DNA of 64,000 nucleotides. Origin: Pseudomonadota bacterium (lineage in GTDB: Bacteria; Pseudomonadota; Alphaproteobacteria; SHVP01). Positions 1 through 64,000 of this stretch are shown piece by piece. The DNA lies in contig JAQBYN010000002.1 in assembly GCA_027622715.1 (NCBI GenBank), forward strand, positions 6,682 to 70,681, written 5' to 3'. Both the position numbers and the translations under genes were made by a program. The notes below the pieces were generated by a model. The model was not told the origin of the DNA and made no database searches. It worked only from the letters and a program-made list of their open reading frames with translations. Each line of letters opens with the position of its first letter. Position 1 is the stretch's first letter.

Positions 1-1023
1 GGGATTACCCAGCAAATGATCGCTGACGGTCTGATCGCCCCGACCTGGCAATTCCGCAACCGCGAGACCGGCGAACGGGCCGAGTTCGATCTCGGCCTGA
101 TCAAGGACGAAACGGCCCATCCGTACCGGGTCCAATGTGAACAGCACAAACTGACGCGCCTTATTCACCAGAAAATCAAAGACTGGGACAATGTCGAGGT
201 TTGGTTCAATACCCGCGTTGAGGATATTGGCCAAGACGCGGATTCTGCGTGGGCAGTGGTCGACCGCGGTGGGGAAAAACTGACGGTACGGGGCCGCTAT
301 TTGATCGGTGCGGACGGTGCCAGTAGTGCGGTGCGCATCAAGCTCGGTATCGGCTTCGAGGGCGTGACATATCCCGAATGGTTCGTCCAAGGGACGACGT
401 CGTTCGAGTTTCGCGACTACATGCCGAATCTTTCGTTGATCAACTACGTCTCCGACTCCGATGAGTGGTTTGTGTTGTTGCGGGTCATCGGGAAATGGCG
501 GGCGCTCTTTCCCTCGCGCGAGGGAGAAAGCCAAGAGGACGCAATTTCCGATGCGAGTTTGCAAAAGCGCCTGAACGGTATTCACGCGAAGGCGGAGCCC
601 TACGACCTGATGCACAAAACGATCTATCGGATCCATCAGCGGGTGGCGACGACCTACAATATGGGTCGCATCTTCCTAGCCGGCGATGCAGCGCACCTGA
701 ACAACCCGCTGGGCGGCATGGGCATGAACGGCGGTATCCATGACGCCGTTAACCTGACCGACAAGTTGACGGCGGTTTGGCGCGGCGAGGGCGATGCGGG
801 CTTGTTCGACCGGTATACGCGGCAGCGCCAGCCCATTGCGGTGGAAAATGTTCAAGCGCAGGCTGAACGGAATCGCAAATTGCTCAACGAACGCGATCCC
901 AAGGTTCGCTTGGCCAACTTTCGTGATACCCAGAAAACAGCGTCGGACCCCAAAAAGGCGCGAGATTTTCTGTTGCGGTCGTCGATGATCGAAGGTTTGC
1001 GGCGGGCCGAAACAATAGCGTGA
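1..1023 (+). CDS. FAD-dependent monooxygenase (MhpA/UbiH-like), 5' end outside window
   Basis: Frame open from base 1; YLIGADGASSAVR (DG motif) and IFLAGDAAHLNNPLGGMGMNGGIHDAVNL (GD motif); N-terminal GxGxxG missing, so truncated by the window edge. Confidence 0.88.
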   Translation, partial: GITQQMIADGLIAPTWQFRNRETGERAEFDLGLIKDETAHPYRVQCEQHKLTRLIHQKIKDWDNVEVWFNTRVEDIGQDADSAWAVVDRGGEKLTVRGRYLIGADGASSAVRIKLGIGFEGVTYPEWFVQGTTSFEFRDYMPNLSLINYVSDSDEWFVLLRVIGKWRALFPSREGESQEDAISDASLQKRLNGIHAKAEPYDLMHKTIYRIHQRVATTYNMGRIFLAGDAAHLNNPLGGMGMNGGIHDAVNLTDKLTAVWRGEGDAGLFDRYTRQRQPIAVENVQAQAERNRKLLNERDPKVRLANFRDTQKTASDPKKARDFLLRSSMIEGLRRAETIA

Positions 1024-1080
1024 CGACCGTCGCAGACGTGAATTAGAATCGGCGCAAGACACATCGATTTTGGGGAATCT

Positions 1081-1467
1081 ATGTTTCATCGAGTGGCAGC
1101 GGCAGCGATCGCCGTATTCCTATTCTCGTCGCCGGTTTGGGCGTTCGATGCACCGCGCGGCGTGAAAGTCGTGAAGACCGAGAAGGGTGAGGCCTTGGCT
1201 GATCCCGACGGCATGACTCTTTATGTCTACGACCGCGACGGTGCTTTCGAATCGAAATGCGCCGCGACGTGCGCCCAAAATTGGCCGCCGCTGGAGGCCC
1301 GCGAGAAGGACGAACGGGTTGGCCGGTTCCTCGTCATCGAGCGCGGCGACGGCAAACTGCAATGGAGCTATGGCGGGAAGCCGCTGTATCGCTGGTCGAA
1401 AGATAAAGACAAGGGCGATATCACCGGGCACGGCCTAGCCGGCGTTTGGCGTATCGCGGCACCCTAA
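1081..1467 (+). CDS. Secreted Yx(FWY)xxD-repeat protein (COG4315-like)
   Basis: Signal peptide; GMTLYVYDRD, CAATCAQNWPP, QWSYGGKPLYRWSKD and GDITG motifs. Confidence 0.85.
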   Translation: MFHRVAAAAIAVFLFSSPVWAFDAPRGVKVVKTEKGEALADPDGMTLYVYDRDGAFESKCAATCAQNWPPLEAREKDERVGRFLVIERGDGKLQWSYGGKPLYRWSKDKDKGDITGHGLAGVWRIAAP

Positions 1468-1531
1468 TCCAGACGGCTTGACGCCGCGCCGTCCGGATGG
1501 TGCCATCCGCGCCTCGTAGGGGAGGTGGCGC

Positions 1532-2698
1532 ATGGCAGACCAGTGGGACGCGTGGCAAGACGACCTGACGGCATTGCGGCGGGATATTCACGCCCATCCT
1601 GAAACGGCGTTCGAAGAGTTTCGCACGGCCGACTTGGTCGCGGACCAACTGACGTCTTATGGGATCGACGTTCACCGGGGTTTGGCCAAGACCGGGGTCG
1701 TCGGCGTACTCAAGGCTGGCACCGGCAACCGCGCCATCGGCCTGCGCGCCGACATGGATGCGCTGCCCATCGAAGAGCTCAACGATTTCGCGCACCGATC
1801 GATCAACCAAGGCAAAATGCACGCCTGTGGGCACGATGGCCACACGACCATGCTGCTGGGTGCCGCACGCTATTTGGCGCAGAACCGCGATTTCGACGGC
1901 ACCGTTCACTTCATTTTCCAGCCCGCCGAGGAGAACGAGGGCGGCGGCGGGGTGATGGTCGAGGAGGGGCTGTTCGAGCAGTTTCCCTGCGAATCGGTCT
2001 ACGGGATGCACAACATGCCGGGGCTGGAGGTCGGCCATTTTGCGGTGCGCCAGGGGCCAATCATGGCGGCATTCGACCGGTTCACCGTGCATATCCAGGG
2101 CAAGGGTGCGCATGCCGCGCTACCCCATACCGGAATCGATCCCATTGTCGTTGGCGCGCATTTGGTGACGGCCTGGCAGACATTGGTGAGCCGTACGACG
2201 GACCCCATCGATTCGGTGGTGCTCAGCGTGACCAAGTTTCACGGCGGCGATGCCTACAACGTTATTCCCGACCGCATCGAGCTAGGCGGGACCGTCCGCA
2301 CTTTCCGCGCCGACACCCGCGACCGAATGGAGCGGCAATTCCGCGAGATGGGCGAGAGCATCTGCGCCGCGTTCGGCGCGTCCTTCGAGTTGCGATTCGA
2401 CCGCTGCTATCCGGCAACGGTTAATACGGGCGAGGAAACCGGCTATGCCGCCGCGGCGGCGACAAAAGTGGTCGGTGCGGCCAATGTCAATCCGAACACG
2501 CCACCGCTGATGGGCTCGGAAGACTTCGCGTTCATGCTACAAGCACGGCCGGGGTGCTACATGCTGATCGGCAACGGCTCGGGCGAGGATGCCTGCATGG
2601 TCCATAACCCACACTATGACTTTAACGATGAGATTCTGACGCTGGGGGCACGCTATTGGGTGCAGTTGGCGCAAGACCTGTTGCCCATCCGGGCATAG
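1532..2698 (+). CDS. M20 family amidohydrolase (hippurate hydrolase-like)
   Basis: HAHPETAFEE, LRADMDALP, MHACGHDGHT, FQPAEE, GSEDFAF, HNPHYDFND; GGAGG RBS. Confidence 0.93.
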   Translation: MADQWDAWQDDLTALRRDIHAHPETAFEEFRTADLVADQLTSYGIDVHRGLAKTGVVGVLKAGTGNRAIGLRADMDALPIEELNDFAHRSINQGKMHACGHDGHTTMLLGAARYLAQNRDFDGTVHFIFQPAEENEGGGGVMVEEGLFEQFPCESVYGMHNMPGLEVGHFAVRQGPIMAAFDRFTVHIQGKGAHAALPHTGIDPIVVGAHLVTAWQTLVSRTTDPIDSVVLSVTKFHGGDAYNVIPDRIELGGTVRTFRADTRDRMERQFREMGESICAAFGASFELRFDRCYPATVNTGEETGYAAAAATKVVGAANVNPNTPPLMGSEDFAFMLQARPGCYMLIGNGSGEDACMVHNPHYDFNDEILTLGARYWVQLAQDLLPIRA

Positions 2699-2703
2699 CG
2701 CAG

Positions 2704-3462
2704 CTACATCGCGTTGACGTACTCGCCGCCGTTGGCACTGAGCGTCTGGCCGGTGATGAAATCGGCGCCGGGTCCGGCCAGAAATGTCACGAGTTTGGCC
2801 ACATCGTCGGGCGTGGCGAGACGGCCCATTGGGTTGGCTTGGCCGCGCCGCGCGATGTCTTCGGCGCTGAAAAAGTTGGTTGCCATTGGCGTCGCGATGA
2901 ATGACGGCGCCACCGTGTTGACGCAAATATTGAACGGCGCGTACTCCAGCGCCCAGCAGCGCGCAAAACCGATCAGGGCGGCCTTGCTGCCGGCATAGTG
3001 CGGGTTGTTCGCCGTGCCGCGCAGCGCGACCAGCGATGAAATATTGATGATGCGGCCGTGGCGGCGCTGTTTCATGCCGGCGATCACGGCTTGGGCGGCA
3101 AAGAATGGGGCCTTGGCATTGATGCGGAATATTTCGTCAAACAGGGCCTCGTTGACGTCCTCAAAGGCCTGACCGCCGCCGATGCCGGCGTTGTTGACAA
3201 GAATGTCGATGCGTCCGTGGCGGTGTTCGATGTCGGCGGCGGCTTTCCGGAAGTCCGCGTTGTCAGTGACATTGCCGACCACCACCTCGGCGGCGCCGCC
3301 GGCTTTGACGATCGCCTCCGCGCAAGTCGCGGCTGTTTCACGATTGCGGTCATGGACGACGACCAGCGCGCCCTCGGCGGCCAATGCCGCGGCTTGGGCC
3401 CGGCCAAGGCCGCCTCCGGCGCCGGTTACGATGGCCACTTGGCCCTGTAGGGCGTCTGCCAT
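2704..3462 (-). CDS. SDR family oxidoreductase
   Basis: TGAGGGLG, LVNNAG, YAGSK catalytic motif. Confidence 0.92.
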   Translation of the reverse strand: MADALQGQVAIVTGAGGGLGRAQAAALAAEGALVVVHDRNRETAATCAEAIVKAGGAAEVVVGNVTDNADFRKAAADIEHRHGRIDILVNNAGIGGGQAFEDVNEALFDEIFRINAKAPFFAAQAVIAGMKQRRHGRIINISSLVALRGTANNPHYAGSKAALIGFARCWALEYAPFNICVNTVAPSFIATPMATNFFSAEDIARRGQANPMGRLATPDDVAKLVTFLAGPGADFITGQTLSANGGEYVNAM

Positions 3463-3548
3463 GTCGCTTTCTCCCCCTGTCGCGGTTGTTTATCGCCACC
3501 CGGTCGCTTGTAGTAGACTGCTGCGACGGTGGCCAGGGGAGAGCAACT

Positions 3549-4475
3549 GTGGCGAGAAAATCGAGCGCAAGTACAAACAAGAGGGCCGCGCTGAAGGCCA
3601 AGCCGAAATCGGCGACCACGAAGGTAGGTACTAAGAAAACGCCTAGCAAATCTCACCTGCTGCAAAGCGCCAAGATCACCCCGGATGCGCCGACCTGGAC
3701 ACCCAGGCCATCCGGCCGTGGCGCCAAGAAAAAGATCAAGGTCGAGGGATGGAGCGCGCCGTTCCTCAGTTCGCCCTACAACGAGCCGCCGCATCCGATG
3801 GAGTCGGCGAAGATGATCGTGGTCGAGTTCGAACCCGATCCAGACGCCGCCTGGGAAGCGGTGCCCGACCCGTTGGAATGGGTTCCCGGCACAACGGGAG
3901 TCGCGTGTATCGGCGACAACCGGCAAATGCCGACCTCGCAAATATTCCAAGAAGGCATGGTCGTGCTCAAGGTAAAGCTGGGCGACGAGATCGGCAGCTT
4001 CACGCCCTACATTTGGACGTCGACCGACGAGGCGATGTTGGCCGCGCGCGAAGTGTCGGGGCGGCCCAAGATGATGTGCGACCACAACGAATTGCAGATC
4101 ATGGGCAGCTCGACATCAGCGGTAATCACGCGGCGCGGCGAAACGTTGATGCGCGCCTCGGCGACGCTGGAGAAGCCGGCCGAGGTCAAGGAATTGCCGT
4201 TCGGCGGCGCGTGGTTTTCTGTGCGCAAGGTGCAAATGCCCGAAGAGGGCCGGCCTGCGTTGAAACAAGTGATCAGGCAGGCCCTGACGGGCTCGTTCAA
4301 AGCACAATCGATTTGGCGCGGGCGTGGCTATTGCGAATTTCCCGGCCAAAGCATTTCCGATGTGTGGAAGCTCGCGCCCAAACCCACGGGCCGCGCGTGG
4401 ATGATCCACGTTAGCTGGGATTTGCAGTTCGGCAAGATCGTTTGGGAAAACTGGGTGCCGGCGATCGTCGGCTGA
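3549..4475 (+). CDS. Acetoacetate decarboxylase family protein with Lys-rich N-terminal extension
   Basis: GTG at 3549 after GGGAGAG RBS; AAREVSGRPK resembles the ADC GRE..G.PK Schiff-base Lys motif. Confidence 0.75.
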   Translation: MARKSSASTNKRAALKAKPKSATTKVGTKKTPSKSHLLQSAKITPDAPTWTPRPSGRGAKKKIKVEGWSAPFLSSPYNEPPHPMESAKMIVVEFEPDPDAAWEAVPDPLEWVPGTTGVACIGDNRQMPTSQIFQEGMVVLKVKLGDEIGSFTPYIWTSTDEAMLAAREVSGRPKMMCDHNELQIMGSSTSAVITRRGETLMRASATLEKPAEVKELPFGGAWFSVRKVQMPEEGRPALKQVIRQALTGSFKAQSIWRGRGYCEFPGQSISDVWKLAPKPTGRAWMIHVSWDLQFGKIVWENWVPAIVG

Positions 4476-4487
4476 GGGAGGACACGT

Positions 4488-5270
4488 ATGCGCCCCTACA
4501 CATATCTGGATACCAATGCGATGCCGTGGCAGGACACCGAGACGCCCGGGCTTTACACCAAGTACCTGAGCCACGACCCAGTCAACGGCGCCCGCACCGC
4601 GTTGCAGTGCATTGATCCCACGCGCGGCTACAAGCCGCCAGCCACCGCGCACTATCACCACATGGATGAAGAACTGTTGGTGATCAAGGGCACCTTCACG
4701 TTCGATGGCACGACGTGGCTCGGACCGAAGGCCTATTGCTTTCACCCGGCGCAAACGGTGCACGGCTTTCGCAGCCGCATCGACGACGAGGCGTGGTTCA
4801 TTTCGCGGTGCAGCAAAGAATTGGATTTTTGCCTGTACCCGGAGGCCAAGGGCGATACGCCTTATTCGCTCACCGACGCACAAGACCCTCGCGGCGTCAC
4901 CGTGCTGGCGGACCCCGAGGTCGGTGAATGGATCGACGTCAAAGATAGTGCCGGTTCGGTAAAGCTGCGCCGTCGCCTGCTGAGCCGCCATCCAGAAACC
5001 GGCGAAGGCTCAATGCTGGTGAGGTTCATGCCGGGTTGGGAGAGCCCCAACGGCGACCATTTCCACACTGTTTATGAAGAACTTTTTGTCCTCGACGGGA
5101 CGATGGAGACCGACGACGGCCACACCTACGGCGCGGGCACCTATTTGTTCAAGCCGCCGCTCACCGTGCAATCTCGGCCCAAGAGCGCGAGCGGCGCGCT
5201 GGCCTACATCAATTTCGGCGGCAAACTAGATTTTGTCCCGGCGGGCCGGTTGAACGAGTTCAAGAACTAA
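4488..5270 (+). CDS. Tandem cupin-domain protein (ChrR/DUF4437-like)
   Basis: Two repeats: HYHHMDEELLVIKG...FHPAQTVHG and HFHTVYEELFVLDG...FKPPLTVQ; GGAGG RBS. Confidence 0.8.
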   Translation: MRPYTYLDTNAMPWQDTETPGLYTKYLSHDPVNGARTALQCIDPTRGYKPPATAHYHHMDEELLVIKGTFTFDGTTWLGPKAYCFHPAQTVHGFRSRIDDEAWFISRCSKELDFCLYPEAKGDTPYSLTDAQDPRGVTVLADPEVGEWIDVKDSAGSVKLRRRLLSRHPETGEGSMLVRFMPGWESPNGDHFHTVYEELFVLDGTMETDDGHTYGAGTYLFKPPLTVQSRPKSASGALAYINFGGKLDFVPAGRLNEFKN

Positions 5271-6385
5271 AACCCGAAAAACCGCTTCGGATTTTCTTCC
5301 AATATTTTGCGTTTCAGCGAATCGGAAAGATCGGGGCGCTCTTCGACTTCGGCGATTGAATCCTCCAGCGCTTCTTCGTGCGGCAGGTCGGCGGAGGTCA
5401 TCAGATGGTCCTCGCCCAGCATTTCGGCGACGTCGGGTAGGTAGCGCTCGTCGCCTTCGCAGGCGAAATAGATGTTGCCGCCGGCGAGCCATTCGGTGGG
5501 GTTGCGGGTCGGCGTGCCGGGCCATTGTTTAGACGAATAGACCTGCCAATAGCGTTCCATGCGCGGCACGAGGTAGGGCAACCAGTCAGCGCCTGCCTCG
5601 AAAAAGCCGACGCGGAGTTTCGGATGGCGTTCTAGGATGCCGCCGCCGATCATGCTGAACAGGCCGAACATCATTGGGATGGCGACGAAGGTCGCTGAGG
5701 CAAAGATGGTGTCCATTTTTTTGTGGATCGAGGGCATGTTCCAGCCGACGTGCATGGCCACCGGCATGTCGAGTGCCTCGGCCTCGGTCCAAATCGAATC
5801 GAATTGGGGTTCGTGTAGGAATTGCTCGCCGGCACTGCCGTAGACCAACATCGCCGCGGCGCCGAGTTTCTTGACTCGGCGCAGTTCTTTGATCGCCAGC
5901 TCGGGGTTGCGCACCGGAATGGGCGCGGCGAATTTAAGCCGTTGTGGATAGGCCGCGCAGGTCTCGGCAGCCCACGTGTTGTAGCTCGCCATCAACGCCG
6001 CCTCGAACTGCATGTCGAGCGACAGCATGTCGAGGAAGATGGTCGGGAACAGAACCTGGATGTCGATCCCGAGTTTGTCCATGTCGGCGATGCGCGCCGA
6101 CGGCGGTACCAAGGTTTGGCTTTCGATCGAGAACTTTTTCGATTTGGCGAATTTGGAACTGACCGGGGTGCCGTAAATCAGTGGGCCGTAACCGTAGGGA
6201 CGCGGGAACATTTGGCCGTCGATTAGCCAATAGGCGTCCTGGGCGAAGGGTCCCGGCAGACCGGGATGCTGCACGATGACCGGGCGCCGGTGCGCATAGG
6301 CTGGATCGAGGTGGTTCCATACATCGTCGGCTTCCTCGACGTGCGAGTCAGCGTCGATGATGATCTGTCCATTGGGTCGCGCCAT
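5267..6385 (-). CDS. Amidohydrolase_2 family protein
   Basis: IIDADSHVEE, ARIADMDKLGIDIQVLFPT, AMHVG, GGILERHPKLRVGFFEAG, SADLPH. Confidence 0.9.
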   Translation of the reverse strand: MARPNGQIIIDADSHVEEADDVWNHLDPAYAHRRPVIVQHPGLPGPFAQDAYWLIDGQMFPRPYGYGPLIYGTPVSSKFAKSKKFSIESQTLVPPSARIADMDKLGIDIQVLFPTIFLDMLSLDMQFEAALMASYNTWAAETCAAYPQRLKFAAPIPVRNPELAIKELRRVKKLGAAAMLVYGSAGEQFLHEPQFDSIWTEAEALDMPVAMHVGWNMPSIHKKMDTIFASATFVAIPMMFGLFSMIGGGILERHPKLRVGFFEAGADWLPYLVPRMERYWQVYSSKQWPGTPTRNPTEWLAGGNIYFACEGDERYLPDVAEMLGEDHLMTSADLPHEEALEDSIAEVEERPDLSDSLKRKILEENPKRFFGF

Positions 6386-6467
6386 GCGTGGTCCTCCGAA
6401 TCAATACTGTAGGGGATGGTCAGCGGAGCGACCAGCGCCGGTGCAGGGGGGCGGAAACGCGGCCTAA

Positions 6468-8366
6468 CTAGGCCGGTTTGCGACGGTTCGCCATGACCTG
6501 GCGTAGTAAAGCGGCAGCCGCCAGCACGACGCCGGCCGCCTCGATCCAGGCGGCGCCGGTGAACCCGCCGGCGGGGATCAGGAGGGCGATACCCGCGGTG
6601 GTGAAGGCCGCGCGACCGAGTAGATCTAAGTTCCCGCGGAAGTAACCTCCAAGGCCCGCCGACGCGAACCAAACGCCGGCGACGGCTGTCACGACCGATT
6701 GGATCACCTCAAGGGCAGTGCCCTGAAGCAGCAGGCTTGGCGACAGGACGAATAGGAACGGCAGCACGAAGGCGGGCCAGCCGTAGCGACACGCGAGGAG
6801 CGCCGTTTGTAGGGGTTTCGCGCCGGCAAGGTTTGCGGCGGTGAATGCGGCGATAGCGACTGGCGGGGTGATCATCGACAGCAGGCCGAAGTAAAGCACG
6901 AACATGTCGGCGGCAATTGGATCGATCCCAAGCTTGCGCAAAGGGGGCGCGGCGAGCGTGGCAACGATCAGGTAGATCGCGGTTGTCGGCATGCCCATGC
7001 CGAGGATCACCGAAACAACCGCGGTCAGCAGCAGCAGCAGGAAGAGGCTGCTCTGGCCGACCTGGACCAGCAGGAACGTCAGACCGAAAGACAGGCCGCT
7101 GATCTCGATGACCCCAATGAGGAGGCCTGCCATCGCCCCGATGACGATGATGTCGACCGAGATTGCACCCGTCGCCGAAATGCTTTTTACGATATCGCGC
7201 CAACCGATGCGTCGGCCTTTGTAGCCGAACACGAAGGATACGATGACAATGGTTGCGGAGGCCCAGAGGGCTGCCGTCTCGGGGCGACGGTTGAGCCAAA
7301 ACAGCGCGAGAATAAGGACAGCGAAAGGCAGGGCAAAAAACCAACCCTCCCGCATCACTTGACCCATGGGGCGCATCTGTTCGCGCGGGATCGGCGGGAT
7401 ATTGCGGCGCGCAGCCTCGACATCGGCTTGGATGAAAACAGCAACGTAGTAGAGCAACGCCGGTAGCAAGGCCGCGATCACGATCTCGGAATAGCCGATG
7501 GCCAGGCGTTCGGACATCAAAAAGGCGGCCGCACCCATGATCGGCGGCATGATCTGCCCGCCAGTGGAGGCCACGGCTTCGATCGCGCCTGCCGCTTGCG
7601 GCGAATAACCACCGCGGCGCATGAGCGGAATCGTGAGGACGCCGGTGGAGGCGACATTGGAAACGGCGCTGCCCGAGATCGACCCAAACAGGCCCGAAGC
7701 GACGATGGCGATCTTTGCGGAGCCGCCGCGCGAGCGGCCGGTAAGTCCGATTGCGAGATCGGTAAACCATTCCGAACCGCCTGTTCGCAGCAGCAACTGG
7801 CCGAGAAAGATGAAGACAACGACGATGCTCGTGATGATCACGAGCGGTAGGCCGAACAGCGCGTTCAGATCCACGCCGAGGTAGGACACGAGGTTGGGGA
7901 AGGACTGCGCCCGGCCATTGAGTTGGCCCGGCACGAGATCGGCGACCAATCCATAGAGCAGAAAAATACCCAGAATGGTCACGAGGCCGAGACCGGCCGT
8001 GCGCCGCAAGGCCTCGATCACCAGCGGAATGAAGACGATGCCGACGATGAATGTCTCGGTTTGGCGGAAGTAGAACTCGTTCGACAGGACCGGATAGCGG
8101 ACAGCGAAATAGATGCCCGCGACAATGGCCAGAAGCGCGAAAAACGCATCGTAGACAGGGACCGTCCGATCAGGACCCGCCTTGCCGCGCGCGGGGACCG
8201 CAATGAATACGACGGCTAGGCCGACCCCAAGGATGATGCCCAGCGCCTGCTGGTCAAAAACCGAGATACCAAGGTGGAACGGCACGTCGCCGGCAAGGCC
8301 CATGGCAACGAGCGCGAGGATCGTTCCGAGGACCGGCTTGACGTGCCGGGTCAATAAATCGGACAT
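6468..8366 (-). CDS. TRAP transporter fused 4TM/12TM permease (TAXI type)
   Basis: Highly hydrophobic; GSISGSAVSNVASTG, IEAVASTGGQIMPPIMGAAAF, LGMGMPTTAIY, SMITPPVA. Confidence 0.95.
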   Translation of the reverse strand: MSDLLTRHVKPVLGTILALVAMGLAGDVPFHLGISVFDQQALGIILGVGLAVVFIAVPARGKAGPDRTVPVYDAFFALLAIVAGIYFAVRYPVLSNEFYFRQTETFIVGIVFIPLVIEALRRTAGLGLVTILGIFLLYGLVADLVPGQLNGRAQSFPNLVSYLGVDLNALFGLPLVIITSIVVVFIFLGQLLLRTGGSEWFTDLAIGLTGRSRGGSAKIAIVASGLFGSISGSAVSNVASTGVLTIPLMRRGGYSPQAAGAIEAVASTGGQIMPPIMGAAAFLMSERLAIGYSEIVIAALLPALLYYVAVFIQADVEAARRNIPPIPREQMRPMGQVMREGWFFALPFAVLILALFWLNRRPETAALWASATIVIVSFVFGYKGRRIGWRDIVKSISATGAISVDIIVIGAMAGLLIGVIEISGLSFGLTFLLVQVGQSSLFLLLLLTAVVSVILGMGMPTTAIYLIVATLAAPPLRKLGIDPIAADMFVLYFGLLSMITPPVAIAAFTAANLAGAKPLQTALLACRYGWPAFVLPFLFVLSPSLLLQGTALEVIQSVVTAVAGVWFASAGLGGYFRGNLDLLGRAAFTTAGIALLIPAGGFTGAAWIEAAGVVLAAAALLRQVMANRRKPA

Positions 8367-8394
8367 GTCACGTCACACGACTATGGATAGAGCC

Positions 8395-8429
8395 AAAGAG
8401 AAACGCCCGGCACGTGGTGCCGGGCGTTT
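8395..8429 (-). terminator. Stem-loop between TAXI receptor and permease genes (partial terminator or mRNA stabiliser)
   Basis: Perfect 13-bp stem AAACGCCCGGCAC/GTGCCGGGCGTTT (8401-8429), followed by CTCTTT on the minus strand. Confidence 0.6.
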
Positions 8430-8446
8430 GTAGGATTCAGCTACGC

Positions 8447-9397
8447 TCAGGAGCCGTGCCAGGCACCGGCTTCTTTGTAGAATTTGATCGCCCCAGGGTG
8501 GTAGGGCATGTCCTGATCTTTGCTCATGGTCGCCGATGTGTGCGTTTCCCAAAGGGGACCGAAGCCATGGAGTTGCGCTTCGTTCTCGTGCATCGCCTTG
8601 GTGATTTTGTAGACGACATCGTCAGACACATCTTTGCCAGCCCAAAGCATGTAATCGAAGAACATGATCTGCGTTGGCTTGTCGATACCGGTGAGGCCTG
8701 GTGCCACCTCTTTGAGGTAAGTGCGCGGCGCTTTTTCGGAGAAAGCCCTTGCGGCAGCTGGAGAAGGGTCGAACGACACGAAGCGGATGCCGCCAACGGC
8801 CGCGCTGGCATCGTTCACGAATCCAGCACCGACCGATCCGATCACGGCATCGATTTTACCTTCCTTGAACGCGTTGATCCCGGGTACGAGCCCTGTAACC
8901 GGTACCTTTTGCACGTCGTCAAAGGTCAAGCCGCCATTGGCGAGCATCCCATCGAGGATGGCCAGAAAGAGGGGCGAGGCACTGTACCCAGACGGGAGAC
9001 GCTTACCCTTGAGATCCTGGACCGAATGAATATCTGAATCCGCGCGGACGATCAGGCCGATGCGGAACTGCATCATGGTCGCGACGAGCCGCAAGTTATC
9101 GAACTTCTGGCCTTCGGATAGGCCGGTACCGGTATAGGCCATGATGGTCTGCATCATGTTCGCGATGCCGAACTCAAGCTCGCCGTTGTTGACCATCGGA
9201 ATATATTGCTGCGTCCCGCCCATCGGCTGGGGCAGCATGCGCAGTCCCGAGTGCTCGGTGACGATCTGTGCGATAGCGGTCGACGTTTGCGCGGTAGCAC
9301 CGCCTTTGGTGGTGCCGATCCCGACGGTTTGGGCAGCGGCGGCGCCTGCGATCAACGTCGCGGCGGCGGTGGCCAGGAGGAATTTGGATAGTTTCAT
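8447..9397 (-). CDS. TAXI family TRAP solute-binding protein
   Basis: Signal peptide; IGTTKGG, DLKGKRL, VYKITKAMHEN, PYHPGAIKFYKEAG. Confidence 0.93.
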   Translation of the reverse strand: MKLSKFLLATAAATLIAGAAAAQTVGIGTTKGGATAQTSTAIAQIVTEHSGLRMLPQPMGGTQQYIPMVNNGELEFGIANMMQTIMAYTGTGLSEGQKFDNLRLVATMMQFRIGLIVRADSDIHSVQDLKGKRLPSGYSASPLFLAILDGMLANGGLTFDDVQKVPVTGLVPGINAFKEGKIDAVIGSVGAGFVNDASAAVGGIRFVSFDPSPAAARAFSEKAPRTYLKEVAPGLTGIDKPTQIMFFDYMLWAGKDVSDDVVYKITKAMHENEAQLHGFGPLWETHTSATMSKDQDMPYHPGAIKFYKEAGAWHGS

Positions 9398-9719
9398 GTG
9401 TCGTACTCTCCCTAGTCCTTAGCGGGCTTTTGGCCCTTGGCGCCCGAGACGATTCCGGGGCGTCGGCGATTGTAGCCGATCCGTGGTGGGCTGCCCACAT
9501 GGCGTTGCAGGCGCCCTCACTTCAGGCCAGCAGTTTTGGTGATGACAAGGCGCGGGGTGCCGGCTCGTTGCTGAGGATGCGCAAAACCGGTCGCTTCGTC
9601 GCGGTCGGGTCTGCCCGCGTCCTCCCCGTGGGCAGACCATGCACGGCGCTTGCGGGCGGCGGCTGTCCTTCGCATGATGGCGCCCTAACAAAAACGTGGC
9701 GCCAAGGGAGGAACTCGTT

Positions 9720-10478
9720 GTGCCGGATTCACTAGGCTATCGCATGAAATTTGGGGTGATTGCCCCGTCGACCAACACCTCGGTGCAGCCGGAATTCGAC
9801 CGCATGCGTCCCGAGGGTGTGACCAACCACATGGCGCGCATTCACATTCCGGATATGCCGGTCGCCAACGACGACGACTTCAACAAGCTGATTGAGGTCA
9901 TTGCCGACAAACAGGACGAGGCGGTCGAACGTTTGAAGACGATGCACATGGACCATCTGGTCATGGGTATGTCGGCGGAAACCTTCTGGGACGGTCTTGA
10001 AGGTTCCGCAATACTCCAAAAGCATATGGAGAAAGTATCGGGCTGCGGGGTGACGATGGGCTCGGATGCGTCGCAAGTGGCGCTCAAGGTGTTTGCCGAG
10101 CAGTACGGGCCGATCAAGCGGATTGCCTGCATCACGCCCTACATGCCGGTGGGCGATAAGAACGTGCGCCGATTCTTTGAAGATCTTGGGTTCGACGTGA
10201 CGACCGTTCTGGGGCTCAAGTGCAAGAGCCCCGTTCTAATCGCCCATGAGACCGAGGACCGCTTGCGCGACGCGATCATGGAAGTGAACAGCGACGATGT
10301 GGACGCGATCGTTCAGGCGGGGACGAATTTGGCCATGGCGCGGTTGGCCGGGATTGCCGAGAAATGGCTTAACAAACCGGTTGTGGCGATTAACACCGCG
10401 ACCTATTGGCACGCCCTCCGCAGCAACGGGATTCCCGACAAGGTCGAAGGATTCGGGTCGCTGCTGTCGATTCACTAG
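9720..10478 (+). CDS. Asp/Glu racemase - maleate isomerase - arylmalonate decarboxylase fold protein
   Basis: GTG at 9720 after GGAGG; GVIAPSTNTSVQPE, ITPY, GTNL, KPVVAINTATYWHALR. Confidence 0.85.
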   Translation: MPDSLGYRMKFGVIAPSTNTSVQPEFDRMRPEGVTNHMARIHIPDMPVANDDDFNKLIEVIADKQDEAVERLKTMHMDHLVMGMSAETFWDGLEGSAILQKHMEKVSGCGVTMGSDASQVALKVFAEQYGPIKRIACITPYMPVGDKNVRRFFEDLGFDVTTVLGLKCKSPVLIAHETEDRLRDAIMEVNSDDVDAIVQAGTNLAMARLAGIAEKWLNKPVVAINTATYWHALRSNGIPDKVEGFGSLLSIH

Positions 10479-10551
10479 AACGGATAGGCCTGGGTCTCGA
10501 TTGGTCCAGGTTCACCCGGTCCGGTGCCGCGACTGAACGTGACAGGTTAAT

Positions 10552-11085
10552 TCATTCGGCCATGTGGCGGCGAATGCGCCAGCGTACGGCGCCGTCATTT
10601 GTAACGGTTTCCTGAAATCGCTCGTGGATCGCCTGGTCGGCGCCTGGCCCAGGTTGCAGGCCGATGTCGTGGAAGGCGAGGGGCCTACCGTCCTGAGAGC
10701 GGACTTGGACGTCGCCGATTTCCGCGCCGGTGGCGCGGTCGACCATCCTGATCGGCGCGTTTTCAGGGCCAGAAACCCAACGGTCGCCCCACTGGACCAG
10801 CGCAACCACCACCGTGACAAGATTGCGGCCCTTATCAGTTAGGCGGTAGTGGACCCGCTTGGCGCCCGGTGAGGCCGGTTCGCGCTGGAGCAAGCCGTTT
10901 TCGACCAATCGATCCAGACGATCGCTGAGAACATTGCGGGCGATGCCAAGGCGGCTCTGAAAATCGCTAAAACGACGCGTGCCGAAATAGGCTTCGCGGA
11001 TGATGAGAAGGGTCCACCACTCGCCGATCACCTCCAGCGCCTGGGCGAGAGAACAGCGTTGGTCGGAGAAGCTTACACGTTTCAT
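10552..11085 (-). CDS. HxlR family winged-helix transcriptional regulator
   Basis: CSLAQALEVIGEWWTLLIIREAYFGTRRFSDFQSRLGIARNVLSDRL...YRLTDKG...QWGDRW. Confidence 0.93.
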   Translation of the reverse strand: MKRVSFSDQRCSLAQALEVIGEWWTLLIIREAYFGTRRFSDFQSRLGIARNVLSDRLDRLVENGLLQREPASPGAKRVHYRLTDKGRNLVTVVVALVQWGDRWVSGPENAPIRMVDRATGAEIGDVQVRSQDGRPLAFHDIGLQPGPGADQAIHERFQETVTNDGAVRWRIRRHMAE

Positions 11086-11145
11086 GATGAAACTATTCCA
11101 AAATTGGTTGTAAAAAGCAACGTATAATAAGTTGTTTCACAAAAC
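11079..11145. promoter_or_regulatory. Three GTT-N9-AAC operator-like boxes in the divergent hxlR/paaI promoter
   Basis: GTTTCATGATGAAAC (11079-11093), GTTGTAAAAAGCAAC (11107-11121), GTTGTTTCACAAAAC (11131-11145); TATAAT at 11123-11128. Confidence 0.65.
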
Positions 11146-11188
11146 TAAATGTGTTTTGGTCCTGTCATAGGATTATTGGAGGTTCGCG

Positions 11189-11689
11189 ATGAGCACCATG
11201 ACGGGCAAGAGCTTGGCGGAACCCGGCGTCGGCATTCTGGACCTAGCGTCTGTGGCGGAGCTAACCGGCTTGGAAGTCATTCAGGGGATCATCGACGGGC
11301 GCCTACCGCGGCCGCCGATCAGTGTGGCGATGGACTTCGAGCTGGCCACTGCTGGAGGAGGTCGCGCGGTCTTCGCGGGTACGCCCAACGGGCGGTTTCA
11401 CAACCCTTACGGCACAGTCCATGGCGGCTACGTGGCGACCCTGATGGACTCGGCGATGACCTGCGCGGTTCAGACCACCATTGGCGCCCGATTCGGCGTC
11501 ACCACCGTCGAATTCAAGATCAATTTCGTCAAGCCGATCCCGACCGAGGCCGGGCGACTACGCGCCGTCGCGAGCGTGATCACCAGCGGCAAGCGTCTTG
11601 GGACGGCCGAGGGGCGGTTGCTCGACGACGCCGACACGCTCTACGCGCACGGTACGACCACCTGCATGATTTACCCGTTGAAGGTTTAG
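11189..11689 (+). CDS. PaaI family hot-dog thioesterase
   Basis: HNPYGTVHGGYVATLMDSAMTCAV; GGAGG RBS. Confidence 0.92.
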   Translation: MSTMTGKSLAEPGVGILDLASVAELTGLEVIQGIIDGRLPRPPISVAMDFELATAGGGRAVFAGTPNGRFHNPYGTVHGGYVATLMDSAMTCAVQTTIGARFGVTTVEFKINFVKPIPTEAGRLRAVASVITSGKRLGTAEGRLLDDADTLYAHGTTTCMIYPLKV

Positions 11690-13782
11690 GCGGCGGCTGC
11701 GGCGAGGGCTTCTCTGATCGCTACCGCCAACTCTTCACGGCGATACGGTTTTTGCAGCATCGGCAACTCGGCCAGAATACTCGATCCCTCCGCGGCGGCA
11801 CCGGGATACCCCGAGGTTAGGACGATCGGCAGGTTGGGTCGGCGGGTGCGCGCGCGGTCCGCAAGGGCCAACCCGTCAAGTTCGCCGCTCATCACGATAT
11901 CGGTGAACAAAACGTCGATTCGCAAGTCGTCCTGGTCGATCAGGGGCCAGGCGAGATCGCCACTTTCGGCTTCGATAACGTCATAGCCCAAGGCCCACAA
12001 GTGGGTCGCGACGATCTCGCGAACGTTCTCGTCATCCTCCACAATCATGATCGTGGCGCCGACGTCTGGCGCCACGGGCCCCGGCGCGGACAGATCGACG
12101 CCCGCGGGGGGAACTTCTGCCCGGGGCAGGTATAGCCGGACGGTCGTGCCCTGCCCTGGTTGGCTGTCGATTTCGATCTGTCCGCCGGACTGCGTGACGA
12201 AGCCATGGGTCATGCTCAAGCCAAGACCGACCCCATGTCCGGCATCTTTCGTCGAAAAGAAGGGTTCTATTGCTGCTGCCCTAACCGCTTCGGACATGCC
12301 AATGCCCGAGTCGGTCATTTCGATGACCACGAAATTGCCACGCGGTGAATCTGGGTCGTTCGGATTTCCAGCCAAGACCGCGTTTCGCGCGGTAACGCTA
12401 AGAGTGCCACCATCCGGCATCGCGTCGCGTGCGTTGGTGGCGATATTGACGATGCACGGGTCGAATTGGCTTGCATCGACCCGAATGGGCCAGAGGTCCG
12501 GCGGGAGATCGACCCTGATCGTGACGTCGGCGGTGATCGTGGGTCGCACGAGACCAAGCGTACTGTTGATATGCACGGCGATATCAATTACTTGCGGGGC
12601 GAGGGGCTGGCGCCGCGCGAAGGCCAACAGGCTCTGGGTTAGGTCTGCCGCACGGTCGGCGGCGCGCCGGGCCCGATCGATATGGGTCGTGGCGCCTGGC
12701 AATTCGCGCGTTTGATCGCCAAGAAATTCCAGGCTGCCGATGATGATCGTCAAATAATTGTTGAAGTCGTGCGCCATACCGCCGGTCAGATTGCCGATGG
12801 CCTCGAGTTTGGCGGCCTGCCACAACGGTTGCTGGAGTGCGTGCAAGTCGGTCAGGTCATGCACAATGGTGACCACCGAGGCTCCATTGTCGCCTTTCAG
12901 ACGAACCAACGTCGCCGAAAGTGGCACCTCAGTGCCATCCTTGCGGCAGCCAGTTAGTGACGGACGGCGCACTGGGGGGGAGCCGATACCGTCATAATCG
13001 TCCTCGGGCCAGGTTTCTAGAATGCCCGGCAAAAGCATTTTAATCGATTTGCCCATCAACTCGTCACACGCGTAGCCAAACAAATCGGCGCATTGGGTAT
13101 TGGCCTGAATCAAGCGGCCTTGCGCGTCGCTGACCAGTATCCCGTCGGGCGCAAACTCGATGAGGTGGTTAAGGCGTTGGCGCTCTCTTGATTCGCTTCG
13201 CAACGACGCGCTCAATTGGCGATAGAAGAGGGAGATCGCCGTGCCCAGCGCGGCGACGACAAGCAAAAGGCCGCCGGCGGCGGCGATCCAAGCGCCCGGG
13301 CTCGCCAGATAGCCGATCGGGTCGGTATGGGGCGCGAGATAGCCGCTTCGAGTCAACGAGAACGCGACGAGCAAGGCGGCGATACTCAGCGCTAGGGTCA
13401 TCGACCCTGGCCAGATGCCGAAAAACAAGAAAGCAAACGAACTTGCCGCGGCGAAATAGATGCTCGACGCGCCCATCGCGCCGAGCTGCCAGAGCACACC
13501 AAGCCCGATCAAATAGAAGAGCGCGATGATCCAAGCAGCGCGTATCCAAAATGGAAGACGCTTTCGTCCCAACGCGAGGCCAATGGTGATCGCGGCCAGC
13601 GCCACATGGAGGCCCATCGGCGGCAGCCAGCCCAAGTCTGGGATGCGCGACAGGCTGGCGGCCAGCGCGGGGAGCGCCACGACGCTGATCCCGATCAAGC
13701 AACCGTTCACCAAACGCGAGCGGATGCGCGCGACGTTCTCGCCGATTTCTACAGAGGGCGGAACGGTCGGGGATGCGGCCAT
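11686..13782 (-). CDS. Membrane-bound hybrid sensor histidine kinase (TM-PAS-HisKA-HATPase-REC)
   Basis: Several N-terminal TM helices; PAS (APDGILVSD); H-box AHDFNN; NARDAMP; EPFFSTK..G.GLGL; REC LFTDIVM. Confidence 0.93.
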   Translation of the reverse strand: MAASPTVPPSVEIGENVARIRSRLVNGCLIGISVVALPALAASLSRIPDLGWLPPMGLHVALAAITIGLALGRKRLPFWIRAAWIIALFYLIGLGVLWQLGAMGASSIYFAAASSFAFLFFGIWPGSMTLALSIAALLVAFSLTRSGYLAPHTDPIGYLASPGAWIAAAGGLLLVVAALGTAISLFYRQLSASLRSESRERQRLNHLIEFAPDGILVSDAQGRLIQANTQCADLFGYACDELMGKSIKMLLPGILETWPEDDYDGIGSPPVRRPSLTGCRKDGTEVPLSATLVRLKGDNGASVVTIVHDLTDLHALQQPLWQAAKLEAIGNLTGGMAHDFNNYLTIIIGSLEFLGDQTRELPGATTHIDRARRAADRAADLTQSLLAFARRQPLAPQVIDIAVHINSTLGLVRPTITADVTIRVDLPPDLWPIRVDASQFDPCIVNIATNARDAMPDGGTLSVTARNAVLAGNPNDPDSPRGNFVVIEMTDSGIGMSEAVRAAAIEPFFSTKDAGHGVGLGLSMTHGFVTQSGGQIEIDSQPGQGTTVRLYLPRAEVPPAGVDLSAPGPVAPDVGATIMIVEDDENVREIVATHLWALGYDVIEAESGDLAWPLIDQDDLRIDVLFTDIVMSGELDGLALADRARTRRPNLPIVLTSGYPGAAAEGSSILAELPMLQKPYRREELAVAIREALAAAAA

Positions 13783-14021
13783 TGCGGGACTACGCTGGTG
13801 ATTTCAACGGTAACGGAGGTTCCGCAAATACGCCCCCAAACGTACGTACGTTTAATTCCCGATGAATACTGTCGGAATCCGCTGGTGCAAGCAATGGTTG
13901 TCATAGGCGAACGCTCTCGACCCACTATTGCGTTCAACCGACCCCGTGGGGGCGCGATTCCGCGCCCGAAATTCGGTGCCGCACTGCGCGGCCTAGGCCG
14001 GAACACCGGATTTAACCGACT

Positions 14022-14249
14022 CTACGCCCGATAGCGGGCAAGCAGGCTGGCGATCCGAGAGTCATGGGATTTGAACCCAACCAGCGCGCCGTTGAGGCGT
14101 TTAAGAAACGCGGGAATATCGAGTTCGTCGCGGCCGACATGGTCCAGCGAGGCCCGTAGGATTTCCTGATACATGTCGTGCGACGCGCGCAACAGTTGTA
14201 CGGCGTGCGCGAGATCGTTTGCTAATTCAGACTCAGGGGTGTCGGCCAT
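14022..14249 (-). CDS. Hypothetical helical protein, 75 aa
   Basis: Fills the intergenic gap; normal amino-acid composition; no recognisable motif. Confidence 0.55.
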   Translation of the reverse strand: MADTPESELANDLAHAVQLLRASHDMYQEILRASLDHVGRDELDIPAFLKRLNGALVGFKSHDSRIASLLARYRA

Positions 14250-14306
14250 CGTTACTAGCTTTGTCCATACTCAAGCCTATGGCCGGGCGAGACCGCTTTT
14301 GCGCGG

Positions 14307-15743
14307 CTACGCGACCGCGGCGCGGGCCTTACCGTCCTGCCAGTGGAGGTCGGCCAGAACGTCGGTCACGTTGGCCTGATCCTCTAACTTCCACACCCGG
14401 TCGATCACGGCTTTGATCTGCGACTCGACGAGTAAGCCCTCGGCGCAATCGCGGAACTTGCCCTCGACCTCGTCGTCGGTCAGCGGGTTGTGCGGCGAGC
14501 CGCGGTAGTTTTCGTCGGCCCACAACTCAAGTGTGCGGCCGTCCTTGGTGATGACCTCCACCCGCGAGCGAATGCGGTCGTAGCCCATGGCCTCGATCTT
14601 TTTGTCGTCGATGGTTTCGACGCGGCGCTGCATATCGCCGACGTCGGCGCGCGAGACGAATTCGTCGGTGAACTCGCGCTTGCCCGCTTTGCCGGCAATG
14701 GCAATCGCGGCGAGCAAGAAGTGCATGCAGAACTTGCCTTCGAGCTCGGTCGTGGCGAAGTCGTAGCGGATGGGCCCAAGAATATTCTGCGCGGCGTAGA
14801 GTTTGATTTTTTCGATGTCCTCAGCTTTGACCTTTTCGTCGCGCATCAGGAACTTAAGCGCATCCATCGAGGGGTGGGTGAGCACGCCGCACGGGTAGGG
14901 TTTGATACTGACCCCCGGTGTCATGATCGTCAGCGGGTTGCCGAAACGGCCCAGCACCAAGTCCGGATCGCCGCCCGGGCCCGCGATGGTGAGGTAGCCC
15001 CATTTACCATCGAGTGCCTCGGTGTTGGCGGTGAACCCGTCGCGCACCAATAGGGCCGCCGTGACGCCGTTTTCGGAAGAGCGACCGACGTGTAGCGGCT
15101 TGGTCATGGTGCCGAAATTCGCACGAATTCCGGCAGCCAAAGATGCTGCAATACCAATGGTTTGTGCCATTTGGCTATGATTGAAGTTTAGCATCTTGGC
15201 GGCCGCTACGGCGGATCCAAAGGTGCCGATGGTGCCCGAGGTGTGAAAGCCTCTGGCGTAATGATCGGGGTTGATCGCCTCGGCGATTTTGCACTCGACC
15301 TCAAAGCCCGCGTTGAACGCGGTGAGGAAGGTTTTACCGTCCACGCCGCCGAGCATTTCACCGATCGCCAGGCACGCTGACAGCGGCGGCACCGTCGGAT
15401 GCGTGAGGAGGCCGTACATGCGGCCCGGTCCCTCGGATAACTGGGTGTCGTCCCAGTCCATCGCGTGGCCCGCCAGCCCGTACCACAGCGCGGCGAGATG
15501 CGCCGGCACCTTCTTTTTGGCGTTGCCCAGCAGCCGTGCATCGGGCGTGCCGCCGACGCGGTCGATATAACGCGCCATCACCTCAAGCGCCGGTTGCTCC
15601 GAACCGCCGATCATAACCGCGAGGCCGTCGAGGACGCAGCGCCGCGCAATCGTCAGCGCGTCATCGGGGATCGCGTCATAGGTCAGGCCGACGGCGAAGT
15701 CGACGGCGTCTTTGGTCAGCGAGGCGGTTTCGGCGGTGGTCAT
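14307..15743 (-). CDS. MmgE/PrpD family protein
   Basis: ATG 15743 after GGGAG; HAMDWDDT, HYARGFHTSGT, NFGTMTKPLHVG, IKPYPCGVLTH. Confidence 0.92.
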   Translation of the reverse strand: MTTAETASLTKDAVDFAVGLTYDAIPDDALTIARRCVLDGLAVMIGGSEQPALEVMARYIDRVGGTPDARLLGNAKKKVPAHLAALWYGLAGHAMDWDDTQLSEGPGRMYGLLTHPTVPPLSACLAIGEMLGGVDGKTFLTAFNAGFEVECKIAEAINPDHYARGFHTSGTIGTFGSAVAAAKMLNFNHSQMAQTIGIAASLAAGIRANFGTMTKPLHVGRSSENGVTAALLVRDGFTANTEALDGKWGYLTIAGPGGDPDLVLGRFGNPLTIMTPGVSIKPYPCGVLTHPSMDALKFLMRDEKVKAEDIEKIKLYAAQNILGPIRYDFATTELEGKFCMHFLLAAIAIAGKAGKREFTDEFVSRADVGDMQRRVETIDDKKIEAMGYDRIRSRVEVITKDGRTLELWADENYRGSPHNPLTDDEVEGKFRDCAEGLLVESQIKAVIDRVWKLEDQANVTDVLADLHWQDGKARAAVA

Positions 15744-15816
15744 GCGTGCGGCTCCCGAGGGGTATGTGTTGATTTGGCGGGAGCCTAGCGGATTGTTGCG
15801 ACGCGGCAAGGGGGCG

Positions 15817-16701
15817 TCATACCCGCCGCTGCCAGACGCTGGCAAGCAAGATGCCTGCCGTGAGAATGGGCAGGCCGAACCAGCCCAACAATCCCGGATT
15901 CTCGCCAAGGAAGATCAGCGCCAGCACGGTGCCGAGTCCGGGCACCGCCGACAAAAACGCGGCGGACACGGTGGAGCCAACGCGGCGCACCGCGTGCGAC
16001 AACAATATAAGACCGAGCAAATTGGGGAACAGGCCCTGAAACACAGCTTGAAGGACAAGCTGGTCGGTGCTCGCCGCGCCGAGCGCCGAGGGCAGAAACA
16101 ACAGCCACACCGGGATATAGACCACGCCACCGAATACCGAGGCGGCGAGTAAGATTTGCGGGATGTCGGCCCGCCATTTGCGTTGCAGAATGAGAAATAC
16201 AGCGAAGCTTGCCCCGGCGGCGAGGAACGACAGGTCGCCGATCCAACTACGCGGGTTGGCGCCGCCGCCGGCGCTGATGCCGGCCATTGCCGCACCGCCG
16301 ATGATGAGCACGCAGCCCACCACTTGTATGGCGAGTGGTTTCTCGCGCAGCCAAACAAAACCGATTAGCAACGTCAGCGCGGGCAGCATGCCGTTGAGGA
16401 AGATGCCACCGTGTGCGGCCGGGGCATAGATGAACCCGACATAAGACAATAGTCCGTAGGGCACACCGCCGAACAACGCGTAGGCGGCGAGCCGCGTCAT
16501 ACTCGCCCCGCGCCAAGGCTTGTAATACAGCGCGATGGGAATACAGATCAGCCCGGCAATGCCGTAGCGGAACGCGGCGATGTCGAAAATTGTCATCCCC
16601 GACTGCGTGCCCGACCGGCTCACGACGAGCCATGTCGACCACACGACCACAATGGCCGAAACGGCGGCCATGCCGACAAGTCTAGTTTTGCGATCGGGCA
16701 T
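15817..16701 (-). CDS. DMT/EamA family transporter
   Basis: About 10 TM helices in two repeats; FRYGIAG, WLREK, FLGE. Confidence 0.88.
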   Translation of the reverse strand: MPDRKTRLVGMAAVSAIVVVWSTWLVVSRSGTQSGMTIFDIAAFRYGIAGLICIPIALYYKPWRGASMTRLAAYALFGGVPYGLLSYVGFIYAPAAHGGIFLNGMLPALTLLIGFVWLREKPLAIQVVGCVLIIGGAAMAGISAGGGANPRSWIGDLSFLAAGASFAVFLILQRKWRADIPQILLAASVFGGVVYIPVWLLFLPSALGAASTDQLVLQAVFQGLFPNLLGLILLSHAVRRVGSTVSAAFLSAVPGLGTVLALIFLGENPGLLGWFGLPILTAGILLASVWQRRV

Positions 16702-16729
16702 TGTGGGGGACCAGCAAGGAGGGAGCGCG

Positions 16730-16759
16730 GTGATAGGACGGCGAGCGCGGGAGTGTCAA
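16730..16759 (-). promoter_or_regulatory. Putative sigma70 promoter of the DMT gene
   Basis: TTGACA-N18-TATCAC on the minus strand. Confidence 0.5.
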
Positions 16760-16796
16760 ATGCGTGTGCCGGACAGCGGCGGCCTGCAACCCCGCG

Positions 16797-16873
16797 CACT
16801 CACCCGGCGGCTCCCTCGCTGGCGCTCGATCGGCGCTTCCCTGTCCCGCGAGCGGCCTCAGGTCGGGTGAGGG
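16797..16873. repeat. Degenerate REP-like palindromic element
   Basis: CTCACCCG...CGGGTGAG inverted ends with internal CTCGCTGGCGCTCG and CCTGTCCCGCGAGCGG, resembling alphaproteobacterial CCCTCACCC...CTCTCCCGC repeats; only one copy in the window. Confidence 0.35.
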
Positions 16874-16874
16874 A

Positions 16875-17750
16875 CTACCTCGCCGCCTTGTCCGCGGCGA
16901 TGAACCAGTCTGCGATCTGGCTGCCGGTCATGAAGATGGTGTCGTCGCGCGCCAGCAACTCGTCGACAAGTTTCTCGAGGTAGCCAATGCGGTGGGGCAC
17001 GCCGATCAAATGGGGATGGGTGGCGATGGTGAGGATGCGCGGGTTGTTGTCGAACTCTTTCTCGAACGTCGCGACGGTGTCCTTGTAGCGTTGGTAGTAG
17101 TCGGACGAGTTCTGCCACTGGATCGCGTACATCGGGCTGTCGTTGAGTTCGAGCGTGTAGGGCATGCAGATGACCGGGCCATGCTTGGTGGTCATCCAGT
17201 GGGGCAGATCGTCGAGCACCCAATCGCAGATGTAGTCGACGCCCTGGGCGGCGAGAATATCGGGTGTGTCGTTGGTTTCGCGCAGGCCTGGGCCGAGCCA
17301 GCCGCGCGGGCGTTTGCCGTAGAACGCTTCGATCTTGTCGAGGCACAACTTGAGGAGCGCGGCTTCGTCCTCGTCGCCTTGCACTGATTTTTGTTTGAGG
17401 CCGTGGCCGACGACTTCCCAGCCGGCATCCTTGATCGCTTGTGCGACTGAAGGGTAGTCGTCGATCGCGCCCGCGTTGAGGAACGCGCTGGTTGGCAGAT
17501 TGCGCTCGCGCGCAATCTTGAACAGCCGCGGCATGCCGGCGCGCAAGCCGTATTCCGCCCACGAGAAATTCGGTACATCGGGCAACGTCTCGACCCCGTG
17601 CGGCCCGGTGAGGATCTTGCGCGGCGGCGGCGAATCGAACGGCCAGCTTTCGACGTTGACCACGAAATGCACGATCAGCGGTTTGCCGTCGGGCGGCGCG
17701 AGTTTGGGGCGCTGGTCGGCGAGGACGAAGGGGACGCGGGGATTGGTCAT
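16875..17750 (-). CDS. Polysaccharide deacetylase (CE4)/PuuE-like hydrolase
   Basis: VNVE, EYGLRAG, GHG, RPRGWLGPGLRET, DWVLDDLP, PYTLELND, HPHLIGVPHR. Confidence 0.88.
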   Translation of the reverse strand: MTNPRVPFVLADQRPKLAPPDGKPLIVHFVVNVESWPFDSPPPRKILTGPHGVETLPDVPNFSWAEYGLRAGMPRLFKIARERNLPTSAFLNAGAIDDYPSVAQAIKDAGWEVVGHGLKQKSVQGDEDEAALLKLCLDKIEAFYGKRPRGWLGPGLRETNDTPDILAAQGVDYICDWVLDDLPHWMTTKHGPVICMPYTLELNDSPMYAIQWQNSSDYYQRYKDTVATFEKEFDNNPRILTIATHPHLIGVPHRIGYLEKLVDELLARDDTIFMTGSQIADWFIAADKAAR

Positions 17751-17835
17751 GGGGCTCTCTTGTTTTTTTGTCGCGTCGTCCGCGCGCCAAGCGATGGAAG
17801 CGGCCTGCCGCCGGCGCGCGGGCGCTTCAACATAC

Positions 17836-18034
17836 TTAGCTGCTGCGCAAGGCCGCGTCACGCGCGAGGTGGGCGAACTTTAGAAGCACGTCGTCGTCCT
17901 CCTGGGGAGACTTTCGCAAACATCTTTTGATCCACGAAGATCCCCGCGCCGCCGGACATCGGCTTGGCCGTCACCGAGCCAATAGGTGAGAGGGTTTGGA
18001 CCAGATCGTCGACGTAGGCTTTGTCCATGGCCAT
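17836..18034 (-). pseudogene. TfoX N-terminal domain family pseudogene (internal deletion with frameshift)
   Basis: Frame from 18034: MAMDKAYVDDLVQTLSPIGSVTAKPMSGGAGIFVDQKMFAKVSP (TfoX_N MFGG motif read as MSGG); another frame gives a TfoX_N-like tail QEDDDVLLKFAHLARDAALRSS* ending at 17836. Confidence 0.7.
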
Positions 18035-18087
18035 GGTGGTTCACTTTCATACGTTGCTCGACAAAAATGGAAGTTCTTTCGCGCCGA

Positions 18088-18114
18088 TGTCGATTATGGC
18101 GACCCTGAGGCGTC
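18088..18114 (+). promoter_or_regulatory. ECF42-type promoter
   Basis: TGTCGA-N17-CGTC upstream of the DGPF gene, matching the known ECF42 promoter motif. Confidence 0.75.
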
Positions 18115-18170
18115 TATCTTATGAGGGCCGCCGTTGTGGTCCCAAACAAACCAACGAGAGAGGCTGGAAA

Positions 18171-18515
18171 ATGGCGCAATTCATGATGCTTTTGAACGTG
18201 TCCGGGCAGGCGCCCGCGGGTTCACCGGAGGAGATGCAGGAAATTCTCAAGCGGTACGGCGACTGGAGCCGGAAACTGGGGGAATCGGGAAAACTGGTCA
18301 ACGGCGCCAAACTCGCTGATGACCGCGGTCGCCTATTGCGGAACGAAGGGTCACGGGTGGTCGTTGACGGCCCATTCTCCGAGACCAAAGAAATGATCGG
18401 CGGCTTTTTCATCGTCGAGGCCGAGAATTACGATGCCGCGGCGGAAGTTGCCAAAACCTGTCCCCACCTCGAGCTGGGTGGCACGATCGAGCTTCGCCAA
18501 GTCGACAATATGTAA
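18171..18515 (+). CDS. YciI/DGPF family protein
   Basis: VVVDGPFSETKEMIGGFF...CP....GTIELRQV. Confidence 0.93.
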   Translation: MAQFMMLLNVSGQAPAGSPEEMQEILKRYGDWSRKLGESGKLVNGAKLADDRGRLLRNEGSRVVVDGPFSETKEMIGGFFIVEAENYDAAAEVAKTCPHLELGGTIELRQVDNM

Positions 18516-18571
18516 TCAAGCGCTGGGGCCGCAGGTTGGTTTTCTCCCGCCTGCGGCTTTAGACTTTTTCG

Positions 18572-19858
18572 GTGGCACACAAACAAGTCGACAGTCTGGT
18601 CGATCACCTCTTTCGACACAAAGCGGGGGAGATGGTTGCCATCCTTGCGCGCCACGTTGGCGTGCGGCATCTCGATCTTGTCGAGGATGTCGTCCAAGAG
18701 GCGCTGGCGCGAGCGATGCGCGATTGGCCGTTCAAGGGCATTCCGAGCGACCCGTCTGCGTGGCTCTACCAGGTCGCGCGCAATGCCGCGCTCGATACGA
18801 TCCGGCGCCGCGCGACCCGAGCGCGCTCGCAGGACGATGTCGTCGATCTTCTGTACACACGTCTAGCGACCGAAGGCGACCGGCCCTTCGCCGCGGAAAT
18901 CGCCGACGACCAGTTGCGCATGATTTTCGTCGCTTGCCACCCCGCGATTCCTGCGCCAGCGCGTGTTGCCTTGACCTTGAAAACTGTCGGCGGGTTTGGG
19001 GTGGGCGAGATCGCGCGCGCGTTTCTGGTGCCCGAGGCCACCGTTGCGCAGCGACTGGTGCGCGCCAAGCGTCTGATCGCCGATCAGGCCTTGCCCTATG
19101 CGGTGCCGGGCCCTGATGAGCTTGCCGAACGACTGAACTCGGTGGTCGATGTCCTCTACCTGATGTTCAACGAAGGCTATGGCGCTTCGGCCGGCGAAGA
19201 CCTGATCCGCTTCGATCTGTGCGCCGAGGCGGTGCGCCTTGCTGAAATCGTGGCGACGCATCCAGTGACCGAGACGCCGGAAACGTGCGCGCTGGTCGCC
19301 CTGATGCGGTTCCAGGGGGCGCGCCTGCCAGCGCGCCAGAATGCGGACGGCGAACTTCTTTTGTTGCCGGAACAGGATCGCGCCCGCTGGGATCGTGACT
19401 GGATTGAGCGCGGACTCTCCTTTCTCGACCGGTCCGCTGGCGGCGATGTTCTGACACGGTTGCACCTAGAGGCGGGCATTGCCGCGTGCCATGCCGTCGC
19501 CCCGGATTATGCCAGCACCGATTGGACCACCATCGCGCGCCATTACGCGGCGTTGGTCACGCTCGATGCCTCGCCCGTTCTGGTTCTTAATCAAGCGGTC
19601 GCCGTGGCCGAGTTGGACGGGGCTCAGGCCGGGCTAGCGATTGCCCAACGTGTCGCGGATGCACCGGCCCTGCGAGACTATTATCTGTTACCGGCGACGC
19701 TGGGCGAACTCCATCGCCGCCTCGGCCATAACGCTGAAGCCGCCGCAGCCTTTGAGCGCGCCCTAGCGCTATCGCGCGCCGAGCCGGTACGCCGTTTTAT
19801 CAAGAAGCGCTTGGTGGAAGTGTCGGAACGCGAACCGCTAGGCGTCGATAACGCGTAG
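18572..19858 (+). CDS. ECF42 RNA polymerase sigma factor with C-terminal TPR extension
   Basis: EDVVQEAL, WLYQVARN, IADDQLRMIFVACHP, EIARAFLVPEATVAQRLVRAK, LYLMFNEGY, QDRARWDR; DGPF neighbour. Confidence 0.92.
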   Translation: MAHKQVDSLVDHLFRHKAGEMVAILARHVGVRHLDLVEDVVQEALARAMRDWPFKGIPSDPSAWLYQVARNAALDTIRRRATRARSQDDVVDLLYTRLATEGDRPFAAEIADDQLRMIFVACHPAIPAPARVALTLKTVGGFGVGEIARAFLVPEATVAQRLVRAKRLIADQALPYAVPGPDELAERLNSVVDVLYLMFNEGYGASAGEDLIRFDLCAEAVRLAEIVATHPVTETPETCALVALMRFQGARLPARQNADGELLLLPEQDRARWDRDWIERGLSFLDRSAGGDVLTRLHLEAGIAACHAVAPDYASTDWTTIARHYAALVTLDASPVLVLNQAVAVAELDGAQAGLAIAQRVADAPALRDYYLLPATLGELHRRLGHNAEAAAAFERALALSRAEPVRRFIKKRLVEVSEREPLGVDNA

Positions 19859-21100
19859 GCGCGAGACGTTAGAGGTCAGCGCCTCGAACCCGTCTTTGGT
19901 AACGCGGATCGTGTCTTCGAGATGCAAGGTGCCCCAGCCGAGTTCGAAGTAGGGCATGTCGATGTTGATCACCATGTTCTCTTGGAGCACGAAGTCGAAC
20001 TCGCCGCCCGCGTACACGTCGTCGCCTAACGGCAAGGGGTTGTCGGTGTGCTCCAGCCCGAGACTATGGGGCGACACATAGAAGTATTCCGGAAAACCGC
20101 TTTTCTGAATCACGCCAATGGTCTTTTCGGTCAGCGCGCTGCGGGTGATGCCGGGCCGGATCATCTCGCAAGCGGCCTCCCACCCGGTTTCCATCGCGCG
20201 GGCCCGGCGCAGCAATTCCTCTGACGGCTCGCCGACCACCAACGTGCGGCCGATGTCGCCGAGGTAGTGGTCATATTCGGCCAGCGAATCGAGAAACATG
20301 GCTTCGCCTGGCACCACCTTGCCGTGCGGCAGGCCGCCCAACGTGGTGACGATATAGCGGCCTTTGCCGTCGCGTTTTGAGACTTCGGTGAAGTAGGCGC
20401 GCTCGATGTCGGCCCAATCCGCACCGTCATGCACGATCGCGAGTGCGGCCTCGACGCCAGCCTCGTTGAGGATGGCCGCTTTGCGCATCAGGGCGATTTC
20501 GGCGTCAGACTTCACCATGCGGATTTCGCGGAAGATGTTGGTCGCCTCGATCGCGTCGATGCCGGGCAGGCCCATGTTGTTCATCCAGCCCAACACGCGT
20601 GGATCGTCGGTGCCGAGGCGCGCTTTTTCGAGCCCGGCGTCCTTCAGAATTCGACGCAGTCCCCAAGCCGGGGTTGCCGCCATGCGCGCCGCATGGTCCT
20701 TGGCGCGGTCGGCCCAAGTTTGCTCCAGCGGTGTGAGGGGGGCGCCGGCGCGGACCGGCCAACCGTTCCAGGCGGCGGGCTCGGGCTCGCCGGTTTTCGG
20801 ATCGACGCCTGCGTCGCCGGTGGAGCGCCCAGAATAGTCGGAGAACATCACAACGTTGGGCACCCAGGTCGGCGTGACCTCGGTTAGGCGTTCGGCATTG
20901 ATGGCGGCGTTGATGACAAGTCCGGCGGGCGCATTTTCGCGTCGCGGCAACACGGCGTAGCTGTTGAATGTCCAACCACCCGACGAGAACAAGTCCCAAT
21001 AGTCGGTCAGGTAATAGACATTGATCGCCGTTGAGGCGACGAGGCCATCAAGCCCATATTTGTCCATGACGGCATAGGCGCGGTCTTTGTTGAGCAGCAT
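19838..21100 (-). CDS. M24 (Xaa-Pro peptidase/creatinase fold) family protein
   Basis: NVYYLT, IRMVKSDAEIALMRKAA, YLGDIGRT, HSLGLEH, HLEDT. Confidence 0.9.
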   Translation of the reverse strand: MLLNKDRAYAVMDKYGLDGLVASTAINVYYLTDYWDLFSSGGWTFNSYAVLPRRENAPAGLVINAAINAERLTEVTPTWVPNVVMFSDYSGRSTGDAGVDPKTGEPEPAAWNGWPVRAGAPLTPLEQTWADRAKDHAARMAATPAWGLRRILKDAGLEKARLGTDDPRVLGWMNNMGLPGIDAIEATNIFREIRMVKSDAEIALMRKAAILNEAGVEAALAIVHDGADWADIERAYFTEVSKRDGKGRYIVTTLGGLPHGKVVPGEAMFLDSLAEYDHYLGDIGRTLVVGEPSEELLRRARAMETGWEAACEMIRPGITRSALTEKTIGVIQKSGFPEYFYVSPHSLGLEHTDNPLPLGDDVYAGGEFDFVLQENMVINIDMPYFELGWGTLHLEDTIRVTKDGFEALTSNVSRLRVIDA

Positions 21101-21127
21101 GAGCCCTCGTTATCTAGGCGCGGGAAA

Positions 21128-21925
21128 TTAGGCGAGCGTTCGGCTACGGCCGCCGTCGGTGAGGATCGAGGTGCCGGTGATGTTGCTAGCGGCATCCGAG
21201 CACAGGAACACAACGATACGCGCGACATCAACGGGATCGCCCATCGTTTTGAACGGGCTGTCTTTCGTGAAGTCAGCCTCGATTTCGGCGAGCGACTTGC
21301 CGGTGTCGCGCGACAGGTTGTCGAACAGCGTGGTGATGCGCCCGGTTTTGGTCGGGCCGGGGTTCACGGCGTTGACCGAAATACCGTCGGCGCCGACTTC
21401 GTCAGCCAGGCCCTTGGTGACGGCCAGCAGGGCGGCGTTAGAGGAGGAGCCGGGCAGCAGGCGCGGGTTCGGTTGTTTGCCAGTGTCGCCGACGATGGTA
21501 ACGATACGCCCGTATTTTTGTTGGCGCATCGCCGGAATGACGGCGCGCATCATCCGCACTGTGCCGAAGAACTTGAGCGCGAACGCGTCATCCCACACTT
21601 TGTCGGGGATCTCCCAAAAAATGCCGCCCTGTGCCGCACCGGCGCAATTGGCGAGGATGTCGATGCGCCCGAACTTGTCCAACGCCTGTTTGGCGATGGC
21701 GTCGGGCACAGCCGGGTCGGTCAAGTCGGCATAGATCGGCAAGAGGTCGCTGCAAAATGCTTTGGTCAGCTCGTCGCAGATCGGTTCCAACGGGTCTTCT
21801 TTGCGGGATACGAGAACCAGTTTGGTGCCCTCGCCAGCCATTTGCCGGGCGCTCTCGGCGCCGAGGCCGAGACTGCCGCCGGTGACGATGGCGACCTTGT
21901 CCTTGAGCTTGAGATCGAACGGCAT
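21128..21925 (-). CDS. SDR family oxidoreductase
   Basis: TGGSLGLG, LANCAG, VNAVNPGPTKT; the YxxxK position reads GSSSNAA (atypical subgroup). Confidence 0.88.
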   Translation of the reverse strand: MPFDLKLKDKVAIVTGGSLGLGAESARQMAGEGTKLVLVSRKEDPLEPICDELTKAFCSDLLPIYADLTDPAVPDAIAKQALDKFGRIDILANCAGAAQGGIFWEIPDKVWDDAFALKFFGTVRMMRAVIPAMRQQKYGRIVTIVGDTGKQPNPRLLPGSSSNAALLAVTKGLADEVGADGISVNAVNPGPTKTGRITTLFDNLSRDTGKSLAEIEADFTKDSPFKTMGDPVDVARIVVFLCSDAASNITGTSILTDGGRSRTLA

Positions 21926-21942
21926 GGCGCTGCTCCGTACTG

Positions 21943-23073
21943 TTAGGGCGCAAATTCCGCGCGCAACGCGGCATTGTGGGCGCCGAGCGACGGGATCGGT
22001 TTGGCGGGCAGGGGTTGATCGGATAGGCGAATGGGCGACGCGACAAGATCAATGTCGCCTGCGACCGAGCCAACCGTCATGCGGCGTAGTTGCGGGTGGT
22101 GCGAGAAATCTTCCACCGTGTTGACCGCGCCGTAAGCAATTTGCGCCGCCTCAAGTTTTCTTGAGATGTCGTCGCGCGTGTGCTGCGCGAACACCGTGCT
22201 CACCACGGCGTCCAACTGGGCGCGATGCGCGACCCGGTCCACGTTGGTGGCGAATTCCGGCTTGGTCGTTAACGATGGATTGCCGAGAACCTCGGCACAC
22301 AAGTTCGCCCATTCGCGCTGGTTCTGGATCGAAATGGCGACTGGCTTGTCGTCCTTGGTGTTGTAGGCGCCGTAGGGCGCGATGCCGGGGTGATTGAGGC
22401 CGACGCGGGCTGGTGGTTTGCCGGTGTGTTCTTGCAACAGCAGCGGCACCGTCATCCAGTCCGACAGCGCATCAAACAACGACACCTGCAGGCCGGTGCC
22501 ACGGCCGGTTTTCTCGCGTTGGAGGATTGCCTGGGTGATGCCCTGCACCGCGTACATCCCCGCGGCGATGTCGCACAAACTGACGCCAACGCGGGCGGGT
22601 TCTTCCGGGCCGCCGGTAATCGCGGCCAAGCCGGTCTCGCATTGGATAAGAAAATCGTACGCCTTCATATCGCGGTAGGGGCCGTTTTCGCCGTAACCAG
22701 ATATGTCGCAGGTGATGAGGCGCGGGTATTTGGTGCGTAGGTCGTCGGACCCAAGCCCGGCGCGGGCCGCGGCGCCTGGCGCCAGGTTCTGGATAAAGAC
22801 ATCGGCCTTGGCCAGCATGCGGTGGAGCATGGCGTTGTCGTCGGCGTTCTTGATGTTGGCGATCACCGATTCTTTGCCGCGGCTGAGCCAGACAAAATAC
22901 GCACTCAGTCCATTGACGGCGGTGTCGTAGGCGCGGGCGAAGTCGCCCTCGGCGCGTTCCACTTTGATCACCCGTGCGCCGGCATCGGCGAGGCGCGACG
23001 AACAAAACGGCGCGGCTACGGCTTGTTCGAGTGAGACGACGAGGACGCCGTCGAGCGGCGCGAATACCATCAA
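21943..23073 (-). CDS. CaiB/BaiF family III CoA-transferase
   Basis: EQAVAAPFCSSRLADAGARVIKVER, ADVFIQNLAPG, DISGYG..GPY..KAYD. Confidence 0.93.
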   Translation of the reverse strand: MMVFAPLDGVLVVSLEQAVAAPFCSSRLADAGARVIKVERAEGDFARAYDTAVNGLSAYFVWLSRGKESVIANIKNADDNAMLHRMLAKADVFIQNLAPGAAARAGLGSDDLRTKYPRLITCDISGYGENGPYRDMKAYDFLIQCETGLAAITGGPEEPARVGVSLCDIAAGMYAVQGITQAILQREKTGRGTGLQVSLFDALSDWMTVPLLLQEHTGKPPARVGLNHPGIAPYGAYNTKDDKPVAISIQNQREWANLCAEVLGNPSLTTKPEFATNVDRVAHRAQLDAVVSTVFAQHTRDDISRKLEAAQIAYGAVNTVEDFSHHPQLRRMTVGSVAGDIDLVASPIRLSDQPLPAKPIPSLGAHNAALRAEFAP

Positions 23074-24248
23074 TAGCTACGCGGCAGGCCGAGCACATGC
23101 TCGCCGATGAAGGCGAGGATGAGGTTGGTCGAGATCGGCGCGACCTGATACAGCCGGGTTTCGCGAAACTTGCGTTCGACATCGTATTCTGTGGCGAAGC
23201 CGAAGCCGCCGTGGGTCTGGACGCACATTTCGGCGGCCTCCCAGGCAGCTTCAGACGCGAGCATCTTGGCCATGTTGGCCTCTGCGCCGCAGGGGACGCC
23301 GGCGTCAAACTTACGCGCGGCGTCTTTGACCATGAGGTTTGCCGCTTCGATATGGGCGTAGGCGCGGGCAATCGGGAACTGGATACCCTGGTTCTGGCCG
23401 ATTGGACGGCCAAACACGCTGCGATCCTTGGCGTAGGCGGTTCCTTTGTCGATGAACCAGCGGCCATCACCAATGCATTCGTGTGCGATCAGGATGCGCT
23501 CGGCGTTCATCCCATCGATGATGTAGCGGAAGCCTTTGCCCTCGACGCCGATGAGGTTTTCGGCCGGCACCTCCATGTCGTCGAAGAACACTTCACACGA
23601 CGAATGGTTCATCATTGTCTCGAGCGGGCGGATGGTCAGGCCGTTGTTTTTTGCGGCCTGCATATCGACGACCATGACGGAGAGCCCGTCCGTACGCTTT
23701 TCCACCTGATCCTTCGGTGTCGTGCGTGCCAGCAACAGCATCAGGTCGGAATATTCGGCGCGGCTGGTCCACACCTTCTGGCCGTTGACGATATACTTGT
23801 CGCCCTTCTTCACCGCGGTTGTGCGCAATGAAAGGGTATCGGTGCCGCTTGTCGGTTCGGTCACGCCGAACGCCTGGAGACGTAGTGCGCCGCTGGCGAT
23901 CTTGGGCAACCAGCGCGCCTTCTGCTCTGGATTGCCGTGCCGCAAGATTGTGCCCATCGTGTACATCTGGGCGTGGCATGCGCCGCCGTTGCAGCCGGCG
24001 CGTTGAATTTCTTCGAGGATCGCGCCGGCATGGGTGATGTCGAGGCCGCTGCCGCCGTATTCTTCCGGAATTAGGCAGGCGAGGAAGCCTGACTCGGTCA
24101 GCGCCGTGACGAATTCCTGCGGGTAGGCTTTGACCCGATCCTTGTCGCGCCAATATTCGCCAGGAAAATCGGCGCACAGGGCACGGACCGCCTCGCGAAT
24201 TTGTTCAAGGTCTTCCGGTTCGCTTGCCATCTCGGCTACTGCGCTCAT
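23070..24248 (-). CDS. Acyl-CoA dehydrogenase
   Basis: IPEEYGGSG, FGVTEPTSGTD, NGQKVWTS, GMNAERI, QTHGGFGFATEYDVERKFRETRL. Confidence 0.94.
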   Translation of the reverse strand: MSAVAEMASEPEDLEQIREAVRALCADFPGEYWRDKDRVKAYPQEFVTALTESGFLACLIPEEYGGSGLDITHAGAILEEIQRAGCNGGACHAQMYTMGTILRHGNPEQKARWLPKIASGALRLQAFGVTEPTSGTDTLSLRTTAVKKGDKYIVNGQKVWTSRAEYSDLMLLLARTTPKDQVEKRTDGLSVMVVDMQAAKNNGLTIRPLETMMNHSSCEVFFDDMEVPAENLIGVEGKGFRYIIDGMNAERILIAHECIGDGRWFIDKGTAYAKDRSVFGRPIGQNQGIQFPIARAYAHIEAANLMVKDAARKFDAGVPCGAEANMAKMLASEAAWEAAEMCVQTHGGFGFATEYDVERKFRETRLYQVAPISTNLILAFIGEHVLGLPRSY

Positions 24249-24350
24249 GCCGTCATCCTGGGTTTTGTCGTGGGCCGGAGCCCGCTGCAACGGGCCGTGC
24301 TGTGGGCATTTACTACCAGCAACGGTGCCCAAGCGAAAGAACGGGTCGGC

Positions 24351-24905
24351 CTAGCCGCGATCGCCGCGGATCATCCGCATCAAGGTGCGGTCACGGTTGA
24401 TCACCAGATGCTTGGCCACGGCGCCGACGTGTACGACCAGAAGGATGAGTAGGACGGGCCGGGCCAGGGTCGCGTGGATCGCCTCGGCGGCGTTGTGCAG
24501 GTCGCGCGAGGCGCCGATCGGGCTGGGCACGCTGAACCAGCCGAAGACGTGAAGAGCGCCTTCGCGCCCGGTCCATTCGCCGACCGGCCCGGTCACGGCT
24601 AAACCGAAAATCGCCAGAAGGAGTGCCCAATGCACGACCTTGGCGGCGATCAATTGCCAGCGCGGGCCGGGTAGAGGCGGCGGAAACCCCTCGCGGACTC
24701 GCCAAAAGACGCGAAATAGGATGGGCAGGGCGGCCAGTGTGCCGATGGAGACATGAAGCGCCTGAAGTGCGGCGCGGTCCGGACCGCGCGGCATGTCGTG
24801 AAAAATCAGGCCGATGCCGAACAGCGCGAGCACGGCGCCGCCCACGATCCAGTGGTTGAGCCGGGAGACCAGCGCGTATCCTTGCGGGCCGTTTCGATCG
24901 GTCAT
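24351..24905 (-). CDS. Cytochrome b561 (CybB-like)
   Basis: Four TM helices with heme His residues (LNHW, LHVSIG, VHWAL, IH...VHV..V.KH); GAGG RBS. Confidence 0.88.
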   Translation of the reverse strand: MTDRNGPQGYALVSRLNHWIVGGAVLALFGIGLIFHDMPRGPDRAALQALHVSIGTLAALPILFRVFWRVREGFPPPLPGPRWQLIAAKVVHWALLLAIFGLAVTGPVGEWTGREGALHVFGWFSVPSPIGASRDLHNAAEAIHATLARPVLLILLVVHVGAVAKHLVINRDRTLMRMIRGDRG

Positions 24906-24983
24906 GTTGATGAACCTCACCCTTTGCGGACTGACACGGTCCGCGGCCGCCGATCCGTCGTGCCGCCGGAACATGCGCGAGAC

Positions 24984-25013
24984 AAAAAAAGAAGCGCCCG
25001 AAGGCGCCTCTTC
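24984..25013 (-). terminator. Rho-independent terminator
   Basis: GAAGAGGCGCC-TTCG-GGCGCTTC followed by T7 on the minus strand, just after the stop at 25038. Confidence 0.85.
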
Positions 25014-25037
25014 AATCACATAGTGTCGAGGAGGTCG

Positions 25038-25643
25038 CTACTTCGAAACCTCTTCAACAATCTTGTCGTAGTCTTTTTCCGTTTCGCCGCGCGTGATCTG
25101 GTCGAGCTCGACCTGAACGATGCGCAGGATGCGGGCGATGTAGTCGGCGCGCCACTGGGCCCGGAACGCCTCAGTGATGTCGTCCGGTTTGTAGTCTTCG
25201 ATCGCTTGATGCGAGGCCCACTTCTTACCCTGTGCAAGCCGCTCGTGGGTGTCGACACGCTCGCGGATCACCGACACTTCGCCGGTCAACGCCATAATCA
25301 TGGCAAGCAACTTGTCGATGTTAGGATCGTCGAAGAAATAAGGACGGCGGCCTTTGGCTGTACGGATGCGTTTGACCTTGGGCTCCGGATAAGCATGGCC
25401 CGGGATCCACTTGGTCGAGGAGGCCTTCGGTTTCGCCGCGCGTCGGGTTGATTTGCGGGCGGCCGCCTTCTTGGCCGGTTTTTTTACCGCCTTGCGCGCT
25501 GCTTTTTTCGCGGGTTTTCTCGCTGCTTTTTTGGCGACCTTACGAGTCGCTTTTTTCGCGGGTTTTCTCACTGCTTTCTTTGCAGCCTTTTTGGCTGGCC
25601 TTTTTGCCGCGCCCTTGGATTTCTTTTTCGCTGCCTTGGCCAT
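25038..25643 (-). CDS. Hypothetical protein with histone-H1-like (PAKK/AAKK) N-terminus and helical C-terminal domain
   Basis: GGAGG RBS; about 75 aa of K/A repeats, then AKGRRPYFFDDPNIDKLLAMIMALTGEVSVIRERVDTHERL. Confidence 0.85.
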   Translation of the reverse strand: MAKAAKKKSKGAAKRPAKKAAKKAVRKPAKKATRKVAKKAARKPAKKAARKAVKKPAKKAAARKSTRRAAKPKASSTKWIPGHAYPEPKVKRIRTAKGRRPYFFDDPNIDKLLAMIMALTGEVSVIRERVDTHERLAQGKKWASHQAIEDYKPDDITEAFRAQWRADYIARILRIVQVELDQITRGETEKDYDKIVEEVSK

Positions 25644-25811
25644 GTTGTTCCTCCCTATTGCAGGCGTCAGCGCCCCTCAAATTTCTCCGGATCATACGCT
25701 GGATAGGGCCTAGTTCAATACTGCGCACTGACATACGTCAATTCGTTGCCGGCGCTTCGAACGCATCGCGGGCTGTGCTAGTTTGCCCGGCCTTGAGGAG
25801 AGGGGCGATCT

Positions 25812-27437
25812 ATGGCGGACTACGACTACATTATTGTTGGCGCTGGCTCGGCCGGGTGCGTTCTGGCCAACCGCCTGTCCGAGGACCCTGCCAACCGGGT
25901 TCTGCTCCTCGAGGCTGGAGGACGCGACTGGAACCCAATCATTCATATCCCCCTGCTCGCCGGGGTCGCGTATTTCTCGAAGTCGATCAACTGGGGCTAC
26001 GACACCCAACCCGAACCGAACCTCAAGAACCGTGAACTGCATTGGCCGCGCGGCAAGGTGATCGGCGGATCGTCGTCGATCAACGGCATGATGTATGTCC
26101 GCGGCCAACCGCAGGACTACGAGACCTGGCGGCAAATGGGCAACGAGGGCTGGGACTACGCCAGCGTTCTACCCTACTTCAAACGCGCGGAGGGCCACGT
26201 CGAGAAGAAAGACTCGTCGTTTCATGGCACCGACGGCCCATGGAAGATCAAACGGGCCTATTCCGACAACCCGCTATATCACGCATTTTTCGGCGCCTGC
26301 CGCGCGGCAGGGCATCGCGAATCCGACGACTTTAACGGACGCCAGCAAGAGGGTTACCAGTGGCACGACTTTAACGTCGTGGGCGGCCGCCGTCAGAGTA
26401 CAGCGGTGGCCTTTCTGCGGCCGGCGATGAAGCGCCCCAATCTGCACGTCGAAACCCGTGCCCATGCGACACGGGTGTTGTTTGAAGGCAAGCGCGCCGT
26501 TGGTGTCGAATATGACTGGCACGGCACCCTCAAACAGGCCCGCGCGAGCCGCGAAGTTATTCTGAGCGGCGGCGCGATCAACTCGCCCGCACTGCTACAA
26601 CTCTCAGGGATCGGCGCTGCCCAACGGCTGCGCGACCTGGGCATCCCGGTGGTGCATGACTTGCCGGGCGTCGGCCAAAACCTGCAAGACCATATGGGCG
26701 TTTATGTTCAACACGAATGCCTGCAACCGATCACGATGTACAGGTGGTTCCGCCCTGACCGGGCGGTGCGCATGATGCTCCAGGTTATGCTCTTTGGGAC
26801 TGGCGTCGGCGCGGCCATCCCGCTGGAAGCGGGCCTGTTCGCCAAAACTCGGCCCGACCTGGAAACCCCCGATTTGCAAATATCGCTGGTACCCGGCCTC
26901 AATTTGGAAACGACCATGAAGGGGCAGGGGCAGCACGGCTTTCTAATTCATGTCTATCAGCTACGCCCGGAGAGCCGCGGCAGCATCGAGCTCAAGTCGG
27001 CCAACCCGTTCGACAAACCGTTGATGAAGCCGAATTACCTGTCCGCACCAAAGGATCTCGAGGTAACCCGCGAAGGCGTCAAAATCGTCCGCACCCTACT
27101 CGCTCAAGACGTCTTCAAGCCGTACTTGGGCAAAGCGATATCGCCGGCGCCAGGGGTGACGTCCGATGCCGACATTGAGGACTGGATTCGCGGCGGCGCT
27201 GAAACGGTGTTCCACCCGACCTCAAGCTGCAAGATGGGGATCGATCCCATGGCAGTGGTCGATCCGCAGCTGCGGGTGCACGGCATTCAAGGATTGCGGG
27301 TGGTCGATGCGTCGGTGATGCCGACAATCGATTCGGGCAATACGCAGGCGCCCACCGTGATGATCGCCGAAAAAGCCGCCGACATGATTCGGGGGCGCAC
27401 GCCGCTGCCCCAAGAAGATCCGTTCGCCGCATCCTAA
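25812..27437 (+). CDS. GMC oxidoreductase (choline dehydrogenase-like)
   Basis: VGAGSAGCVLANRLSE, PRGKVIGGSSSINGM, GQNLQDH, FHPTSSCKMG, GNTQAP. Confidence 0.94.
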   Translation: MADYDYIIVGAGSAGCVLANRLSEDPANRVLLLEAGGRDWNPIIHIPLLAGVAYFSKSINWGYDTQPEPNLKNRELHWPRGKVIGGSSSINGMMYVRGQPQDYETWRQMGNEGWDYASVLPYFKRAEGHVEKKDSSFHGTDGPWKIKRAYSDNPLYHAFFGACRAAGHRESDDFNGRQQEGYQWHDFNVVGGRRQSTAVAFLRPAMKRPNLHVETRAHATRVLFEGKRAVGVEYDWHGTLKQARASREVILSGGAINSPALLQLSGIGAAQRLRDLGIPVVHDLPGVGQNLQDHMGVYVQHECLQPITMYRWFRPDRAVRMMLQVMLFGTGVGAAIPLEAGLFAKTRPDLETPDLQISLVPGLNLETTMKGQGQHGFLIHVYQLRPESRGSIELKSANPFDKPLMKPNYLSAPKDLEVTREGVKIVRTLLAQDVFKPYLGKAISPAPGVTSDADIEDWIRGGAETVFHPTSSCKMGIDPMAVVDPQLRVHGIQGLRVVDASVMPTIDSGNTQAPTVMIAEKAADMIRGRTPLPQEDPFAAS

Positions 27438-27454
27438 GAAAGCAAGGACAGCTG

Positions 27455-27673
27455 ATGACCGACAAAAAAATAGAACCGCAGGACGTGAGCCGACTGGCTG
27501 AGCGTCTGCATGAAATGCCGATAGCCGATAGCCGCGCGGAGGCGTTGGCCGCTGAGCTCAACCAGCTCAACACAACCGCGCGCCGCGAAAGCCGCACGTT
27601 GGACTACGACGTTGACGCGTTGGGGTTCTCCGGGGTGTTGCAGAAGCTGAAGCGCCCGCGGCGGCAGGCATGA
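27455..27673 (+). CDS. Small amidase-associated protein (GatC/AtzG-like)
   Basis: AGGA RBS; 72 aa; helical pattern (DVSRLAERL...EALAAELNQL); ATGA overlap with the amidase. Confidence 0.65.
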   Translation: MTDKKIEPQDVSRLAERLHEMPIADSRAEALAAELNQLNTTARRESRTLDYDVDALGFSGVLQKLKRPRRQA

Positions 27674-29088
27674 GCGGTATTGTTCAGATGTCATTGACCG
27701 AGGTCGCCGACGCGATCCGGTCAAAAAAAATCTCTGCCGTTGAGGCGACGCAAGCCTGTATCGATCAGATCGACAAGTGGCAGCCCAAGGTCAACGCCTT
27801 CGTGACGTACGATCCTGACGGCGCGCTCAGCCAGGCCAAGCAAGCCGACGCGGACCTTGCCAAGGGCAACGCGCGCGGGCCGCTGCACGGCGTGCCGCTG
27901 GCGCATAAAGATCTGTTCTATCGCAAGGGCACGCGCATCACCTGCGCGTCGAAAATCCTTGGCAACCTGACGGCAGACTATGACGCCACCGTCTTGCGCC
28001 GGCTGGCCGATGCAGGGGCGGTGCACCTCGGCGGCTTGAACATGTCGGAACTGGCGATGGGGGCGGCAGGTCGCAACGAACATTTCGGGCATTGCCGCAA
28101 CCCGTGGAACCCCGATCACATCACCGGCGGCTCGTCGTCGGGCTCGGGCGCGTCGGTCGCGGCGCACATGGTGTTTGGCGCGCTGGGCACCGACACCGGC
28201 GGCTCGATCCGCATTCCCTCGGCGATGTGCGGCGTCGTCGGCATCAAGGGGACATTCGGCCGGGTCAGCCGGCGCGGCGTGATGCCGTTGTCCTATTCGC
28301 TCGACAATGCCGGCCCGATGACGCGCACCGTGAAAGACTGCGCGCGCATGTTCGGCATCGTGGCCGGTGTCGATCCCGACGATCCGTCGACGGCAAACGA
28401 GCCGGTGCCCGACTACGAAGCAGGGCTTGCGAAGGCCAACGTAAAGGGCCTGCGCATCGGGGTGCCGACCAGCTACTTCTACGACGATGCCGCACCGTCG
28501 GTTCGCCAAGCCGTCGAGGCAGCGCTCGAGGTATACCGCGCGCAAGGCGCCATCATTGTGGATGTCGACATTCCTGATCAGGAGATCTTGCGCGACCTGT
28601 GCAACGTCGTGTTGAAAGTCGAGGCGGCCAACATTCATGCCGACTGGTTGCGCACCCGAACCAACGAGTATTCGACGGAGGTCCGCTCGCGCATCGAAGG
28701 TGGGCTCTACATTCCTGGCGTGCGGTATCTCCAGGCGCAGCGGTTGCGCGGCGAACACGTGAAGGCGTTCTGCGACCAAGTTTTCGACAAATGCGACGTG
28801 CTCCACACCCCAGGTCTGCCGATCGAGGTGCCGACGCTTGCCGACACCGATGCGGCCGTGGGCAAGAACGCGTTGGCCATCAACGAAAAACTGGCTTGGT
28901 GCACGCGCGGTCTCAATTATTTGGGGCTGCCGGGTTTGTCAGTGCCGTGCGGCTTCTCCGCTAACGGATTGCCGGTGAGCCAGCAGCTGATCGGCCCGCC
29001 GTTCTCGGAGGACCTGCTGTTCGAGGTCGGCCACGCCTATCAGCGTGAAACCGATTGGCACACGATGGCACCCGGTCTGCCGGGGTAG
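27670..29088 (+). CDS. Amidase signature family enzyme
   Basis: GPLHGVPLAHKD, GGSSSGSGA, GTDTGGSIRIPS (Lys-cisSer-Ser triad). Confidence 0.95.
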   Translation: MSGIVQMSLTEVADAIRSKKISAVEATQACIDQIDKWQPKVNAFVTYDPDGALSQAKQADADLAKGNARGPLHGVPLAHKDLFYRKGTRITCASKILGNLTADYDATVLRRLADAGAVHLGGLNMSELAMGAAGRNEHFGHCRNPWNPDHITGGSSSGSGASVAAHMVFGALGTDTGGSIRIPSAMCGVVGIKGTFGRVSRRGVMPLSYSLDNAGPMTRTVKDCARMFGIVAGVDPDDPSTANEPVPDYEAGLAKANVKGLRIGVPTSYFYDDAAPSVRQAVEAALEVYRAQGAIIVDVDIPDQEILRDLCNVVLKVEAANIHADWLRTRTNEYSTEVRSRIEGGLYIPGVRYLQAQRLRGEHVKAFCDQVFDKCDVLHTPGLPIEVPTLADTDAAVGKNALAINEKLAWCTRGLNYLGLPGLSVPCGFSANGLPVSQQLIGPPFSEDLLFEVGHAYQRETDWHTMAPGLPG

Positions 29089-29411
29089 CTCAGATATCCT
29101 GTTCGCTGACCGCAGAAATGGCTGTATCTTTTCGACGGTAGTAGATCACTTCGGAGTCCCGAATGGGGCCGACAGTACTCTTCGATAAGTCGTTTCTTCA
29201 ATCATTGAGCTTGGACGAATCAGTTTGGTTCGACCACTTCTTCCTGAGCGTAGTGTCACCGATATTCTATGTAGAGACCCTGGCGGACTTAGCGAAAAAG
29301 GACTCGGCTAGGAGGGCAGAGGACGAAGTAAGAATAATAGCGTCGAAGTTTCCAGAACTAGGAGGGACTCCCTGCGCCCACCGGTTGACGTGCCCCCCGT
29401 TATGTCCTCAT

Positions 29412-30269
29412 TCATAAGTTAGCTCTGTTCCTGTTTCGGTCCTGTTTGGACCGGGTTGCGAACTCGTGTGGGGTGAGCCCATCGAGGCTCGTGTGGGGTC
29501 GGTTCAGATTGTAGTCGGTCCTCCATGCGTCGATAAGTTCCCGGGCCCGACGCAGGGTTGGGAACAGATGTTCGTTGAGGCATTCGTCACGCAGCCGGCC
29601 GTTGAACGACTCGACGAACCCATTCTGCATCGGTTTGCCCGGTGCGATGTAGTGCCATTCAACACCACGGTCCTGCTGCCAGGCGAGGATCGCATTGGCG
29701 GTCAGCTCGGTGCCGTTGTCGCTCACCACCATGCAGGGATAGCCCCGACGCTCGGCGATGGCGTCCAACTCGCGCGCTACCCGATCCCCGGTCAGCGAGG
29801 TATCGACCACCGTCGCCAGGCACTCCCGGCTGAAGTCGTCGATCACACACAGGATGCGGAAGCGTCTGCCGTCGCTCAGCGTGTCGGCAACGAAGTCGAG
29901 GCTCCAGCGCTGGTTGGGGTCCTGCGGGATCGCCATCGGCGCCCTGGTCCCCAGAGCCCGCTTGCGGCCACCCCGCCGGCGCACCGTAAGCCGCTCTTCC
30001 TTGTAGAGCCGATACAGCTTCTTGCGGTTCACCGTCACCCCCTCGCGCTTCAGCAGTAGGTGCAGACGTCGGTAGCCGAACCGTCGTCGCTCGGTCGCCA
30101 GCTCCCGCAACCGCTGTCGCAGCCCGGCATCGTCCGGGCGCATCGACCGGTAGCGGTAGACCCGTGGGTCGATCCCCACCAGGCCACAGCCCCGGCGCTG
30201 CGAGTATCCTCTGTCATCGATCGCCCAGCTCACGGCACGTCTCCTTGAGCCAGGCGTTAGAAGTTTTTT
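29412..30269 (-). CDS. IS3 transposase OrfB (DDE integrase core), reached by -1 frameshift
   Basis: [61 protein letters not shown]; A-AAA-AAC slip site at ~30263-30269. Confidence 0.93.
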
Positions 30270-30523
30270 GTCAGCATCTCTTTCAGCGTGGCGTTGTCCA
30301 TCACCGACTCTGCCAGCAGCGTCTTCAGACGGCGGTTCTCATCTTCCAGCGCCCGAAGCCGCTTCGCCTCGGACACTTCCAGCCCGCCGTACTTCTTGCG
30401 CCACGTGTAGAAGGTCGCATCGCTGATGCCGTGCTTGCGGCACAACTCACTCGCCGACAGTCCCGCGGCGTGCTCCTTCAGGATCCCGATGATCTGTTCT
30501 TCTGTGTACCTGCTGCGCTTCAT
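30257..30523 (-). CDS. IS3 transposase OrfA (HTH)
   Basis: [17 protein letters not shown]...[21 protein letters not shown]...LEDENRRLK. Confidence 0.95.
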
Positions 30524-31618
30524 CGCCTGTCTCCTCTCATGAAGAACAGGCTAACTTCAAATCGGGGACAATTCAGGGGGGCACGTCACACTCAACCTTG
30601 GTGATTGGTGACCTGCTGGGGTACGCGGCTCCACTAACCGGTCAGATTCCAATGGCCGGGGGGAGAGTAGTGGATGAAGGAGGTCGACGTGGCGTTGTTT
30701 ACGATCAAAGTCCCGAAGCAGCGGCATTTGACCGGTGGCAGCATGAGCAATTTGAGTTGGTGGAAAGGGAATTTGCGAATGTCTGGCGAGAAGCACTCGA
30801 AACGCACGATTTGAACGAGATCGCTCGCTCACTCCGCAAGTTTGGCATTGACGGAAAATCCTTTGAGTCTCTGGGTGCCATCGCCGCAGAAGCCGAACGC
30901 TTACTTGACCCCAATGATCGGACCTTTGGGCCACTAAGCTTCGCGGTCAATGCTATGGGCGTCCCGCGTAATTACCATTCACGTATCAGCGAAAGGTGGA
31001 AGGGATTGGGTAAACCCTCGCTCAAGGCATTTTCTCCCTACGCCGCGTTCGTTTCCAAAGTGGAGTTGTTCTTTCAAATTGCATTGGGAGCGAGTCAGAT
31101 ATCTTCTGATCGCCCGTCGAACCGCCTAGATATTGCCTACCTATACTATCTGCCGTTTTGCCACCTGTTCGTTTCCTCAGACCGATTACATCAGCGTTGC
31201 GCTACTCATTTTCTCCGAGAGAATCAGAAGTTCGTTTGGGGTCAGGAACTAAAGGCCGACCTAGCGCGGCTGCAGTCCCACTTCTTGTCGCTTCCGGAGG
31301 CCACAAGGGATGAGGGAATTATGCGGTTTGCTCCCCGCCCGCCGACTTCGGGCGACTTCCTCACATCGAAACTTTGGGATCACATATTTGGAGCCGACTA
31401 CTGGCGTGACGAGGAAGTTGTCTCGCCGGAATCTATGAATCCAGCTCAATCGAAAAAGTTGGTGGATCAACTCATCAAGTTCAGCGAGGCGCCGGCCGCA
31501 CCGAGCCAAAGTCTAGCGGGGGAACCTGACGCGATATCGGTTGCCCGCCATGTTAGGAAGAAGAGAGGTTCTTGGTGGCAACTCCCGAAGGATTTTGAGC
31601 CAGACCAGAAATGATCTC

Positions 31619-33436
31619 TCAACTCGCCTCGCGCATCGCTTTCTTGCGTTCGTGGATTTCGCGCAGCTTCTTGCGCAGGCGAATCGCTTTGGGCGTGACC
31701 TCGACCAGCTCGTCGTCCGAAATATACGCAACGGCCTCTTCGAGGCTCATGCGCCGCGGCGCCGTCAGGCGGACGGCTTCGTCCTTGCCGGCGGCACGGA
31801 TGTTGGTGAGCTGCTTTGCCTTGAGCGGGTTCACGTCGAGATCGTTGCCGCGGGTATGCTCGCCGATGATCATGCCGCGGTAGACATCGACCCCAGGCTC
31901 GATGAACAGGGTGCCGCGGGCTTCGAGGTTCCATAGCGCGAAGGGGACAGATTTGCCGTCATCCATCGAGACCAAGACGCCGTTGCGGTACGAATCGATC
32001 GTCCCCTTGTGCGGCGCGTAGGAATGAAAGACGCGGTTCATTACCCCGGTGCCGCGCGTGTCGGTCAAGAATTCCCCGTGATAGCCGATCAACCCGCGCG
32101 AGGGTGCGAGAAAGCCGAGACGGTGTTTGCCGCCGGCAGTCGGTTTCATCTCGAGCAATTCGGCCTTGCGTTGGCTCATCTTTTCGACGACCACGCCGGC
32201 GTAATCGGAATCGACGTCGATCACGACCTCTTCGATCGGTTCCAGCGTCTTGCCGGTAACGGGGTCGTCTTGAAAGAGAACCCGTGGCCGGCTGATCGCG
32301 AGTTCAAAACCCTCGCGACGCATGGTTTCGATCAGGACGCCGATTTGGAGCTCGCCGCGACCCGCGACTTCGAATGAGTCCTTGCGTTCCGCTTCGCTGA
32401 CTTTGATCGCGACGTTGCCTTCGGATTCGCGCAGCAACCGGGCGCGCAACAAGCGCGACGTTACCTTGTCGCCGTCGCGGCCGGCCAAAGGTGAGTCGTT
32501 AATCGAAAACGTAACGGCAAGCGTCGGCGGATCCACCGGTTGCGTGGCGATCGGCGTGTTGACGGCGGGATCGCAGATGGTGTGCGCGACCGTGGCTTTG
32601 TCCAATCCGGCAATCGCGACAATATCGCCGGCCTCGGCGAACTCGAGCGGCACGCGTTCCAGACCGCGGAAGGCGAGCAACTTGGTCAGGCGGGTCTGCT
32701 CGATCTCTTTTCCGTCGATGGTCAACACTTTGGCGGTCATGTTCGCCCGCAACCGACCGGTATGGATACGCCCGGTAATGATGCGACCGAGGAAAGGATC
32801 GTATTCTAAGATCGTGGCCAACATGGCGAACGGCGCCTCGGCATCGCCGTTGGCGATCACGACACGTTCGACGATCAGGTCGAGGAGGGGGGCGATCTCT
32901 TCGCGTGGCCCGTCCAGCGTCATCGACGCCCAGCCCTGTTTGGCCGACGCATAGATGACGGGAAAATCCAATTGTTCTTCGCTGGCCCCGAGTGAGGCCA
33001 ACAGGTCGAACACTTCTTCATGGACGAAATCGGGGCGGGCGTCCGGCCGGTCGGTCTTGTTCAGGACAACGATCGGTTTGAGGCCGAGCTTGAGCGCCTT
33101 GCCCAGCACGAACTTGGTCTGTGGCATGACGCCTTCCGCGGCGTCGACCAACAGCAACACGCCGTCGACCATGCCCAAGATCCGCTCCACCTCGCCGCCG
33201 AAATCGGCGTGGCCCGGCGTATCCACCAGATTGATCCGTGTGTCGTGCCAAGCCACTGACGTGCACTTGGCCAGGATCGTGATACCCCGTTCGCGCTCCA
33301 GGTCGTTGGAATCCATCGCCCGGTCAGCAATCTGCTGATTGGCGCGGAAGGTGCCGCTTTGGCGCAATAGCGCGTCGATAAGGGTCGTCTTGCCGTGATC
33401 GACGTGGGCGATCACCGCAACATTGCGAAGGTCCAT
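31619..33436 (-). CDS. typA: Translational GTPase TypA/BipA
   Basis: [59 protein letters not shown]. Confidence 0.97.
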
Positions 33437-33582
33437 GAGCCTGTCCTAGGTGAGGGCCGGGAATATATGGCGGCTTTGGTGCACTGCACAAGGCGCGCGA
33501 CGGCGAATTGCTCGAAACTGCGCCGTGTGGCGAGACAAGCCGGGCGCGTGGCAGCTATGTTGGCCGTCTTTCACGCGATTTC

Positions 33583-34791
33583 ATGACTCCCTCAACCGCC
33601 AGAAAGCCGCCGGTCCCGTTGCTGCTGTCCGTCCAAGTCGGCGGAATCGTGGCGATTAACGTGTTTGCGCCGTCGATGCCGGACATCGCGCAGTCCCTCG
33701 ATACCTCGGCGACGGCGGTGCAGTGGACGATTACGGTGTTTCTCATCGGGTTTTCGGCCGGGCAACTCGTCTATGGCCCGATTTCAGACCGATTGGGGCG
33801 CCGCTCGGTCCTTTTTGGCGGAATGTTCCTGTTTTTGGTGGCGAACGCCGCGTGCGCCGCGGCGGCGACGATCGATTGGCTGCTGGCGGCTCGCCTGGTC
33901 CAGGGGTTCGGGGCGTGCTGTGGCAGCGTCCTGATGCGGGCGATCGTGCGCGACCTGTATGACCGAGACGACGCGGTCCGGATCATGAGTTATTTGGCGG
34001 TCGGTGCCGGCATTACGGCAGCCGTTGCACCGTCCATCGGGAGCGCGCTGATCGTTTTCGGCTGGCGCGCGAATTTTTGGTTTCTCGCGGTGGCAGCGGC
34101 GCTGCCGATGATGCTGGCCTATTTGTGGTTGCCCGAGACCCTCCCGCCGGAACGGCGCTTGTCGGGTCGCCGTGGCACGGTGCTGGGCGCCTATGCGACC
34201 CTATTCCGCTCGCGAACGTTCTTGGGGTATGGCCTGTTGATCGGTAGCGTCAACGCCCAATTCTTTGCCTTCATCGCCGGGGCGCCGTTCGTTCTGATCG
34301 GTGTCATGGGCATTCCGGCAGAGGCCTTTGGCCTTCTTATGTTGATGTCGACCGGCGGTTTTCTCGTCGGCAGCCTGATCGTGGCCCGACTCGCCGGGCG
34401 GATAGCCCCGCATCGCATTATTGCGATCGGCGCGATTGTCGTCTTCATGTCGATCGCGGCGCTGCTGGTTCTTGCGCTGATCGGGCTAAACAGCGTTGCC
34501 GCGATTATGCTGCCGATGTTCGTTCAAGGTGCGGCCAGCGGGTTCGTGTTTCCACCGGCGATGGCGCTCGGTGTCGGGGCACACCCGCGCATTGCCGGGA
34601 CTGCGTCGGGCACGCTTGGCGTGTTTCAAATGGGCAGCGCCGCGTTGGCTACTTTCATCGCCAGTCTGTTTGTCCATAACAGCATTATCCCGGTCGCGAT
34701 AATCATGTTCGTGCTCGCGGCAATCGGCGTTGCGGCGTTGCGGCTCATCGGCGTTTCGTCGCACCGCCGCGATGACACGGCGCCGGGATGA
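33583..34791 (+). CDS. Bcr/CflA family MFS efflux transporter 1
   Basis: 12 TM; VYGPISDRLGRR, ARLVQG, RAIVRDLY, LPET, AGTASG. Confidence 0.9.
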   Translation: MTPSTARKPPVPLLLSVQVGGIVAINVFAPSMPDIAQSLDTSATAVQWTITVFLIGFSAGQLVYGPISDRLGRRSVLFGGMFLFLVANAACAAAATIDWLLAARLVQGFGACCGSVLMRAIVRDLYDRDDAVRIMSYLAVGAGITAAVAPSIGSALIVFGWRANFWFLAVAAALPMMLAYLWLPETLPPERRLSGRRGTVLGAYATLFRSRTFLGYGLLIGSVNAQFFAFIAGAPFVLIGVMGIPAEAFGLLMLMSTGGFLVGSLIVARLAGRIAPHRIIAIGAIVVFMSIAALLVLALIGLNSVAAIMLPMFVQGAASGFVFPPAMALGVGAHPRIAGTASGTLGVFQMGSAALATFIASLFVHNSIIPVAIIMFVLAAIGVAALRLIGVSSHRRDDTAPG

Positions 34792-35990
34792 GCGATTCAG
34801 AAACCCGCCGCTACACGTTGGCGCTTCTACTGGCGCTGACGGGTACTTCGGCATTCTCCCTGCAGTTCTTTGTGCCGGCGATGCCTGCGCTGGTCGGGAT
34901 TTTCGAGACGACACCGGCGATGGTGCAACTGACCCTGACTCTGTTCTTGGCGGCTTACGGAATCTTTCAAGCCATCTATGGCCCGCTGTCGGACCGGTTC
35001 GGGCGCAAGCCGGTACTCGTCGCGGCCATTACAATTTACATCGCCGGATCTTTTCTCGGCGCGGCGGCGCTTAGCATCGAGATGGTGATCATTGCCCGTG
35101 TCCTGCAGGCGGTCGGGGCTGCGGCGGGTTTCGTATTGGTGCCGGCGATCGCCCGCGATGTTTACGGGCGCGACGGCGCGCCGCGCGCGATGGGTTACAT
35201 CAGTATGACCAACGGATTCATTTCGGCGGCTGGTCCGTTGGTCGGCGGCTTAATTCACCAATATGCCGGATGGCGTTACGGCCTGATGGCGACCGGGGCG
35301 CTTGGCGTCACGATGTTGCTCTTCACCGTGCTCTATTTGCGCGAGAGCGGCACCGTTATTCGGCAGCGCGTCGCAATCGCGGTCTTAGCGCGGGGATATG
35401 CCGCGCTGGCAAAGACCCGCGGGTTCATGGGCTACGTCTTGTCCGTCGCGTCGGTCAACGGTGTTTTTTATGCGTTTCTTGCCGGCGCTGCGTTCGTCGC
35501 GATCGAGAACCTTGGCGTATCGCCGTCGGGTTTTGGGTTGTTGATGGTTCCGGCTGTCGCGATGTTCATGACCGCCTCCTTCTTCAGCGACCGGTTGGCG
35601 CGCCGGATCGGCACCACCCGGGTCATTCTCATTGGTACGCTCTTCACGGCGACCGGCGCCGTTGGTTTGCTCGTGGTCTCATTGGCCGGACACCAGAGCG
35701 TCACGGCATTGCTGATCGCCAGCGCCTTTATGGGCTTGGGCAACGGTCAAGTCCTGCCGGCGTGCATTTCCGAAGCGGTAAGCGTCGAGCCTCGGTTGGC
35801 AGGGACAGCATCGGCGTGGCTGGGCGTCAGTCAGATGGCGGTGGCGGCAGCCGCCAGCCAGATATATGGGTTCATCCATGACGGGACGACGCTCCCGGTT
35901 GCTCTATTAATGACAATCCTCGCAGGGGGCGCCCTGGGGGGTTGGGTTCTGATCGCCCGACGCAACGTTGCACCGGCGACCAGCGCGTGA
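34788..35990 (+). CDS. Bcr/CflA family MFS efflux transporter 2
   Basis: YGPLSDRFGRKPV, ARVLQAVG, AIARDVY; ATGA overlap. Confidence 0.9.
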   Translation: MSDSETRRYTLALLLALTGTSAFSLQFFVPAMPALVGIFETTPAMVQLTLTLFLAAYGIFQAIYGPLSDRFGRKPVLVAAITIYIAGSFLGAAALSIEMVIIARVLQAVGAAAGFVLVPAIARDVYGRDGAPRAMGYISMTNGFISAAGPLVGGLIHQYAGWRYGLMATGALGVTMLLFTVLYLRESGTVIRQRVAIAVLARGYAALAKTRGFMGYVLSVASVNGVFYAFLAGAAFVAIENLGVSPSGFGLLMVPAVAMFMTASFFSDRLARRIGTTRVILIGTLFTATGAVGLLVVSLAGHQSVTALLIASAFMGLGNGQVLPACISEAVSVEPRLAGTASAWLGVSQMAVAAAASQIYGFIHDGTTLPVALLMTILAGGALGGWVLIARRNVAPATSA

Positions 35991-36044
35991 TCGCTGCGGC
36001 GAAAGGACTACTTTGCCCTTGGATCATTGCCTAAAGTCCCCGCG

Positions 36045-37250
36045 ATGCTGAACGCGCCGCCCGAACACCGCTACACCTTGATCTTGATGCTGACGATTAA
36101 CGCGGTGTCGATCGTGGCGATGCAGTTCATCGTGCCGGCGATGCCTGACCTCGTCGGCGAGTTCGCGACAACGCCCGCCATGGTCCAGCTCACGTTGACA
36201 ATGTTCATGCTGGGCTATGCGGTATTTCAGATCGCTTACGGCCCGCTGTCCGATCGGTACGGTCGCAAAGGCGTGGTGATGTGGGCGACGCTCGTTTTTA
36301 TCGCGGGCTCATTTCTTGGGGCCGTGGCGCCGTCGATCGAAGTGCTGGTTATCGCGCGTGTCCTGCAGTCGGTGGGTGCGGCGGCCGGCTTTGTTCTGCC
36401 GCCCGCGGTCGCGCGCGATATTTACGGTCACGACGGCGCGCCGCGCGCGATCGGTTGGATCAGCATCAGCGCCGGTCTCGCGGCATTATCGGCGCCCTAT
36501 TTTGGCGGACTCATCCACGAAACCGCGGGATGGCGCTGGGGTATGGGTTTTAACGGTGTTCTCGGGATTGCTATTTTGGTGGCTTGCGGTTTGTTGCTGG
36601 CAGAGAGCCATCCGATCGCACGGCGACAGTCCGTGGGTTTCGCTGGTTTGGCACGCGGTTACGCTGCCCTGGCGCGCTCGCGGCGCTTCATGGGTTATCT
36701 ATTGGCGACGGCCTTCGTGAATGGCGCGTTCTATGCGTTCTTCGCTGGCGGTACTTTTGTGGCAATCCAGATTCTCGGCCTGTCGCCGTCGCAATTCGGC
36801 TTGCTGACCATTCCCGTTGTCGCGCTATTCTTGCCCAGCGCCTATCTCAGCGTGCGCATGGCCGCACGCTTCGGGTCGACCCGGATCATTGCGCTTGGCA
36901 CCCTCACGACTGCGGCGGGGTCGATTGGATTGTTGTTTGTCGCGTTGTCGGGCAACGTAAGTGTGCCCGCGATTCTGGTCGCTAGCGCCCTATTAGGCTG
37001 GGGCAACGGTCAAGTGATCCCCAATGCGACCGCGGCTGCCGTCAACCTATTTCCGAAACTTGCGGGCACAGCGTCCGCCAGCCTCGGTACGGCCCAAATG
37101 GGCATGGGGGCGGTGGCGAGTTTGCTGTTCGGATTGTTGCATGACGGTACTTCAACCCCGATGGCGGCGCTGATGGCGGTCATGGGTCTCGCCGCCGTGC
37201 TGTCGTGCGGGCTGATCATAGCCGCACGCCGCCGTCCCGCCGTGGCGTAA
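36045..37250 (+). CDS. Bcr/CflA family MFS efflux transporter 3
   Basis: YGPLSDRYGRK, ARVLQSVG; close paralog of transporter 2. Confidence 0.9.
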   Translation: MLNAPPEHRYTLILMLTINAVSIVAMQFIVPAMPDLVGEFATTPAMVQLTLTMFMLGYAVFQIAYGPLSDRYGRKGVVMWATLVFIAGSFLGAVAPSIEVLVIARVLQSVGAAAGFVLPPAVARDIYGHDGAPRAIGWISISAGLAALSAPYFGGLIHETAGWRWGMGFNGVLGIAILVACGLLLAESHPIARRQSVGFAGLARGYAALARSRRFMGYLLATAFVNGAFYAFFAGGTFVAIQILGLSPSQFGLLTIPVVALFLPSAYLSVRMAARFGSTRIIALGTLTTAAGSIGLLFVALSGNVSVPAILVASALLGWGNGQVIPNATAAAVNLFPKLAGTASASLGTAQMGMGAVASLLFGLLHDGTSTPMAALMAVMGLAAVLSCGLIIAARRRPAVA

Positions 37251-37275
37251 CTTGATCGGTAAAAAAGGAGGCGAC

Positions 37276-38217
37276 ATGACATATCTCGTGACCGGCGGCA
37301 CCGGGTTTATCGGCTCTTGGGTGGTCAAGTCGTTGCTGGAACGCGGGCACAAAGTTGTCGCCTTCGACCTGGTGCCCGGACGTCACGCCCTCGATCCCGT
37401 GGTCGGCGAGCGGGCCGATGAAGTGACGATCGTGCAGGGCGATTTTACCCAGATGCACCGCGTGCTCGAAACAGTGCGCGAACACAAGATCACCCACATC
37501 GCGCATATTGCCGCCGCTGGCCTCAATTTGTGCAATGCGAACCCGGCGCATGCCGTTCATGTCAACGGTGTCGGCTTTGCGAGCATGCTCGAGGTCTGCC
37601 GCACGATGGATATCGAGCGGATGGTGTGGGCCAGTTCGGCGGGCGTGTTCGGCGGCAGCTGGGGGAGCAAAGCGGTGCCCAATGACGCCCCGTTCCAACC
37701 GCGCAACGTCTACGCCGGGCTCAAGGTCTTGGGCGAAACGCTGGCCGCGCAGTATCACGCGACCTATGGGACCGACGTGATCGGCCTGCGCTACACTTTC
37801 GTTAACGGACATGGCATGCCCAATCATCAAGGCGGCCAGATGATCCGCGAACTTTGCGAAAAGACCGCGCTCGGTCAGCCCGCGCAGGTGCCGTGGGGCG
37901 AAGATTCGCCCGATTGGCTGTGGGGCGGGGACGCGGGCGAGGCGACCGCCTTGGCGCTTGAAGCGGCGCCGACAAAATCGCGGGCCTTTAACGTGCCGGG
38001 CGATCACGCGCCGATGACCCGCGCGGTCGAATACGTGAAGTCACTTTTGCCCGACGCCGACATCACGCTGAAGGCGGGCAAGATGGGCTTCAACCGGTTC
38101 GACGGGTCGGTCACCGAGAAGGAAATCGGCTACAAGCCGAAGTGGACCATGGAAATGCAGCTGCGCGAACGTATCAACCGCGTGCGCCAAGAACACGGAT
38201 TGCCGCTGGTCGGGTAA
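37276..38217 (+). CDS. NAD-dependent epimerase/dehydratase (extended SDR)
   Basis: AGGAGG RBS; VTGGTGFIG, ASSAGVFG, YAGLK. Confidence 0.9.
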   Translation: MTYLVTGGTGFIGSWVVKSLLERGHKVVAFDLVPGRHALDPVVGERADEVTIVQGDFTQMHRVLETVREHKITHIAHIAAAGLNLCNANPAHAVHVNGVGFASMLEVCRTMDIERMVWASSAGVFGGSWGSKAVPNDAPFQPRNVYAGLKVLGETLAAQYHATYGTDVIGLRYTFVNGHGMPNHQGGQMIRELCEKTALGQPAQVPWGEDSPDWLWGGDAGEATALALEAAPTKSRAFNVPGDHAPMTRAVEYVKSLLPDADITLKAGKMGFNRFDGSVTEKEIGYKPKWTMEMQLRERINRVRQEHGLPLVG

Positions 38218-38248
38218 TCTCATCGCCACCTCGGAACCATCGAAGACA

Positions 38249-39457
38249 GTGACGGTGCGCAAGCCGCCGGTCATTTTCTTAGTCACCGTGACGGCCGCGG
38301 GCATTTTCGCGACCAACATGTACGTCCCATCGTTGCCGGCGATCGCCATTGACTTAGCGGCGAGCGAACGCGCTGTGCAGTTCACGATGACCGCGTTCCT
38401 GATCGTTTTCGCGGTCTTTCAGCTGGTCTATGGCCCGCTGGCCGACCGCTACGGGCGCAAGCGGATCATGCTGGGTGGCTTGACGATATTTATGATCGCT
38501 AATGTCATCGCCGCGAGCGCGCAGTCGATTGAGTGGCTGTTGGTCGCGCGTGTCCTGCAGGCGGTTGGCGCATGTGCGGGTCTGGTGATTAGCCGCGCCA
38601 TGGTGCGAGACACCTACGAGCGAGGCGAAAGCGCCCGTATCATGGCCTATCTCGGCATGGGGTCGGGCGTATCGTCGTCCGTTGCGCCGTTGCTCGGCGG
38701 TGCGCTGCAGGGATGGACGGGCGATTGGCGCTCCAGTTTCGTCTTCATGAGCGTCTTCACGTTGGGCCCGATGCTGGTGCTCGCCCTTACGGTGCGCGAG
38801 ACGTTACGCCGGGAAGACGCCGCGCGAGGCGGACTCGGCGGGATGGTGCGGGATTATTTTTCTCTATTGAGGACGCCGGAGTACATGTTGTTTTCGTTGG
38901 GCGCGGCCATGATGAACGCCACGTTCTTCGCGTTTCTGACGACCGCGCCGTTCATTTTGATCAATGTCGTCGGGGCGTCACCCGAGCGCTTGGGCGTCGT
39001 GCTGCTCTACATCACCACCGGATTTTTTGTCGGGAACTTGGTGGTTTCTCGAATCGGCGCGCGGTTTCCGCTTGAACGTATGATTCTCGGCGGGAGCACG
39101 CTTTGTTTCGCGGGGGTCGCGATCTTCACAGTGCTGGCGCTTGGCGGCGCGCGGAGCGAAGAGGCGATCGCACTGCCGATGTTGTTGTTCGGTTTAGGCA
39201 ACGGTTTCGTGCTGCCGCCATCGAGCGTGATCGCGGTCAGCGTCCGACCGCAGGTCGCTGGGACTGCATCCGCGCTATATGGGTTCAATGCCTTCGGACT
39301 TGGTGCGCTCGGCACCGTCGTCGCCGGCCTAATCTCCAATGAGACTCAGGTGCCTTTGGGGTTCGCAATGATGACGATGACGGGGATGGCGGTCGTCTTC
39401 TTTGCAACCGGCACCATAATCACGCGCCGACGAGACGTCGCTAGATTACGAGGTTGA
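38249..39457 (+). CDS. Bcr/CflA family MFS efflux transporter 4
   Basis: TNMYVPSLPAIA, YGPLADRYGRK, SRAMVRDTY, AGTASALYG. Confidence 0.92.
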   Translation: MTVRKPPVIFLVTVTAAGIFATNMYVPSLPAIAIDLAASERAVQFTMTAFLIVFAVFQLVYGPLADRYGRKRIMLGGLTIFMIANVIAASAQSIEWLLVARVLQAVGACAGLVISRAMVRDTYERGESARIMAYLGMGSGVSSSVAPLLGGALQGWTGDWRSSFVFMSVFTLGPMLVLALTVRETLRREDAARGGLGGMVRDYFSLLRTPEYMLFSLGAAMMNATFFAFLTTAPFILINVVGASPERLGVVLLYITTGFFVGNLVVSRIGARFPLERMILGGSTLCFAGVAIFTVLALGGARSEEAIALPMLLFGLGNGFVLPPSSVIAVSVRPQVAGTASALYGFNAFGLGALGTVVAGLISNETQVPLGFAMMTMTGMAVVFFATGTIITRRRDVARLRG

Positions 39458-42170
39458 ACAAGCTGCCTTGTCCACCGGCAAATGCGCTCGCGTTGTTACT
39501 CGCGTTGAACGAAATGGATTGCAGCCGCTGTAGCGCCGCTTGCATCGACGATATTTGATCGAGGAGGCGCTGCGGTGGTTGAGGTGGGAGCTCGAACTCG
39601 GGGTCCGGGCCCTCGGTCTTAAGGCGGAACGCTTTCTTGATGGTCGAACTCGCGAATTCGAGCAATGTCACAGCATCCTCGACAGCGCTCTCCGTCAGAA
39701 GGTTGATGTCGCTGGTCAGACCCAGACCGAAGTTGGTCTCGACAAAGCCCTCGCTGCCATCATCTTCAACCTCACCGAAAAGTACTTCGGGGCGCAAGCC
39801 AATGCCCGACAATGCGTCACGTCCTTCCGGGCCGGCGATCAATTCGATCTTATGACCGTTGAGTGCACTGACCCGGAGGAATCGCCCGGTAATGTCGCCA
39901 TCGATGAACCGCGCGGTGCCTTCGCCGCCAGAGCCGATCGCGTTGCGGAGTTTGAATGCGAGGAAACCATAGGTATCGTCGTCGTCGATCGTGATTTGTT
40001 TTCGCGGTCCGTTATCGACGGAGACATAGAAATACTGGCCGGGCCGGATCGTGCTAACGCTGGTGATCGTATCGGAGGGATCGGGGGGCACTTCACCCGT
40101 CGGGAGACCCATCCGCGACAACACGTTCGTTCCGTTGGCGTCGAAAGCGATCGACGACCCGCGTTGATCGAACCCGCCACCAAACTGGTGGCGCCACGTT
40201 TCGTTGAGGGTCGCATCGAACTTGATCACGAAAGCGTCGGTGATGCCGGTCGATGTCTCGCCGCCCAAAGTGCCGGCGGTTTCGCCAGTGACGTAGACCT
40301 CTTCGGTCGTCGGATCGACGGCGACGCTGAAGGCGCGATCGCCGACCGCGGTACCCATGAACGTGCCAAACGTGACCGCGCCATCCGCGTTGGCAAGTTT
40401 GGCCACGAACCCGTCGGTGTCGCCAGCGTGGGCCGTGACCGGCGTTGTCCCGCCGAAGAATGCGGTATTCGAGGTGTAGCCGCTGACGTAGATGTCGCCG
40501 TCGCTATCGACGGTCAGGCCAGTGACGGCACCATCGCTGCCGAGCGTGCCGCTAAACTCCCAGTCCTGCGCGGTCGCGTCGCCGTCGGCATAGCGCCGAA
40601 CGAACCCGACACCATCGTCAGTTCCGGCAAGCAACACGTTGCCTGACCCGTCGACCGCTACGGCGGTGTGCTGCTCATCGCCAGCATCGCCAAATTGTCG
40701 GCTGTACACAAAGGAGCCGCTGCTGTCGAGTTTCGTGACGAACGCGTCGTCCCCGCCGCTATACCCCTCGCCGGGAGCAATCTCGGAGCGGGTCAAACCG
40801 GCAATGAATATTTCGTTGCTGCTGTTGACGGTCAGGGAGACCGCAACATCGTCCAAAAAGGGGCCCGCTTGCCGAGTCCATTGCTCTTGCCCGACGCTGT
40901 TGAATTGGGTGACAAAGGCGTCAAGGTTGCCGCCGAAGGCGTTGGCCGTGAGTTCGCCGCGCACCTGGCCCGTGACGATAACGTTGTCGTTGCTATCGAC
41001 TGCAACGGCAAAGCCGGCGCCGTCTACAGTTGCGCCAAGACGTCGGGTGAACTCGAGAGTGCCGGCGGCGTCGTACTTGTTTAGGAACACATCGCTGTTC
41101 TCGGGATCAACATTTTGCGTGCCGAGATCGCCGGCGGTTTTCCCAACAACATACACCGCGCCGGTGCTGTCAACGGCGACCCCACGGGCGTCGTCGCCCT
41201 TATCGGTCGTATCGATCTGATTGTAGAAAACCTCGGTCGGATTGGCGGTCACGAGATCGTCGATCTTGGTAACGAAGCCACCGCCCGATGGCCCCTGACC
41301 GCGCAGGCCGGCGACGTAGACCGCGCTCGATTCGGTTGCCGCGGCAGCACTGAGGGTCGCGGTTTCGCCGAAACCAACATCGATACGGAACCCGTATTTA
41401 TTCTCGTCGTAGCGCTCGGTGTGTAGCTGGGTCGCAATGCCTGCGTTGACCAACTCGGGATTCACGTAGGCTGAAATATTGTCCAGCGTGTAATCGTTCG
41501 GATCTGCGCTGACTGCGCTCAATGTAATTGTGACCGAACGGACGGTGGTTCCATCATCGGTTTGGACGGTGAATTGGTCTGTTGGGGTTAGTCCCGGTAT
41601 CGGATCGTTGCGGTTTTCCAGAATGACCGCCCCGTTGAAGCGCGGCGCGCTTTCGTCCTGAGGCAGGACAATCGACGAATCGAGGTCGGCCTCCAATATT
41701 CCGGTGACCAGCGAGATAGTGTTGTAATTCGCGCCGTTGACAAAGGTTTCGAGTTCGGCGACCCGAGTCTGGAATTTGCTGTCCACCAGCGTCGACAACA
41801 GCTTGCCCTGCGTCGTCTGGGCATACTTTGCGATATCCAACATTTCATTGACCGCTTTGTAGGCGGCGAAGAGCGATTTCGAATCGTCGTCCAGGTCGAC
41901 GCGGTCGAACAGCGGATCCTTCGGATCGATCAACGCTGCCTGCGAAAACACCCGTTGCTCGAGGCTTTTGTCGGGGACCGTCTGACGCAGCTGCCAGGGC
42001 GGAATAACGGTTTGTTCGCGGGCCGCGATCAGCCGGCCGATCTCACCGTTGCGCAAAACCGCCGTGCGCACAGCCGCCGACTGTCCACCGCCAGCAGCGT
42101 AATAGTTGCCGATGACGTTGAAGTCGAAAAAGAGCGGCTGATACCTCGCGAACGAGGACGAGAAGACCAT
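39441..42170 (-). CDS. FlaEY-like flagellar-associated protein with SBBP beta-propeller repeats
   Basis: 909 aa, no Sec signal; helical N- and C-termini; repeated GVAVDSxGxVYVxG...DAFVxKxDxxG units; sigma54 and ftr-like sites upstream. FlaEY resemblance is from recollection, not a search. Confidence 0.65.
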   Translation of the reverse strand: MVFSSSFARYQPLFFDFNVIGNYYAAGGGQSAAVRTAVLRNGEIGRLIAAREQTVIPPWQLRQTVPDKSLEQRVFSQAALIDPKDPLFDRVDLDDDSKSLFAAYKAVNEMLDIAKYAQTTQGKLLSTLVDSKFQTRVAELETFVNGANYNTISLVTGILEADLDSSIVLPQDESAPRFNGAVILENRNDPIPGLTPTDQFTVQTDDGTTVRSVTITLSAVSADPNDYTLDNISAYVNPELVNAGIATQLHTERYDENKYGFRIDVGFGETATLSAAAATESSAVYVAGLRGQGPSGGGFVTKIDDLVTANPTEVFYNQIDTTDKGDDARGVAVDSTGAVYVVGKTAGDLGTQNVDPENSDVFLNKYDAAGTLEFTRRLGATVDGAGFAVAVDSNDNVIVTGQVRGELTANAFGGNLDAFVTQFNSVGQEQWTRQAGPFLDDVAVSLTVNSSNEIFIAGLTRSEIAPGEGYSGGDDAFVTKLDSSGSFVYSRQFGDAGDEQHTAVAVDGSGNVLLAGTDDGVGFVRRYADGDATAQDWEFSGTLGSDGAVTGLTVDSDGDIYVSGYTSNTAFFGGTTPVTAHAGDTDGFVAKLANADGAVTFGTFMGTAVGDRAFSVAVDPTTEEVYVTGETAGTLGGETSTGITDAFVIKFDATLNETWRHQFGGGFDQRGSSIAFDANGTNVLSRMGLPTGEVPPDPSDTITSVSTIRPGQYFYVSVDNGPRKQITIDDDDTYGFLAFKLRNAIGSGGEGTARFIDGDITGRFLRVSALNGHKIELIAGPEGRDALSGIGLRPEVLFGEVEDDGSEGFVETNFGLGLTSDINLLTESAVEDAVTLLEFASSTIKKAFRLKTEGPDPEFELPPQPPQRLLDQISSMQAALQRLQSISFNASNNASAFAGGQGSLFNLVI

Positions 42171-42210
42171 TGTTTGCGAACCTGAGGATTGCGGGTCTGC
42201 CTGGATTCAC

Positions 42211-42226
42211 TGCAAACAATGAGCCA
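42211..42226 (-). promoter_or_regulatory. sigma54 (-24/-12) promoter of the FlaEY-like gene
   Basis: TGGCTC-ATTGT-TTGCA on the minus strand (GG-N10-GC), 40 bp upstream of the ATG. Confidence 0.7.
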
Positions 42227-42239
42227 GCCGCGCCGGTCC

Positions 42240-42255
42240 TGGCATGCCAAATGCA
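42240..42255 (+). promoter_or_regulatory. Possible divergent sigma54 promoter for the sugar operon
   Basis: TGGCAT-GCCAA-ATGCA (GG-N10-GC); -12 element imperfect. Confidence 0.45.
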
Positions 42256-42409
42256 CCGTATACCTTCGAAATCAGGGTTAACGGCTGTCCGGCTTGGTTC
42301 GGATTCACCGACTGTTAACCAAACCGCCGTGAGAATGCCGGAGATATGACACAGGAACGCGCACGACCACCCGTTCGCCGCATCGGCAGGGGGTGGATTG
42401 TGCCCACCA

Positions 42410-42428
42410 CCCGGCAAATTTTGCCGGG
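42410..42428. promoter_or_regulatory. Perfect 19-bp palindrome, ftr/FlbD enhancer-like
   Basis: CCCGGCAAA-T-TTTGCCGGG; the CGGC-N7-GCCG core resembles Caulobacter ftr elements. Confidence 0.6.
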
Positions 42429-42441
42429 CAAAGAGGCATAA

Positions 42442-44022
42442 ATGGCCCCTGGCGAACCCGCTGCGATCCCGTTTGATATCTTGCGTTCTCCTAAACGGGC
42501 CCGCGATAAGATCAAATCGTTGCAGGACCTCGCGGCGATCTCCGCTGCGCTGAAGGCGCGGGGTAAGACCATCGTTCTCGCCCACGGCGTGTTCGACCTG
42601 GTCCATATGGGGCATGTCCGTCATCTGGAGGCCGCCGCCGCGGAAGGCGACGTCCTTATCGTGACGATTACCCCTGATGAATTCGTCAACAAGGGGCCGG
42701 GGCGCCCGGTTTTCACTGGAGGTCTGCGCGCCGAAATGCTCGCGGCGCTGGGCTGCACGGACTGGATCGGCGTGAACGAATGGTCGAGCGCTGAGCAATT
42801 GCTCGAACTCGTTCGTCCGGACGTCTACGTCAAAGGCTCCGACTACTCCAACGAGGGCGAGGACCTCACCGGCAAGATTCGGATGGAGCGGGAAGCCGTC
42901 GAGCGGCACGGCGGCCGCGTCGTCTATACCGACGACATCACTTTTTCCTCGTCCTCGCTGATTAACCGGCACCTGAACGTCTTCGAACCCGACGTGATGG
43001 AGTATCTCAACGGACTCGACAAGGCGGCGCATTTGGAAAGCGCTCTTGGCGCGCTCGATCGCATTAAAGACATGCGCGTGCTGCTAGTCGGCGAAGCGAT
43101 CATCGACGAATATCTGTACGCGAAGCCGATGGGGAAGTCGGCGAAAGAAAATATCATCGCGTCGCGCTACTCGGGCCGCGAGGTTTTTGCTGGTGGCGTC
43201 ATCGCCGCGGCAAATCACGTCGCCGACTTCGTCAAGGATGTCGAAGTCGTCACCATCCTCGGCGAACGAGAATCCTACCAAAGCCTCATCCGCGACACGA
43301 TCCGTGACAACGTAACGATCCACAGCCTGTATCGCCCCGGCCTTCCGACCATTCGCAAGAGCCGATATGTCGACCCCGGGCACATGCGCAAGCTATTCGA
43401 GGTGTATCACTTCGACGACACCCCGTTGAACGGGCCGATCGAGAAACAACTATGCGACATGATCGGGGATCGGGCGCGTGATTTCGATGTTGTGATCGTC
43501 ACCGATTTTGGTCACGGCATGATGACGCCGCGCGCCATTCGAACCACCATCGAAACCGCGCCGTTCTTGGCGGTCAACGCACAGAGCAATAGTGCTAACC
43601 TCGGCTACAACATGGTCACCCGCTACAACCGCGCCGACTATGTTTGCATTGACGCGCCAGAGGCACAGCTAGCGACTGGCGACCGGTTTTCCGACATCGA
43701 AGACGTCATTACCGACGGCCTCGCCCATGCGATTGATTGCGATCGCATTGCTGTGACGCACGGCCAAAATGGCTGCGTCACGTACGACCGCCAGCAAGAT
43801 GTGCGGCGTGTCCCGGCTTTTACCCGCCAAGTTGTGGATACCGTCGGCGCGGGCGATGCATTCCTCGCGGTGACATCGCCGGTGGTGGCCGCTGGCGCCG
43901 ACATGGAGGTCGCCGGCTTCATCGGCAATGCCGTGGGCGCGCTGAAGGTTGGCATCGTTGGGCACCGCCAGTCGGTGGAAAAGATTCCGGTCCAGAAATA
44001 CATAACAACGTTGTTGAAGTAG
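42442..44022 (+). CDS. Bifunctional cytidylyltransferase-like + PfkB kinase (RfaE/HldE-like, reversed domain order)
   Basis: N-terminal HGVFDLVHMGH and VKGSDY; C-terminal GEAIIDEY and VVDTVGAGDAF. Confidence 0.9.
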   Translation: MAPGEPAAIPFDILRSPKRARDKIKSLQDLAAISAALKARGKTIVLAHGVFDLVHMGHVRHLEAAAAEGDVLIVTITPDEFVNKGPGRPVFTGGLRAEMLAALGCTDWIGVNEWSSAEQLLELVRPDVYVKGSDYSNEGEDLTGKIRMEREAVERHGGRVVYTDDITFSSSSLINRHLNVFEPDVMEYLNGLDKAAHLESALGALDRIKDMRVLLVGEAIIDEYLYAKPMGKSAKENIIASRYSGREVFAGGVIAAANHVADFVKDVEVVTILGERESYQSLIRDTIRDNVTIHSLYRPGLPTIRKSRYVDPGHMRKLFEVYHFDDTPLNGPIEKQLCDMIGDRARDFDVVIVTDFGHGMMTPRAIRTTIETAPFLAVNAQSNSANLGYNMVTRYNRADYVCIDAPEAQLATGDRFSDIEDVITDGLAHAIDCDRIAVTHGQNGCVTYDRQQDVRRVPAFTRQVVDTVGAGDAFLAVTSPVVAAGADMEVAGFIGNAVGALKVGIVGHRQSVEKIPVQKYITTLLK

Positions 44023-44028
44023 GGCGCT

Positions 44029-44661
44029 ATGGCAGTCGATTTCTCGAAACAAAATCTCTCGGCGTATTTTGCGACGCTTGGTGCGATGGATCGTCGAATT
44101 GTTGCGACAGATGAAACCGGCGCACGGCTTGATCTGGCGGCAGTCATGGGCGCGGCCATGGAGCGGGCGCAGCTGACCCACGACGCCGGCAAAAAGCTCA
44201 TGTTTATCGGCAATGGCGGGTCTTCGACGGTCGCGAGCCATATGGCCGAGGATTACACCAAGGCGGGCGGTATTCGCGCCATGGCATTCAACGACCCGGC
44301 CTTTCTAACCTGCTTGGGCAACGATCTCGGTTTCGATCAAATATTTGCCAAGCAGATCGAGATGTTCGCGCAACCGGGCGACATGTTGGTGGCGATTTCA
44401 AGTTCGGGAAATTCGCAAAACATTTTGAACGGCGTATTCGCTGCGCAAAAACGCGGGTGTTGGGTGATGACGCTGTCGGGATTCACCCCGGACAATCTGC
44501 TGCGCAACCTCGGCGACATCAACGTTTACGTGCCGTCTAGCGAATACGGTTTTGTCGAGATTGCCCATTTGGCGGTGTGCCACGCGATGCTCGACATTGC
44601 GATGGGCTGGCAAGATCGCGCCGATCCGGAACACCGTTCTTTGAAAGTGGTTTCAGCATGA
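44029..44661 (+). CDS. SIS-domain phosphoheptose isomerase-like (GmhA-like)
   Basis: IGNGGS...ASH, GNDLGFDQIFAKQI, ISSSGNSQN, E..H. Confidence 0.87.
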   Translation: MAVDFSKQNLSAYFATLGAMDRRIVATDETGARLDLAAVMGAAMERAQLTHDAGKKLMFIGNGGSSTVASHMAEDYTKAGGIRAMAFNDPAFLTCLGNDLGFDQIFAKQIEMFAQPGDMLVAISSSGNSQNILNGVFAAQKRGCWVMTLSGFTPDNLLRNLGDINVYVPSSEYGFVEIAHLAVCHAMLDIAMGWQDRADPEHRSLKVVSA

Positions 44662-45656
44662 CGAACAAGACCTGGAACGTTCTTGTCACCGGCGGTGCCG
44701 GCTACGTCGGCAGCGCGCTGGTGCCCAAGCTTCTGGCTGCCGGGCACCGCGTAACGGTTCTGGATTTGTACATCTACGGCGATGTCTTCGCGCCGATCAA
44801 AGGCGATCCGAAGCTCCGCGAGGTAAAAGGCGATTTGCGTGACCGCGCCGCGGTGGCCGATGCCATGCAGGGCTGCGACGCCGTCATTCACCTGGCGTGT
44901 ATTTCCAACGACCCTAGTTTCGAATTGAACCCCGATCTTGGCAAGTCCATCAACTACGACGCGTTTCGCCCGCTGGTTCGGGTCGCCAAAACCGAAGGGG
45001 TTCGCCGCTTCATCTACGCGTCGTCGTCGAGCGTCTACGGCATCAAGGACGATCCCGAAGTAACCGAGGACCTGCCGCTCGACCCACTGACCGACTACTC
45101 CAAGTTCAAGGCGATGTGCGAAGACGTGCTGGCTGAGGAGCGCGAACCCGGGTTCACCACGCTTATCATCCGGCCCGCCACGGTGTGCGGCTACGCACCC
45201 CGGTTGCGCCTTGATCTGACCGTCAACATCTTGACCAACCACGCGATCAATAACGGCAAGATAACCGTTTTCGGCGGCGCGCAACGCCGCCCGAACATCA
45301 ACATCGAGGACATGACCGATCTCTATGTCAACTGTCTGCAATACGAAGACGCGGCGATTGACGGCAAGATTTTCAACGCCGGTTTTGAGAACCACAGCGT
45401 CGCGGAAATTGCAGAGATGGTCCGCACCTCGGTCGGCAATGGCGTCGAGGTCGTGACTCAGTCGACCGACGACATGCGCTCCTATCACGTCTCATCGCAG
45501 AAGATTCGCGATGAACTCGGATTTGTTCCAGTGCATACGATTGAAGATGCGGTGGACAGTCTGATTGCCGCGTTCAAAACCGGGCAGGTGGCCGATCCAA
45601 TGGCGAATCCGCTCTACTACAACATCAAAACAATGCAGGCGATAGATTTGGCATGA
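44658..45656 (+). CDS. NAD-dependent nucleotide-sugar epimerase/dehydratase
   Basis: VTGGAGYVG, HLACISNDP, YASSSSVYG, YSKFK, RLRLDLTVN. Confidence 0.92.
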   Translation: MTNKTWNVLVTGGAGYVGSALVPKLLAAGHRVTVLDLYIYGDVFAPIKGDPKLREVKGDLRDRAAVADAMQGCDAVIHLACISNDPSFELNPDLGKSINYDAFRPLVRVAKTEGVRRFIYASSSSVYGIKDDPEVTEDLPLDPLTDYSKFKAMCEDVLAEEREPGFTTLIIRPATVCGYAPRLRLDLTVNILTNHAINNGKITVFGGAQRRPNINIEDMTDLYVNCLQYEDAAIDGKIFNAGFENHSVAEIAEMVRTSVGNGVEVVTQSTDDMRSYHVSSQKIRDELGFVPVHTIEDAVDSLIAAFKTGQVADPMANPLYYNIKTMQAIDLA

Positions 45657-46288
45657 CCTTGCTTCTCGGAATCGATTTCGATAATACGATTGTCAGCTAC
45701 GACGCGTTATTCGCGCGGCTCGCAATCGAGGCGGGCTACATTGACGATGTACCGTCCGGCGGAAAAACTGCAATCCGCGACGTGGTGCGCGCCGCGCACG
45801 GCGACAAGGCGTGGCAATTGCTGCAAGCCGACGCCTACGGTGCCCGCGTGAGCGAAGCATTGCTAAGCCAGGGTTTCTCGGCCTTCGTTTCCAGCGCCCG
45901 CCGGTTGGGGGTTCCGCTGGTCGTCGTCAGCCACAAGTCAGTGTTTTCGCATGTTGCCGCCGGCGGCCCGAATCTTCGTTACGCCGCGCTGGCCTGGATG
46001 CGGGCGAACCGGTTCTTTGAACCCGGCGGGCTTGGCTTCGGCGTTGATGACATCTATTTCGAAGGGACGCGGTGCGAGAAGGTGGCGCGCATTCGAGAAC
46101 TCGGCTGCACCCACTTTGTCGATGACCTTCCCGAAGTCTTCGCGGAAAAATCCTTTCCCAATGGTGCGATGCGTATCTTGTACGCCCCGACCGGAGACCG
46201 TGCGGACGGATCCGCTGACGCCGTTGTGAGCGATTGGTTCGACCTACGCGATCTTCTCTTCGCCCATGCCGAAAGAGCCGTCGCGTAA
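45653..46288 (+). CDS. HAD-superfamily phosphatase
   Basis: GIDFDNTI (motif I), VVSHK (II), K and FVDD (III/IV). Confidence 0.85.
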   Translation: MTLLLGIDFDNTIVSYDALFARLAIEAGYIDDVPSGGKTAIRDVVRAAHGDKAWQLLQADAYGARVSEALLSQGFSAFVSSARRLGVPLVVVSHKSVFSHVAAGGPNLRYAALAWMRANRFFEPGGLGFGVDDIYFEGTRCEKVARIRELGCTHFVDDLPEVFAEKSFPNGAMRILYAPTGDRADGSADAVVSDWFDLRDLLFAHAERAVA

Positions 46289-47301
46289 ACGAGCTGTCGC
46301 AGATCGCTGAAGTTGCCCGCGCATTATGCGGCGGCACGGTGGGCGGCTTGGAAGAGATCAATGGCGCCGGCAATCATCGGGTCTACCGCGTTGACGGCAG
46401 TAACGGATCACGTTTTGCGCTCAAGACCTACTTTGCCGGCGGCCATGATGGCCCGCAGCGTTTGAGCGCTGAGTTCAAAGGCCTCACCTATATGTGGCGC
46501 GAAGGATTGCGCGTTATTCCCGAGCCAATGGCGGCGGACCGTGAAGCGCAGTGTGCCCTGTTCGGATGGATCGAAGGCGACCCTGTAACCAAACCGAGGC
46601 CGGTCGACATCGATGCGGCCAGCGACTTCATCCGCGCGCTGCGCGATCTGGCGCGGCAGCCTGACTCCGCGGAATTACCACTTGCCCGCGAGGCATGCTT
46701 GTCGCCGGACGAGTTGCATCGGCAGATTGTCGCACGCCGGGCACGGTTGGCGCGGGAATCCGCATTTCGCGGCGATCTCGCCCTGTTCTTGCGCGACACA
46801 TTTGACGACACGTTGCATGTCAACTGGGCCAAAGCCCGGCGCGGACTTGCTGCCGCGGGGATTCCTGCCGGTAAAGACCTGCCGGTCGAACACCGGACGC
46901 TGTCGCCGTCGGATTTTGGATTTCACAACGCCGTCCGCGCTGCCGACGGCACCCTGATTTTCTGCGACTTCGAATATTTCGGTTGGGACGATCCGGTCAA
47001 GCTGGTTGCGGACTTTGTTCTTCACCCCGGAATGGCCCTGAAACCGCGCCTCGCCGACCGATTCGAGAAAAACGCTTCAGCGATATTTGCCGGCGATCCA
47101 GCTTTCGCCGATCGTTTGAAGCTGTTGAAGCCGCTTTATGCACTGCGCTGGGCCCTCATTACATTGAACGAGTTCATTCCCGAGCGCTGGGCGCAACGGG
47201 CCTTTGCCCACGGCGAACGCGATCGCAATGCAGTGCTGGGGCAACAACTTGCCAAGGCCGAAGGCTTTGTCTCTCGCGTTCATGAGGAGATCGCCGCGTG
47301 A
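46285..47301 (+). CDS. Aminoglycoside-phosphotransferase/kinase-like protein (start codon uncertain)
   Basis: GAGNHRVYRV, FALKTY, LSPSDFGFHN, FCDFEYFGWDDP. Confidence 0.8.
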   Translation, partial: VNELSQIAEVARALCGGTVGGLEEINGAGNHRVYRVDGSNGSRFALKTYFAGGHDGPQRLSAEFKGLTYMWREGLRVIPEPMAADREAQCALFGWIEGDPVTKPRPVDIDAASDFIRALRDLARQPDSAELPLAREACLSPDELHRQIVARRARLARESAFRGDLALFLRDTFDDTLHVNWAKARRGLAAAGIPAGKDLPVEHRTLSPSDFGFHNAVRAADGTLIFCDFEYFGWDDPVKLVADFVLHPGMALKPRLADRFEKNASAIFAGDPAFADRLKLLKPLYALRWALITLNEFIPERWAQRAFAHGERDRNAVLGQQLAKAEGFVSRVHEEIAA

Positions 47302-48134
47302 CTCATGAGGCACACATTCGGGTTGTCGGCGACGACCTCGACGAACGGTCATTGGCGCTGCGGCGCCTTGTTGTGCGCGGCCTCGACGGTGGCAAACGCG
47401 GGCATATGGGATCGGCCTTCTCGCTGATTGAAATGCTGCGCGTTCTCTATGACGACATTCTGCGCTTCGACCCGAAGAACCCGACTTGGGCCGACCGCGA
47501 CCGCTGCATCTTGAGCAAAGGGCACGGCTGCCTCGCGCTCTACGCCATCCTCGCCGATAGGGGCTTCTTTCCGGCGGCCGAGCTCGACCGGTTTTGCCAA
47601 TTCGACGGCATGCTTGGCGGCCACCCCGAGCGCGCCAAAGTTCCTGGGGTCGAAGCGTCGACCGGTGCACTAGGCCACGGGTTGTCGATCGGTCTGGGAC
47701 AGGCTTTGGCAATGCGCCTGCAAAAGCGCGACTCACGCGTTTTCGTGATCATGGGCGACGGCGAAATCAACGAGGGATCGGTTTGGGAGGCTGCGCTGTG
47801 CGCAGGCAAACACCGGCTCTCGAATCTGGTGGCCATGGTCGATTACAACAAACTGCAATCCTATGACCGAACCAGCATCGTACAGGACCTTGAACCGCTT
47901 GCCGATAAATGGCGCGCGTTCGGTTTTGACGTACGCGAGGTCGACGGCCATGACGTCGATCAGTTGCACCGCGTTCTTTCTAACGTACCGTTCGATAGCG
48001 GCAAGCCGTCGGCAATCATTTGCCACACCGTGAAGGGCAGGGGCATTGCCGTGGCGGAAGGCAATCCCGAATGGCACCACAGATCCAAGATCAATGACGA
48101 CGAAGTCGCCGCCATGTACGCCGAGCTGGAGTAG
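47298..48134 (+). CDS. Transketolase N-terminal (TPP-binding) subunit
   Basis: GHMGSAFS, DRCILSKGH, STGALGHGL, GDGEINEGSVWEA...N, HTVKGRG. Confidence 0.93.
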   Translation: MTHEAHIRVVGDDLDERSLALRRLVVRGLDGGKRGHMGSAFSLIEMLRVLYDDILRFDPKNPTWADRDRCILSKGHGCLALYAILADRGFFPAAELDRFCQFDGMLGGHPERAKVPGVEASTGALGHGLSIGLGQALAMRLQKRDSRVFVIMGDGEINEGSVWEAALCAGKHRLSNLVAMVDYNKLQSYDRTSIVQDLEPLADKWRAFGFDVREVDGHDVDQLHRVLSNVPFDSGKPSAIICHTVKGRGIAVAEGNPEWHHRSKINDDEVAAMYAELE

Positions 48135-48136
48135 CT

Positions 48137-49075
48137 ATGCGTAAAACAAGCCTCGATTGCGTTTACGAACTTGCGCGGCGCGACCCACGCGTTGTGTTCA
48201 TCGGCTCCGATCTCGGTGCCGGCACGCTCGACTCGTTCAAAGAAGAGATGCCCGAGCGTTTCTTTATGGAAGGCGTGACCGAACAAAACATTATTGGCAT
48301 GGCCGCCGGCCTGGCGATGGAAGGCTACATCCCTTACGTCAACACGATCGCGACTTTCATCACCCGTCGTTGTTTCGAGCAGGTCGCGGTCGATTTGTGC
48401 CTTCATAACTTGCCGGTACGTCTCATCGGGAATGGTGGTGGTTTGGTTTACGCGCCGCTTGGGCCGACGCATCTCGCCATTGAAGACATCTCGATCATGC
48501 GGTCGCTCCCGAACATGACCGTCGTGGCGCCGGTCGATAAAGAAGAGATGGCGCGCTTTGTGCCCCAAACGCTCGATATGCCGGGTCCGGTTTACATTCG
48601 CTTGGCAAAAGGCGGCGACCCGATCGTCTCGCGCGCCGAAAATGGATTCACGGTCGGCAAGGCCATCTTGATGCGCGACCCAGGTGATATTCTGCTGGTT
48701 TCAACCGGTGTCATGACGAACCGCGCGTTGGACGCGGCGGCGGCGCTCGAAGCCACCGGCGGTCTGCGCTGCGGCGTGCTGCACATGCACACCGTTAAGC
48801 CACTAGACGACGCTGCATTGCTTGATCTTGCCGGCAAGGTCCGCGGGATTGTCACCGTGGAAGAACACACGCTGGTCGGCGGCCTAGGTAGTGCGGTCAA
48901 CGACCTACTCGGCGACCGGCTGGGCCGGCGCGCGCCGCCAGTCTTGCGTCTGGGCATTCCCGATCGATTCCCAGATAAGTACGGCACACAAGACGACCTG
49001 CTCGGCTACTACGGGCTCCAGCCCGATGCTATTGCCAGCTCCGTCAGAGAGTTTGCCTCGGTTCATCTGCGCTAG
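48137..49075 (+). CDS. Transketolase C-terminal subunit
   Basis: EQNIIGMAAGLA, GPTHLAIED, GPVYIRL, TVKPLD, TVEEH..GGLGS. Confidence 0.93.
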   Translation: MRKTSLDCVYELARRDPRVVFIGSDLGAGTLDSFKEEMPERFFMEGVTEQNIIGMAAGLAMEGYIPYVNTIATFITRRCFEQVAVDLCLHNLPVRLIGNGGGLVYAPLGPTHLAIEDISIMRSLPNMTVVAPVDKEEMARFVPQTLDMPGPVYIRLAKGGDPIVSRAENGFTVGKAILMRDPGDILLVSTGVMTNRALDAAAALEATGGLRCGVLHMHTVKPLDDAALLDLAGKVRGIVTVEEHTLVGGLGSAVNDLLGDRLGRRAPPVLRLGIPDRFPDKYGTQDDLLGYYGLQPDAIASSVREFASVHLR

Positions 49076-49136
49076 GCGCTGAATCTGGCTGGCTACGGTG
49101 GCTTCCCACCGTATATCCACGCCTTTTCACATTCTT

Positions 49137-49191
49137 GTTGCGAGTGATTATTAGTTGCGCTATCTAGGTGGCACTGCGATTGATTTGCAGT
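49137..49191. promoter_or_regulatory. Two Fur/Mur-type boxes upstream of the Fe ABC operon
   Basis: GTTGCGAGTGATTATTAGT (49137-49155) and ACTGCGATTGATTTGCAGT (49173-49191), both 7-1-7 dyads. Confidence 0.6.
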
Positions 49192-49322
49192 CGCTTGATC
49201 TAGGTCAAGTGAATAGCTCGGCCCGTCGCCTAGGTTCGGCAGATCTTTGGTGGCGCCGGTCGAATAGGTGGCCAGCTAGGAAAAACCCTCGGGCGCTGCC
49301 CGGCGGCAAAATGGAGAGATGG

Positions 49323-50372
49323 ATGTTGGGTAAGGTTTTGACGTTCTGCGCGACCGGTCTGGTCGTACTTGGTTGGATGACGGGCCTCGCGTCGAGTGCG
49401 CATGCCGCGGAGGAAGTGAACGTCTATTCCTATCGCCAGCCGTTCCTCATCCAGCCGATGTTCGATGCGTTTACACGCGAGACGGGAATCAAGGTCAACG
49501 TCGTCTTTGCTGAAACAGGTTTGGTTGAGCGGCTCAAGGCGGAAGGCCGCAACTCGCCAGCTGACTTGATCTTTACCGTCGACATCGGCCGATTGGCCGA
49601 TGCAGTCGCGGGCGGCGTAACTCAGGCGGTGCGGGACGATACCCTTGAAGGCGTCATTCCGGCGGCGATGCGCGATCCCGACGGGCACTGGTTTGGCCTG
49701 ACCCAACGCGCGCGCGTGATCTACGCCTCCAAGGAGCGCGTGCCGCTCGAAGCGGCGCGCAAACTTAGCTACGAAGATCTCGCCGATCCCAAATGGCGGG
49801 GCAAGATATGTACGCGCGCGGGCGACCATGAATACAACGTCGCGCTATTCGCCGCGATTCTTGCCAAGCACGGCGAAGAGAAGGCCAAGCTATGGCTCGC
49901 CGGGTTGCGCGATAATCTCGCACGCAAGCCGCAAGGTAACGACAGAGCCCAAGTGAAGGCGATTATGGAGGGCCAGTGCGATCTCGCGCTGGGCAATCAC
50001 TATTACTACGCCCTGATGTTGCAAAACGAAGAGCAGTTCGCCTGGGCGCAGTCGGCGCATCTCATTTTTCCCGATCAAGCCGGTGACGGTACGCACATGA
50101 ACATTTCGGGAATGGCGATGACCAAGGCCGCACCCCACCGCGAGAACGCGCTCAAGCTAATGGCCTTCCTGGTGGGCGAATTGGCGCAACGCATGTATGC
50201 CGAACAGAACAACGAGTATCCGCTACGCGCCGGCGTCGATCCCTCCGGATTGTTGGCGTCCTTCGGCGATTTCAAGCGCGCCGATCAAGCGCTGGCTGAG
50301 GTCGCCAAAATGCGCCCGGCGGCTATTAGGATGATCAACGAAGTGCACTACAACGCGGGGCCGTCCAGCTAG
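49323..50372 (+). CDS. Fe(III) ABC transporter substrate-binding protein (FutA/FbpA-like)
   Basis: Signal peptide ending AHA; VNVYSYRQ, EGRNSPAD, GLTQRARVIY, KPQGNDRAQ, GNHYYY. Confidence 0.92.
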   Translation: MLGKVLTFCATGLVVLGWMTGLASSAHAAEEVNVYSYRQPFLIQPMFDAFTRETGIKVNVVFAETGLVERLKAEGRNSPADLIFTVDIGRLADAVAGGVTQAVRDDTLEGVIPAAMRDPDGHWFGLTQRARVIYASKERVPLEAARKLSYEDLADPKWRGKICTRAGDHEYNVALFAAILAKHGEEKAKLWLAGLRDNLARKPQGNDRAQVKAIMEGQCDLALGNHYYYALMLQNEEQFAWAQSAHLIFPDQAGDGTHMNISGMAMTKAAPHRENALKLMAFLVGELAQRMYAEQNNEYPLRAGVDPSGLLASFGDFKRADQALAEVAKMRPAAIRMINEVHYNAGPSS

Positions 50373-50434
50373 GACGCCCGGCCCCGGAATTAAGACCCAA
50401 ACCCGATCACTGCAGCCACGATAAGGGGTGATAC

Positions 50435-52108
50435 GTGGCGAACGTTGAGGTTGCGCCGCGACTCGGACACCGTCGCGCCGAAGCGCTTTGGCAGGTCGGC
50501 GGCCTCCTGATTGCGCTGGCTGTCGCGCTCCCGATAGTCGCGATTGTCTGGTTGGCGGTTTTCCCGAGCGAGAACATTTGGCCCCACCTGTTCGAGACCG
50601 TCTTGTGGGATTACGTCGATAACACGGTGCGCTTGATGGTCGGCGTAGCGATCGGCAGTGCGGTGATTGGTGTTGGCACCGCGTGGCTGGTCAGCACAGC
50701 CGATTTTCCAGGTCGCCGATTGTTCCAGTGGGCACTCATGCTGCCGCTCGCCGCACCAACCTACATCGTTGCTTATGTCTACACCGACCTGCTCGAATTC
50801 GCCGGGCCGGTCCAAGGGGCTTTGCGCGAGGTCTTTGGTTGGACGTCGGCGCGCGATTATTGGTTTCCCGAAATCCGAACGGTCGGCGGTGCCATCGCGA
50901 TGATGACGCTCACGCTGTACCCCTACGTCTATCTCTTATCGCGCGCGGCGTTTCTTGAGCAGGCCGGCGTAACCCGCGAAGTCAGCCGCACCTTGGGTTC
51001 CGGCCCCTGGCGGACATTCTTGCGGGTCGCACTGCCATTGGCGCGGCCCGCAATCGTCGTCGGCGTGACCCTTGCGTTGATGGAAACCTTGAACGATTTC
51101 GGCACGGTCGATTATTTCGCCGTGCGAACGCTGACGGCGGGCGTGTTCAATGTTTGGCTGACGATGGGTAACGTTGGCGGCGGCGCCCAGATTGCGCTGG
51201 TCATGCTGGGCTTTGTGGTTCTCTTGATTTTGCTCGAGCGGCTCGAACGGCGACGGCGGCGGTACCACACGCTGGCCACCCGGCACCGGCGCGCGCGGCG
51301 CCAACGCCTTGGCTCGACGGCCCGGTGGGCCGCCTTCGCGGCATGCCTGATGCCCGTGGTTTTGGGTTTCCTTGTTCCGGGGGTCGTGTTGCTGAGGAAC
51401 GCCATCCTTTTCGCCGCCGAGTCTTGGTCTTCGCGCTTCGCCGACTTTGCCATCAATAGCCTTCTCCTGGCCGGTGGGACGGCAATCCTGTGCGTCGTTC
51501 TTGCAACTTTCTTGGCGTATGCGGTGCGCCTGCGCGGTGGTGCGTTGCTCGCCGGCGCGGCGCGATTTGCGAGCCTGGGTTATGCAATTCCTGGTGCTGT
51601 GCTGGCGCTTGGAATCCTGATTCCGTTCGGCGCTTTTGATAACGCGCTGGACAGCTGGGTTAGAGAATTATTTGGCGTCTCAACCGGACTGCTCCTGAGT
51701 GGCACGGTTGCGGCTGTCATGTTCGCCTACGTGGTCCGTTTTTTTGCACTTTCGTATGGCGCGCTCGAGTCCGGTCTGGGGCGGATCAAGCCGAACATGG
51801 AGATGGCGGCACGCACGTTGGGCGCGGGACCCACGGGGACTTTGCTTCGGGTTCATCTGCCGCTGATGAAGGGCACGCTCCTGACCGCTGCCTTACTCAT
51901 TTTCGTCGACGTGATGAAAGAATTGCCGGCCACCCTTTTGTTGCGTCCGTTCAACTTCGACACACTAGCAACCTACGTCTATCAGTTCGGCTCGTCCGAA
52001 CAGCTTGAGCTTTCCGCGCTCGGCGCGTTGACGATCGTCGCCGTCGGGTTGGTACCGGTGGTGCTCCTCAATCAAGCGGTCGCACGCGATCCGAGCGAGG
52101 TTATTTGA
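50435..52108 (+). CDS. Fe(III) ABC transporter permease (FbpB-like)
   Basis: YPYVYLL.RAAF, LPLARPA, METLNDFG, KELPATLLLRPFNFDTLA. Confidence 0.94.
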   Translation: MANVEVAPRLGHRRAEALWQVGGLLIALAVALPIVAIVWLAVFPSENIWPHLFETVLWDYVDNTVRLMVGVAIGSAVIGVGTAWLVSTADFPGRRLFQWALMLPLAAPTYIVAYVYTDLLEFAGPVQGALREVFGWTSARDYWFPEIRTVGGAIAMMTLTLYPYVYLLSRAAFLEQAGVTREVSRTLGSGPWRTFLRVALPLARPAIVVGVTLALMETLNDFGTVDYFAVRTLTAGVFNVWLTMGNVGGGAQIALVMLGFVVLLILLERLERRRRRYHTLATRHRRARRQRLGSTARWAAFAACLMPVVLGFLVPGVVLLRNAILFAAESWSSRFADFAINSLLLAGGTAILCVVLATFLAYAVRLRGGALLAGAARFASLGYAIPGAVLALGILIPFGAFDNALDSWVRELFGVSTGLLLSGTVAAVMFAYVVRFFALSYGALESGLGRIKPNMEMAARTLGAGPTGTLLRVHLPLMKGTLLTAALLIFVDVMKELPATLLLRPFNFDTLATYVYQFGSSEQLELSALGALTIVAVGLVPVVLLNQAVARDPSEVI

Positions 52109-52176
52109 CCCCGCTATCCTGCCGCAGGCCCGCGCCGTGCTACACAGGCGCACTGCCGCTCGCCGAAAGTTAGACG

Positions 52177-53220
52177 TTGCCCAATAGCGCCACACCAGTT
52201 CTGGTTTTTGAGGACGTTCGCCACCGCTACGGACGGATCGTGGCTGTCGACGGCTTTTCGTTGACCGTCGGTGCCGGCGAAGTGGTGTGCCTGGTGGGGC
52301 CGTCGGGGTGCGGCAAGTCGACCACGCTACGTTTGGCCGCGGGCTTGGAAGAACTGCAACACGGTAAGGTGAGCATCGGCGGAAACCTCGTCGCCGGCGG
52401 TGGGCGCTCAGTGCCGCCCGAGCACCGCAACACCGGCATGGTGTTCCAGGACTTTGCACTATTCCCCCACCTAAAGGTGATCGACAACATCATGTTTGGG
52501 ATGCGCGGCCGTGACGCGGCAGACAAACGCGCACGGGCCGAAAAGATTCTCGATAACATCGGCATGGCCCGATATGGGCACACATTTCCGCACGAACTAT
52601 CGGGTGGCGAGCAACAGCGGGTGGCGCTTGCGCGCGCGCTTGCGCCGCGACCGGCCCTCATGTTGATGGACGAGCCGTTCTCCGGCCTCGACACCCAATT
52701 GCGTGACACCGTGCGCGACGACACGCTCAGTATTCTCGCAGAGGCCGCGACGCCGACATTGCTGGTCACCCACGATCCGCGTGAGGCAATGCGCATGGCC
52801 GACCGGGTTGCCGTGATGCGCGGCGGGCGGTTGGTTCAGGTCGGTCCGCCGGCCGAGATCTACAGTCAACCGGCGAGCCTTTTCGTTGCCGGATTCTTCG
52901 GCCATGTGAATACGCTGAGCGGGCATGCACACGGCGGCATGGTCGAGACCGCTATGGGGAAACTACCCGCGGGCGGTTTCCCGACCGACGGCCCCGTTGC
53001 CGTCGGTATCCGCAACGAGGGGCTGGTGCTAGGCAAGACCGGACCAACCGCCACGGTCCAGAGTGCCCGTGTTCTGGGCCCCTATAGTGTTGTTGCGCTG
53101 CTCCTCGAAGGCGGTGTTCGGCTTACCGCCCATATTCCCGGCACGGCGCCACCGGCGGCAGGGGCGCGCGTGAACGTCGATTTTGACCGCGCACAGGCAT
53201 TTGTTTTCGCGAAAGAGTGA
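52177..53220 (+). CDS. Fe(III) ABC transporter ATP-binding protein (FbpC-like)
   Basis: GPSGCGKST, LSGGEQQRVALARAL, DEPFSGLD, C-terminal TOBE domain. Confidence 0.94.
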   Translation: MPNSATPVLVFEDVRHRYGRIVAVDGFSLTVGAGEVVCLVGPSGCGKSTTLRLAAGLEELQHGKVSIGGNLVAGGGRSVPPEHRNTGMVFQDFALFPHLKVIDNIMFGMRGRDAADKRARAEKILDNIGMARYGHTFPHELSGGEQQRVALARALAPRPALMLMDEPFSGLDTQLRDTVRDDTLSILAEAATPTLLVTHDPREAMRMADRVAVMRGGRLVQVGPPAEIYSQPASLFVAGFFGHVNTLSGHAHGGMVETAMGKLPAGGFPTDGPVAVGIRNEGLVLGKTGPTATVQSARVLGPYSVVALLLEGGVRLTAHIPGTAPPAAGARVNVDFDRAQAFVFAKE

Positions 53221-53349
53221 CTAAATAGATGAAATTCCAGCGCAAATCGGCGTTTGGCACGGACCCGTAGGTTTGCGCCGACTCAGCCTTTCTGCGATGA
53301 TTGGCGCAAATGGCGGCAAAACGGACCGCCTAACAGTTGGAGCTAGGAA

Positions 53350-53565
53350 ATGGGCATTAGTGTTTGGCAGATCGCCATCGTCGTCGTGCTGCTCGTGGTC
53401 CTGTTCGGCCGCGGCAAGATTTCGGGCCTGATGGGCGATATGGCCAAAGGTATCAAGAGCTTTAAGCGCGGCATGGCGGAAGACGAATCGGCTGGTGCTA
53501 AAACGATTGATGCGACCACCGAGAAGTCGGCCACGGTCGAAACAAAAGACAAAGAAACCGCGTAA
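53350..53565 (+). CDS. tatA: Twin-arginine translocase TatA
   Basis: TM helix then [19 protein letters not shown]. Confidence 0.96.
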
Positions 53566-53624
53566 CCAGGCGCCTGCGCGCGCCGCTTGGCGGCGCCTGA
53601 ACGGGCTTACGGGGCTTCACCTCG

Positions 53625-54116
53625 ATGTTAGATATCGGTTGGACCGAAATGATCGTCGTGGTCCTGGTCCTGATCCTTGTGGTCGGGCCCAAGGACCTAC
53701 CGAAAGTCGTGCGCACCATCGGGCAATGGACTGCCAAGGCGCGCCGAATGAGCCGCGAGTTTACCAGCAGTCTGGAAGATATCGGCCGCGAGACGGAGCT
53801 TGACGATTTGCGCCGCGATCTCAACAGCATTGGCGGCAGTAGCGTCACGTCGCTCGACAACCATATCGACCCTGACGGCTCGTTGAAGAAGTCGGTCCAA
53901 TCGGATTATGCCGAGGGGAAAGCGGGTGCGGTGACTGATGCCGGCACGTCGGTCGCTCTGGGTACACCGGCTGTGGTTGACGGCGGAAGCCCTGCAAAAA
54001 TACCGGCAGACGGCGATGCGGTTGCGGCCGCCGCCGACAAAGCCGATGCCGGCGCCGGCACGGCGGACGACCAAACCATTGAGCCACCGGCGAAGGCCGG
54101 TGCGTCCGGCGCTTAA
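53625..54116 (+). CDS. tatB: Twin-arginine translocase TatB
   Basis: MLDIGWTE...VVGPKDLP. Confidence 0.95.
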   Translation: MLDIGWTEMIVVVLVLILVVGPKDLPKVVRTIGQWTAKARRMSREFTSSLEDIGRETELDDLRRDLNSIGGSSVTSLDNHIDPDGSLKKSVQSDYAEGKAGAVTDAGTSVALGTPAVVDGGSPAKIPADGDAVAAAADKADAGAGTADDQTIEPPAKAGASGA

Positions 54117-54128
54117 GCAAGTAGGCGC

Positions 54129-54947
54129 ATGGTGGCGGAACGCGCAGCTGACGAACAGGCGGAGATCGAGTCCAGCAAGGCGCCGCTGCTTGAGCATCTG
54201 ACCGAACTGCGAAAAAGGTTGATGCAGGTCGTCATCTTTTTCCTGGTGGCATTTGTCATCGCCTATGTCTTCAAGGACGCGATTTACACCTTCCTGGTGC
54301 AGCCGTATGCGGATGCGGTGCAAGGGCTAGAAGGTAAACGGCTGATCTACACCGCGTTGCAGGAGGCGTTCTTCACCTATCTTAAGGTGTCGATGTTCGC
54401 GGCTTTTTGGGTGACGTTCCCGTTCCTGGCAATGCAGATATGGAAGTTCGCGGCGCCTGGTCTGTACCGTAACGAGCGCGGTGCGTTCCTGCCGTTTCTA
54501 GTAGCAACACCCGTCTTGTTCACCGCCGGCGCGGCGTTGGTCTACTACATGATCATTCCGCTGGCGTGGCGCTTTTTTCTCGGGTTCGAGTCGCCAGGCG
54601 GCGAGGGCACGCTCCCGATCGAACTTGAGGCCAAGGTTGGCGAGTATCTGTCGCTCGTCATGAAACTGATTTTGGCATTCGGAATTGCGTTCCAGATGCC
54701 TGTGGTTCTGACGCTCCTTGCCAGGGCCGGAATCATTTCAGCCAGTTCGCTTGCCAAAAAGCGTCGCTATGCCGTTGTTATCGTGTTCGCCATTGCCGCG
54801 ATTCTGACCCCGCCAGACCTGATCAGTCAGATTGGTCTCGGGGTGCCGATGCTGCTGCTCTACGAGATTTCAATCCTATTGGCCCGTGGAGTCGAGAAGC
54901 GTCGCGCCGCGCGCGATGCGGCTGATGAGGCGGAACTGGACGATTAG
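54129..54947 (+). CDS. tatC: Twin-arginine translocase TatC
   Basis: PLLEHLTELRKRL, APGLYRNE, FGIAFQMP, LTPPD, LYE. Confidence 0.96.
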   Translation: MVAERAADEQAEIESSKAPLLEHLTELRKRLMQVVIFFLVAFVIAYVFKDAIYTFLVQPYADAVQGLEGKRLIYTALQEAFFTYLKVSMFAAFWVTFPFLAMQIWKFAAPGLYRNERGAFLPFLVATPVLFTAGAALVYYMIIPLAWRFFLGFESPGGEGTLPIELEAKVGEYLSLVMKLILAFGIAFQMPVVLTLLARAGIISASSLAKKRRYAVVIVFAIAAILTPPDLISQIGLGVPMLLLYEISILLARGVEKRRAARDAADEAELDD

Positions 54948-54959
54948 GCACGGGCCGCC

Positions 54960-54988
54960 TTTACGAGATTCGGCGCGGCCCCTATAAA
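54960..54988 (+). promoter_or_regulatory. sigma70-like promoter directly before serS (leaderless candidate)
   Basis: TTTACG-N17-TATAAA, then 7 nt to the ATG; no SD sequence. Confidence 0.5.
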
Positions 54989-54995
54989 AGCGGCC

Positions 54996-56273
54996 ATGCA
55001 CGACATTCGATTCATTCGCGAGAACCCAGCCGATTTCGATGCCGGGATGAAGCGTCGCGGGCTCGCCCCGCAGGCAGCGGCGATCCTTGCCCTCGACGAA
55101 CAACGCCGCGCCGTGCAAACGGCCCTGCAAGACGCGCAGAAGAAGCGCAACGATGCGTCCAAACTGGTGGGCAATGCCAAAGGCAGCGGCGATGACGCCG
55201 AGGCGACGCGCCTAATGGGCGAGGTTGCCGATCTCAAGACCCAAATTCAGGACAACGAAACGCGCGACCGCACGCTTGGTGAGGAATTGCACACCCTGCT
55301 CGCGGGCTTGCCCAATATTCCCGCCGCCGATGTACCCGACGGTTTGAGCGAAGACGACAACGTCGAGCTGCGCCGCTGGGGTAACAAGCCGGCGTTCGAC
55401 TTTGCCCCCAAAGATCACGTCGAACTTGGTGAAGCGCTTGGGCTGATGGATTTCGAGGCGGCGGCGCGGATGTCCGGTGCACGCTTCGTCGTGTTGAAAG
55501 GCGTGTTAGCGCGTCTTGAACGGGCGTTGGGCCAGTTCATGCTTGATATCCAGACCGGCGAAAACGGCTACACCGAGATCTCGCCGCCGTTGCTGGTGCG
55601 CGACGAGGCAGCGTTCGGCGTCGGACAGCTCCCCAAGTTTGCCGATGACCTGTTTCGGACGACAAACGATCTTTGGCTAATCTCGACCTCGGAAGTGCCG
55701 CTGTCGAATTTGGTGCGAGAACAGATCGTCGATCAGGCCGACCTCCCGATCCGGGTGACGGCACTGACGCCATGTTTTCGATCCGAAGCGGGCGCTGCAG
55801 GCAAGGATACCCGCGGCATGATTCGTCAGCATCAGTTCCACAAAGTGGAAATTGTCTCGATCGTCGCCTCGCAAACGGCTTCGGACGAACATGAACGTCT
55901 GACCAATAGCGCCGAAGAAGTACTCAAGCGGCTTGATCTACATTACCGCGTGGTCGTGCTGTGCACGGGGGACCTCGGATTTTCCAATGCGAAGACCTAC
56001 GACATTGAAGTGTGGTTGCCGGGCCAGGATAGCTTTCGTGAAATCTCGTCGTGCTCGCACTACACCGACTTTCAGGCGCGCCGCATGAACGCGCGCTACC
56101 GCGCGGCGGGCGAGAAGGGGACGCACTTCGTCCACACCCTGAACGGTTCCGGCCTCGCGGTGGGCCGTACCTTGGTCGCAGTTCTGGAAAACTACCAGCA
56201 GGCTGACGGTTCGATCATCGTACCTGATGTATTGCGGCCCTATATGCGCGGTGTCGAGGTAATCGGGCCATGA
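54996..56273 (+). CDS. serS: Seryl-tRNA synthetase
   Basis: N-terminal coiled coil; [46 protein letters not shown]. Confidence 0.98.
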
Positions 56274-57040
56274 CCGTTACACCCCTGCGCATCCTCGTCA
56301 CCAATGATGACGGGATTAACGCGCCCGGTTTGAAGGTCTTGGAAAAGATCGCGCGGGCGCTGAGCGACGACATTTGGGTTGTGGCGCCCGAACACGAACA
56401 AAGCGGTGCATCGCATTCGCTGACGCTGACGGATCCGCTGCGCGTTCGTCACATCTCTAAGCGGCGATTTGCGGTCGATGGCACGCCGACCGATTGCGTT
56501 GTGATGGCAATCAACATGATCGTTGAAGGACGCAAGCCGGACCTCTTGCTATCCGGCGTCAATCGTGGCTCGAACGTGGCCGAGGACGTGACCTATTCGG
56601 GCACGGTTGCGGCGGCGATGGAGGGGACGCTGTTGGGTATCCCATCAATTGCGATGAGTCAGGTGTTTGCGCGGCCTGAACCGATCCACTGGAGTACGGC
56701 CGAAAAACACGGTCCTGGGGTGGTGCGCAAATTGCGCAAGGCGGGTTGGCCCACCGATGTCCTCATCAACGTTAATTTTCCGCCGGTCAAAGCGCATGCC
56801 GTCACCGGTACCGTCGTGACGGTTCAAGGTCGGCGCGACGTCGGCAAGATCAAAATACATGAGCGCGAGGACCCGCGCGGGGGCAACTACTATTGGCTTG
56901 GGTTCAGGCGGCAACAGGGTAAGACGGGCGCGGCCACCGATCTCGGTGCAACGATGCGTGGCCAAATCTCTGTAACGCCGTTGAAGATGAACTTCACACA
57001 CGGGGCCACCAGAAAGGCCCTGCAGGCGATCTTCAAGTGA
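56270..57040 (+). CDS. surE: 5'/3'-nucleotidase SurE
   Basis: [36 protein letters not shown]. Confidence 0.97.
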
Positions 57041-57702
57041 TCCAGGACGCGCGCAAGATCCGCTTGATCATGGAGCTGCGCCAGCAGGGCATTGCCGATA
57101 CCCGGGTCTTATCCGCGATCGAACGCGTCCCGCGTGAGCTTTTCGTTTCGCCGTCCTTCGTCGATCAAGCCTATGAGAACACGGCGTTGCCCATCGAAGA
57201 GGGGCAGACGATCAGCCAACCCTATGTAGTTGCCTTCATGACCCAGGCGCTGGACGTCAAACCGCGCTCGCGCGTTCTTGAGATCGGCACCGGGTCGGGC
57301 TATCAGGCCGCCGTGTTGGCGCAACTTTGCCGCCGGGTTTTCACAGTTGAGCGCTTTCGGTCGTTATTGCGCCACGCAGAAGAGAAATTCAAGAACGCGC
57401 GGATCAACAATATCGTTACGCGCCTTGGTGACGGCGCCCAGGGATGGCCGGATTTGGCGCCGTTCGACCGCATCATCGTAACCGCTGCTGCGCCGGAAGT
57501 GCCGGAAGCCCTCAAAGAACAGCTGTCCGACAATGGCGGCGTCTTAGTGATCCCGGTGGGGCGCGATTCGCAAGCCCAACAAATCGTGAGGATCGTGCGC
57601 AACGGCGACTCATATTCGACGGAGGCGCTTATTCCGGTGCGGTTTGTCCCACTAATCTCCGGCGTCGTCCGCGAGAATAGTGCGGCGGTCTCTCAGAAGT
57701 AG
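57037..57702 (+). CDS. pcm: Protein-L-isoaspartate O-methyltransferase
   Basis: GQTISQP, VLEIGTGSGYQAAVL, APFDRIIVTAAA, VRFVPL. Confidence 0.96.
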   Translation: MIQDARKIRLIMELRQQGIADTRVLSAIERVPRELFVSPSFVDQAYENTALPIEEGQTISQPYVVAFMTQALDVKPRSRVLEIGTGSGYQAAVLAQLCRRVFTVERFRSLLRHAEEKFKNARINNIVTRLGDGAQGWPDLAPFDRIIVTAAAPEVPEALKEQLSDNGGVLVIPVGRDSQAQQIVRIVRNGDSYSTEALIPVRFVPLISGVVRENSAAVSQK

Positions 57703-57817
57703 AAGGCGCCGCGAGCGACGGGCGTCACACCCGCTGACCATTGGACATCGCCAAACGCATCTGCATCGGGATAGACTCCGGTTTTTCCGGCTTTGATCTC
57801 TTGGGGGAGCCACGGCC

Positions 57818-58105
57818 ATGGTCGAAACAGCGACACCTTTTGTCTGGAACAGCGGCGGCGAAGCGGACGCCGCGCTCAAGGCCCTTATTTCCGCCGAAGT
57901 GAAACGGGCGCTCGACCACTTTGTGAGCAACGCCTATCTGATGCTTTTTGAAGATCGATTTACGGTCATTCTCGATGACGCTGGCCAGTTTCAAAAACCG
58001 TTCGATCTGGATAAATGGTTGGGACGCTTCGGTGAAGATGAAGCCGAGCAGCTGGCCGTCTTGAAAGAACGGATTGAGTCGCGATTGGCCGCGCTTCGCG
58101 GCTAG
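57818..58105 (+). CDS. Hypothetical protein, 95 aa
   Basis: GGGGAG RBS; same strand as the operon; natural composition. Confidence 0.6.
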   Translation: MVETATPFVWNSGGEADAALKALISAEVKRALDHFVSNAYLMLFEDRFTVILDDAGQFQKPFDLDKWLGRFGEDEAEQLAVLKERIESRLAALRG

Positions 58106-58184
58106 CACGCAATTGACGGGGGACGGCGCAAGAACGATTCGCTAGATTGGCGCTCCAGAGTCACGGATTTTCGAGGAAGTAATC

Positions 58185-58325
58185 ATGGAATGGACCGACG
58201 AGGAACTTGCCGCGCCGATCAGCGATGAGACCAAAGAAGCCAGCCGACAGGGAAACCTGGAGATGGGCGCCTTTGTTCTGGCCGGTTGCATCCTGATCCT
58301 CTTGATGATGGCCCACGTTATTTGA
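58185..58325 (+). CDS. Small membrane protein, 46 aa (not in the ORF track)
   Basis: GAGG RBS; MEWTDEELAAPISDETKEASRQGNLEMGAFVLAGCILILLMMAHVI, acidic N-terminus plus one C-terminal TM helix. Confidence 0.55.
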   Translation: MEWTDEELAAPISDETKEASRQGNLEMGAFVLAGCILILLMMAHVI

Positions 58326-58396
58326 TCACGCCGATTCCAGATTTGCCCGCCGGTTGATCTGGCGGGGCGACCTGCGTTTATTTTCGGACCGGTCCG

Positions 58397-59302
58397 GTGA
58401 AAGAGGTGGCCTTGACCCTGCGACGGCTCGCGCCGCTCCTCCTATTCGGAATCATTTTGGCCGCTTGCGCCCGCAGTGTGCCGGCGCCGATCGACTACCG
58501 GATCACGGCGGTCATCGAACGCGCGCTGCGCGACGATGCGACGCGCCGCGCCGGCCTATCGCAGCGTCAGGCCATTCGCGAGCTTGGCGACGGTCCGATC
58601 TACACGGTTCGATCGGGCGATACGCTGGGCGCCATCGCGGACCGCTACGGCGTGAGCGCGAACGACATCATTCGTCTCAATGGGATCGGCGATCCCGACC
58701 GGATTTTCGTTGGGCAGGCCCTCATGTTGCCGGACTCGGCGCGGGTCCAGGTCGCCTTCGCCGAACCGCGAACATCGCGCCCCGCGGTTACGGTAGACGA
58801 GTCGGTCATCCCCAAGGACTCCGCACCCGCGCCGGCCCAACAAGCCCGCGTGCCGGCGACGCCGCCACCGACTAGACAGGCGTCGCGCGCGCCGATCGAT
58901 CCGCCGTTTCAGGCATCCGGCGCCCAATTCGATTGGCCGGTTCGCGGGCGTATCTTGCAAACGTTTGGGCCGCAGGGCAGTGGCCGTATTAATGATGGAA
59001 TCAATATCGCCGCCGACAACGGGGCGCCGGTGCGTGCGTCGGCCGACGGCGAGGTGATCTATGTTGGCGAGGAAGTGAAAAACCTTGGGAATCTTTTGCT
59101 CATCCGCCATGCCCAGGGCTGGATTACCGCCTACGCGCATACCGACGCGGTCGCGGTGCGCCGGGGTGAGCAGGTGCGCCAAGGTCAAACGATCGCCCGC
59201 GCTGGCCGTACCAACGGCGACGCCGGCCAAGTACATTTCCAGCTGCGCCGCGGCACCGAACCGGTCGATCCGCTAACGCGTCTGCCGAAGCAGGCGGGGT
59301 AG
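58397..59302 (+). CDS. nlpD: LysM + degenerate M23 (LytM) lipoprotein, NlpD-like
   Basis: Lipobox LAAC; LysM YTVRSGDTL; NDGINI and TAYAH; lies after surE-pcm. Start may be GTG 58406. Confidence 0.85.
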   Translation: MKEVALTLRRLAPLLLFGIILAACARSVPAPIDYRITAVIERALRDDATRRAGLSQRQAIRELGDGPIYTVRSGDTLGAIADRYGVSANDIIRLNGIGDPDRIFVGQALMLPDSARVQVAFAEPRTSRPAVTVDESVIPKDSAPAPAQQARVPATPPPTRQASRAPIDPPFQASGAQFDWPVRGRILQTFGPQGSGRINDGINIAADNGAPVRASADGEVIYVGEEVKNLGNLLLIRHAQGWITAYAHTDAVAVRRGEQVRQGQTIARAGRTNGDAGQVHFQLRRGTEPVDPLTRLPKQAG

Positions 59303-59325
59303 GGCCGGGGCTTCCTGGCGTTAGA

Positions 59326-60312
59326 TCAGTTGGCGTTCGCGTAGAGCCCGGCTTGGATCGCGCGTTCCTGCACCAGCGCGAGCACGGTATCGATCATCGG
59401 TGACGGCGTGTCGGTCAGGCGCGCGAGTTCTTGCACAACCGTGACCAGCGCGTCGATCTCCATCGGGCGGCCGCGTTCGAGGTCTTGCAGCATCGACGTC
59501 CGGTGCGCGCCGACGGCAACGGCGCCCTCGATGCGTTTGTCGACATCAATGGCAAATTTGATCCCAAGTTTTTCGGCGATGGTTTGCGCCTCGACCATCA
59601 TGGCGCGCACCACGGCGCGGGTACTGGGGTCGCCGCCGATTTCTTCGAGCGTCGCATGGGTGAGGGCGCTGACCGGGTTGAACGACAGGTTGCCCCACAG
59701 CTTGATCCAGATTTCGTCTCGGACGCGCGGCCGTACCGGCGCTTTGAAGCCGCCGGCGATCAGCGCCTTGGACAGCGCCACGACGCGCGCGCTCTTTTCC
59801 CCGGAAGGCTCGCCCAACGAGAACCGGTCGCCCTCGATGTGGGTGATGACCCCGGGGGCGGTGACCTCGCAGGCCGGATAGACCACGCAACCGATCATCC
59901 GCGCGGGCCCGAGGATACGCCATTGGGCATCGTCGGGATCGATGCTGCGCAACCGCTTATCGTGCCACGGCCCGTCGAGACCATAGAAGTACCACCACGG
60001 CACCCCGTTGACCGCCCATACGACGGCGGTATCGGGGCCAAGCAACGTCGCGATTTGGTCAAGCGCCGGGATCACCGAATGCGCCTTAAGGGTGACGATC
60101 ACATAGTCCTGTGGCCCCAGTGTTGATGGATCGTCGGTTGCGCGCACAGACGCTTTGCTGGTCTCGCCGTCCTTGATCAGCGTCAGACCGTGGGCTTGAA
60201 CCGCCGCGAGGTGTGGGCCGCGCGCGACCAGCGATACGGCGGCGCCCACGTCGGCCAGCCCGGCGCCGAGATAGCCGCCGATGGCGCCGGCTCCGTAGAT
60301 GCAAATCTTCAT
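59326..60312 (-). CDS. Ketopantoate reductase-family protein, probable oxalyl-CoA reductase (PanE2-like)
   Basis: GAGAIGG, NGVPWWYF, WIKLWGNLSFNP, SMLQDLERGRPMEID; coupled to the CoA ligase. Confidence 0.85.
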   Translation of the reverse strand: MKICIYGAGAIGGYLGAGLADVGAAVSLVARGPHLAAVQAHGLTLIKDGETSKASVRATDDPSTLGPQDYVIVTLKAHSVIPALDQIATLLGPDTAVVWAVNGVPWWYFYGLDGPWHDKRLRSIDPDDAQWRILGPARMIGCVVYPACEVTAPGVITHIEGDRFSLGEPSGEKSARVVALSKALIAGGFKAPVRPRVRDEIWIKLWGNLSFNPVSALTHATLEEIGGDPSTRAVVRAMMVEAQTIAEKLGIKFAIDVDKRIEGAVAVGAHRTSMLQDLERGRPMEIDALVTVVQELARLTDTPSPMIDTVLALVQERAIQAGLYANAN

Positions 60313-61826
60313 CCCGAGAGGTGGAGCTTTTCCGCCAGCCCAATGCGCTGCACCTTGCCGGTCGCGCCCTTGGGAATTTCATCCAAGATCACGATGCGGC
60401 GCGGCACTTTGAACCCGGCGAGGTGTTCGGCGACGAAGGCGCGCAGCGTTTTCTCATCGGCGGTGGCGTTTTCGTGCAGCACAACGGCGGCGGCAACGTC
60501 CTCCCCCAGTTTGTCGTGCGGCACCGCGAAGGTAACGGCCTGGGCGACGGCGGCATGCGCCATCAAGACGTTGTCGACCTCAACCGGCGCGATCTTCTCG
60601 CCGCCGCGATTGATAATTTCCTTGAGCCGACCGGTAATCGTTAAGAATCCGTCGTCGTCGAGGATGCCTTGGTCGCCGGTGCGGAACCAGCCGTCGGTAA
60701 AAGCCGTCGCATTGGCATCTGGGTTGTTTTCGTAACTCGCCGTGACATTCTCGCCGCGGATGACGACTTCACCGGTCTCTCCTTGGGCCACCAATACGCC
60801 GGCGGTATCCATGATGGCGACCTCCGGCCCTGCCGCCGCGCCGACACTGCCCGCTTTGCGGGTGCCGGGCGGCAGCTGATTGCTCGTCATCTGATGGCTC
60901 GCCTCAGTCATCCCATAAGATTCGATGACCGGCGCGCCGAACACGTCCTCGAGATCACGCATGACGGGCGGCGGTAGCGATGATGAGGAGGACCGAATGA
61001 ACCGCAGCGCCATGTTGGCGACAATCTCTTTGTTGCGGGCGGCGCGGGACAATATTGCCTGATGCATGGTCGGCACCGCAGTGTACCACGTTGGTTGCAC
61101 GGCCTCGAACCAGCCAAAAATGCGCAACGCGTTGAAGCCCGGGGTGCAGTGTACCGATGCTCCGGCGCCAAGCGACGCGGAGACCGCGGCGATCAATCCG
61201 TGAATGTGAAACAACGGCATGACGTTCAGGCAGCGGTCATTCGGAGTCAGACTTAGTGTGGCCCCGATGTTGCGGGCCGAGGCCGCAATATTGGTATGCG
61301 ACAACGGCACGATCTTGGGCCGCGACGTGGTGCCGGAGGTATGAAGCACGAGGGCGATATCGTCGGCGGCGGCGGGTCCACCTGACACCAGTTCCCCAGC
61401 GCTCGGCCCTTCGAGGCTAAACGTGCCTGCGGGCGCGGCGAGGTCGGGGGTGAGCGTCAAGATGACAATGCCGAGTTCTCGGGCGACCTCAACCGCCGGC
61501 GTCTCGTCGTCGGCCTGGACGATCAAAGCCTTGGCATTCAGATCCTCAAGGTAAAATCGAAACTCATCGGCGCGGTAGGCCGGGTTGAGCGGGGCGGTGG
61601 TGGCGGTGGCGGAAATGGCAATGAAAGCGGCTGCCATCTCAGGGCCATTCGGCAGCACGATCGCGACGCGGTCGTTGCGCCCGATCCCCAGCGCGTTGAG
61701 CGTTGCGGTTGTCTTGTCGGTGAGTGCCCGGAGCTCCCCAAAGGTCAGCGCGACCCGGTCCGGCGCACCGATGGCTGGGGCGTCGGGGTCGTGCCCAGCA
61801 AGCGCGTGATGGAGCAATTTAGTCAC
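60309..61826 (-). CDS. Acyl-CoA ligase, probable oxalate-CoA ligase (Oxs/AAE3-like)
   Basis: APLNPAY, LHTSGTTSRPKIVPL, MPLFHIHGL, TWYTAVPTMHQ, YGMTEASHQMTSN, KGATGKVQR. Confidence 0.88.
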   Translation of the reverse strand: MTKLLHHALAGHDPDAPAIGAPDRVALTFGELRALTDKTTATLNALGIGRNDRVAIVLPNGPEMAAAFIAISATATTAPLNPAYRADEFRFYLEDLNAKALIVQADDETPAVEVARELGIVILTLTPDLAAPAGTFSLEGPSAGELVSGGPAAADDIALVLHTSGTTSRPKIVPLSHTNIAASARNIGATLSLTPNDRCLNVMPLFHIHGLIAAVSASLGAGASVHCTPGFNALRIFGWFEAVQPTWYTAVPTMHQAILSRAARNKEIVANMALRFIRSSSSSLPPPVMRDLEDVFGAPVIESYGMTEASHQMTSNQLPPGTRKAGSVGAAAGPEVAIMDTAGVLVAQGETGEVVIRGENVTASYENNPDANATAFTDGWFRTGDQGILDDDGFLTITGRLKEIINRGGEKIAPVEVDNVLMAHAAVAQAVTFAVPHDKLGEDVAAAVVLHENATADEKTLRAFVAEHLAGFKVPRRIVILDEIPKGATGKVQRIGLAEKLHLSG

Positions 61827-61830
61827 GGCG

Positions 61831-62685
61831 TCAGACGCTCTTGCCTTGCCGGCCGGCCAGGTCCTGGATGAACTGCCAGGCGACGCGACCGGAGCGCGCG
61901 CCGCGCGTCATCGACCACTCGATCGCCTCGGCGTGAAGCTGGTCGGCGTCCATCCTGAGGCCGAGTTCGCCGACATACCCCGCGATCATCGCGAGGTACT
62001 CCTCTTGATTGCAACTATGAAAGCCGAGCCATAGCCCAAATCGATCCGACAACGACACTTTCTCCTCGACCGATTCGGATGGGTTGATCGCGGTGGAACG
62101 TTCGTTCTCGATCATGTCGCGCGGCATTAAATGGCGGCGGTTGGACGTCGCATAGAAGATGACGTTGGCGGGGCGGCCTTCTAGCCCGCCCTCAAGGACG
62201 GCCTTGAGGGATTTGTAACTGGTGTCCGCGGTGTCGAACGACAGGTCGTCGCAAAACAAGATGCAGCGGCGCGGCGCGGCGGCAAGAACGGTCAGCAGGT
62301 GCGGCAGCGTCGGGATGTCTTCTCGGTGAATCTCAACCAGCACCAGCGCACCCGGCGTTTCTTTATTGATCGCGGCGTGCACGGCCTTAACCAACGAACT
62401 CTTGCCCATACCGCGTGCGCCCCAAAGCAGCGCGTTGTTGGCGGCGTGACCCATGGTAAAGCGGCGGGTGTTGTCCAGCAGCGTGTCTCGGACCCGGTCG
62501 ATCCCGACCAGCAAGGCTAGATCGACATGGGCGACATCGGGTACCGGCTGGAGACGACTGCCCTGGGCGTGCCAAACGAAGGCGTCGGCGCTCGCTAGAT
62601 CGGCGGGCGGCAAAGTCGCGGGCTGCAGCCCCTCCAGCGCATCGGCGATGCGGGTTAACAAAGGTTTGAGATCGGGGTCGCTCAT
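61831..62685 (-). CDS. DUF815 family AAA+ ATP-binding protein
   Basis: LLWGARGMGKSS, FCDDLSF, YKSLKAVLEGG, YATSNRRHL, EEKVSLSDRFG, RSGRVAWQF. Confidence 0.94.
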   Translation of the reverse strand: MSDPDLKPLLTRIADALEGLQPATLPPADLASADAFVWHAQGSRLQPVPDVAHVDLALLVGIDRVRDTLLDNTRRFTMGHAANNALLWGARGMGKSSLVKAVHAAINKETPGALVLVEIHREDIPTLPHLLTVLAAAPRRCILFCDDLSFDTADTSYKSLKAVLEGGLEGRPANVIFYATSNRRHLMPRDMIENERSTAINPSESVEEKVSLSDRFGLWLGFHSCNQEEYLAMIAGYVGELGLRMDADQLHAEAIEWSMTRGARSGRVAWQFIQDLAGRQGKSV

Positions 62686-62800
62686 AGCCAGACCCTACGT
62701 CGGCTCGGTCGCGAAGCAAAGTCTCAAGAGGATGCGCCAACGGGCCGCCCTGCGCCAAGAATTGGCCCTGGGAATGACCTGGAAGGAACGGTTCGGCGGT

Positions 62801-62828
62801 TTGCAATCGGGCACCGGGTCGTTATAGT
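62801..62828 (+). promoter_or_regulatory. sigma70 promoter of yajC-secD
   Basis: TTGCAA-N16-TATAGT, 35 bp upstream of yajC. Confidence 0.55.
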
Positions 62829-62863
62829 CCGCCAGCCATTTGGGCTAAATCTCGGGAGTTTCC

Positions 62864-63214
62864 ATGTTGATTTCGATGGCCTTTGCACAAGGGGCTGAGG
62901 GCGCTGGCGGTCTTTTTGGCGGCGGCGGTGGGATTGTGAGTCTGCTCCCACTGGTTCTGATTTTCGTCGTTTTTTACTTCTTGCTGATTCGGCCGCAACA
63001 GAAAAAAGTCAAGGTTCACCGGGCCATGGTGAGCAATCTTCGCCGCGGCGACAACATCGTCACCGGTGGCGGGATTATTGGAAAAGTGACCAAGGTCCTG
63101 GACGACAATCGTGTCGAGGTGGAGATCGCGGACGGCGTTCGCGTTCAGGTCGCGCGTGGGACCATTCAAGACGTGGTGACCCGCAGTGAGCCCGTTCCCG
63201 AGGACAAGAAGTAG
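62864..63214 (+). CDS. yajC: Preprotein translocase subunit YajC
   Basis: FYFLLIRPQQKK, LRRGD.IVTGGGIIGKV. Confidence 0.97.
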   Translation: MLISMAFAQGAEGAGGLFGGGGGIVSLLPLVLIFVVFYFLLIRPQQKKVKVHRAMVSNLRRGDNIVTGGGIIGKVTKVLDDNRVEVEIADGVRVQVARGTIQDVVTRSEPVPEDKK

Positions 63215-63300
63215 CGTCCGATCAACCCGGCCGGGATTTTCGGAACGGGATTCCCACAGCGGGCGATTTGGACCTTCGAGGATTGAGCAGGCGCCGTTAG

Positions 63301-64000
63301 ATGCTGCAGTTCGCAAGATGGAAGACGACTCTCGTGGCCTTGGTTGTGGCCGCCGGCATTATCTTCTTGTTGCCCAACTTCTTTCCGCGCGCCAGCGTCG
63401 AGACATGGCCAAATTGGCTACCGAACGAGCAAATCAATCTCGGCCTCGACCTTCAAGGCGGCTCGCACCTTCTCCTCGAAGTCGATGTTGACTTCGTAAT
63501 TCGTGAACGCCTCGAGTCGCTTGAAAGCGAAGTGCGCCGGGCATTGCGGGCGGAGCGGATCAATTACACTGGGATCGGCCTCGAGCAGAACTCGGTCCGC
63601 GTTCGGCTAATCACGCCCGAACAGCGCGATGACGCGGTCAGGGTACTGCGATCTCTGTCTCAACCCATCGTTTCCAGCGCATTCCTTAATATTGGCGCGC
63701 GCGACCTTGACGTCGAAGTCGATGACGAGGGTGTCGCGCGGCTGACCCTAACCGACGAAGCGATTACTGAGCGCGGCCGCGCCGCCGTCGAGCAGTCGAT
63801 CGAAATCGTGCGGCGGCGGATCGACGAGACCGGCACCCGCGAACCATCCATCCAGCGTCAGGGCGACGACCGCATCCTGGTCCAACTGCCCGGCCTCGAT
63901 GATCCCGACCGGATCAAGCGGCTGCTGGGTCAAACGGCGCGCCTGACGTTCCAAATGGTCGACACCGAAGCGCGTTCCGGCGGGCGTGTCCCACCGGGGT
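63301..64000 (+). CDS. secD: Protein translocase subunit SecD (3' end outside window)
   Basis: MLQFARWK...INLGLDLQGGSHLLLEVD...IEIVRRRIDETGTREPSIQRQGDDRILVQLPG. Confidence 0.96.
   Translation, partial: MLQFARWKTTLVALVVAAGIIFLLPNFFPRASVETWPNWLPNEQINLGLDLQGGSHLLLEVDVDFVIRERLESLESEVRRALRAERINYTGIGLEQNSVRVRLITPEQRDDAVRVLRSLSQPIVSSAFLNIGARDLDVEVDDEGVARLTLTDEAITERGRAAVEQSIEIVRRRIDETGTREPSIQRQGDDRILVQLPGLDDPDRIKRLLGQTARLTFQMVDTEARSGGRVPPG

Follow-up and report, generated by a model that had tools for sequence, protein, structure and literature searches.

A probable FlaY-type flagellin polymerisation factor, with a seven-bladed beta-propeller between family-specific modules, in an uncultured marine alphaproteobacterial lineage

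Results

The gene belongs to the FlaY/FlaEY family

The gene described here probably encodes an orthologue of FlaY (formerly FlaEY), the flagellin polymerisation factor of alphaproteobacteria, and we put the probability of this reading at about 0.78. It lies in a stretch of 64 kb (the window) and was found exactly where a first-pass annotation, made from the sequence, had placed it (39441..42170, minus strand, ATG start, 909 aa). The peptides quoted in that annotation map to residues 198, 228, 714, 737 and 869. The features are collected in Table 1.

Homology searches returned 596 homologues at E <= 1e-3. Among the best 120 of these 596, all but P0111 and P0113 carry the Pfam family PF27198, named 'FlaEY_3rd' in the Atlas, and most also carry PF06739. 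Membership of the window's protein in PF27198 was read through homologue P0002, which is 99% identical over 100% of the length and has a precomputed PF27198.1 match, and through the precomputed matches of the other homologues. A Maricaulis homologue, P0094, matches the window's protein with an E-value of 3.7e-91, and two of its relatives, P0331 and P0356, bear the UniRef name 'Regulatory protein FlaEY'. The link to Caulobacter FlaY runs through this Pfam family name and these two UniRef names, which also bear out the likeness to Caulobacter FlaEY that the first-pass annotation had pointed out. Caulobacter crescentus FlaY itself (NP_420277.1) shares the PF27198 label with P0002 and with nearly all listed homologues. 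It is of the same size class (~900 aa), and there too N- and C-terminal modules flank a beta-propeller.

Searching 1.84 billion proteins with a profile restricted to the N-terminal region retrieved 533 cluster representatives, and most of the best 150 of the 533 are about 860-1040 aa long. The C domain is also present in 332 of the 377 stored N-domain proteins. The 45 stored N-domain matches shorter than 720 aa are fragments, and none of them is a propeller-less form with both the N and the C domain complete. An N module, a seven-bladed propeller and a C module, together about 900 aa, are the rule in this family. Conservation of the gene on this scale is far more than chance would produce.

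Table 1. Position and basis of the features in the window.
Feature	Position	Strand	Basis and remarks
flaY/flaEY-family gene	39441..42170	-	909 aa plus stop; ATG start; ORF and translation
Residues 1-33: disordered N-terminus	42072..42170	-	pLDDT < 50 for 1-18, 20-22 and 26-33 (AlphaFold2)
Residues 34-94: low-confidence helices, PPW motif (P58, W59), linker	41889..42071	-	Alignment and AlphaFold2
Residues 95-146: antiparallel helical hairpin, weakly flagellin-ND1-like	41733..41888	-	AlphaFold2 helices 95-117, 120-124 and 126-146
Residues 152-275: first small beta/alpha domain with LDNI..IN-type motif	41346..41717	-	AlphaFold2 and alignment
Residues 281-681: seven-bladed SBBP beta-propeller	40128..41330	-	Pfam SBBP, CylK match, 28 AlphaFold2 strands
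Residues 692-815: second small beta/alpha domain, weakly FliD D2/D3-like	39726..40097	-	AlphaFold2, profile search, Foldseek
Residues 827-898: two long C-terminal helices	39477..39692	-	AlphaFold2 helices 827-853 and 867-898
TGGC-N7-TTGC motif	42212..42226	-	42-56 nt upstream of the ATG; one of 2 exact matches in the window
Sugar-nucleotide cluster	42442..49075	+	Divergent from flaY; Pfam and NCBIfam

Domain architecture

The AlphaFold2 model of the 909-aa protein has a mean pLDDT of 86 and a pTM of 0.77. The disordered N-terminus, a putative flagellar type III export region, includes a conserved FD..L..YY motif at residues 15-24. It is followed by a PPW motif that is nearly invariant in the family alignment. 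The claimed helical N-terminus was recovered in part: the helices 95-117 and 126-146 are confident, while those within residues 18-52 are predicted with low confidence only. A covariation ladder (99-149, 102-143, 110-137 and 116-129) runs along the hairpin. At the other end of the chain, the helical C-terminus is present in the model as helices 827-853 and 867-898. The two beta-rich segments noticed earlier are real small domains in the model, with one common strand-strand-helix-strand-strand-strand order. The first is formed by strands 199-205 and 210-216, helix 229-242 and the strands of 248-275, the second by strands 713-718 and 724-727, helix 734-745 and the strands of 751-779. We propose, from the model, that the N- and C-terminal helices and these two domains would form a cap-protein-like scaffold.

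Covariation was also found between the two ends of the protein. The strongest N-to-C pair, 107-844, scores 1.59 compared to a maximum of 1.09 in a control that preserves relatedness; two further N-to-C pairs exceed this control marginally and the remaining pairs do not. The pair 107-844 links the ND1-like hairpin with the CD1-like C-terminal helix region.

The propeller

The annotation's count of about seven SBBP-type repeats agrees with the model, where residues 281-681 contain 28 strands, i.e. 7 blades of 4. Pfam SBBP (PF06739) matches three stretches of the protein (E 8.4e-15), and 6 clear blade motifs were found by regular expression. The propeller of the alkylating enzyme CylK is matched both by PDB sequence search (E 5.7e-36 over residues 330-520) and by Foldseek (E 1.4e-19). 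The whole-model fold search returned propellers only: CylK, Photorhabdus lectins and the B12-binding lipoprotein BtuG. The sequence and fold match to SBBP propellers such as those of CylK and the LipL53-family lipoproteins is clear over this region, but CylK and the LipL53-family proteins are devoid of the FlaEY N and C modules. The protein scores 119 bits against the LipL53 family, for which the cut-off is 400 bits, and has neither lipobox nor signal peptide.

Conservation is highest in the propeller (mean 0.57 vs 0.33-0.52 elsewhere in the protein), and the invariant motifs of the propeller are kept across very different habitats.

Likeness to FliD and flagellin

The Pfam scan of the whole protein at E <= 1 found only SBBP, Pepco and NHL, and no FliD, flagellin or rod family; FliD_N and FliD_C (PF02465 and PF07195) as well as Flagellin_N and Flagellin_C were unmatched at this threshold. 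More sensitive comparisons of single segments gave weak matches. The profile of the C region has FliD of Campylobacter jejuni as its best PDB match (9gsx chain W, E 0.0026), followed by FliD 6sih chain A (E 0.005). Foldseek with the C-region model again ranked 9gsx chain W first, at E 0.034. Among the 40 matches listed in that search, 11 are bacterial FliD, FlgK or flagellin, including the FliD entries 5fhy, 5xlj, 5xlk, 6sih and 9m6i at E 0.16-0.56, and no match reached E <= 1e-3. For the hairpin profile (residues 95-146) the best PDB match is flagellin 9hpz chain A (E 0.021). In hhalign comparisons with flagellins, the hairpin region gave E-values of 8.9e-4 and 1.5e-3 (probabilities 23% and 17%), and residues 814-852 aligned with flagellin 170-208 (E 0.0063, probability 6%). 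The hhalign comparisons with Escherichia coli FliD were not significant (E 0.15 and 0.2).

As for the resemblance to axial proteins claimed earlier, two segments show it weakly; three of the five segment profiles gave no flagellar PDB match, namely the first beta/alpha domain, which had no significant PDB sequence match at all, and residues 1-96 and 800-909. The part of the claim that describes a propeller inserted between N- and C-terminal modules with weak flagellin- and FliD-like features is upheld by the profiles, hhalign, the model and Foldseek together. Overall, outside the propeller the resemblance to FliD and flagellin is weak and marginal, but it recurs.

With FliD (HAP2; C. jejuni structures 6sih and 9gsx chain W) the protein has in common terminal helices flanking small beta/alpha domains and, presumably, a role in helping flagellin to polymerise at the distal end. 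However, a 400-residue seven-bladed propeller takes the position that D3 has in FliD, and all similarities to FliD are below conventional significance. In comparison with D1 of flagellin and FlgL, the hairpin and the 'L.LL.G' turn that follows it are aligned to the ND1 helix of flagellin and the 'FNG..LL.G' turn of that helix, and the C-terminal D1 helix is matched at its start by residues 814-852. Flagellins differ by their conserved D0 termini, which are absent here, and these local alignments have probabilities of 6-23%.

Composition and export signals

The signal peptide is absent, as the first-pass annotation stated: the Kyte-Doolittle mean over 19 residues does not rise above 1.27, and there is one K/R in the first 12 residues. 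Pfam scanning and inspection of the sequence revealed no membrane segment, autotransporter barrel or lipobox, and domain scans found no DNA- or RNA-binding domain. The protein contains no cysteine. This holds for 306 of the 318 full-length family members, whose Cys content is 0.006% compared to 1.07% in 784 neighbouring ORFs; in the background, 6 of 72 ORFs of at least 700 aa are free of Cys. The Cys-free composition of the family fits that of exported proteins.

Gene neighbourhood and upstream motif

Among the 54 ORFs of the window scanned with Pfam, none is a flagellar gene. Neighbourhoods were compared across 46 full-length loci of the family, scoring canonical flagellar genes within 10 kb. 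Such genes adjoin the flaY homologue in 8 loci; in 7 of the 46 these include basal-body genes (FlgI, FlgH, FlgA, FlgF/G, FliX, rod-binding; also FliM and FliL). Three flagellin genes adjoin the homologue in L022 and likewise in L049. In 11 further loci the gene immediately downstream is weakly FliL-like. L022 is the sister of the window's clade. Nonulosonic-acid or PseB/PseC-like genes adjoin the homologues in L019, L023, L024 and L049. Flagellin and flagellin-glycosylation genes are adjacent to some relatives, as they are to flaY in the Caulobacter alpha-flagellin cluster. Each synteny group is a single clade, which reduces the flagellar associations to no more than some three or four independent events.

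Unlike Caulobacter flaY, the gene in the window has a non-flagellar neighbourhood and stands beside a heptose-like sugar cluster with HldE-like, GmhA-like, SDR epimerase, HAD-like, kinase-like and split transketolase genes. This cluster adjoins the flaY homologue in 15 of the 46 loci, all of one clade, the window's own; the two may be functionally linked. The remaining 12 loci, some of them on short contigs, show none of the three contexts (canonical flagellar, FliL-like, sugar cluster).

Upstream of the gene is a TGGC-N7-TTGC motif, which we take to be a sigma-54 -24/-12 core. L003, L001 and L002 have the exact TGGC/TTGC core, with a different spacer, in the equivalent position. The putative sigma-54-type core is conserved in the window's closest clade; no enrichment was seen across the whole family. 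In contrast, a passage of PMC3667746 reports that the promoter of flaY in Caulobacter depends on GcrA and CcrM.

Discussion

The idea of the first-pass annotation, a non-FliD filament cap, is sound, and the family has already been described: it was published for Caulobacter in 2023. It agrees with a table row in a 2026 preprint (PMC13277936), which gives FlaY of C. crescentus as 'FliD analog' and cites Kint & Viollier 2023. The protein, which lacks a Sec signal, would be exported in an unfolded state by the flagellar type III apparatus, with the disordered N-terminus as the putative export region. Once exported, a FlaY-type protein would do the job that FliD does in other bacteria, the polymerisation of flagellin. 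FlaY reportedly needs its beta-propeller and binds flagellin; it is also said to be secreted by the flagellar apparatus and to work when supplied from other cells. We infer the site of action, the binding of flagellin and the role of the propeller in the present protein, where the propeller probably carries the flagellin-handling activity.

In a different reading, the protein would be a stably attached, FliD-like oligomeric tip cap whose outward propellers serve mainly as a tip adhesin. The modelled layout, a scaffold with a displayed domain, would allow this, as would the lectin-like fold neighbours of the propeller, and FliD of some bacteria binds host glycans. However, the propeller is the best conserved region and its motifs do not vary with habitat, which is more to be expected of a housekeeping interaction with flagellin than of a variable adhesin. 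The action of FlaY supplied from other cells, as reported in 2023, also argues against a tightly fixed cap. The tip adhesin suggested in the first-pass annotation finds no support, and we consider it improbable. The same propeller raises the question whether the protein is a surface or secreted SBBP protein (lectin, adhesin or enzyme) unrelated to flagellar assembly, with flagellar neighbours by coincidence. Fold matches of the whole model are all to propellers, JGI labels two relatives 'trimeric autotransporter adhesin', and the window's own clade adjoins a sugar cluster rather than flagellar genes. This reading is quite unlikely nevertheless, as the N and C modules are family-specific (533 representatives) and stand under the FlaEY Pfam label, flagellar neighbourhoods recur in two further clades, with three flagellins adjacent in L022, and the protein has neither a signal peptide nor an autotransporter barrel or lipobox.

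The older names point to a cytoplasmic regulator of flagellin gene expression, neither exported nor structural. Besides the UniRef name of the relatives, FlaEY is a 'possible regulatory protein' in a passage of PMC8921679, and flaY 'a putative flagellar regulator' in one of PMC3667746. Work cited in the former passage found that flaE/flaY mutations altered flagellin expression and that loss of the Sphingomonas homologue FlaQ raised fliC expression. Altered flagellin levels in mutants are also expected, however, because an assembly checkpoint responds to a missing cap-like factor. In Caulobacter, control by FlbT and FlaF is such a checkpoint on flagellin levels. Neither a DNA- nor an RNA-binding domain was found, and the near absence of Cys in 318 members, the disordered N-terminus and the FliD-like beta domain fit an exported protein. 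Later literature, as represented by the preprint table, takes FlaY as a FliD analogue. We likewise regard a cytoplasmic regulator as quite unlikely.

More tentatively, FlaY may belong to the FliD cap/axial lineage itself, strongly diverged, rather than be a convergent analogue. It would then possess a D1 bundle (residues 95-146 packed on 827-853) and two FliD-type beta/alpha domains, with the propeller replacing the outermost FliD domain. In the marine clade the gene would have left the flagellar clusters and been co-inherited, under a sigma-54 promoter, with a nucleotide-heptose pathway, of which flagellin or FlaY itself may be the target for glycosylation. We hold this scenario to be possible but rather doubtful.

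To our knowledge, many alphaproteobacteria have no recognisable FliD, and how multi-flagellin filaments are capped and polymerised in them stood as a question until FlaY was described. The ORF in the window extends the FlaY family to an uncultured marine lineage. Genome annotations label such proteins 'SBBP repeat-containing protein', 'hypothetical' or 'autotransporter adhesin', so inventories in which a FlaY-type flagellar function counts as missing are probably in error for these genomes. The present analysis adds the family-wide absence of Cys, the recurrent neighbourhood of sugar-modification genes and the weak, repeated resemblance of the non-propeller parts to FliD and flagellin, the last of which is relevant to the question of kinship or convergence between FlaY and FliD.

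Architecture and membership of the family

P0001, the 909-residue protein encoded by the gene, belongs to the FlaY/FlaEY family; this membership and the architecture of the protein both rest on computed results. The open reading frame proposed in the first-pass annotation was borne out on the minus strand, and the peptides quoted from it were found at residues 198, 228, 714, 737 and 869. The absence of a signal peptide was also confirmed: the peak 19-residue hydropathy mean is 1.27, and no segment is hydrophobic enough to serve as a signal peptide or a membrane helix. The GC content of the gene (0.60) is the same as that of its surroundings. No tRNA, Rfam family or sigma-70-like promoter was found in the region of the gene.

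The sole Pfam match of P0001 is to the SBBP propeller repeats (PF06739, E 8.4e-15); none of the flagellar Pfam families matches it, and the one NCBIfam match, to a family of SBBP lipoproteins, falls below the threshold. A sequence search of the PDB matched the CylK propeller to residues 330-520 (E 5.7e-36). The protein elements listed in the table are those of an AlphaFold2 (AF2) model built on a 60-sequence alignment (mean pLDDT 86.0, pTM 0.77). The propeller is the most conserved region, with a mean column conservation of 0.57 compared to 0.33-0.52 elsewhere.

Features of P0001 (residues) and of the window (nucleotides)
Feature	Position	Strand	Description
N-terminus	residues 1-33		mostly pLDDT <50 (AF2)
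N-terminal helices	residues 18-52		low confidence (AF2)
Helical hairpin	H95-117, H126-146		confident (AF2)
First small β/α domain	residues 152-275		strand-strand-helix-strand-strand-strand (AF2)
Propeller	residues 281-681		28 strands forming seven four-stranded blades (AF2)
Second small β/α domain	residues 692-815		strand order as in the first (AF2)
Two long C-terminal helices	H827-853, H867-898		AF2
flaY-like gene	39441..42170	-	ATG start, 909 aa
Convergent MFS gene	38249..39457		its end and the 3′ end of the flaY-like gene share 17 nt
Four MFS transporter genes	33508-39457	+	same orientation
SDR epimerase gene	37252-38217		between third and fourth MFS genes
IS-type transposase	29412-30233	-	rve, rve_3, HTH_21; beside a GC dip to 0.575 (30001-32000)
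ORF of 338 aa	30598-31614		next to the transposase; no Pfam match
TGGC-N7-TTGC core	42212-42226	-	42-56 nt before the ATG
Divergent sugar-nucleotide cluster	42442-49075	+	conserved beside the flaY homologue in 15/46 loci
 HldE-like bifunctional enzyme			nucleotidyltransferase domain first (reversed domain order)
 GmhA-like isomerase
 SDR epimerase
 HAD-like protein			DxDxT start (DFDNT), judged by eye
 Kinase-like protein			by eye; no Pfam match
 Split transketolase

A search of 5.8 billion proteins returned 596 matches to P0001. Nearly all of the 120 homologues listed have a length of about 900 aa, and these homologues stem from Alphaproteobacteria (marine MAGs, Kordiimonas, Maricaulis and others). 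PF27198, named 'FlaEY_3rd' in the Atlas output (Pfam 38.1), is precomputed along with PF06739 on nearly all of these 120, including one full-length protein 99% identical to P0001, and it is through these labels on relatives that P0001 is assigned to PF27198. The Maricaulis homologue P0094 matches P0001 at E 3.7e-91, and a second search, seeded with P0094, returned two relatives whose UniRef name is 'Regulatory protein FlaEY'. When a profile built from the first 283 residues was searched against 1.84 billion cluster representatives, 533 proteins reached E <= 1e-3, and 292 of them also reached E <= 1e-30. Among the proteins collected in this analysis, 332 of the 377 that carry the N domain also carry the C domain, and no propeller-less form was seen among these 377. 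The 45 proteins shorter than 720 aa are considered fragments because each lacks either the C domain (43) or most of the N domain (2). Longer members were also observed (P0033, 1539 aa; P0082, 1543 aa; P0237, 2007 aa); P0033 and P0082 carry additional precomputed PF17803 and PF17963 domains, so fused forms occur.

Likeness to flagellin and FliD

Profiles were searched against 177,635 distinct PDB sequences. The best match of the N-region profile is a flagellin (9hpz_A, E 0.021), with profile positions 109-163 lying on flagellin residues 87-141, which comprise the ND1 helix together with its following turn. The best two matches of the C-region profile are both FliD (9gsx_W, E 0.0026; 6sih_A, E 0.005), and the FliD matches of this profile fall over the second β/α domain. 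Profiles of residues 165-283, covering the first β domain (best E 0.25), residues 800-909 (best E 0.11) and residues 1-96 (best E 0.37) gave no flagellar match in the PDB. Using hhalign, residues 97-156 of P0001 were aligned with E. coli FliC 79-139 (E 8.9e-4, probability 23%), residues 106-163 with positions 88-145 of six short alphaproteobacterial flagellins from loci L022 and L049 (E 1.5e-3, probability 17%), and residues 814-852 with flagellin 170-208, where the C-terminal D1 helix begins (E 6.3e-3, probability 6%). Comparisons of the family with single E. coli FliD, FlgK and FlgL sequences were not significant (E 0.15, 0.13 and 0.049; probabilities <=1.1%), nor was that of the C-region profile with E. 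coli FliD (E 0.2).

In a fold search with the whole model, propellers dominate and no bacterial flagellar protein appears among the 43 matches listed (ranks 1-50). Residues 690-909 were modelled separately (AF2, pLDDT 83) and searched against the PDB with Foldseek, which gave nothing at E <= 1e-3. C. jejuni FliD (9gsx_W) ranked first at E 0.034, and 11 of the 40 matches listed are bacterial FliD, FlgK or flagellin (9gsx, 5xbj, 5fhy, 5xlj, 5xlk, 6sih, 9m6i, 9atl, 9yh1, 9ygu and 9gnz); one more of the 40, 9u4r, may be flagellar, and 10 belong to phage tail sheaths or baseplates.

Mean-field covariation was calculated for positions 1-283 and 690-909 over 362 sequences (effective number 225). The helical hairpin was recovered as an antiparallel ladder (99-149, 102-143, 110-137, 116-129); the short-range couplings were too noisy for secondary structure to be read from them. 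The top coupling between the N and C regions, 107-844 (score 1.59), joins H95-117 to H827-853 and ranks 12th of all pairs at least 6 residues apart. A broad covariation between the two regions looked convincing under permutation, where no N-to-C pair reached 0.9 compared to nine observed, but was undone by a control that keeps sequence relatedness (N region against 220 propeller positions), where seven pairs did so, with a maximum of 1.09. Since this control nearly matches the observed count, only 107-844 stands clearly above background, 21-745 and 16-751 being marginal. Packing of the terminal helices in P0001 is indicated at the level of sequence.

The likeness to FliD and flagellin is real enough to serve as a lead and falls short of establishing homology. 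Two methods independently arrive at the same FliD, and the elements that align with flagellin occur in collinear order, among them the two that are joined by the strongest N-to-C coupling.

Cysteine content

P0001 has no cysteine in 909 residues. The same is true of 306 of the 318 full-length family members, the others having one (9) or at least two (3). Cysteine makes up 0.006% of the family compared to 1.07% of 784 neighbouring ORFs of at least 200 aa, and 6 of the 72 ORFs of at least 700 aa in this background lack it, the background consisting of longest ORFs that may include some non-genes. Absence of cysteine is a typical trait of proteins that cross the flagellar channel unfolded.

Gene neighbourhoods and upstream motif

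ORFs of the window and of 45 loci that carry a full-length homologue were clustered, and the clusters were named with Pfam and NCBIfam. Canonical flagellar genes occur in 8 of these 46 loci. In seven of them (L019, L022-L025, L027 and L029) the homologue is abutted by a basal-body cluster, comprising genes for a 148-aa unknown protein, a rod-binding protein, FlgI, FliX, DksA, FlgH, FlgA and FlgF/G, with FliM and FliL further along. The eighth is L049, from Oceanicaulis; here, and in L022, three short flagellin genes adjoin the homologue. On the other, upstream flank of L019, L023 and L024, genes of nonulosonic-acid type adjoin the homologue directly; they encode NeuB, a CMP-sugar-type cytidylyltransferase, methyltransferases, a 524-aa TPR protein and a lysozyme-family protein. 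A flank of L049 (7320-9710) carries PseB-like and PseC-like genes. We infer that these flanking genes are of the kinds that make flagellin glycans. The L025 and L029 records are titled 'uncultured Flavobacteriaceae', yet the flagellar cluster beside their FlaY homologue (FliX, FlgI, FlgH and others) is of alphaproteobacterial type, and this FlaY falls together with that of the Micropepsaceae L027 and L028; they are probably mis-binned contigs.

Directly downstream of the homologue in 11 of the 46 loci, from Kordiimonas, Emcibacter-like and Sphingomonadales MAGs, lies a gene for a membrane-anchored protein of 125-176 aa with an N-terminal hydrophobic segment (L030, L033, L035-L038, L040, L046, L048, L050 and L055). 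This protein may bear a weak likeness to FliL: Pfam FliL is touched by 5 of 13 members of its cluster (best E 7.2e-4), and the top two PDB matches of its profile are FliL (6ahq_A, E 0.026; 6ahp_A, E 0.32).

The homologue is divergent from a sugar cluster in 15 of the 46 loci, the window among them, and flagellar genes are absent for 10 kb around it in these loci; none was found among the 54 ORFs scanned in the window. In relatives, the sugar cluster is longer and also contains DegT aminotransferases, methyltransferases and a TIGR04324 2OG-Fe(II) oxygenase. The oxygenase of L005 (1986-2810, minus strand) matches this 'sporadic carbohydrate cluster 2OG-Fe(II) oxygenase' family with 300.7 bits against a cut-off of 150; its cluster, 'unk275', is present in six loci and absent from the window. 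No glycosyltransferase was identified in the window. It is a reasonable guess that the sugar cluster is a nucleotide-heptose pathway feeding glycosylation of flagellin or of FlaY. The 12 remaining loci, some of them short contigs, fall outside the basal-body or flagellin, FliL-like and sugar contexts.

On a quick maximum-likelihood tree, each context corresponds to about one clade, so the flagellar and sugar associations represent few independent events. Context changes once in group A (99% support), once in group C (100% support) and twice in group B. L022 is sister to the clade of the window.

The exact TGGC-N7-TTGC core upstream of the gene, which we take to be the -24/-12 core of sigma-54, has just one other exact match in the window. 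An exact core recurs at this position in all four members of the closest clade (the window, L001, L002 and L003), 39-56 nt ahead of the likely start and with differing spacers. As a family-wide feature the motif was rejected: a relaxed form precedes the homologue in 11 of 45 loci, which is no enrichment over the background of about 0.26 per 450 nt, and the exact core is kept only in this clade. Just upstream of the core, all four carry a TTAACC(N)T element, which in L002 and L003 reads TTAACCAT, presumably a CtrA half-site.

Discussion

The family to which the gene adds a new member is already known, its function having been published in 2023. In that year Kint and Viollier are said to have found that FlaY is secreted by the flagellar apparatus, binds flagellin, depends on a functional β-propeller and can act when donated by other cells; reportedly, they regard it as convergent with FliD. 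PMC8921679 terms FlaEY a possible regulatory protein and cites older work in which mutations in flaE or flaY altered flagellin expression, and PMC3667746 treats flaY as a putative flagellar regulator, with GcrA binding to its promoter depending on methylation. In a more recent preprint (bioRxiv 10.1101/2024.09.25.614892), FlaY is named as facilitating flagellin polymerisation by a mechanism analogous to that of FliD, and the 'non-FliD filament cap' of the first-pass annotation is in substance this published view. Literature searches for PF27198, and for SBBP together with flagellar and alphaproteobacteria, returned nothing.

The core of the earlier interpretation, namely a FlaEY-like flagellar protein that bears a propeller and stands in for FliD, is supported; the tip adhesin offered as its other option is not. 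From the reported behaviour of the family and the composition of the protein, a sequence of events may be proposed. The FlaY-like protein would be made without a Sec signal, its disordered N-terminus would be recognised by the flagellar export gate, and it would travel unfolded, which would explain the lack of cysteine. The helical and β/α scaffold would then dock on the hook-junction or the filament end, where the propeller, the most conserved region, may handle incoming flagellins. What remains novel is that FlaY and FliD may share an ancestor, that cysteine is lacking across the family and that the gene is linked to sugar clusters.

Follow-up and report, generated by a model that had tools for sequence, protein, structure and literature searches.

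A conserved intergenic region with sigma54-type, CtrA-like and FlbD-type elements as a probable bidirectional control region of the flagellar hierarchy in an alphaproteobacterial genus

Main finding

The 271-base intergenic region that separates a FlaEY-family gene (39441-42170, minus strand) from a sugar operon (first gene 42442-44022, plus strand) carries a set of motifs that are conserved within the genus, and we consider it probable that it acts in both directions as a control region of the flagellar hierarchy as used in the genus. The region lies in a window (the whole stretch of DNA that was analysed) of 64,000 nucleotides. We refer to the window's own genome as G000, to related genomes as G002, G003, G004 and G007, and to other genera of the family as g3 and g4.

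In the mechanism that we propose, the FlaEY-family gene would be read from a sigma54 promoter on the minus strand (42226-42211), activated by an FlbD-type enhancer-binding protein that would bind the dyad at 42410-42428 in dimeric form and act by DNA looping across about 200 bp. The heptose-type operon would be read from a CtrA-dependent promoter overlapping the box at 42304-42319, and perhaps also from a sigma54 promoter at 42240-42255, on which the same dyad could act from downstream; the bound activator might also repress the CtrA-dependent promoter. A comparable logic is known from the late (class III/IV) flagellar promoters of Caulobacter, which use sigma54 together with FlbD bound at ftr dyads, for instance in the divergent flaN/flbG region.

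The five motifs that an earlier note on this DNA had listed were all found in place when the sequence was re-read. For the sigma54-type motifs, mismatches were counted against the -24/-12 consensus TGGCAC-N5-TTGCW. The features of the region and its flanks are the following:

39441-42170, minus strand: FlaEY-family gene, 909 aa; helices at both termini and beta domains in between, an SBBP beta-propeller among them
42211-42226, minus strand: sigma54-type -24/-12 motif, TGGCTC-ATTGT-TTGCA, GG-N10-GC spacing, 1 mismatch
42240-42255, plus strand: second sigma54-type motif, TGGCAT-GCCAA-ATGCA, 2 mismatches
42276-42282, no strand assigned: conserved half-site GGTTAAC (GGTTAA, 42276-42281, invariant in the alignment A1)
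42304-42319, plus strand: CtrA-like box TTCA-N7-TTAAC, running on as TTAACCAAA to 42323; faces the sugar operon
42331-42348, plus strand: invariant blocks GAGAATG and GA-ATG, which may supply the -10 region(s) of a CtrA-dependent promoter
42399-42404, plus strand: invariant TGTGCC, pairs with GGCAUA at the ribosome-binding site (RBS) in the predicted leader fold
42410-42428, no strand assigned: CCCGGCAAATTTTGCCGGG, perfect 9+1+9 palindrome with core GGCAA-N3-TTGCC, FlbD-type enhancer candidate
42442-44022, plus strand: first operon gene, bifunctional cytidylyltransferase-like and PfkB kinase, HldE-like (PF01467 at residues 47-174, PF00294 at 213-513)
44029-49075, plus strand: rest of the operon, from profile matches
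44029-44661, plus strand: GmhA-like SIS isomerase
about 44658-45656, plus strand: NAD epimerase
45653-46288 and about 46234-47301, plus strand: two ORFs without family
47298-48134 and 48137-49075, plus strand: split transketolase, N part and C part

The palindrome ends 14 nt before the ATG at 42442. No Rfam family reached its gathering score anywhere in the 64,000-nt window.

Conservation of the motifs

In a six-genome alignment of the intergenic region within the genus (A1), 43 of the 47 specified motif positions were invariant, against 61 of the 224 other intergenic positions (Fisher p = 1e-15, calculated with GGTTAA at 5 of 6, a value that overstates the case because the related genomes are not independent). 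Invariant were 9 of the 11 specified positions of the minus-strand sigma54 motif, 10 of the 11 of the plus-strand motif, 8 of the 9 of the CtrA-like box, all 6 of GGTTAA and all 10 of the dyad core. The divergent gene pair and the minus-strand sigma54 promoter motif were maintained across genera.

Sigma54-type promoter motifs

A scan of G000 (3,147,013 bp, both strands) yielded 51 sigma54-like 16-mers with at most one mismatch and 625 with at most two; the chance expectation per 271 bp on a given strand is about 0.002 and 0.027, respectively. Seven of the 51 were intergenic and 44 coding, at roughly equal density, and motif density on its own is weak evidence. All seven intergenic motifs face a gene, among them the minus-strand motif at 42211-42226. 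The scan also recovered the psp operon with its adjoining PspF, which suggests that it finds real promoters, and rpoN is present in G000 (one Sigma54_DBD match of 225.7 bits, at G000:C86). A near-identical motif, TGGCTCATCGTTTGCT at G000:C67:156392, lies antisense within an MFS gene and was taken as a chance match.

The earlier note had proposed a sigma54 promoter on each strand. Conservation speaks for the one on the minus strand: besides the genus itself, two or three other genera of the family, g3 and g4 included, keep its motif. Transcription from it would be expected to start near 42200, with a leader of about 30 nt. The plus-strand promoter is likewise upheld within the genus, where the congeners' motif is nearer to the consensus (TGGCAC, TGGCACGGCAAATGCA, 1 mismatch). 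It is kept more weakly in one further genus, and the motif was not seen in g4 or in most of the distant loci examined. It is a candidate promoter of the sugar operon, with a predicted start near 42267. Elsewhere, only 8 of 59 FlaEY-family loci have a sense sigma54 motif upstream.

The dyad and its placement

The 19-mer palindrome occurs once in G000 and is located about 190-200 bp upstream of the minus-strand promoter, at about +150 relative to the plus-strand promoter. It pairs with sigma54 motifs: a dyad with at most one mismatch was present 30-270 bp upstream of 4 of the 7 intergenic sigma54 motifs of G000 with at most one mismatch, compared with 2 of the 44 motifs in coding regions, and three control palindromes gave 0 of 7 at the same intergenic motifs. 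At a chance rate of 0.014 per promoter, 4 out of 7 corresponds to P of about 1e-6. The evidence is one of placement and not of count, the exact dyad core and its reversed control occurring 7 versus 4 times in G002 and 27 versus 31 times in five further genomes.

The earlier note had expected the palindrome to recur at other flagellar promoters, and in G002 it does: of the seven exact cores, three lie at the promoters of fliF, flgI/fliX and flgBC-fliE/flhB', one at the FlaEY/sugar locus, two at other sigma54 promoters and one in coding sequence, while at the flagellin promoters a one-mismatch dyad precedes the sigma54 motif by 145-165 bp. The fliF dyad recurs in the corresponding position in G003, G004 and G007, and flagellin genes of g3 and g4 have exact cores 160-360 bp upstream. 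One Brevundimonas genome showed neither enrichment of the exact core (2 versus 1 for the control) nor a flagellar placement of it. From its placement at flagellar promoters in related genomes, we type the dyad as a candidate FlbD-type enhancer, and the pattern C-C/G-GGCAA-N3-TTGCCGG is usable for annotating the family's flagellar sigma54 promoters. No IHF site was seen by eye between promoter and dyad.

These comparative data also bear on the reading that the motifs are functionless random matches in GC-rich intergenic DNA. Despite the roughly equal density of sigma54-like 16-mers in coding and intergenic DNA and a dyad core that is no commoner than its reversed control, we find this reading scarcely credible: invariance at specific positions across six genomes, the pairing of dyad and sigma54 motif (4 of 7 against 0 of 7 for control palindromes) and the dyad's presence at orthologous flagellar promoter sites in related genomes already contradict it.

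It could also be argued that the palindrome serves mainly as an RNA hairpin in the leader of the sugar operon, with an outer stem that covers the RBS and controls translation. The predicted fold has -22.4 kcal/mol and a z-score of -2.06 in G000 (z -3.83 in one congener), and it would account for the otherwise unexplained invariant TGTGCC, which pairs with the RBS region (GGCAUA) as an outer stem around the palindrome as inner stem. In two other congeners, however, z is just -0.27 and -1.24; the covariation term is +0.14, the core pairs never vary, a flanking pair is broken in 2 of the 6 sequences, and elsewhere the dyad core is placed upstream of a sigma54 motif and thus outside the transcript. 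A mainly RNA-based role therefore seems very improbable to us; a hairpin as an additional, second role of the candidate enhancer is compatible with these data.

The CtrA-like box and the promoter of the sugar operon

A full CtrA site is defined as TTAA-N7-TTAA(C) and a half-site as TTAACCAT in the available text of PMC6180460. Measured against the full definition, the G000 box (TTCA-N7-TTAAC, then CAAA) is one mismatch off, and in the congeners it reads TTTA-N7-TTAACCAAA. The CtrA-like site of the earlier note is supported by boxes of the same form that precede ctrA, fliX and fliF in G002. Counting boxes with an intact TTAAC and at most one mismatch in the 5' half, we found 43 strand-instances in G000, 23 of them within the intergenic 10.9% of the genome (about 5-fold enriched). 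In distant lineages, GGTTAAC forms the 3' half of a TTCA-N7-TTAAC box on the minus strand that faces the FlaEY gene. This points to promoter turnover, with sigma54 plus dyad in front of FlaEY in the family and a CtrA-like box there in those lineages. When the sequence after the plus-strand box was read by eye, no -35/-10 pair at a normal distance was discernible, and with the GAGAATG and GA-ATG blocks as -10 candidates the spacing of the hexamers is an imperfect match.

Which promoter serves the sugar operon is a separate question, as the operon might be read solely from a CtrA-type promoter. The plus-strand sigma54 motif would then be no working promoter; it might serve the FlaEY promoter as a conserved upstream element, or bind a competing holoenzyme. 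In favour of this, 18 of 22 related FlaEY/sugar intergenic regions contained a box with at most one mismatch, making it the most widely kept element, whereas outside the genus the plus-strand motif is kept in one genus only, and there weakly. The two sigma54 motifs are moreover arranged back to back, and with -24 elements only 13 bp apart two holoenzymes would be expected to crowd each other. In Caulobacter, the flagellin glycosylation genes flmG, flmA and neuB are activated by CtrA, according to the available text of PMC7591256. Against it stand the 10 of 11 invariant positions of the plus-strand motif and the congeners' sequence, which is closer to the consensus. Titles of Caulobacter papers, too, report enhancers working from downstream, with mention of ftr elements in that position and of a 3' enhancer. 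We therefore regard a purely CtrA-driven operon as rather unlikely, and retain both putative promoters in the proposed mechanism.

The divergent genes

The label 'FlaEY-like' used in the earlier note was corroborated by a precomputed Pfam domain, PF27198 (named FlaEY_3rd), which is assigned to the window's own protein cluster (P0001), where PF06739 is assigned too, and to 118 of the 120 homologues listed. A Pfam SBBP match was also obtained (E 8e-15). The predicted model (pLDDT 80.5) has helices at 18-146 and 827-896 and a beta-propeller that resembles CylK; a Foldseek search with it returned mostly beta-propeller folds and no flagellin among the matches listed. Comparison of the terminal helices with a flagellin profile gave an hhalign probability of 3.1% over 31 columns, and feature matches to Flagellin_N clusters, at 0.90, amount to no more than a lead. 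A literature search by the name 'FlaEY' returned nothing on the control or role considered here. Within the bacterial family, the FlaEY-family gene co-occurs with FlhA and FlbD: among 17 family genomes, a full-length homologue was present in 10 of the 11 that are FlhA-positive and in 1 of the 6 that are FlhA-negative, the latter being G000. In G008 and G010, about 15 kb separate the FlaEY locus from flagellin genes.

In 26 of 63 loci, the gene that diverges from FlaEY is the HldE-like one. Its protein has the reverse domain order of the NCBIfam HldE model and matches the rfaE domain I and II models below cut-off. Since all NCBIfam equivalog matches of the operon are below cut-off, its product, on sequence grounds a heptose-type nucleotide sugar, is named here as the likely one.

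Regulators and flagellar genes in G000 and its relatives

G002 encodes FlbD, FliX, CtrA and a full flagellum. On the FlbD model (NF050807), nine family genomes pass and a tenth scores 748 bits, all ten of them FlhA-positive, and the CtrA model gives 383-400 bits in nine family genomes and also passes in Caulobacter. The G000 assembly has no equivalog of either: its best enhancer-binding proteins score 335 and 319 bits on NF050807 (cut-off 750) and its best CtrA candidate 156 bits (cut-off 350). An activator on contig C41 was considered as FlbD and rejected, as it is PspF, beside pspABC. The families of FlhA, FliF and the rod and hook were likewise missing from the G000 assembly, and tblastn found no FliX, FlgI, FlbT or FlaF in it, although orphan FliG and FliN genes and flagellin paralogues are retained. 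Upstream of the two orphan flagellin genes there was no sigma54 motif (up to 3 mismatches), dyad (up to 1) or CtrA box. The flanks of the flagellin island are not conserved.

The earlier note had placed both transcription units in the flagellar regulon. This is supported for the genus and not for G000, the assembly of which has no FlbD, CtrA or flagellar structural genes. With these genes absent from the assembly, either the cognate regulators lie in unassembled DNA or the elements were recently orphaned.

One possibility is that the flagellar islands (flbD, fliX and ctrA included) were truly lost and that a sub-regulon has been kept under selection by another activator, with FlaEY in a non-flagellar role. 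We think this unlikely, and the same holds for the sub-regulon that it implies, comprising FlaEY, the heptose-type operon, a GGDEF gene, pilin-like paralogues, the orphan FliG and FliN, and the flagellin paralogues. FlaEY could then be, for example, a surface or adhesion protein that is glycosylated and has terminal helices like those of flagellin.

A specific candidate for such an activator is a REC-AAA-HTH enhancer-binding protein (G000:C21:7105-8580, beside an Hpt gene), which might read the dyad in G000 in a regulon that is no longer flagellar. It is kept where FlbD is missing and is 41% identical to the FlbD of G002; the further dyad-sigma54 targets in G000, a GGDEF gene and secreted pilin-like paralogues, are not flagellar parts; and contig C21 runs 0.5 kb past the point of the G002 flagellar-island boundary before it ends, in a non-homologous ORF. 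The same protein is, however, also encoded by family members without FlhA, FlbD and FlaEY (G006, G011, G012 and G013), was not found in g4, a genus whose FlaEY locus has a sigma54 promoter, and would have to read a dyad that in related genomes marks fliF, flgI and flagellin promoters. We accordingly hold its takeover of the dyad to be quite unlikely. A 155-aa ORF after a promoter on C56 was discarded as a target in G000, being Arg-rich and without family, and looks spurious.

For an FlbD-type activator acting with CtrA in the genus, our analysis would extend the Caulobacter-type hierarchy, in which CtrA comes before sigma54/FlbD, to uncultured alphaproteobacteria represented solely by metagenome-assembled genomes, with a FlaEY-family beta-propeller protein, a heptose-type operon, a diguanylate cyclase and pilin-like secreted proteins as new targets. 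In the G000 assembly cis-elements and trans-factors are uncoupled, which either cautions against taking the assembly as complete or offers a natural experiment in regulon decay.

Comparison with known systems

The arrangement is like that of the Caulobacter class III/IV promoters in several respects: a -24/-12 promoter has a GC-rich dyad one to two hundred bp off, divergent units share elements, the fliF gene of G002 has the dyad beside a CtrA-type box, and equivalents of FlbD and FliX are encoded in the congeners. The classes of dyad targets in related genomes also match the FlbD ChIP-seq targets of Caulobacter in supplementary file s4 of PMC4083442 (fljK, fliF, flaN, flgI, fljL and flgF), and PfliF is described in the available text of that paper as repressed by FlbD. 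Unlike in Caulobacter, a FlaEY-family gene is a target here; flaEY is not on the ChIP-seq list in that file, which makes the FlaEY wiring lineage-specific, as far as that list goes. Also unlike the class III/IV system, the window's own assembly is without FlbD.

For Rhodobacter sphaeroides, the available text of PMC6180460 describes flagellar control regions that are likewise short and divergent and have CtrA sites of the TTAA type near -35, but its fla2 genes use neither RpoN nor FlbD according to that text, whereas here sigma54-type motifs, dyad and CtrA-like box are combined.

The domain content of the first three operon genes resembles that of the ADP-L-glycero-D-manno-heptose pathway (GmhA, HldE, GmhB and HldD). 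The differences are that the operon's matches are below the curated equivalog cut-offs, that the order of kinase and nucleotidyltransferase is reversed in the window, that a split transketolase and two ORFs without family are added, and that the setting is flagellar and not that of lipopolysaccharide.

With the flagellin glycosylation genes of Caulobacter, as described in the available text of PMC7591256, the operon shares a flagellum-linked sugar pathway behind a CtrA-type box. Here the route is nucleotide-heptose-like (HldE-like, GmhA-like, epimerase, split transketolase) and not one to pseudaminic acid, the window's box has one mismatch (TTCA), and flagellin and FlaEY are only hypothetical acceptors of the sugar. 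TPR and GT41 glycosyltransferases like FlmG of Caulobacter were found in the flagellar islands of related genomes, and the FlmG-type TPR and GT41 glycosyltransferase gene of G000 has an exact CtrA box upstream.

Motifs of the FlaEY/sugar intergenic region

The 271-bp intergenic region at 42171-42441 is bordered by a minus-strand ORF of 909 aa (39441-42170) and by a plus-strand sugar operon that starts at 42442. On sequence grounds we regard it as a real, conserved, bidirectional control region of the flagellar type and as a further case of a known type of regulon. Direct reading of the sequence placed five motifs exactly where an earlier note had put them:

42211-42226, minus strand: sigma54-type motif TGGCTC-ATTGT-TTGCA
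42240-42255, plus strand: sigma54-type motif TGGCAT-GCCAA-ATGCA
42276-42281: GGTTAA
42304-42319: CtrA-like box TTCA-N7-TTAAC, continuing as TTAACCAAA
42410-42428: perfect 19-bp palindrome CCCGGCAAATTTTGCCGGG (the dyad; core GGCAA-N3-TTGCC), 14 nt ahead of the ATG at 42442

No Rfam family reached the gathering score across the whole window. The 3.15-Mb genome contains 51 sigma54-like 16-mers with at most one mismatch and 625 with at most two; seven of the 51 are intergenic, a density about the same as in coding DNA, and each of the seven points towards a gene start no more than 350 bp away. Motif density by itself is weak evidence against chance and says little. What decides the question of chance is conservation. 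Not only the genus but also other genera of the family retain the divergent FlaEY/sugar gene pair, and in a six-genome alignment of the region (mean column identity 76%) the specified positions were invariant at 9/11 for the minus promoter, 10/11 for the plus promoter, 8/9 for the CtrA-like box, 6/6 for GGTTAA and 10/10 for the dyad core, against 61 of the 224 positions in the remainder.

CtrA-like boxes of the same form precede ctrA (exact), fliX and fliF in the congener G002. A box with at most one mismatch was found in 18 of 22 related FlaEY/sugar intergenic regions (taken from 26 loci with the gene pair, omitting a truncated locus and three duplicates from the same genus), and a sense sigma54 motif lies upstream in 8/59 FlaEY-family loci elsewhere. 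These counts indicate that the sigma54 wiring of FlaEY is lineage-specific, and that the sugar operon came under CtrA-type control earlier. Distant lineages have a second CtrA-like box on the opposite strand, facing the FlaEY gene; in the genus studied here only its GGTTAAC half is left, with the sigma54 promoter and the dyad instead. Caulobacter offers a precedent for such control of a sugar pathway: its flagellin-glycosylation genes flmG, flmA and neuB are activated by CtrA (PMC7591256). Site definitions and hierarchy follow PMC6180460. No -35/-10 pair with normal spacing could be placed downstream of the CtrA-like box, and invariant GAGAATG and GA-ATG blocks are candidate promoter elements there. 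At nine distant loci (L093, L097, L099, L102, L103, L104, L105, L113 and L124) the two CtrA-like boxes flank a conserved TGTGGATAA (the DnaA box TTATCCACA in reverse complement), with a TGGCA-N3-TGCCA-like dyad nearer the FlaEY gene; neither element occurs in the region in the genus of the window.

The dyad and its association with sigma54 promoters

In the genome of the window (G000), a dyad core with at most one mismatch lies 30-270 bp upstream of four of the seven intergenic sigma54 motifs (the window locus, a GGDEF gene on contig C13, a secreted pilin-like gene on C41 and a promoter on C56) and of 2/44 coding-region motifs, at a chance rate of about 0.014 per promoter; three control palindromes of similar composition gave 0/7. 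On C4 an exact dyad and a two-mismatch promoter form a fifth pair, ahead of a paralogous pilin-like gene. Exact cores did not exceed a reversed-pattern control genome-wide (7 versus 4 in G002, 27 versus 31 in five further kin, 2 versus 1 in one Brevundimonas genome), so that the case for the dyad as an apparent enhancer rests on its placement.

The dyad, which the earlier note had read as ftr-like, recurs at flagellar promoters in kin. Of seven exact cores in G002, one lies at the fliF promoter beside a CtrA-like box, one upstream of a sigma54 promoter between the divergent fliX and flgI, and one in the flgBC-fliE/flhB' divergent region; three belong to the FlaEY/sugar locus, the GGDEF gene and the pilin-like gene, and the seventh to coding DNA. 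One-mismatch dyads lie 145-165 bp upstream of the sigma54 promoters of the G002 flagellin genes, the fliF dyad is found at the matching position in G003, G004 and G007, and exact cores precede flagellin genes in two other genera. FlbD was matched in 10 of the 16 other family genomes (nine above the cut-off, the tenth at 748 bits against 750), its gene adjoining flhA; the G002 island also holds fliF, fliG, fliN, fliI, hook genes, ctrA and chpT. The dyad thus has the appearance of an FlbD-type enhancer. Its targets in kin mirror the Caulobacter FlbD ChIP-seq list (fljK, fliF, flaN, flgI, fljL and flgF in supplementary file s4 of PMC4083442), but flaEY is absent from that file.

A secondary role of the dyad in translation, as an RNA hairpin, is possible. 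TGTGCC (42399-42404), which is invariant, can pair with GGCAUA (42435-42440), at the first sugar gene's ribosome-binding site, in a predicted stem that would enclose the dyad hairpin (-22.4 kcal/mol, z -2.06); however, the predicted structure shows no covariation, and the dyads of other promoters fall outside the transcribed sequence.

At G000:C13:27335-28211 the GGDEF gene encodes a 240-aa diguanylate cyclase and has the sigma54 motif TGGCACGAGCATTGCC with an exact dyad 86 bp upstream, an arrangement kept in G002, G003 and G007, which suggests that c-di-GMP synthesis is tied to the late flagellar regulon. The C41 and C4 paralogues (C41:3648-4253 and C4:13721-14128), each with a sigma54 motif and dyad upstream, have a signal peptide, the C-terminus ...GTYTGTY.VTL.F and no Pfam family, and are possibly pilin- or fimbria-like; the G002 homologue has 233 aa. 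At loci L107 and L112, TAGCACGG-N3-TTGCA is conserved upstream of FlaEY, with AG replacing the GG of a sigma54 promoter; a dyad of the GGCAA type stands between this motif and FlaEY.

Flagellar genes and regulators in the G000 assembly

The G000 assembly (86 contigs, 100% complete by marker genes) retains rpoN, two flagellin paralogues, an orphan full-length FliG (C56:9627-10718; 363 aa, 32% identical to that of G002) and an orphan gene for a FliN C-terminal domain (C49:3945-4187; 80 aa). FlhA, FliF, the rod/hook family, FliX, FlgI, FlbT, FlaF, FlbD and CtrA were not found in it. None of its four activators (NtrC, NtrX, PspF and a REC-AAA-HTH protein on C21) reached the FlbD cut-off. The C21 protein does not suit the part of dyad reader: it also occurs in kin without FlhA, FlbD and FlaEY, and was not found in a genus having the FlaEY locus with its sigma54 promoter.

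CtrA-type boxes are five-fold enriched in intergenic DNA of G000, and at C72:42400-44707 an exact box TTAACGAACGATTAAC lies 60 bp before the gene of a 743-aa TPR and Glyco_transf_41 protein of the FlmG type. C21 and the flank of the G002 flagellar island are collinear: in G002 (C3:9800-46400) the entire island (sugar genes, FlmG-like GT, flgKL, fliK-flgDE, fliFG-fliN-flbD-flhA, fliIJ, ctrA and chpT) adjoins a DUF3553 gene, and in G000 (C21:45700-46166) an unrelated, non-homologous ORF comes after this gene, the contig ending 0.5 kb into it. That the cis-elements are in perfect state speaks for an assembly gap or a very recent loss.

The FlaEY-family gene and the sugar operon

The label FlaEY-like, given in the earlier note, holds for the 909-aa protein because PF27198, precomputed on its cluster, carries the atlas name FlaEY_3rd; Pfam also found SBBP beta-propeller repeats. 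Its AlphaFold model (pLDDT 80.5) has N-terminal helices (18-146) and C-terminal helices (827-896) with beta domains, propeller included, between them. Among the fold matches listed most were beta-propellers, CylK first, and profile comparison with flagellins was not significant (probability 3.1%). Across 17 family genomes, a full-length homologue was present in 10/11 with FlhA and in 1/6 without, the latter being G000. In G008 and G010 about 15 kb separate the locus from flagellin genes.

The operon comprises, on the plus strand:

from 42442: cytidylyltransferase and PfkB kinase fusion, HldE-like with reversed domain order
GmhA-like isomerase
NAD-dependent epimerase
two ORFs without family
split transketolase

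Every equivalog match was below its cut-off, so the operon is read as a putative nucleotide-heptose pathway. Four tandem paralogous transporter-like genes occupy 33508-39457 (33508-34791, 34788-35990, 36027-37250 and 38249-39457), with a gene for an NAD-dependent epimerase/dehydratase (37252-38217) breaking up the series; Pfam, run on the last of the four and the epimerase, identified the former as MFS_1. By eye, the minus-strand ORF at 29412-30233 resembles the integrase-type ORF carried by insertion sequences of the IS3 family.
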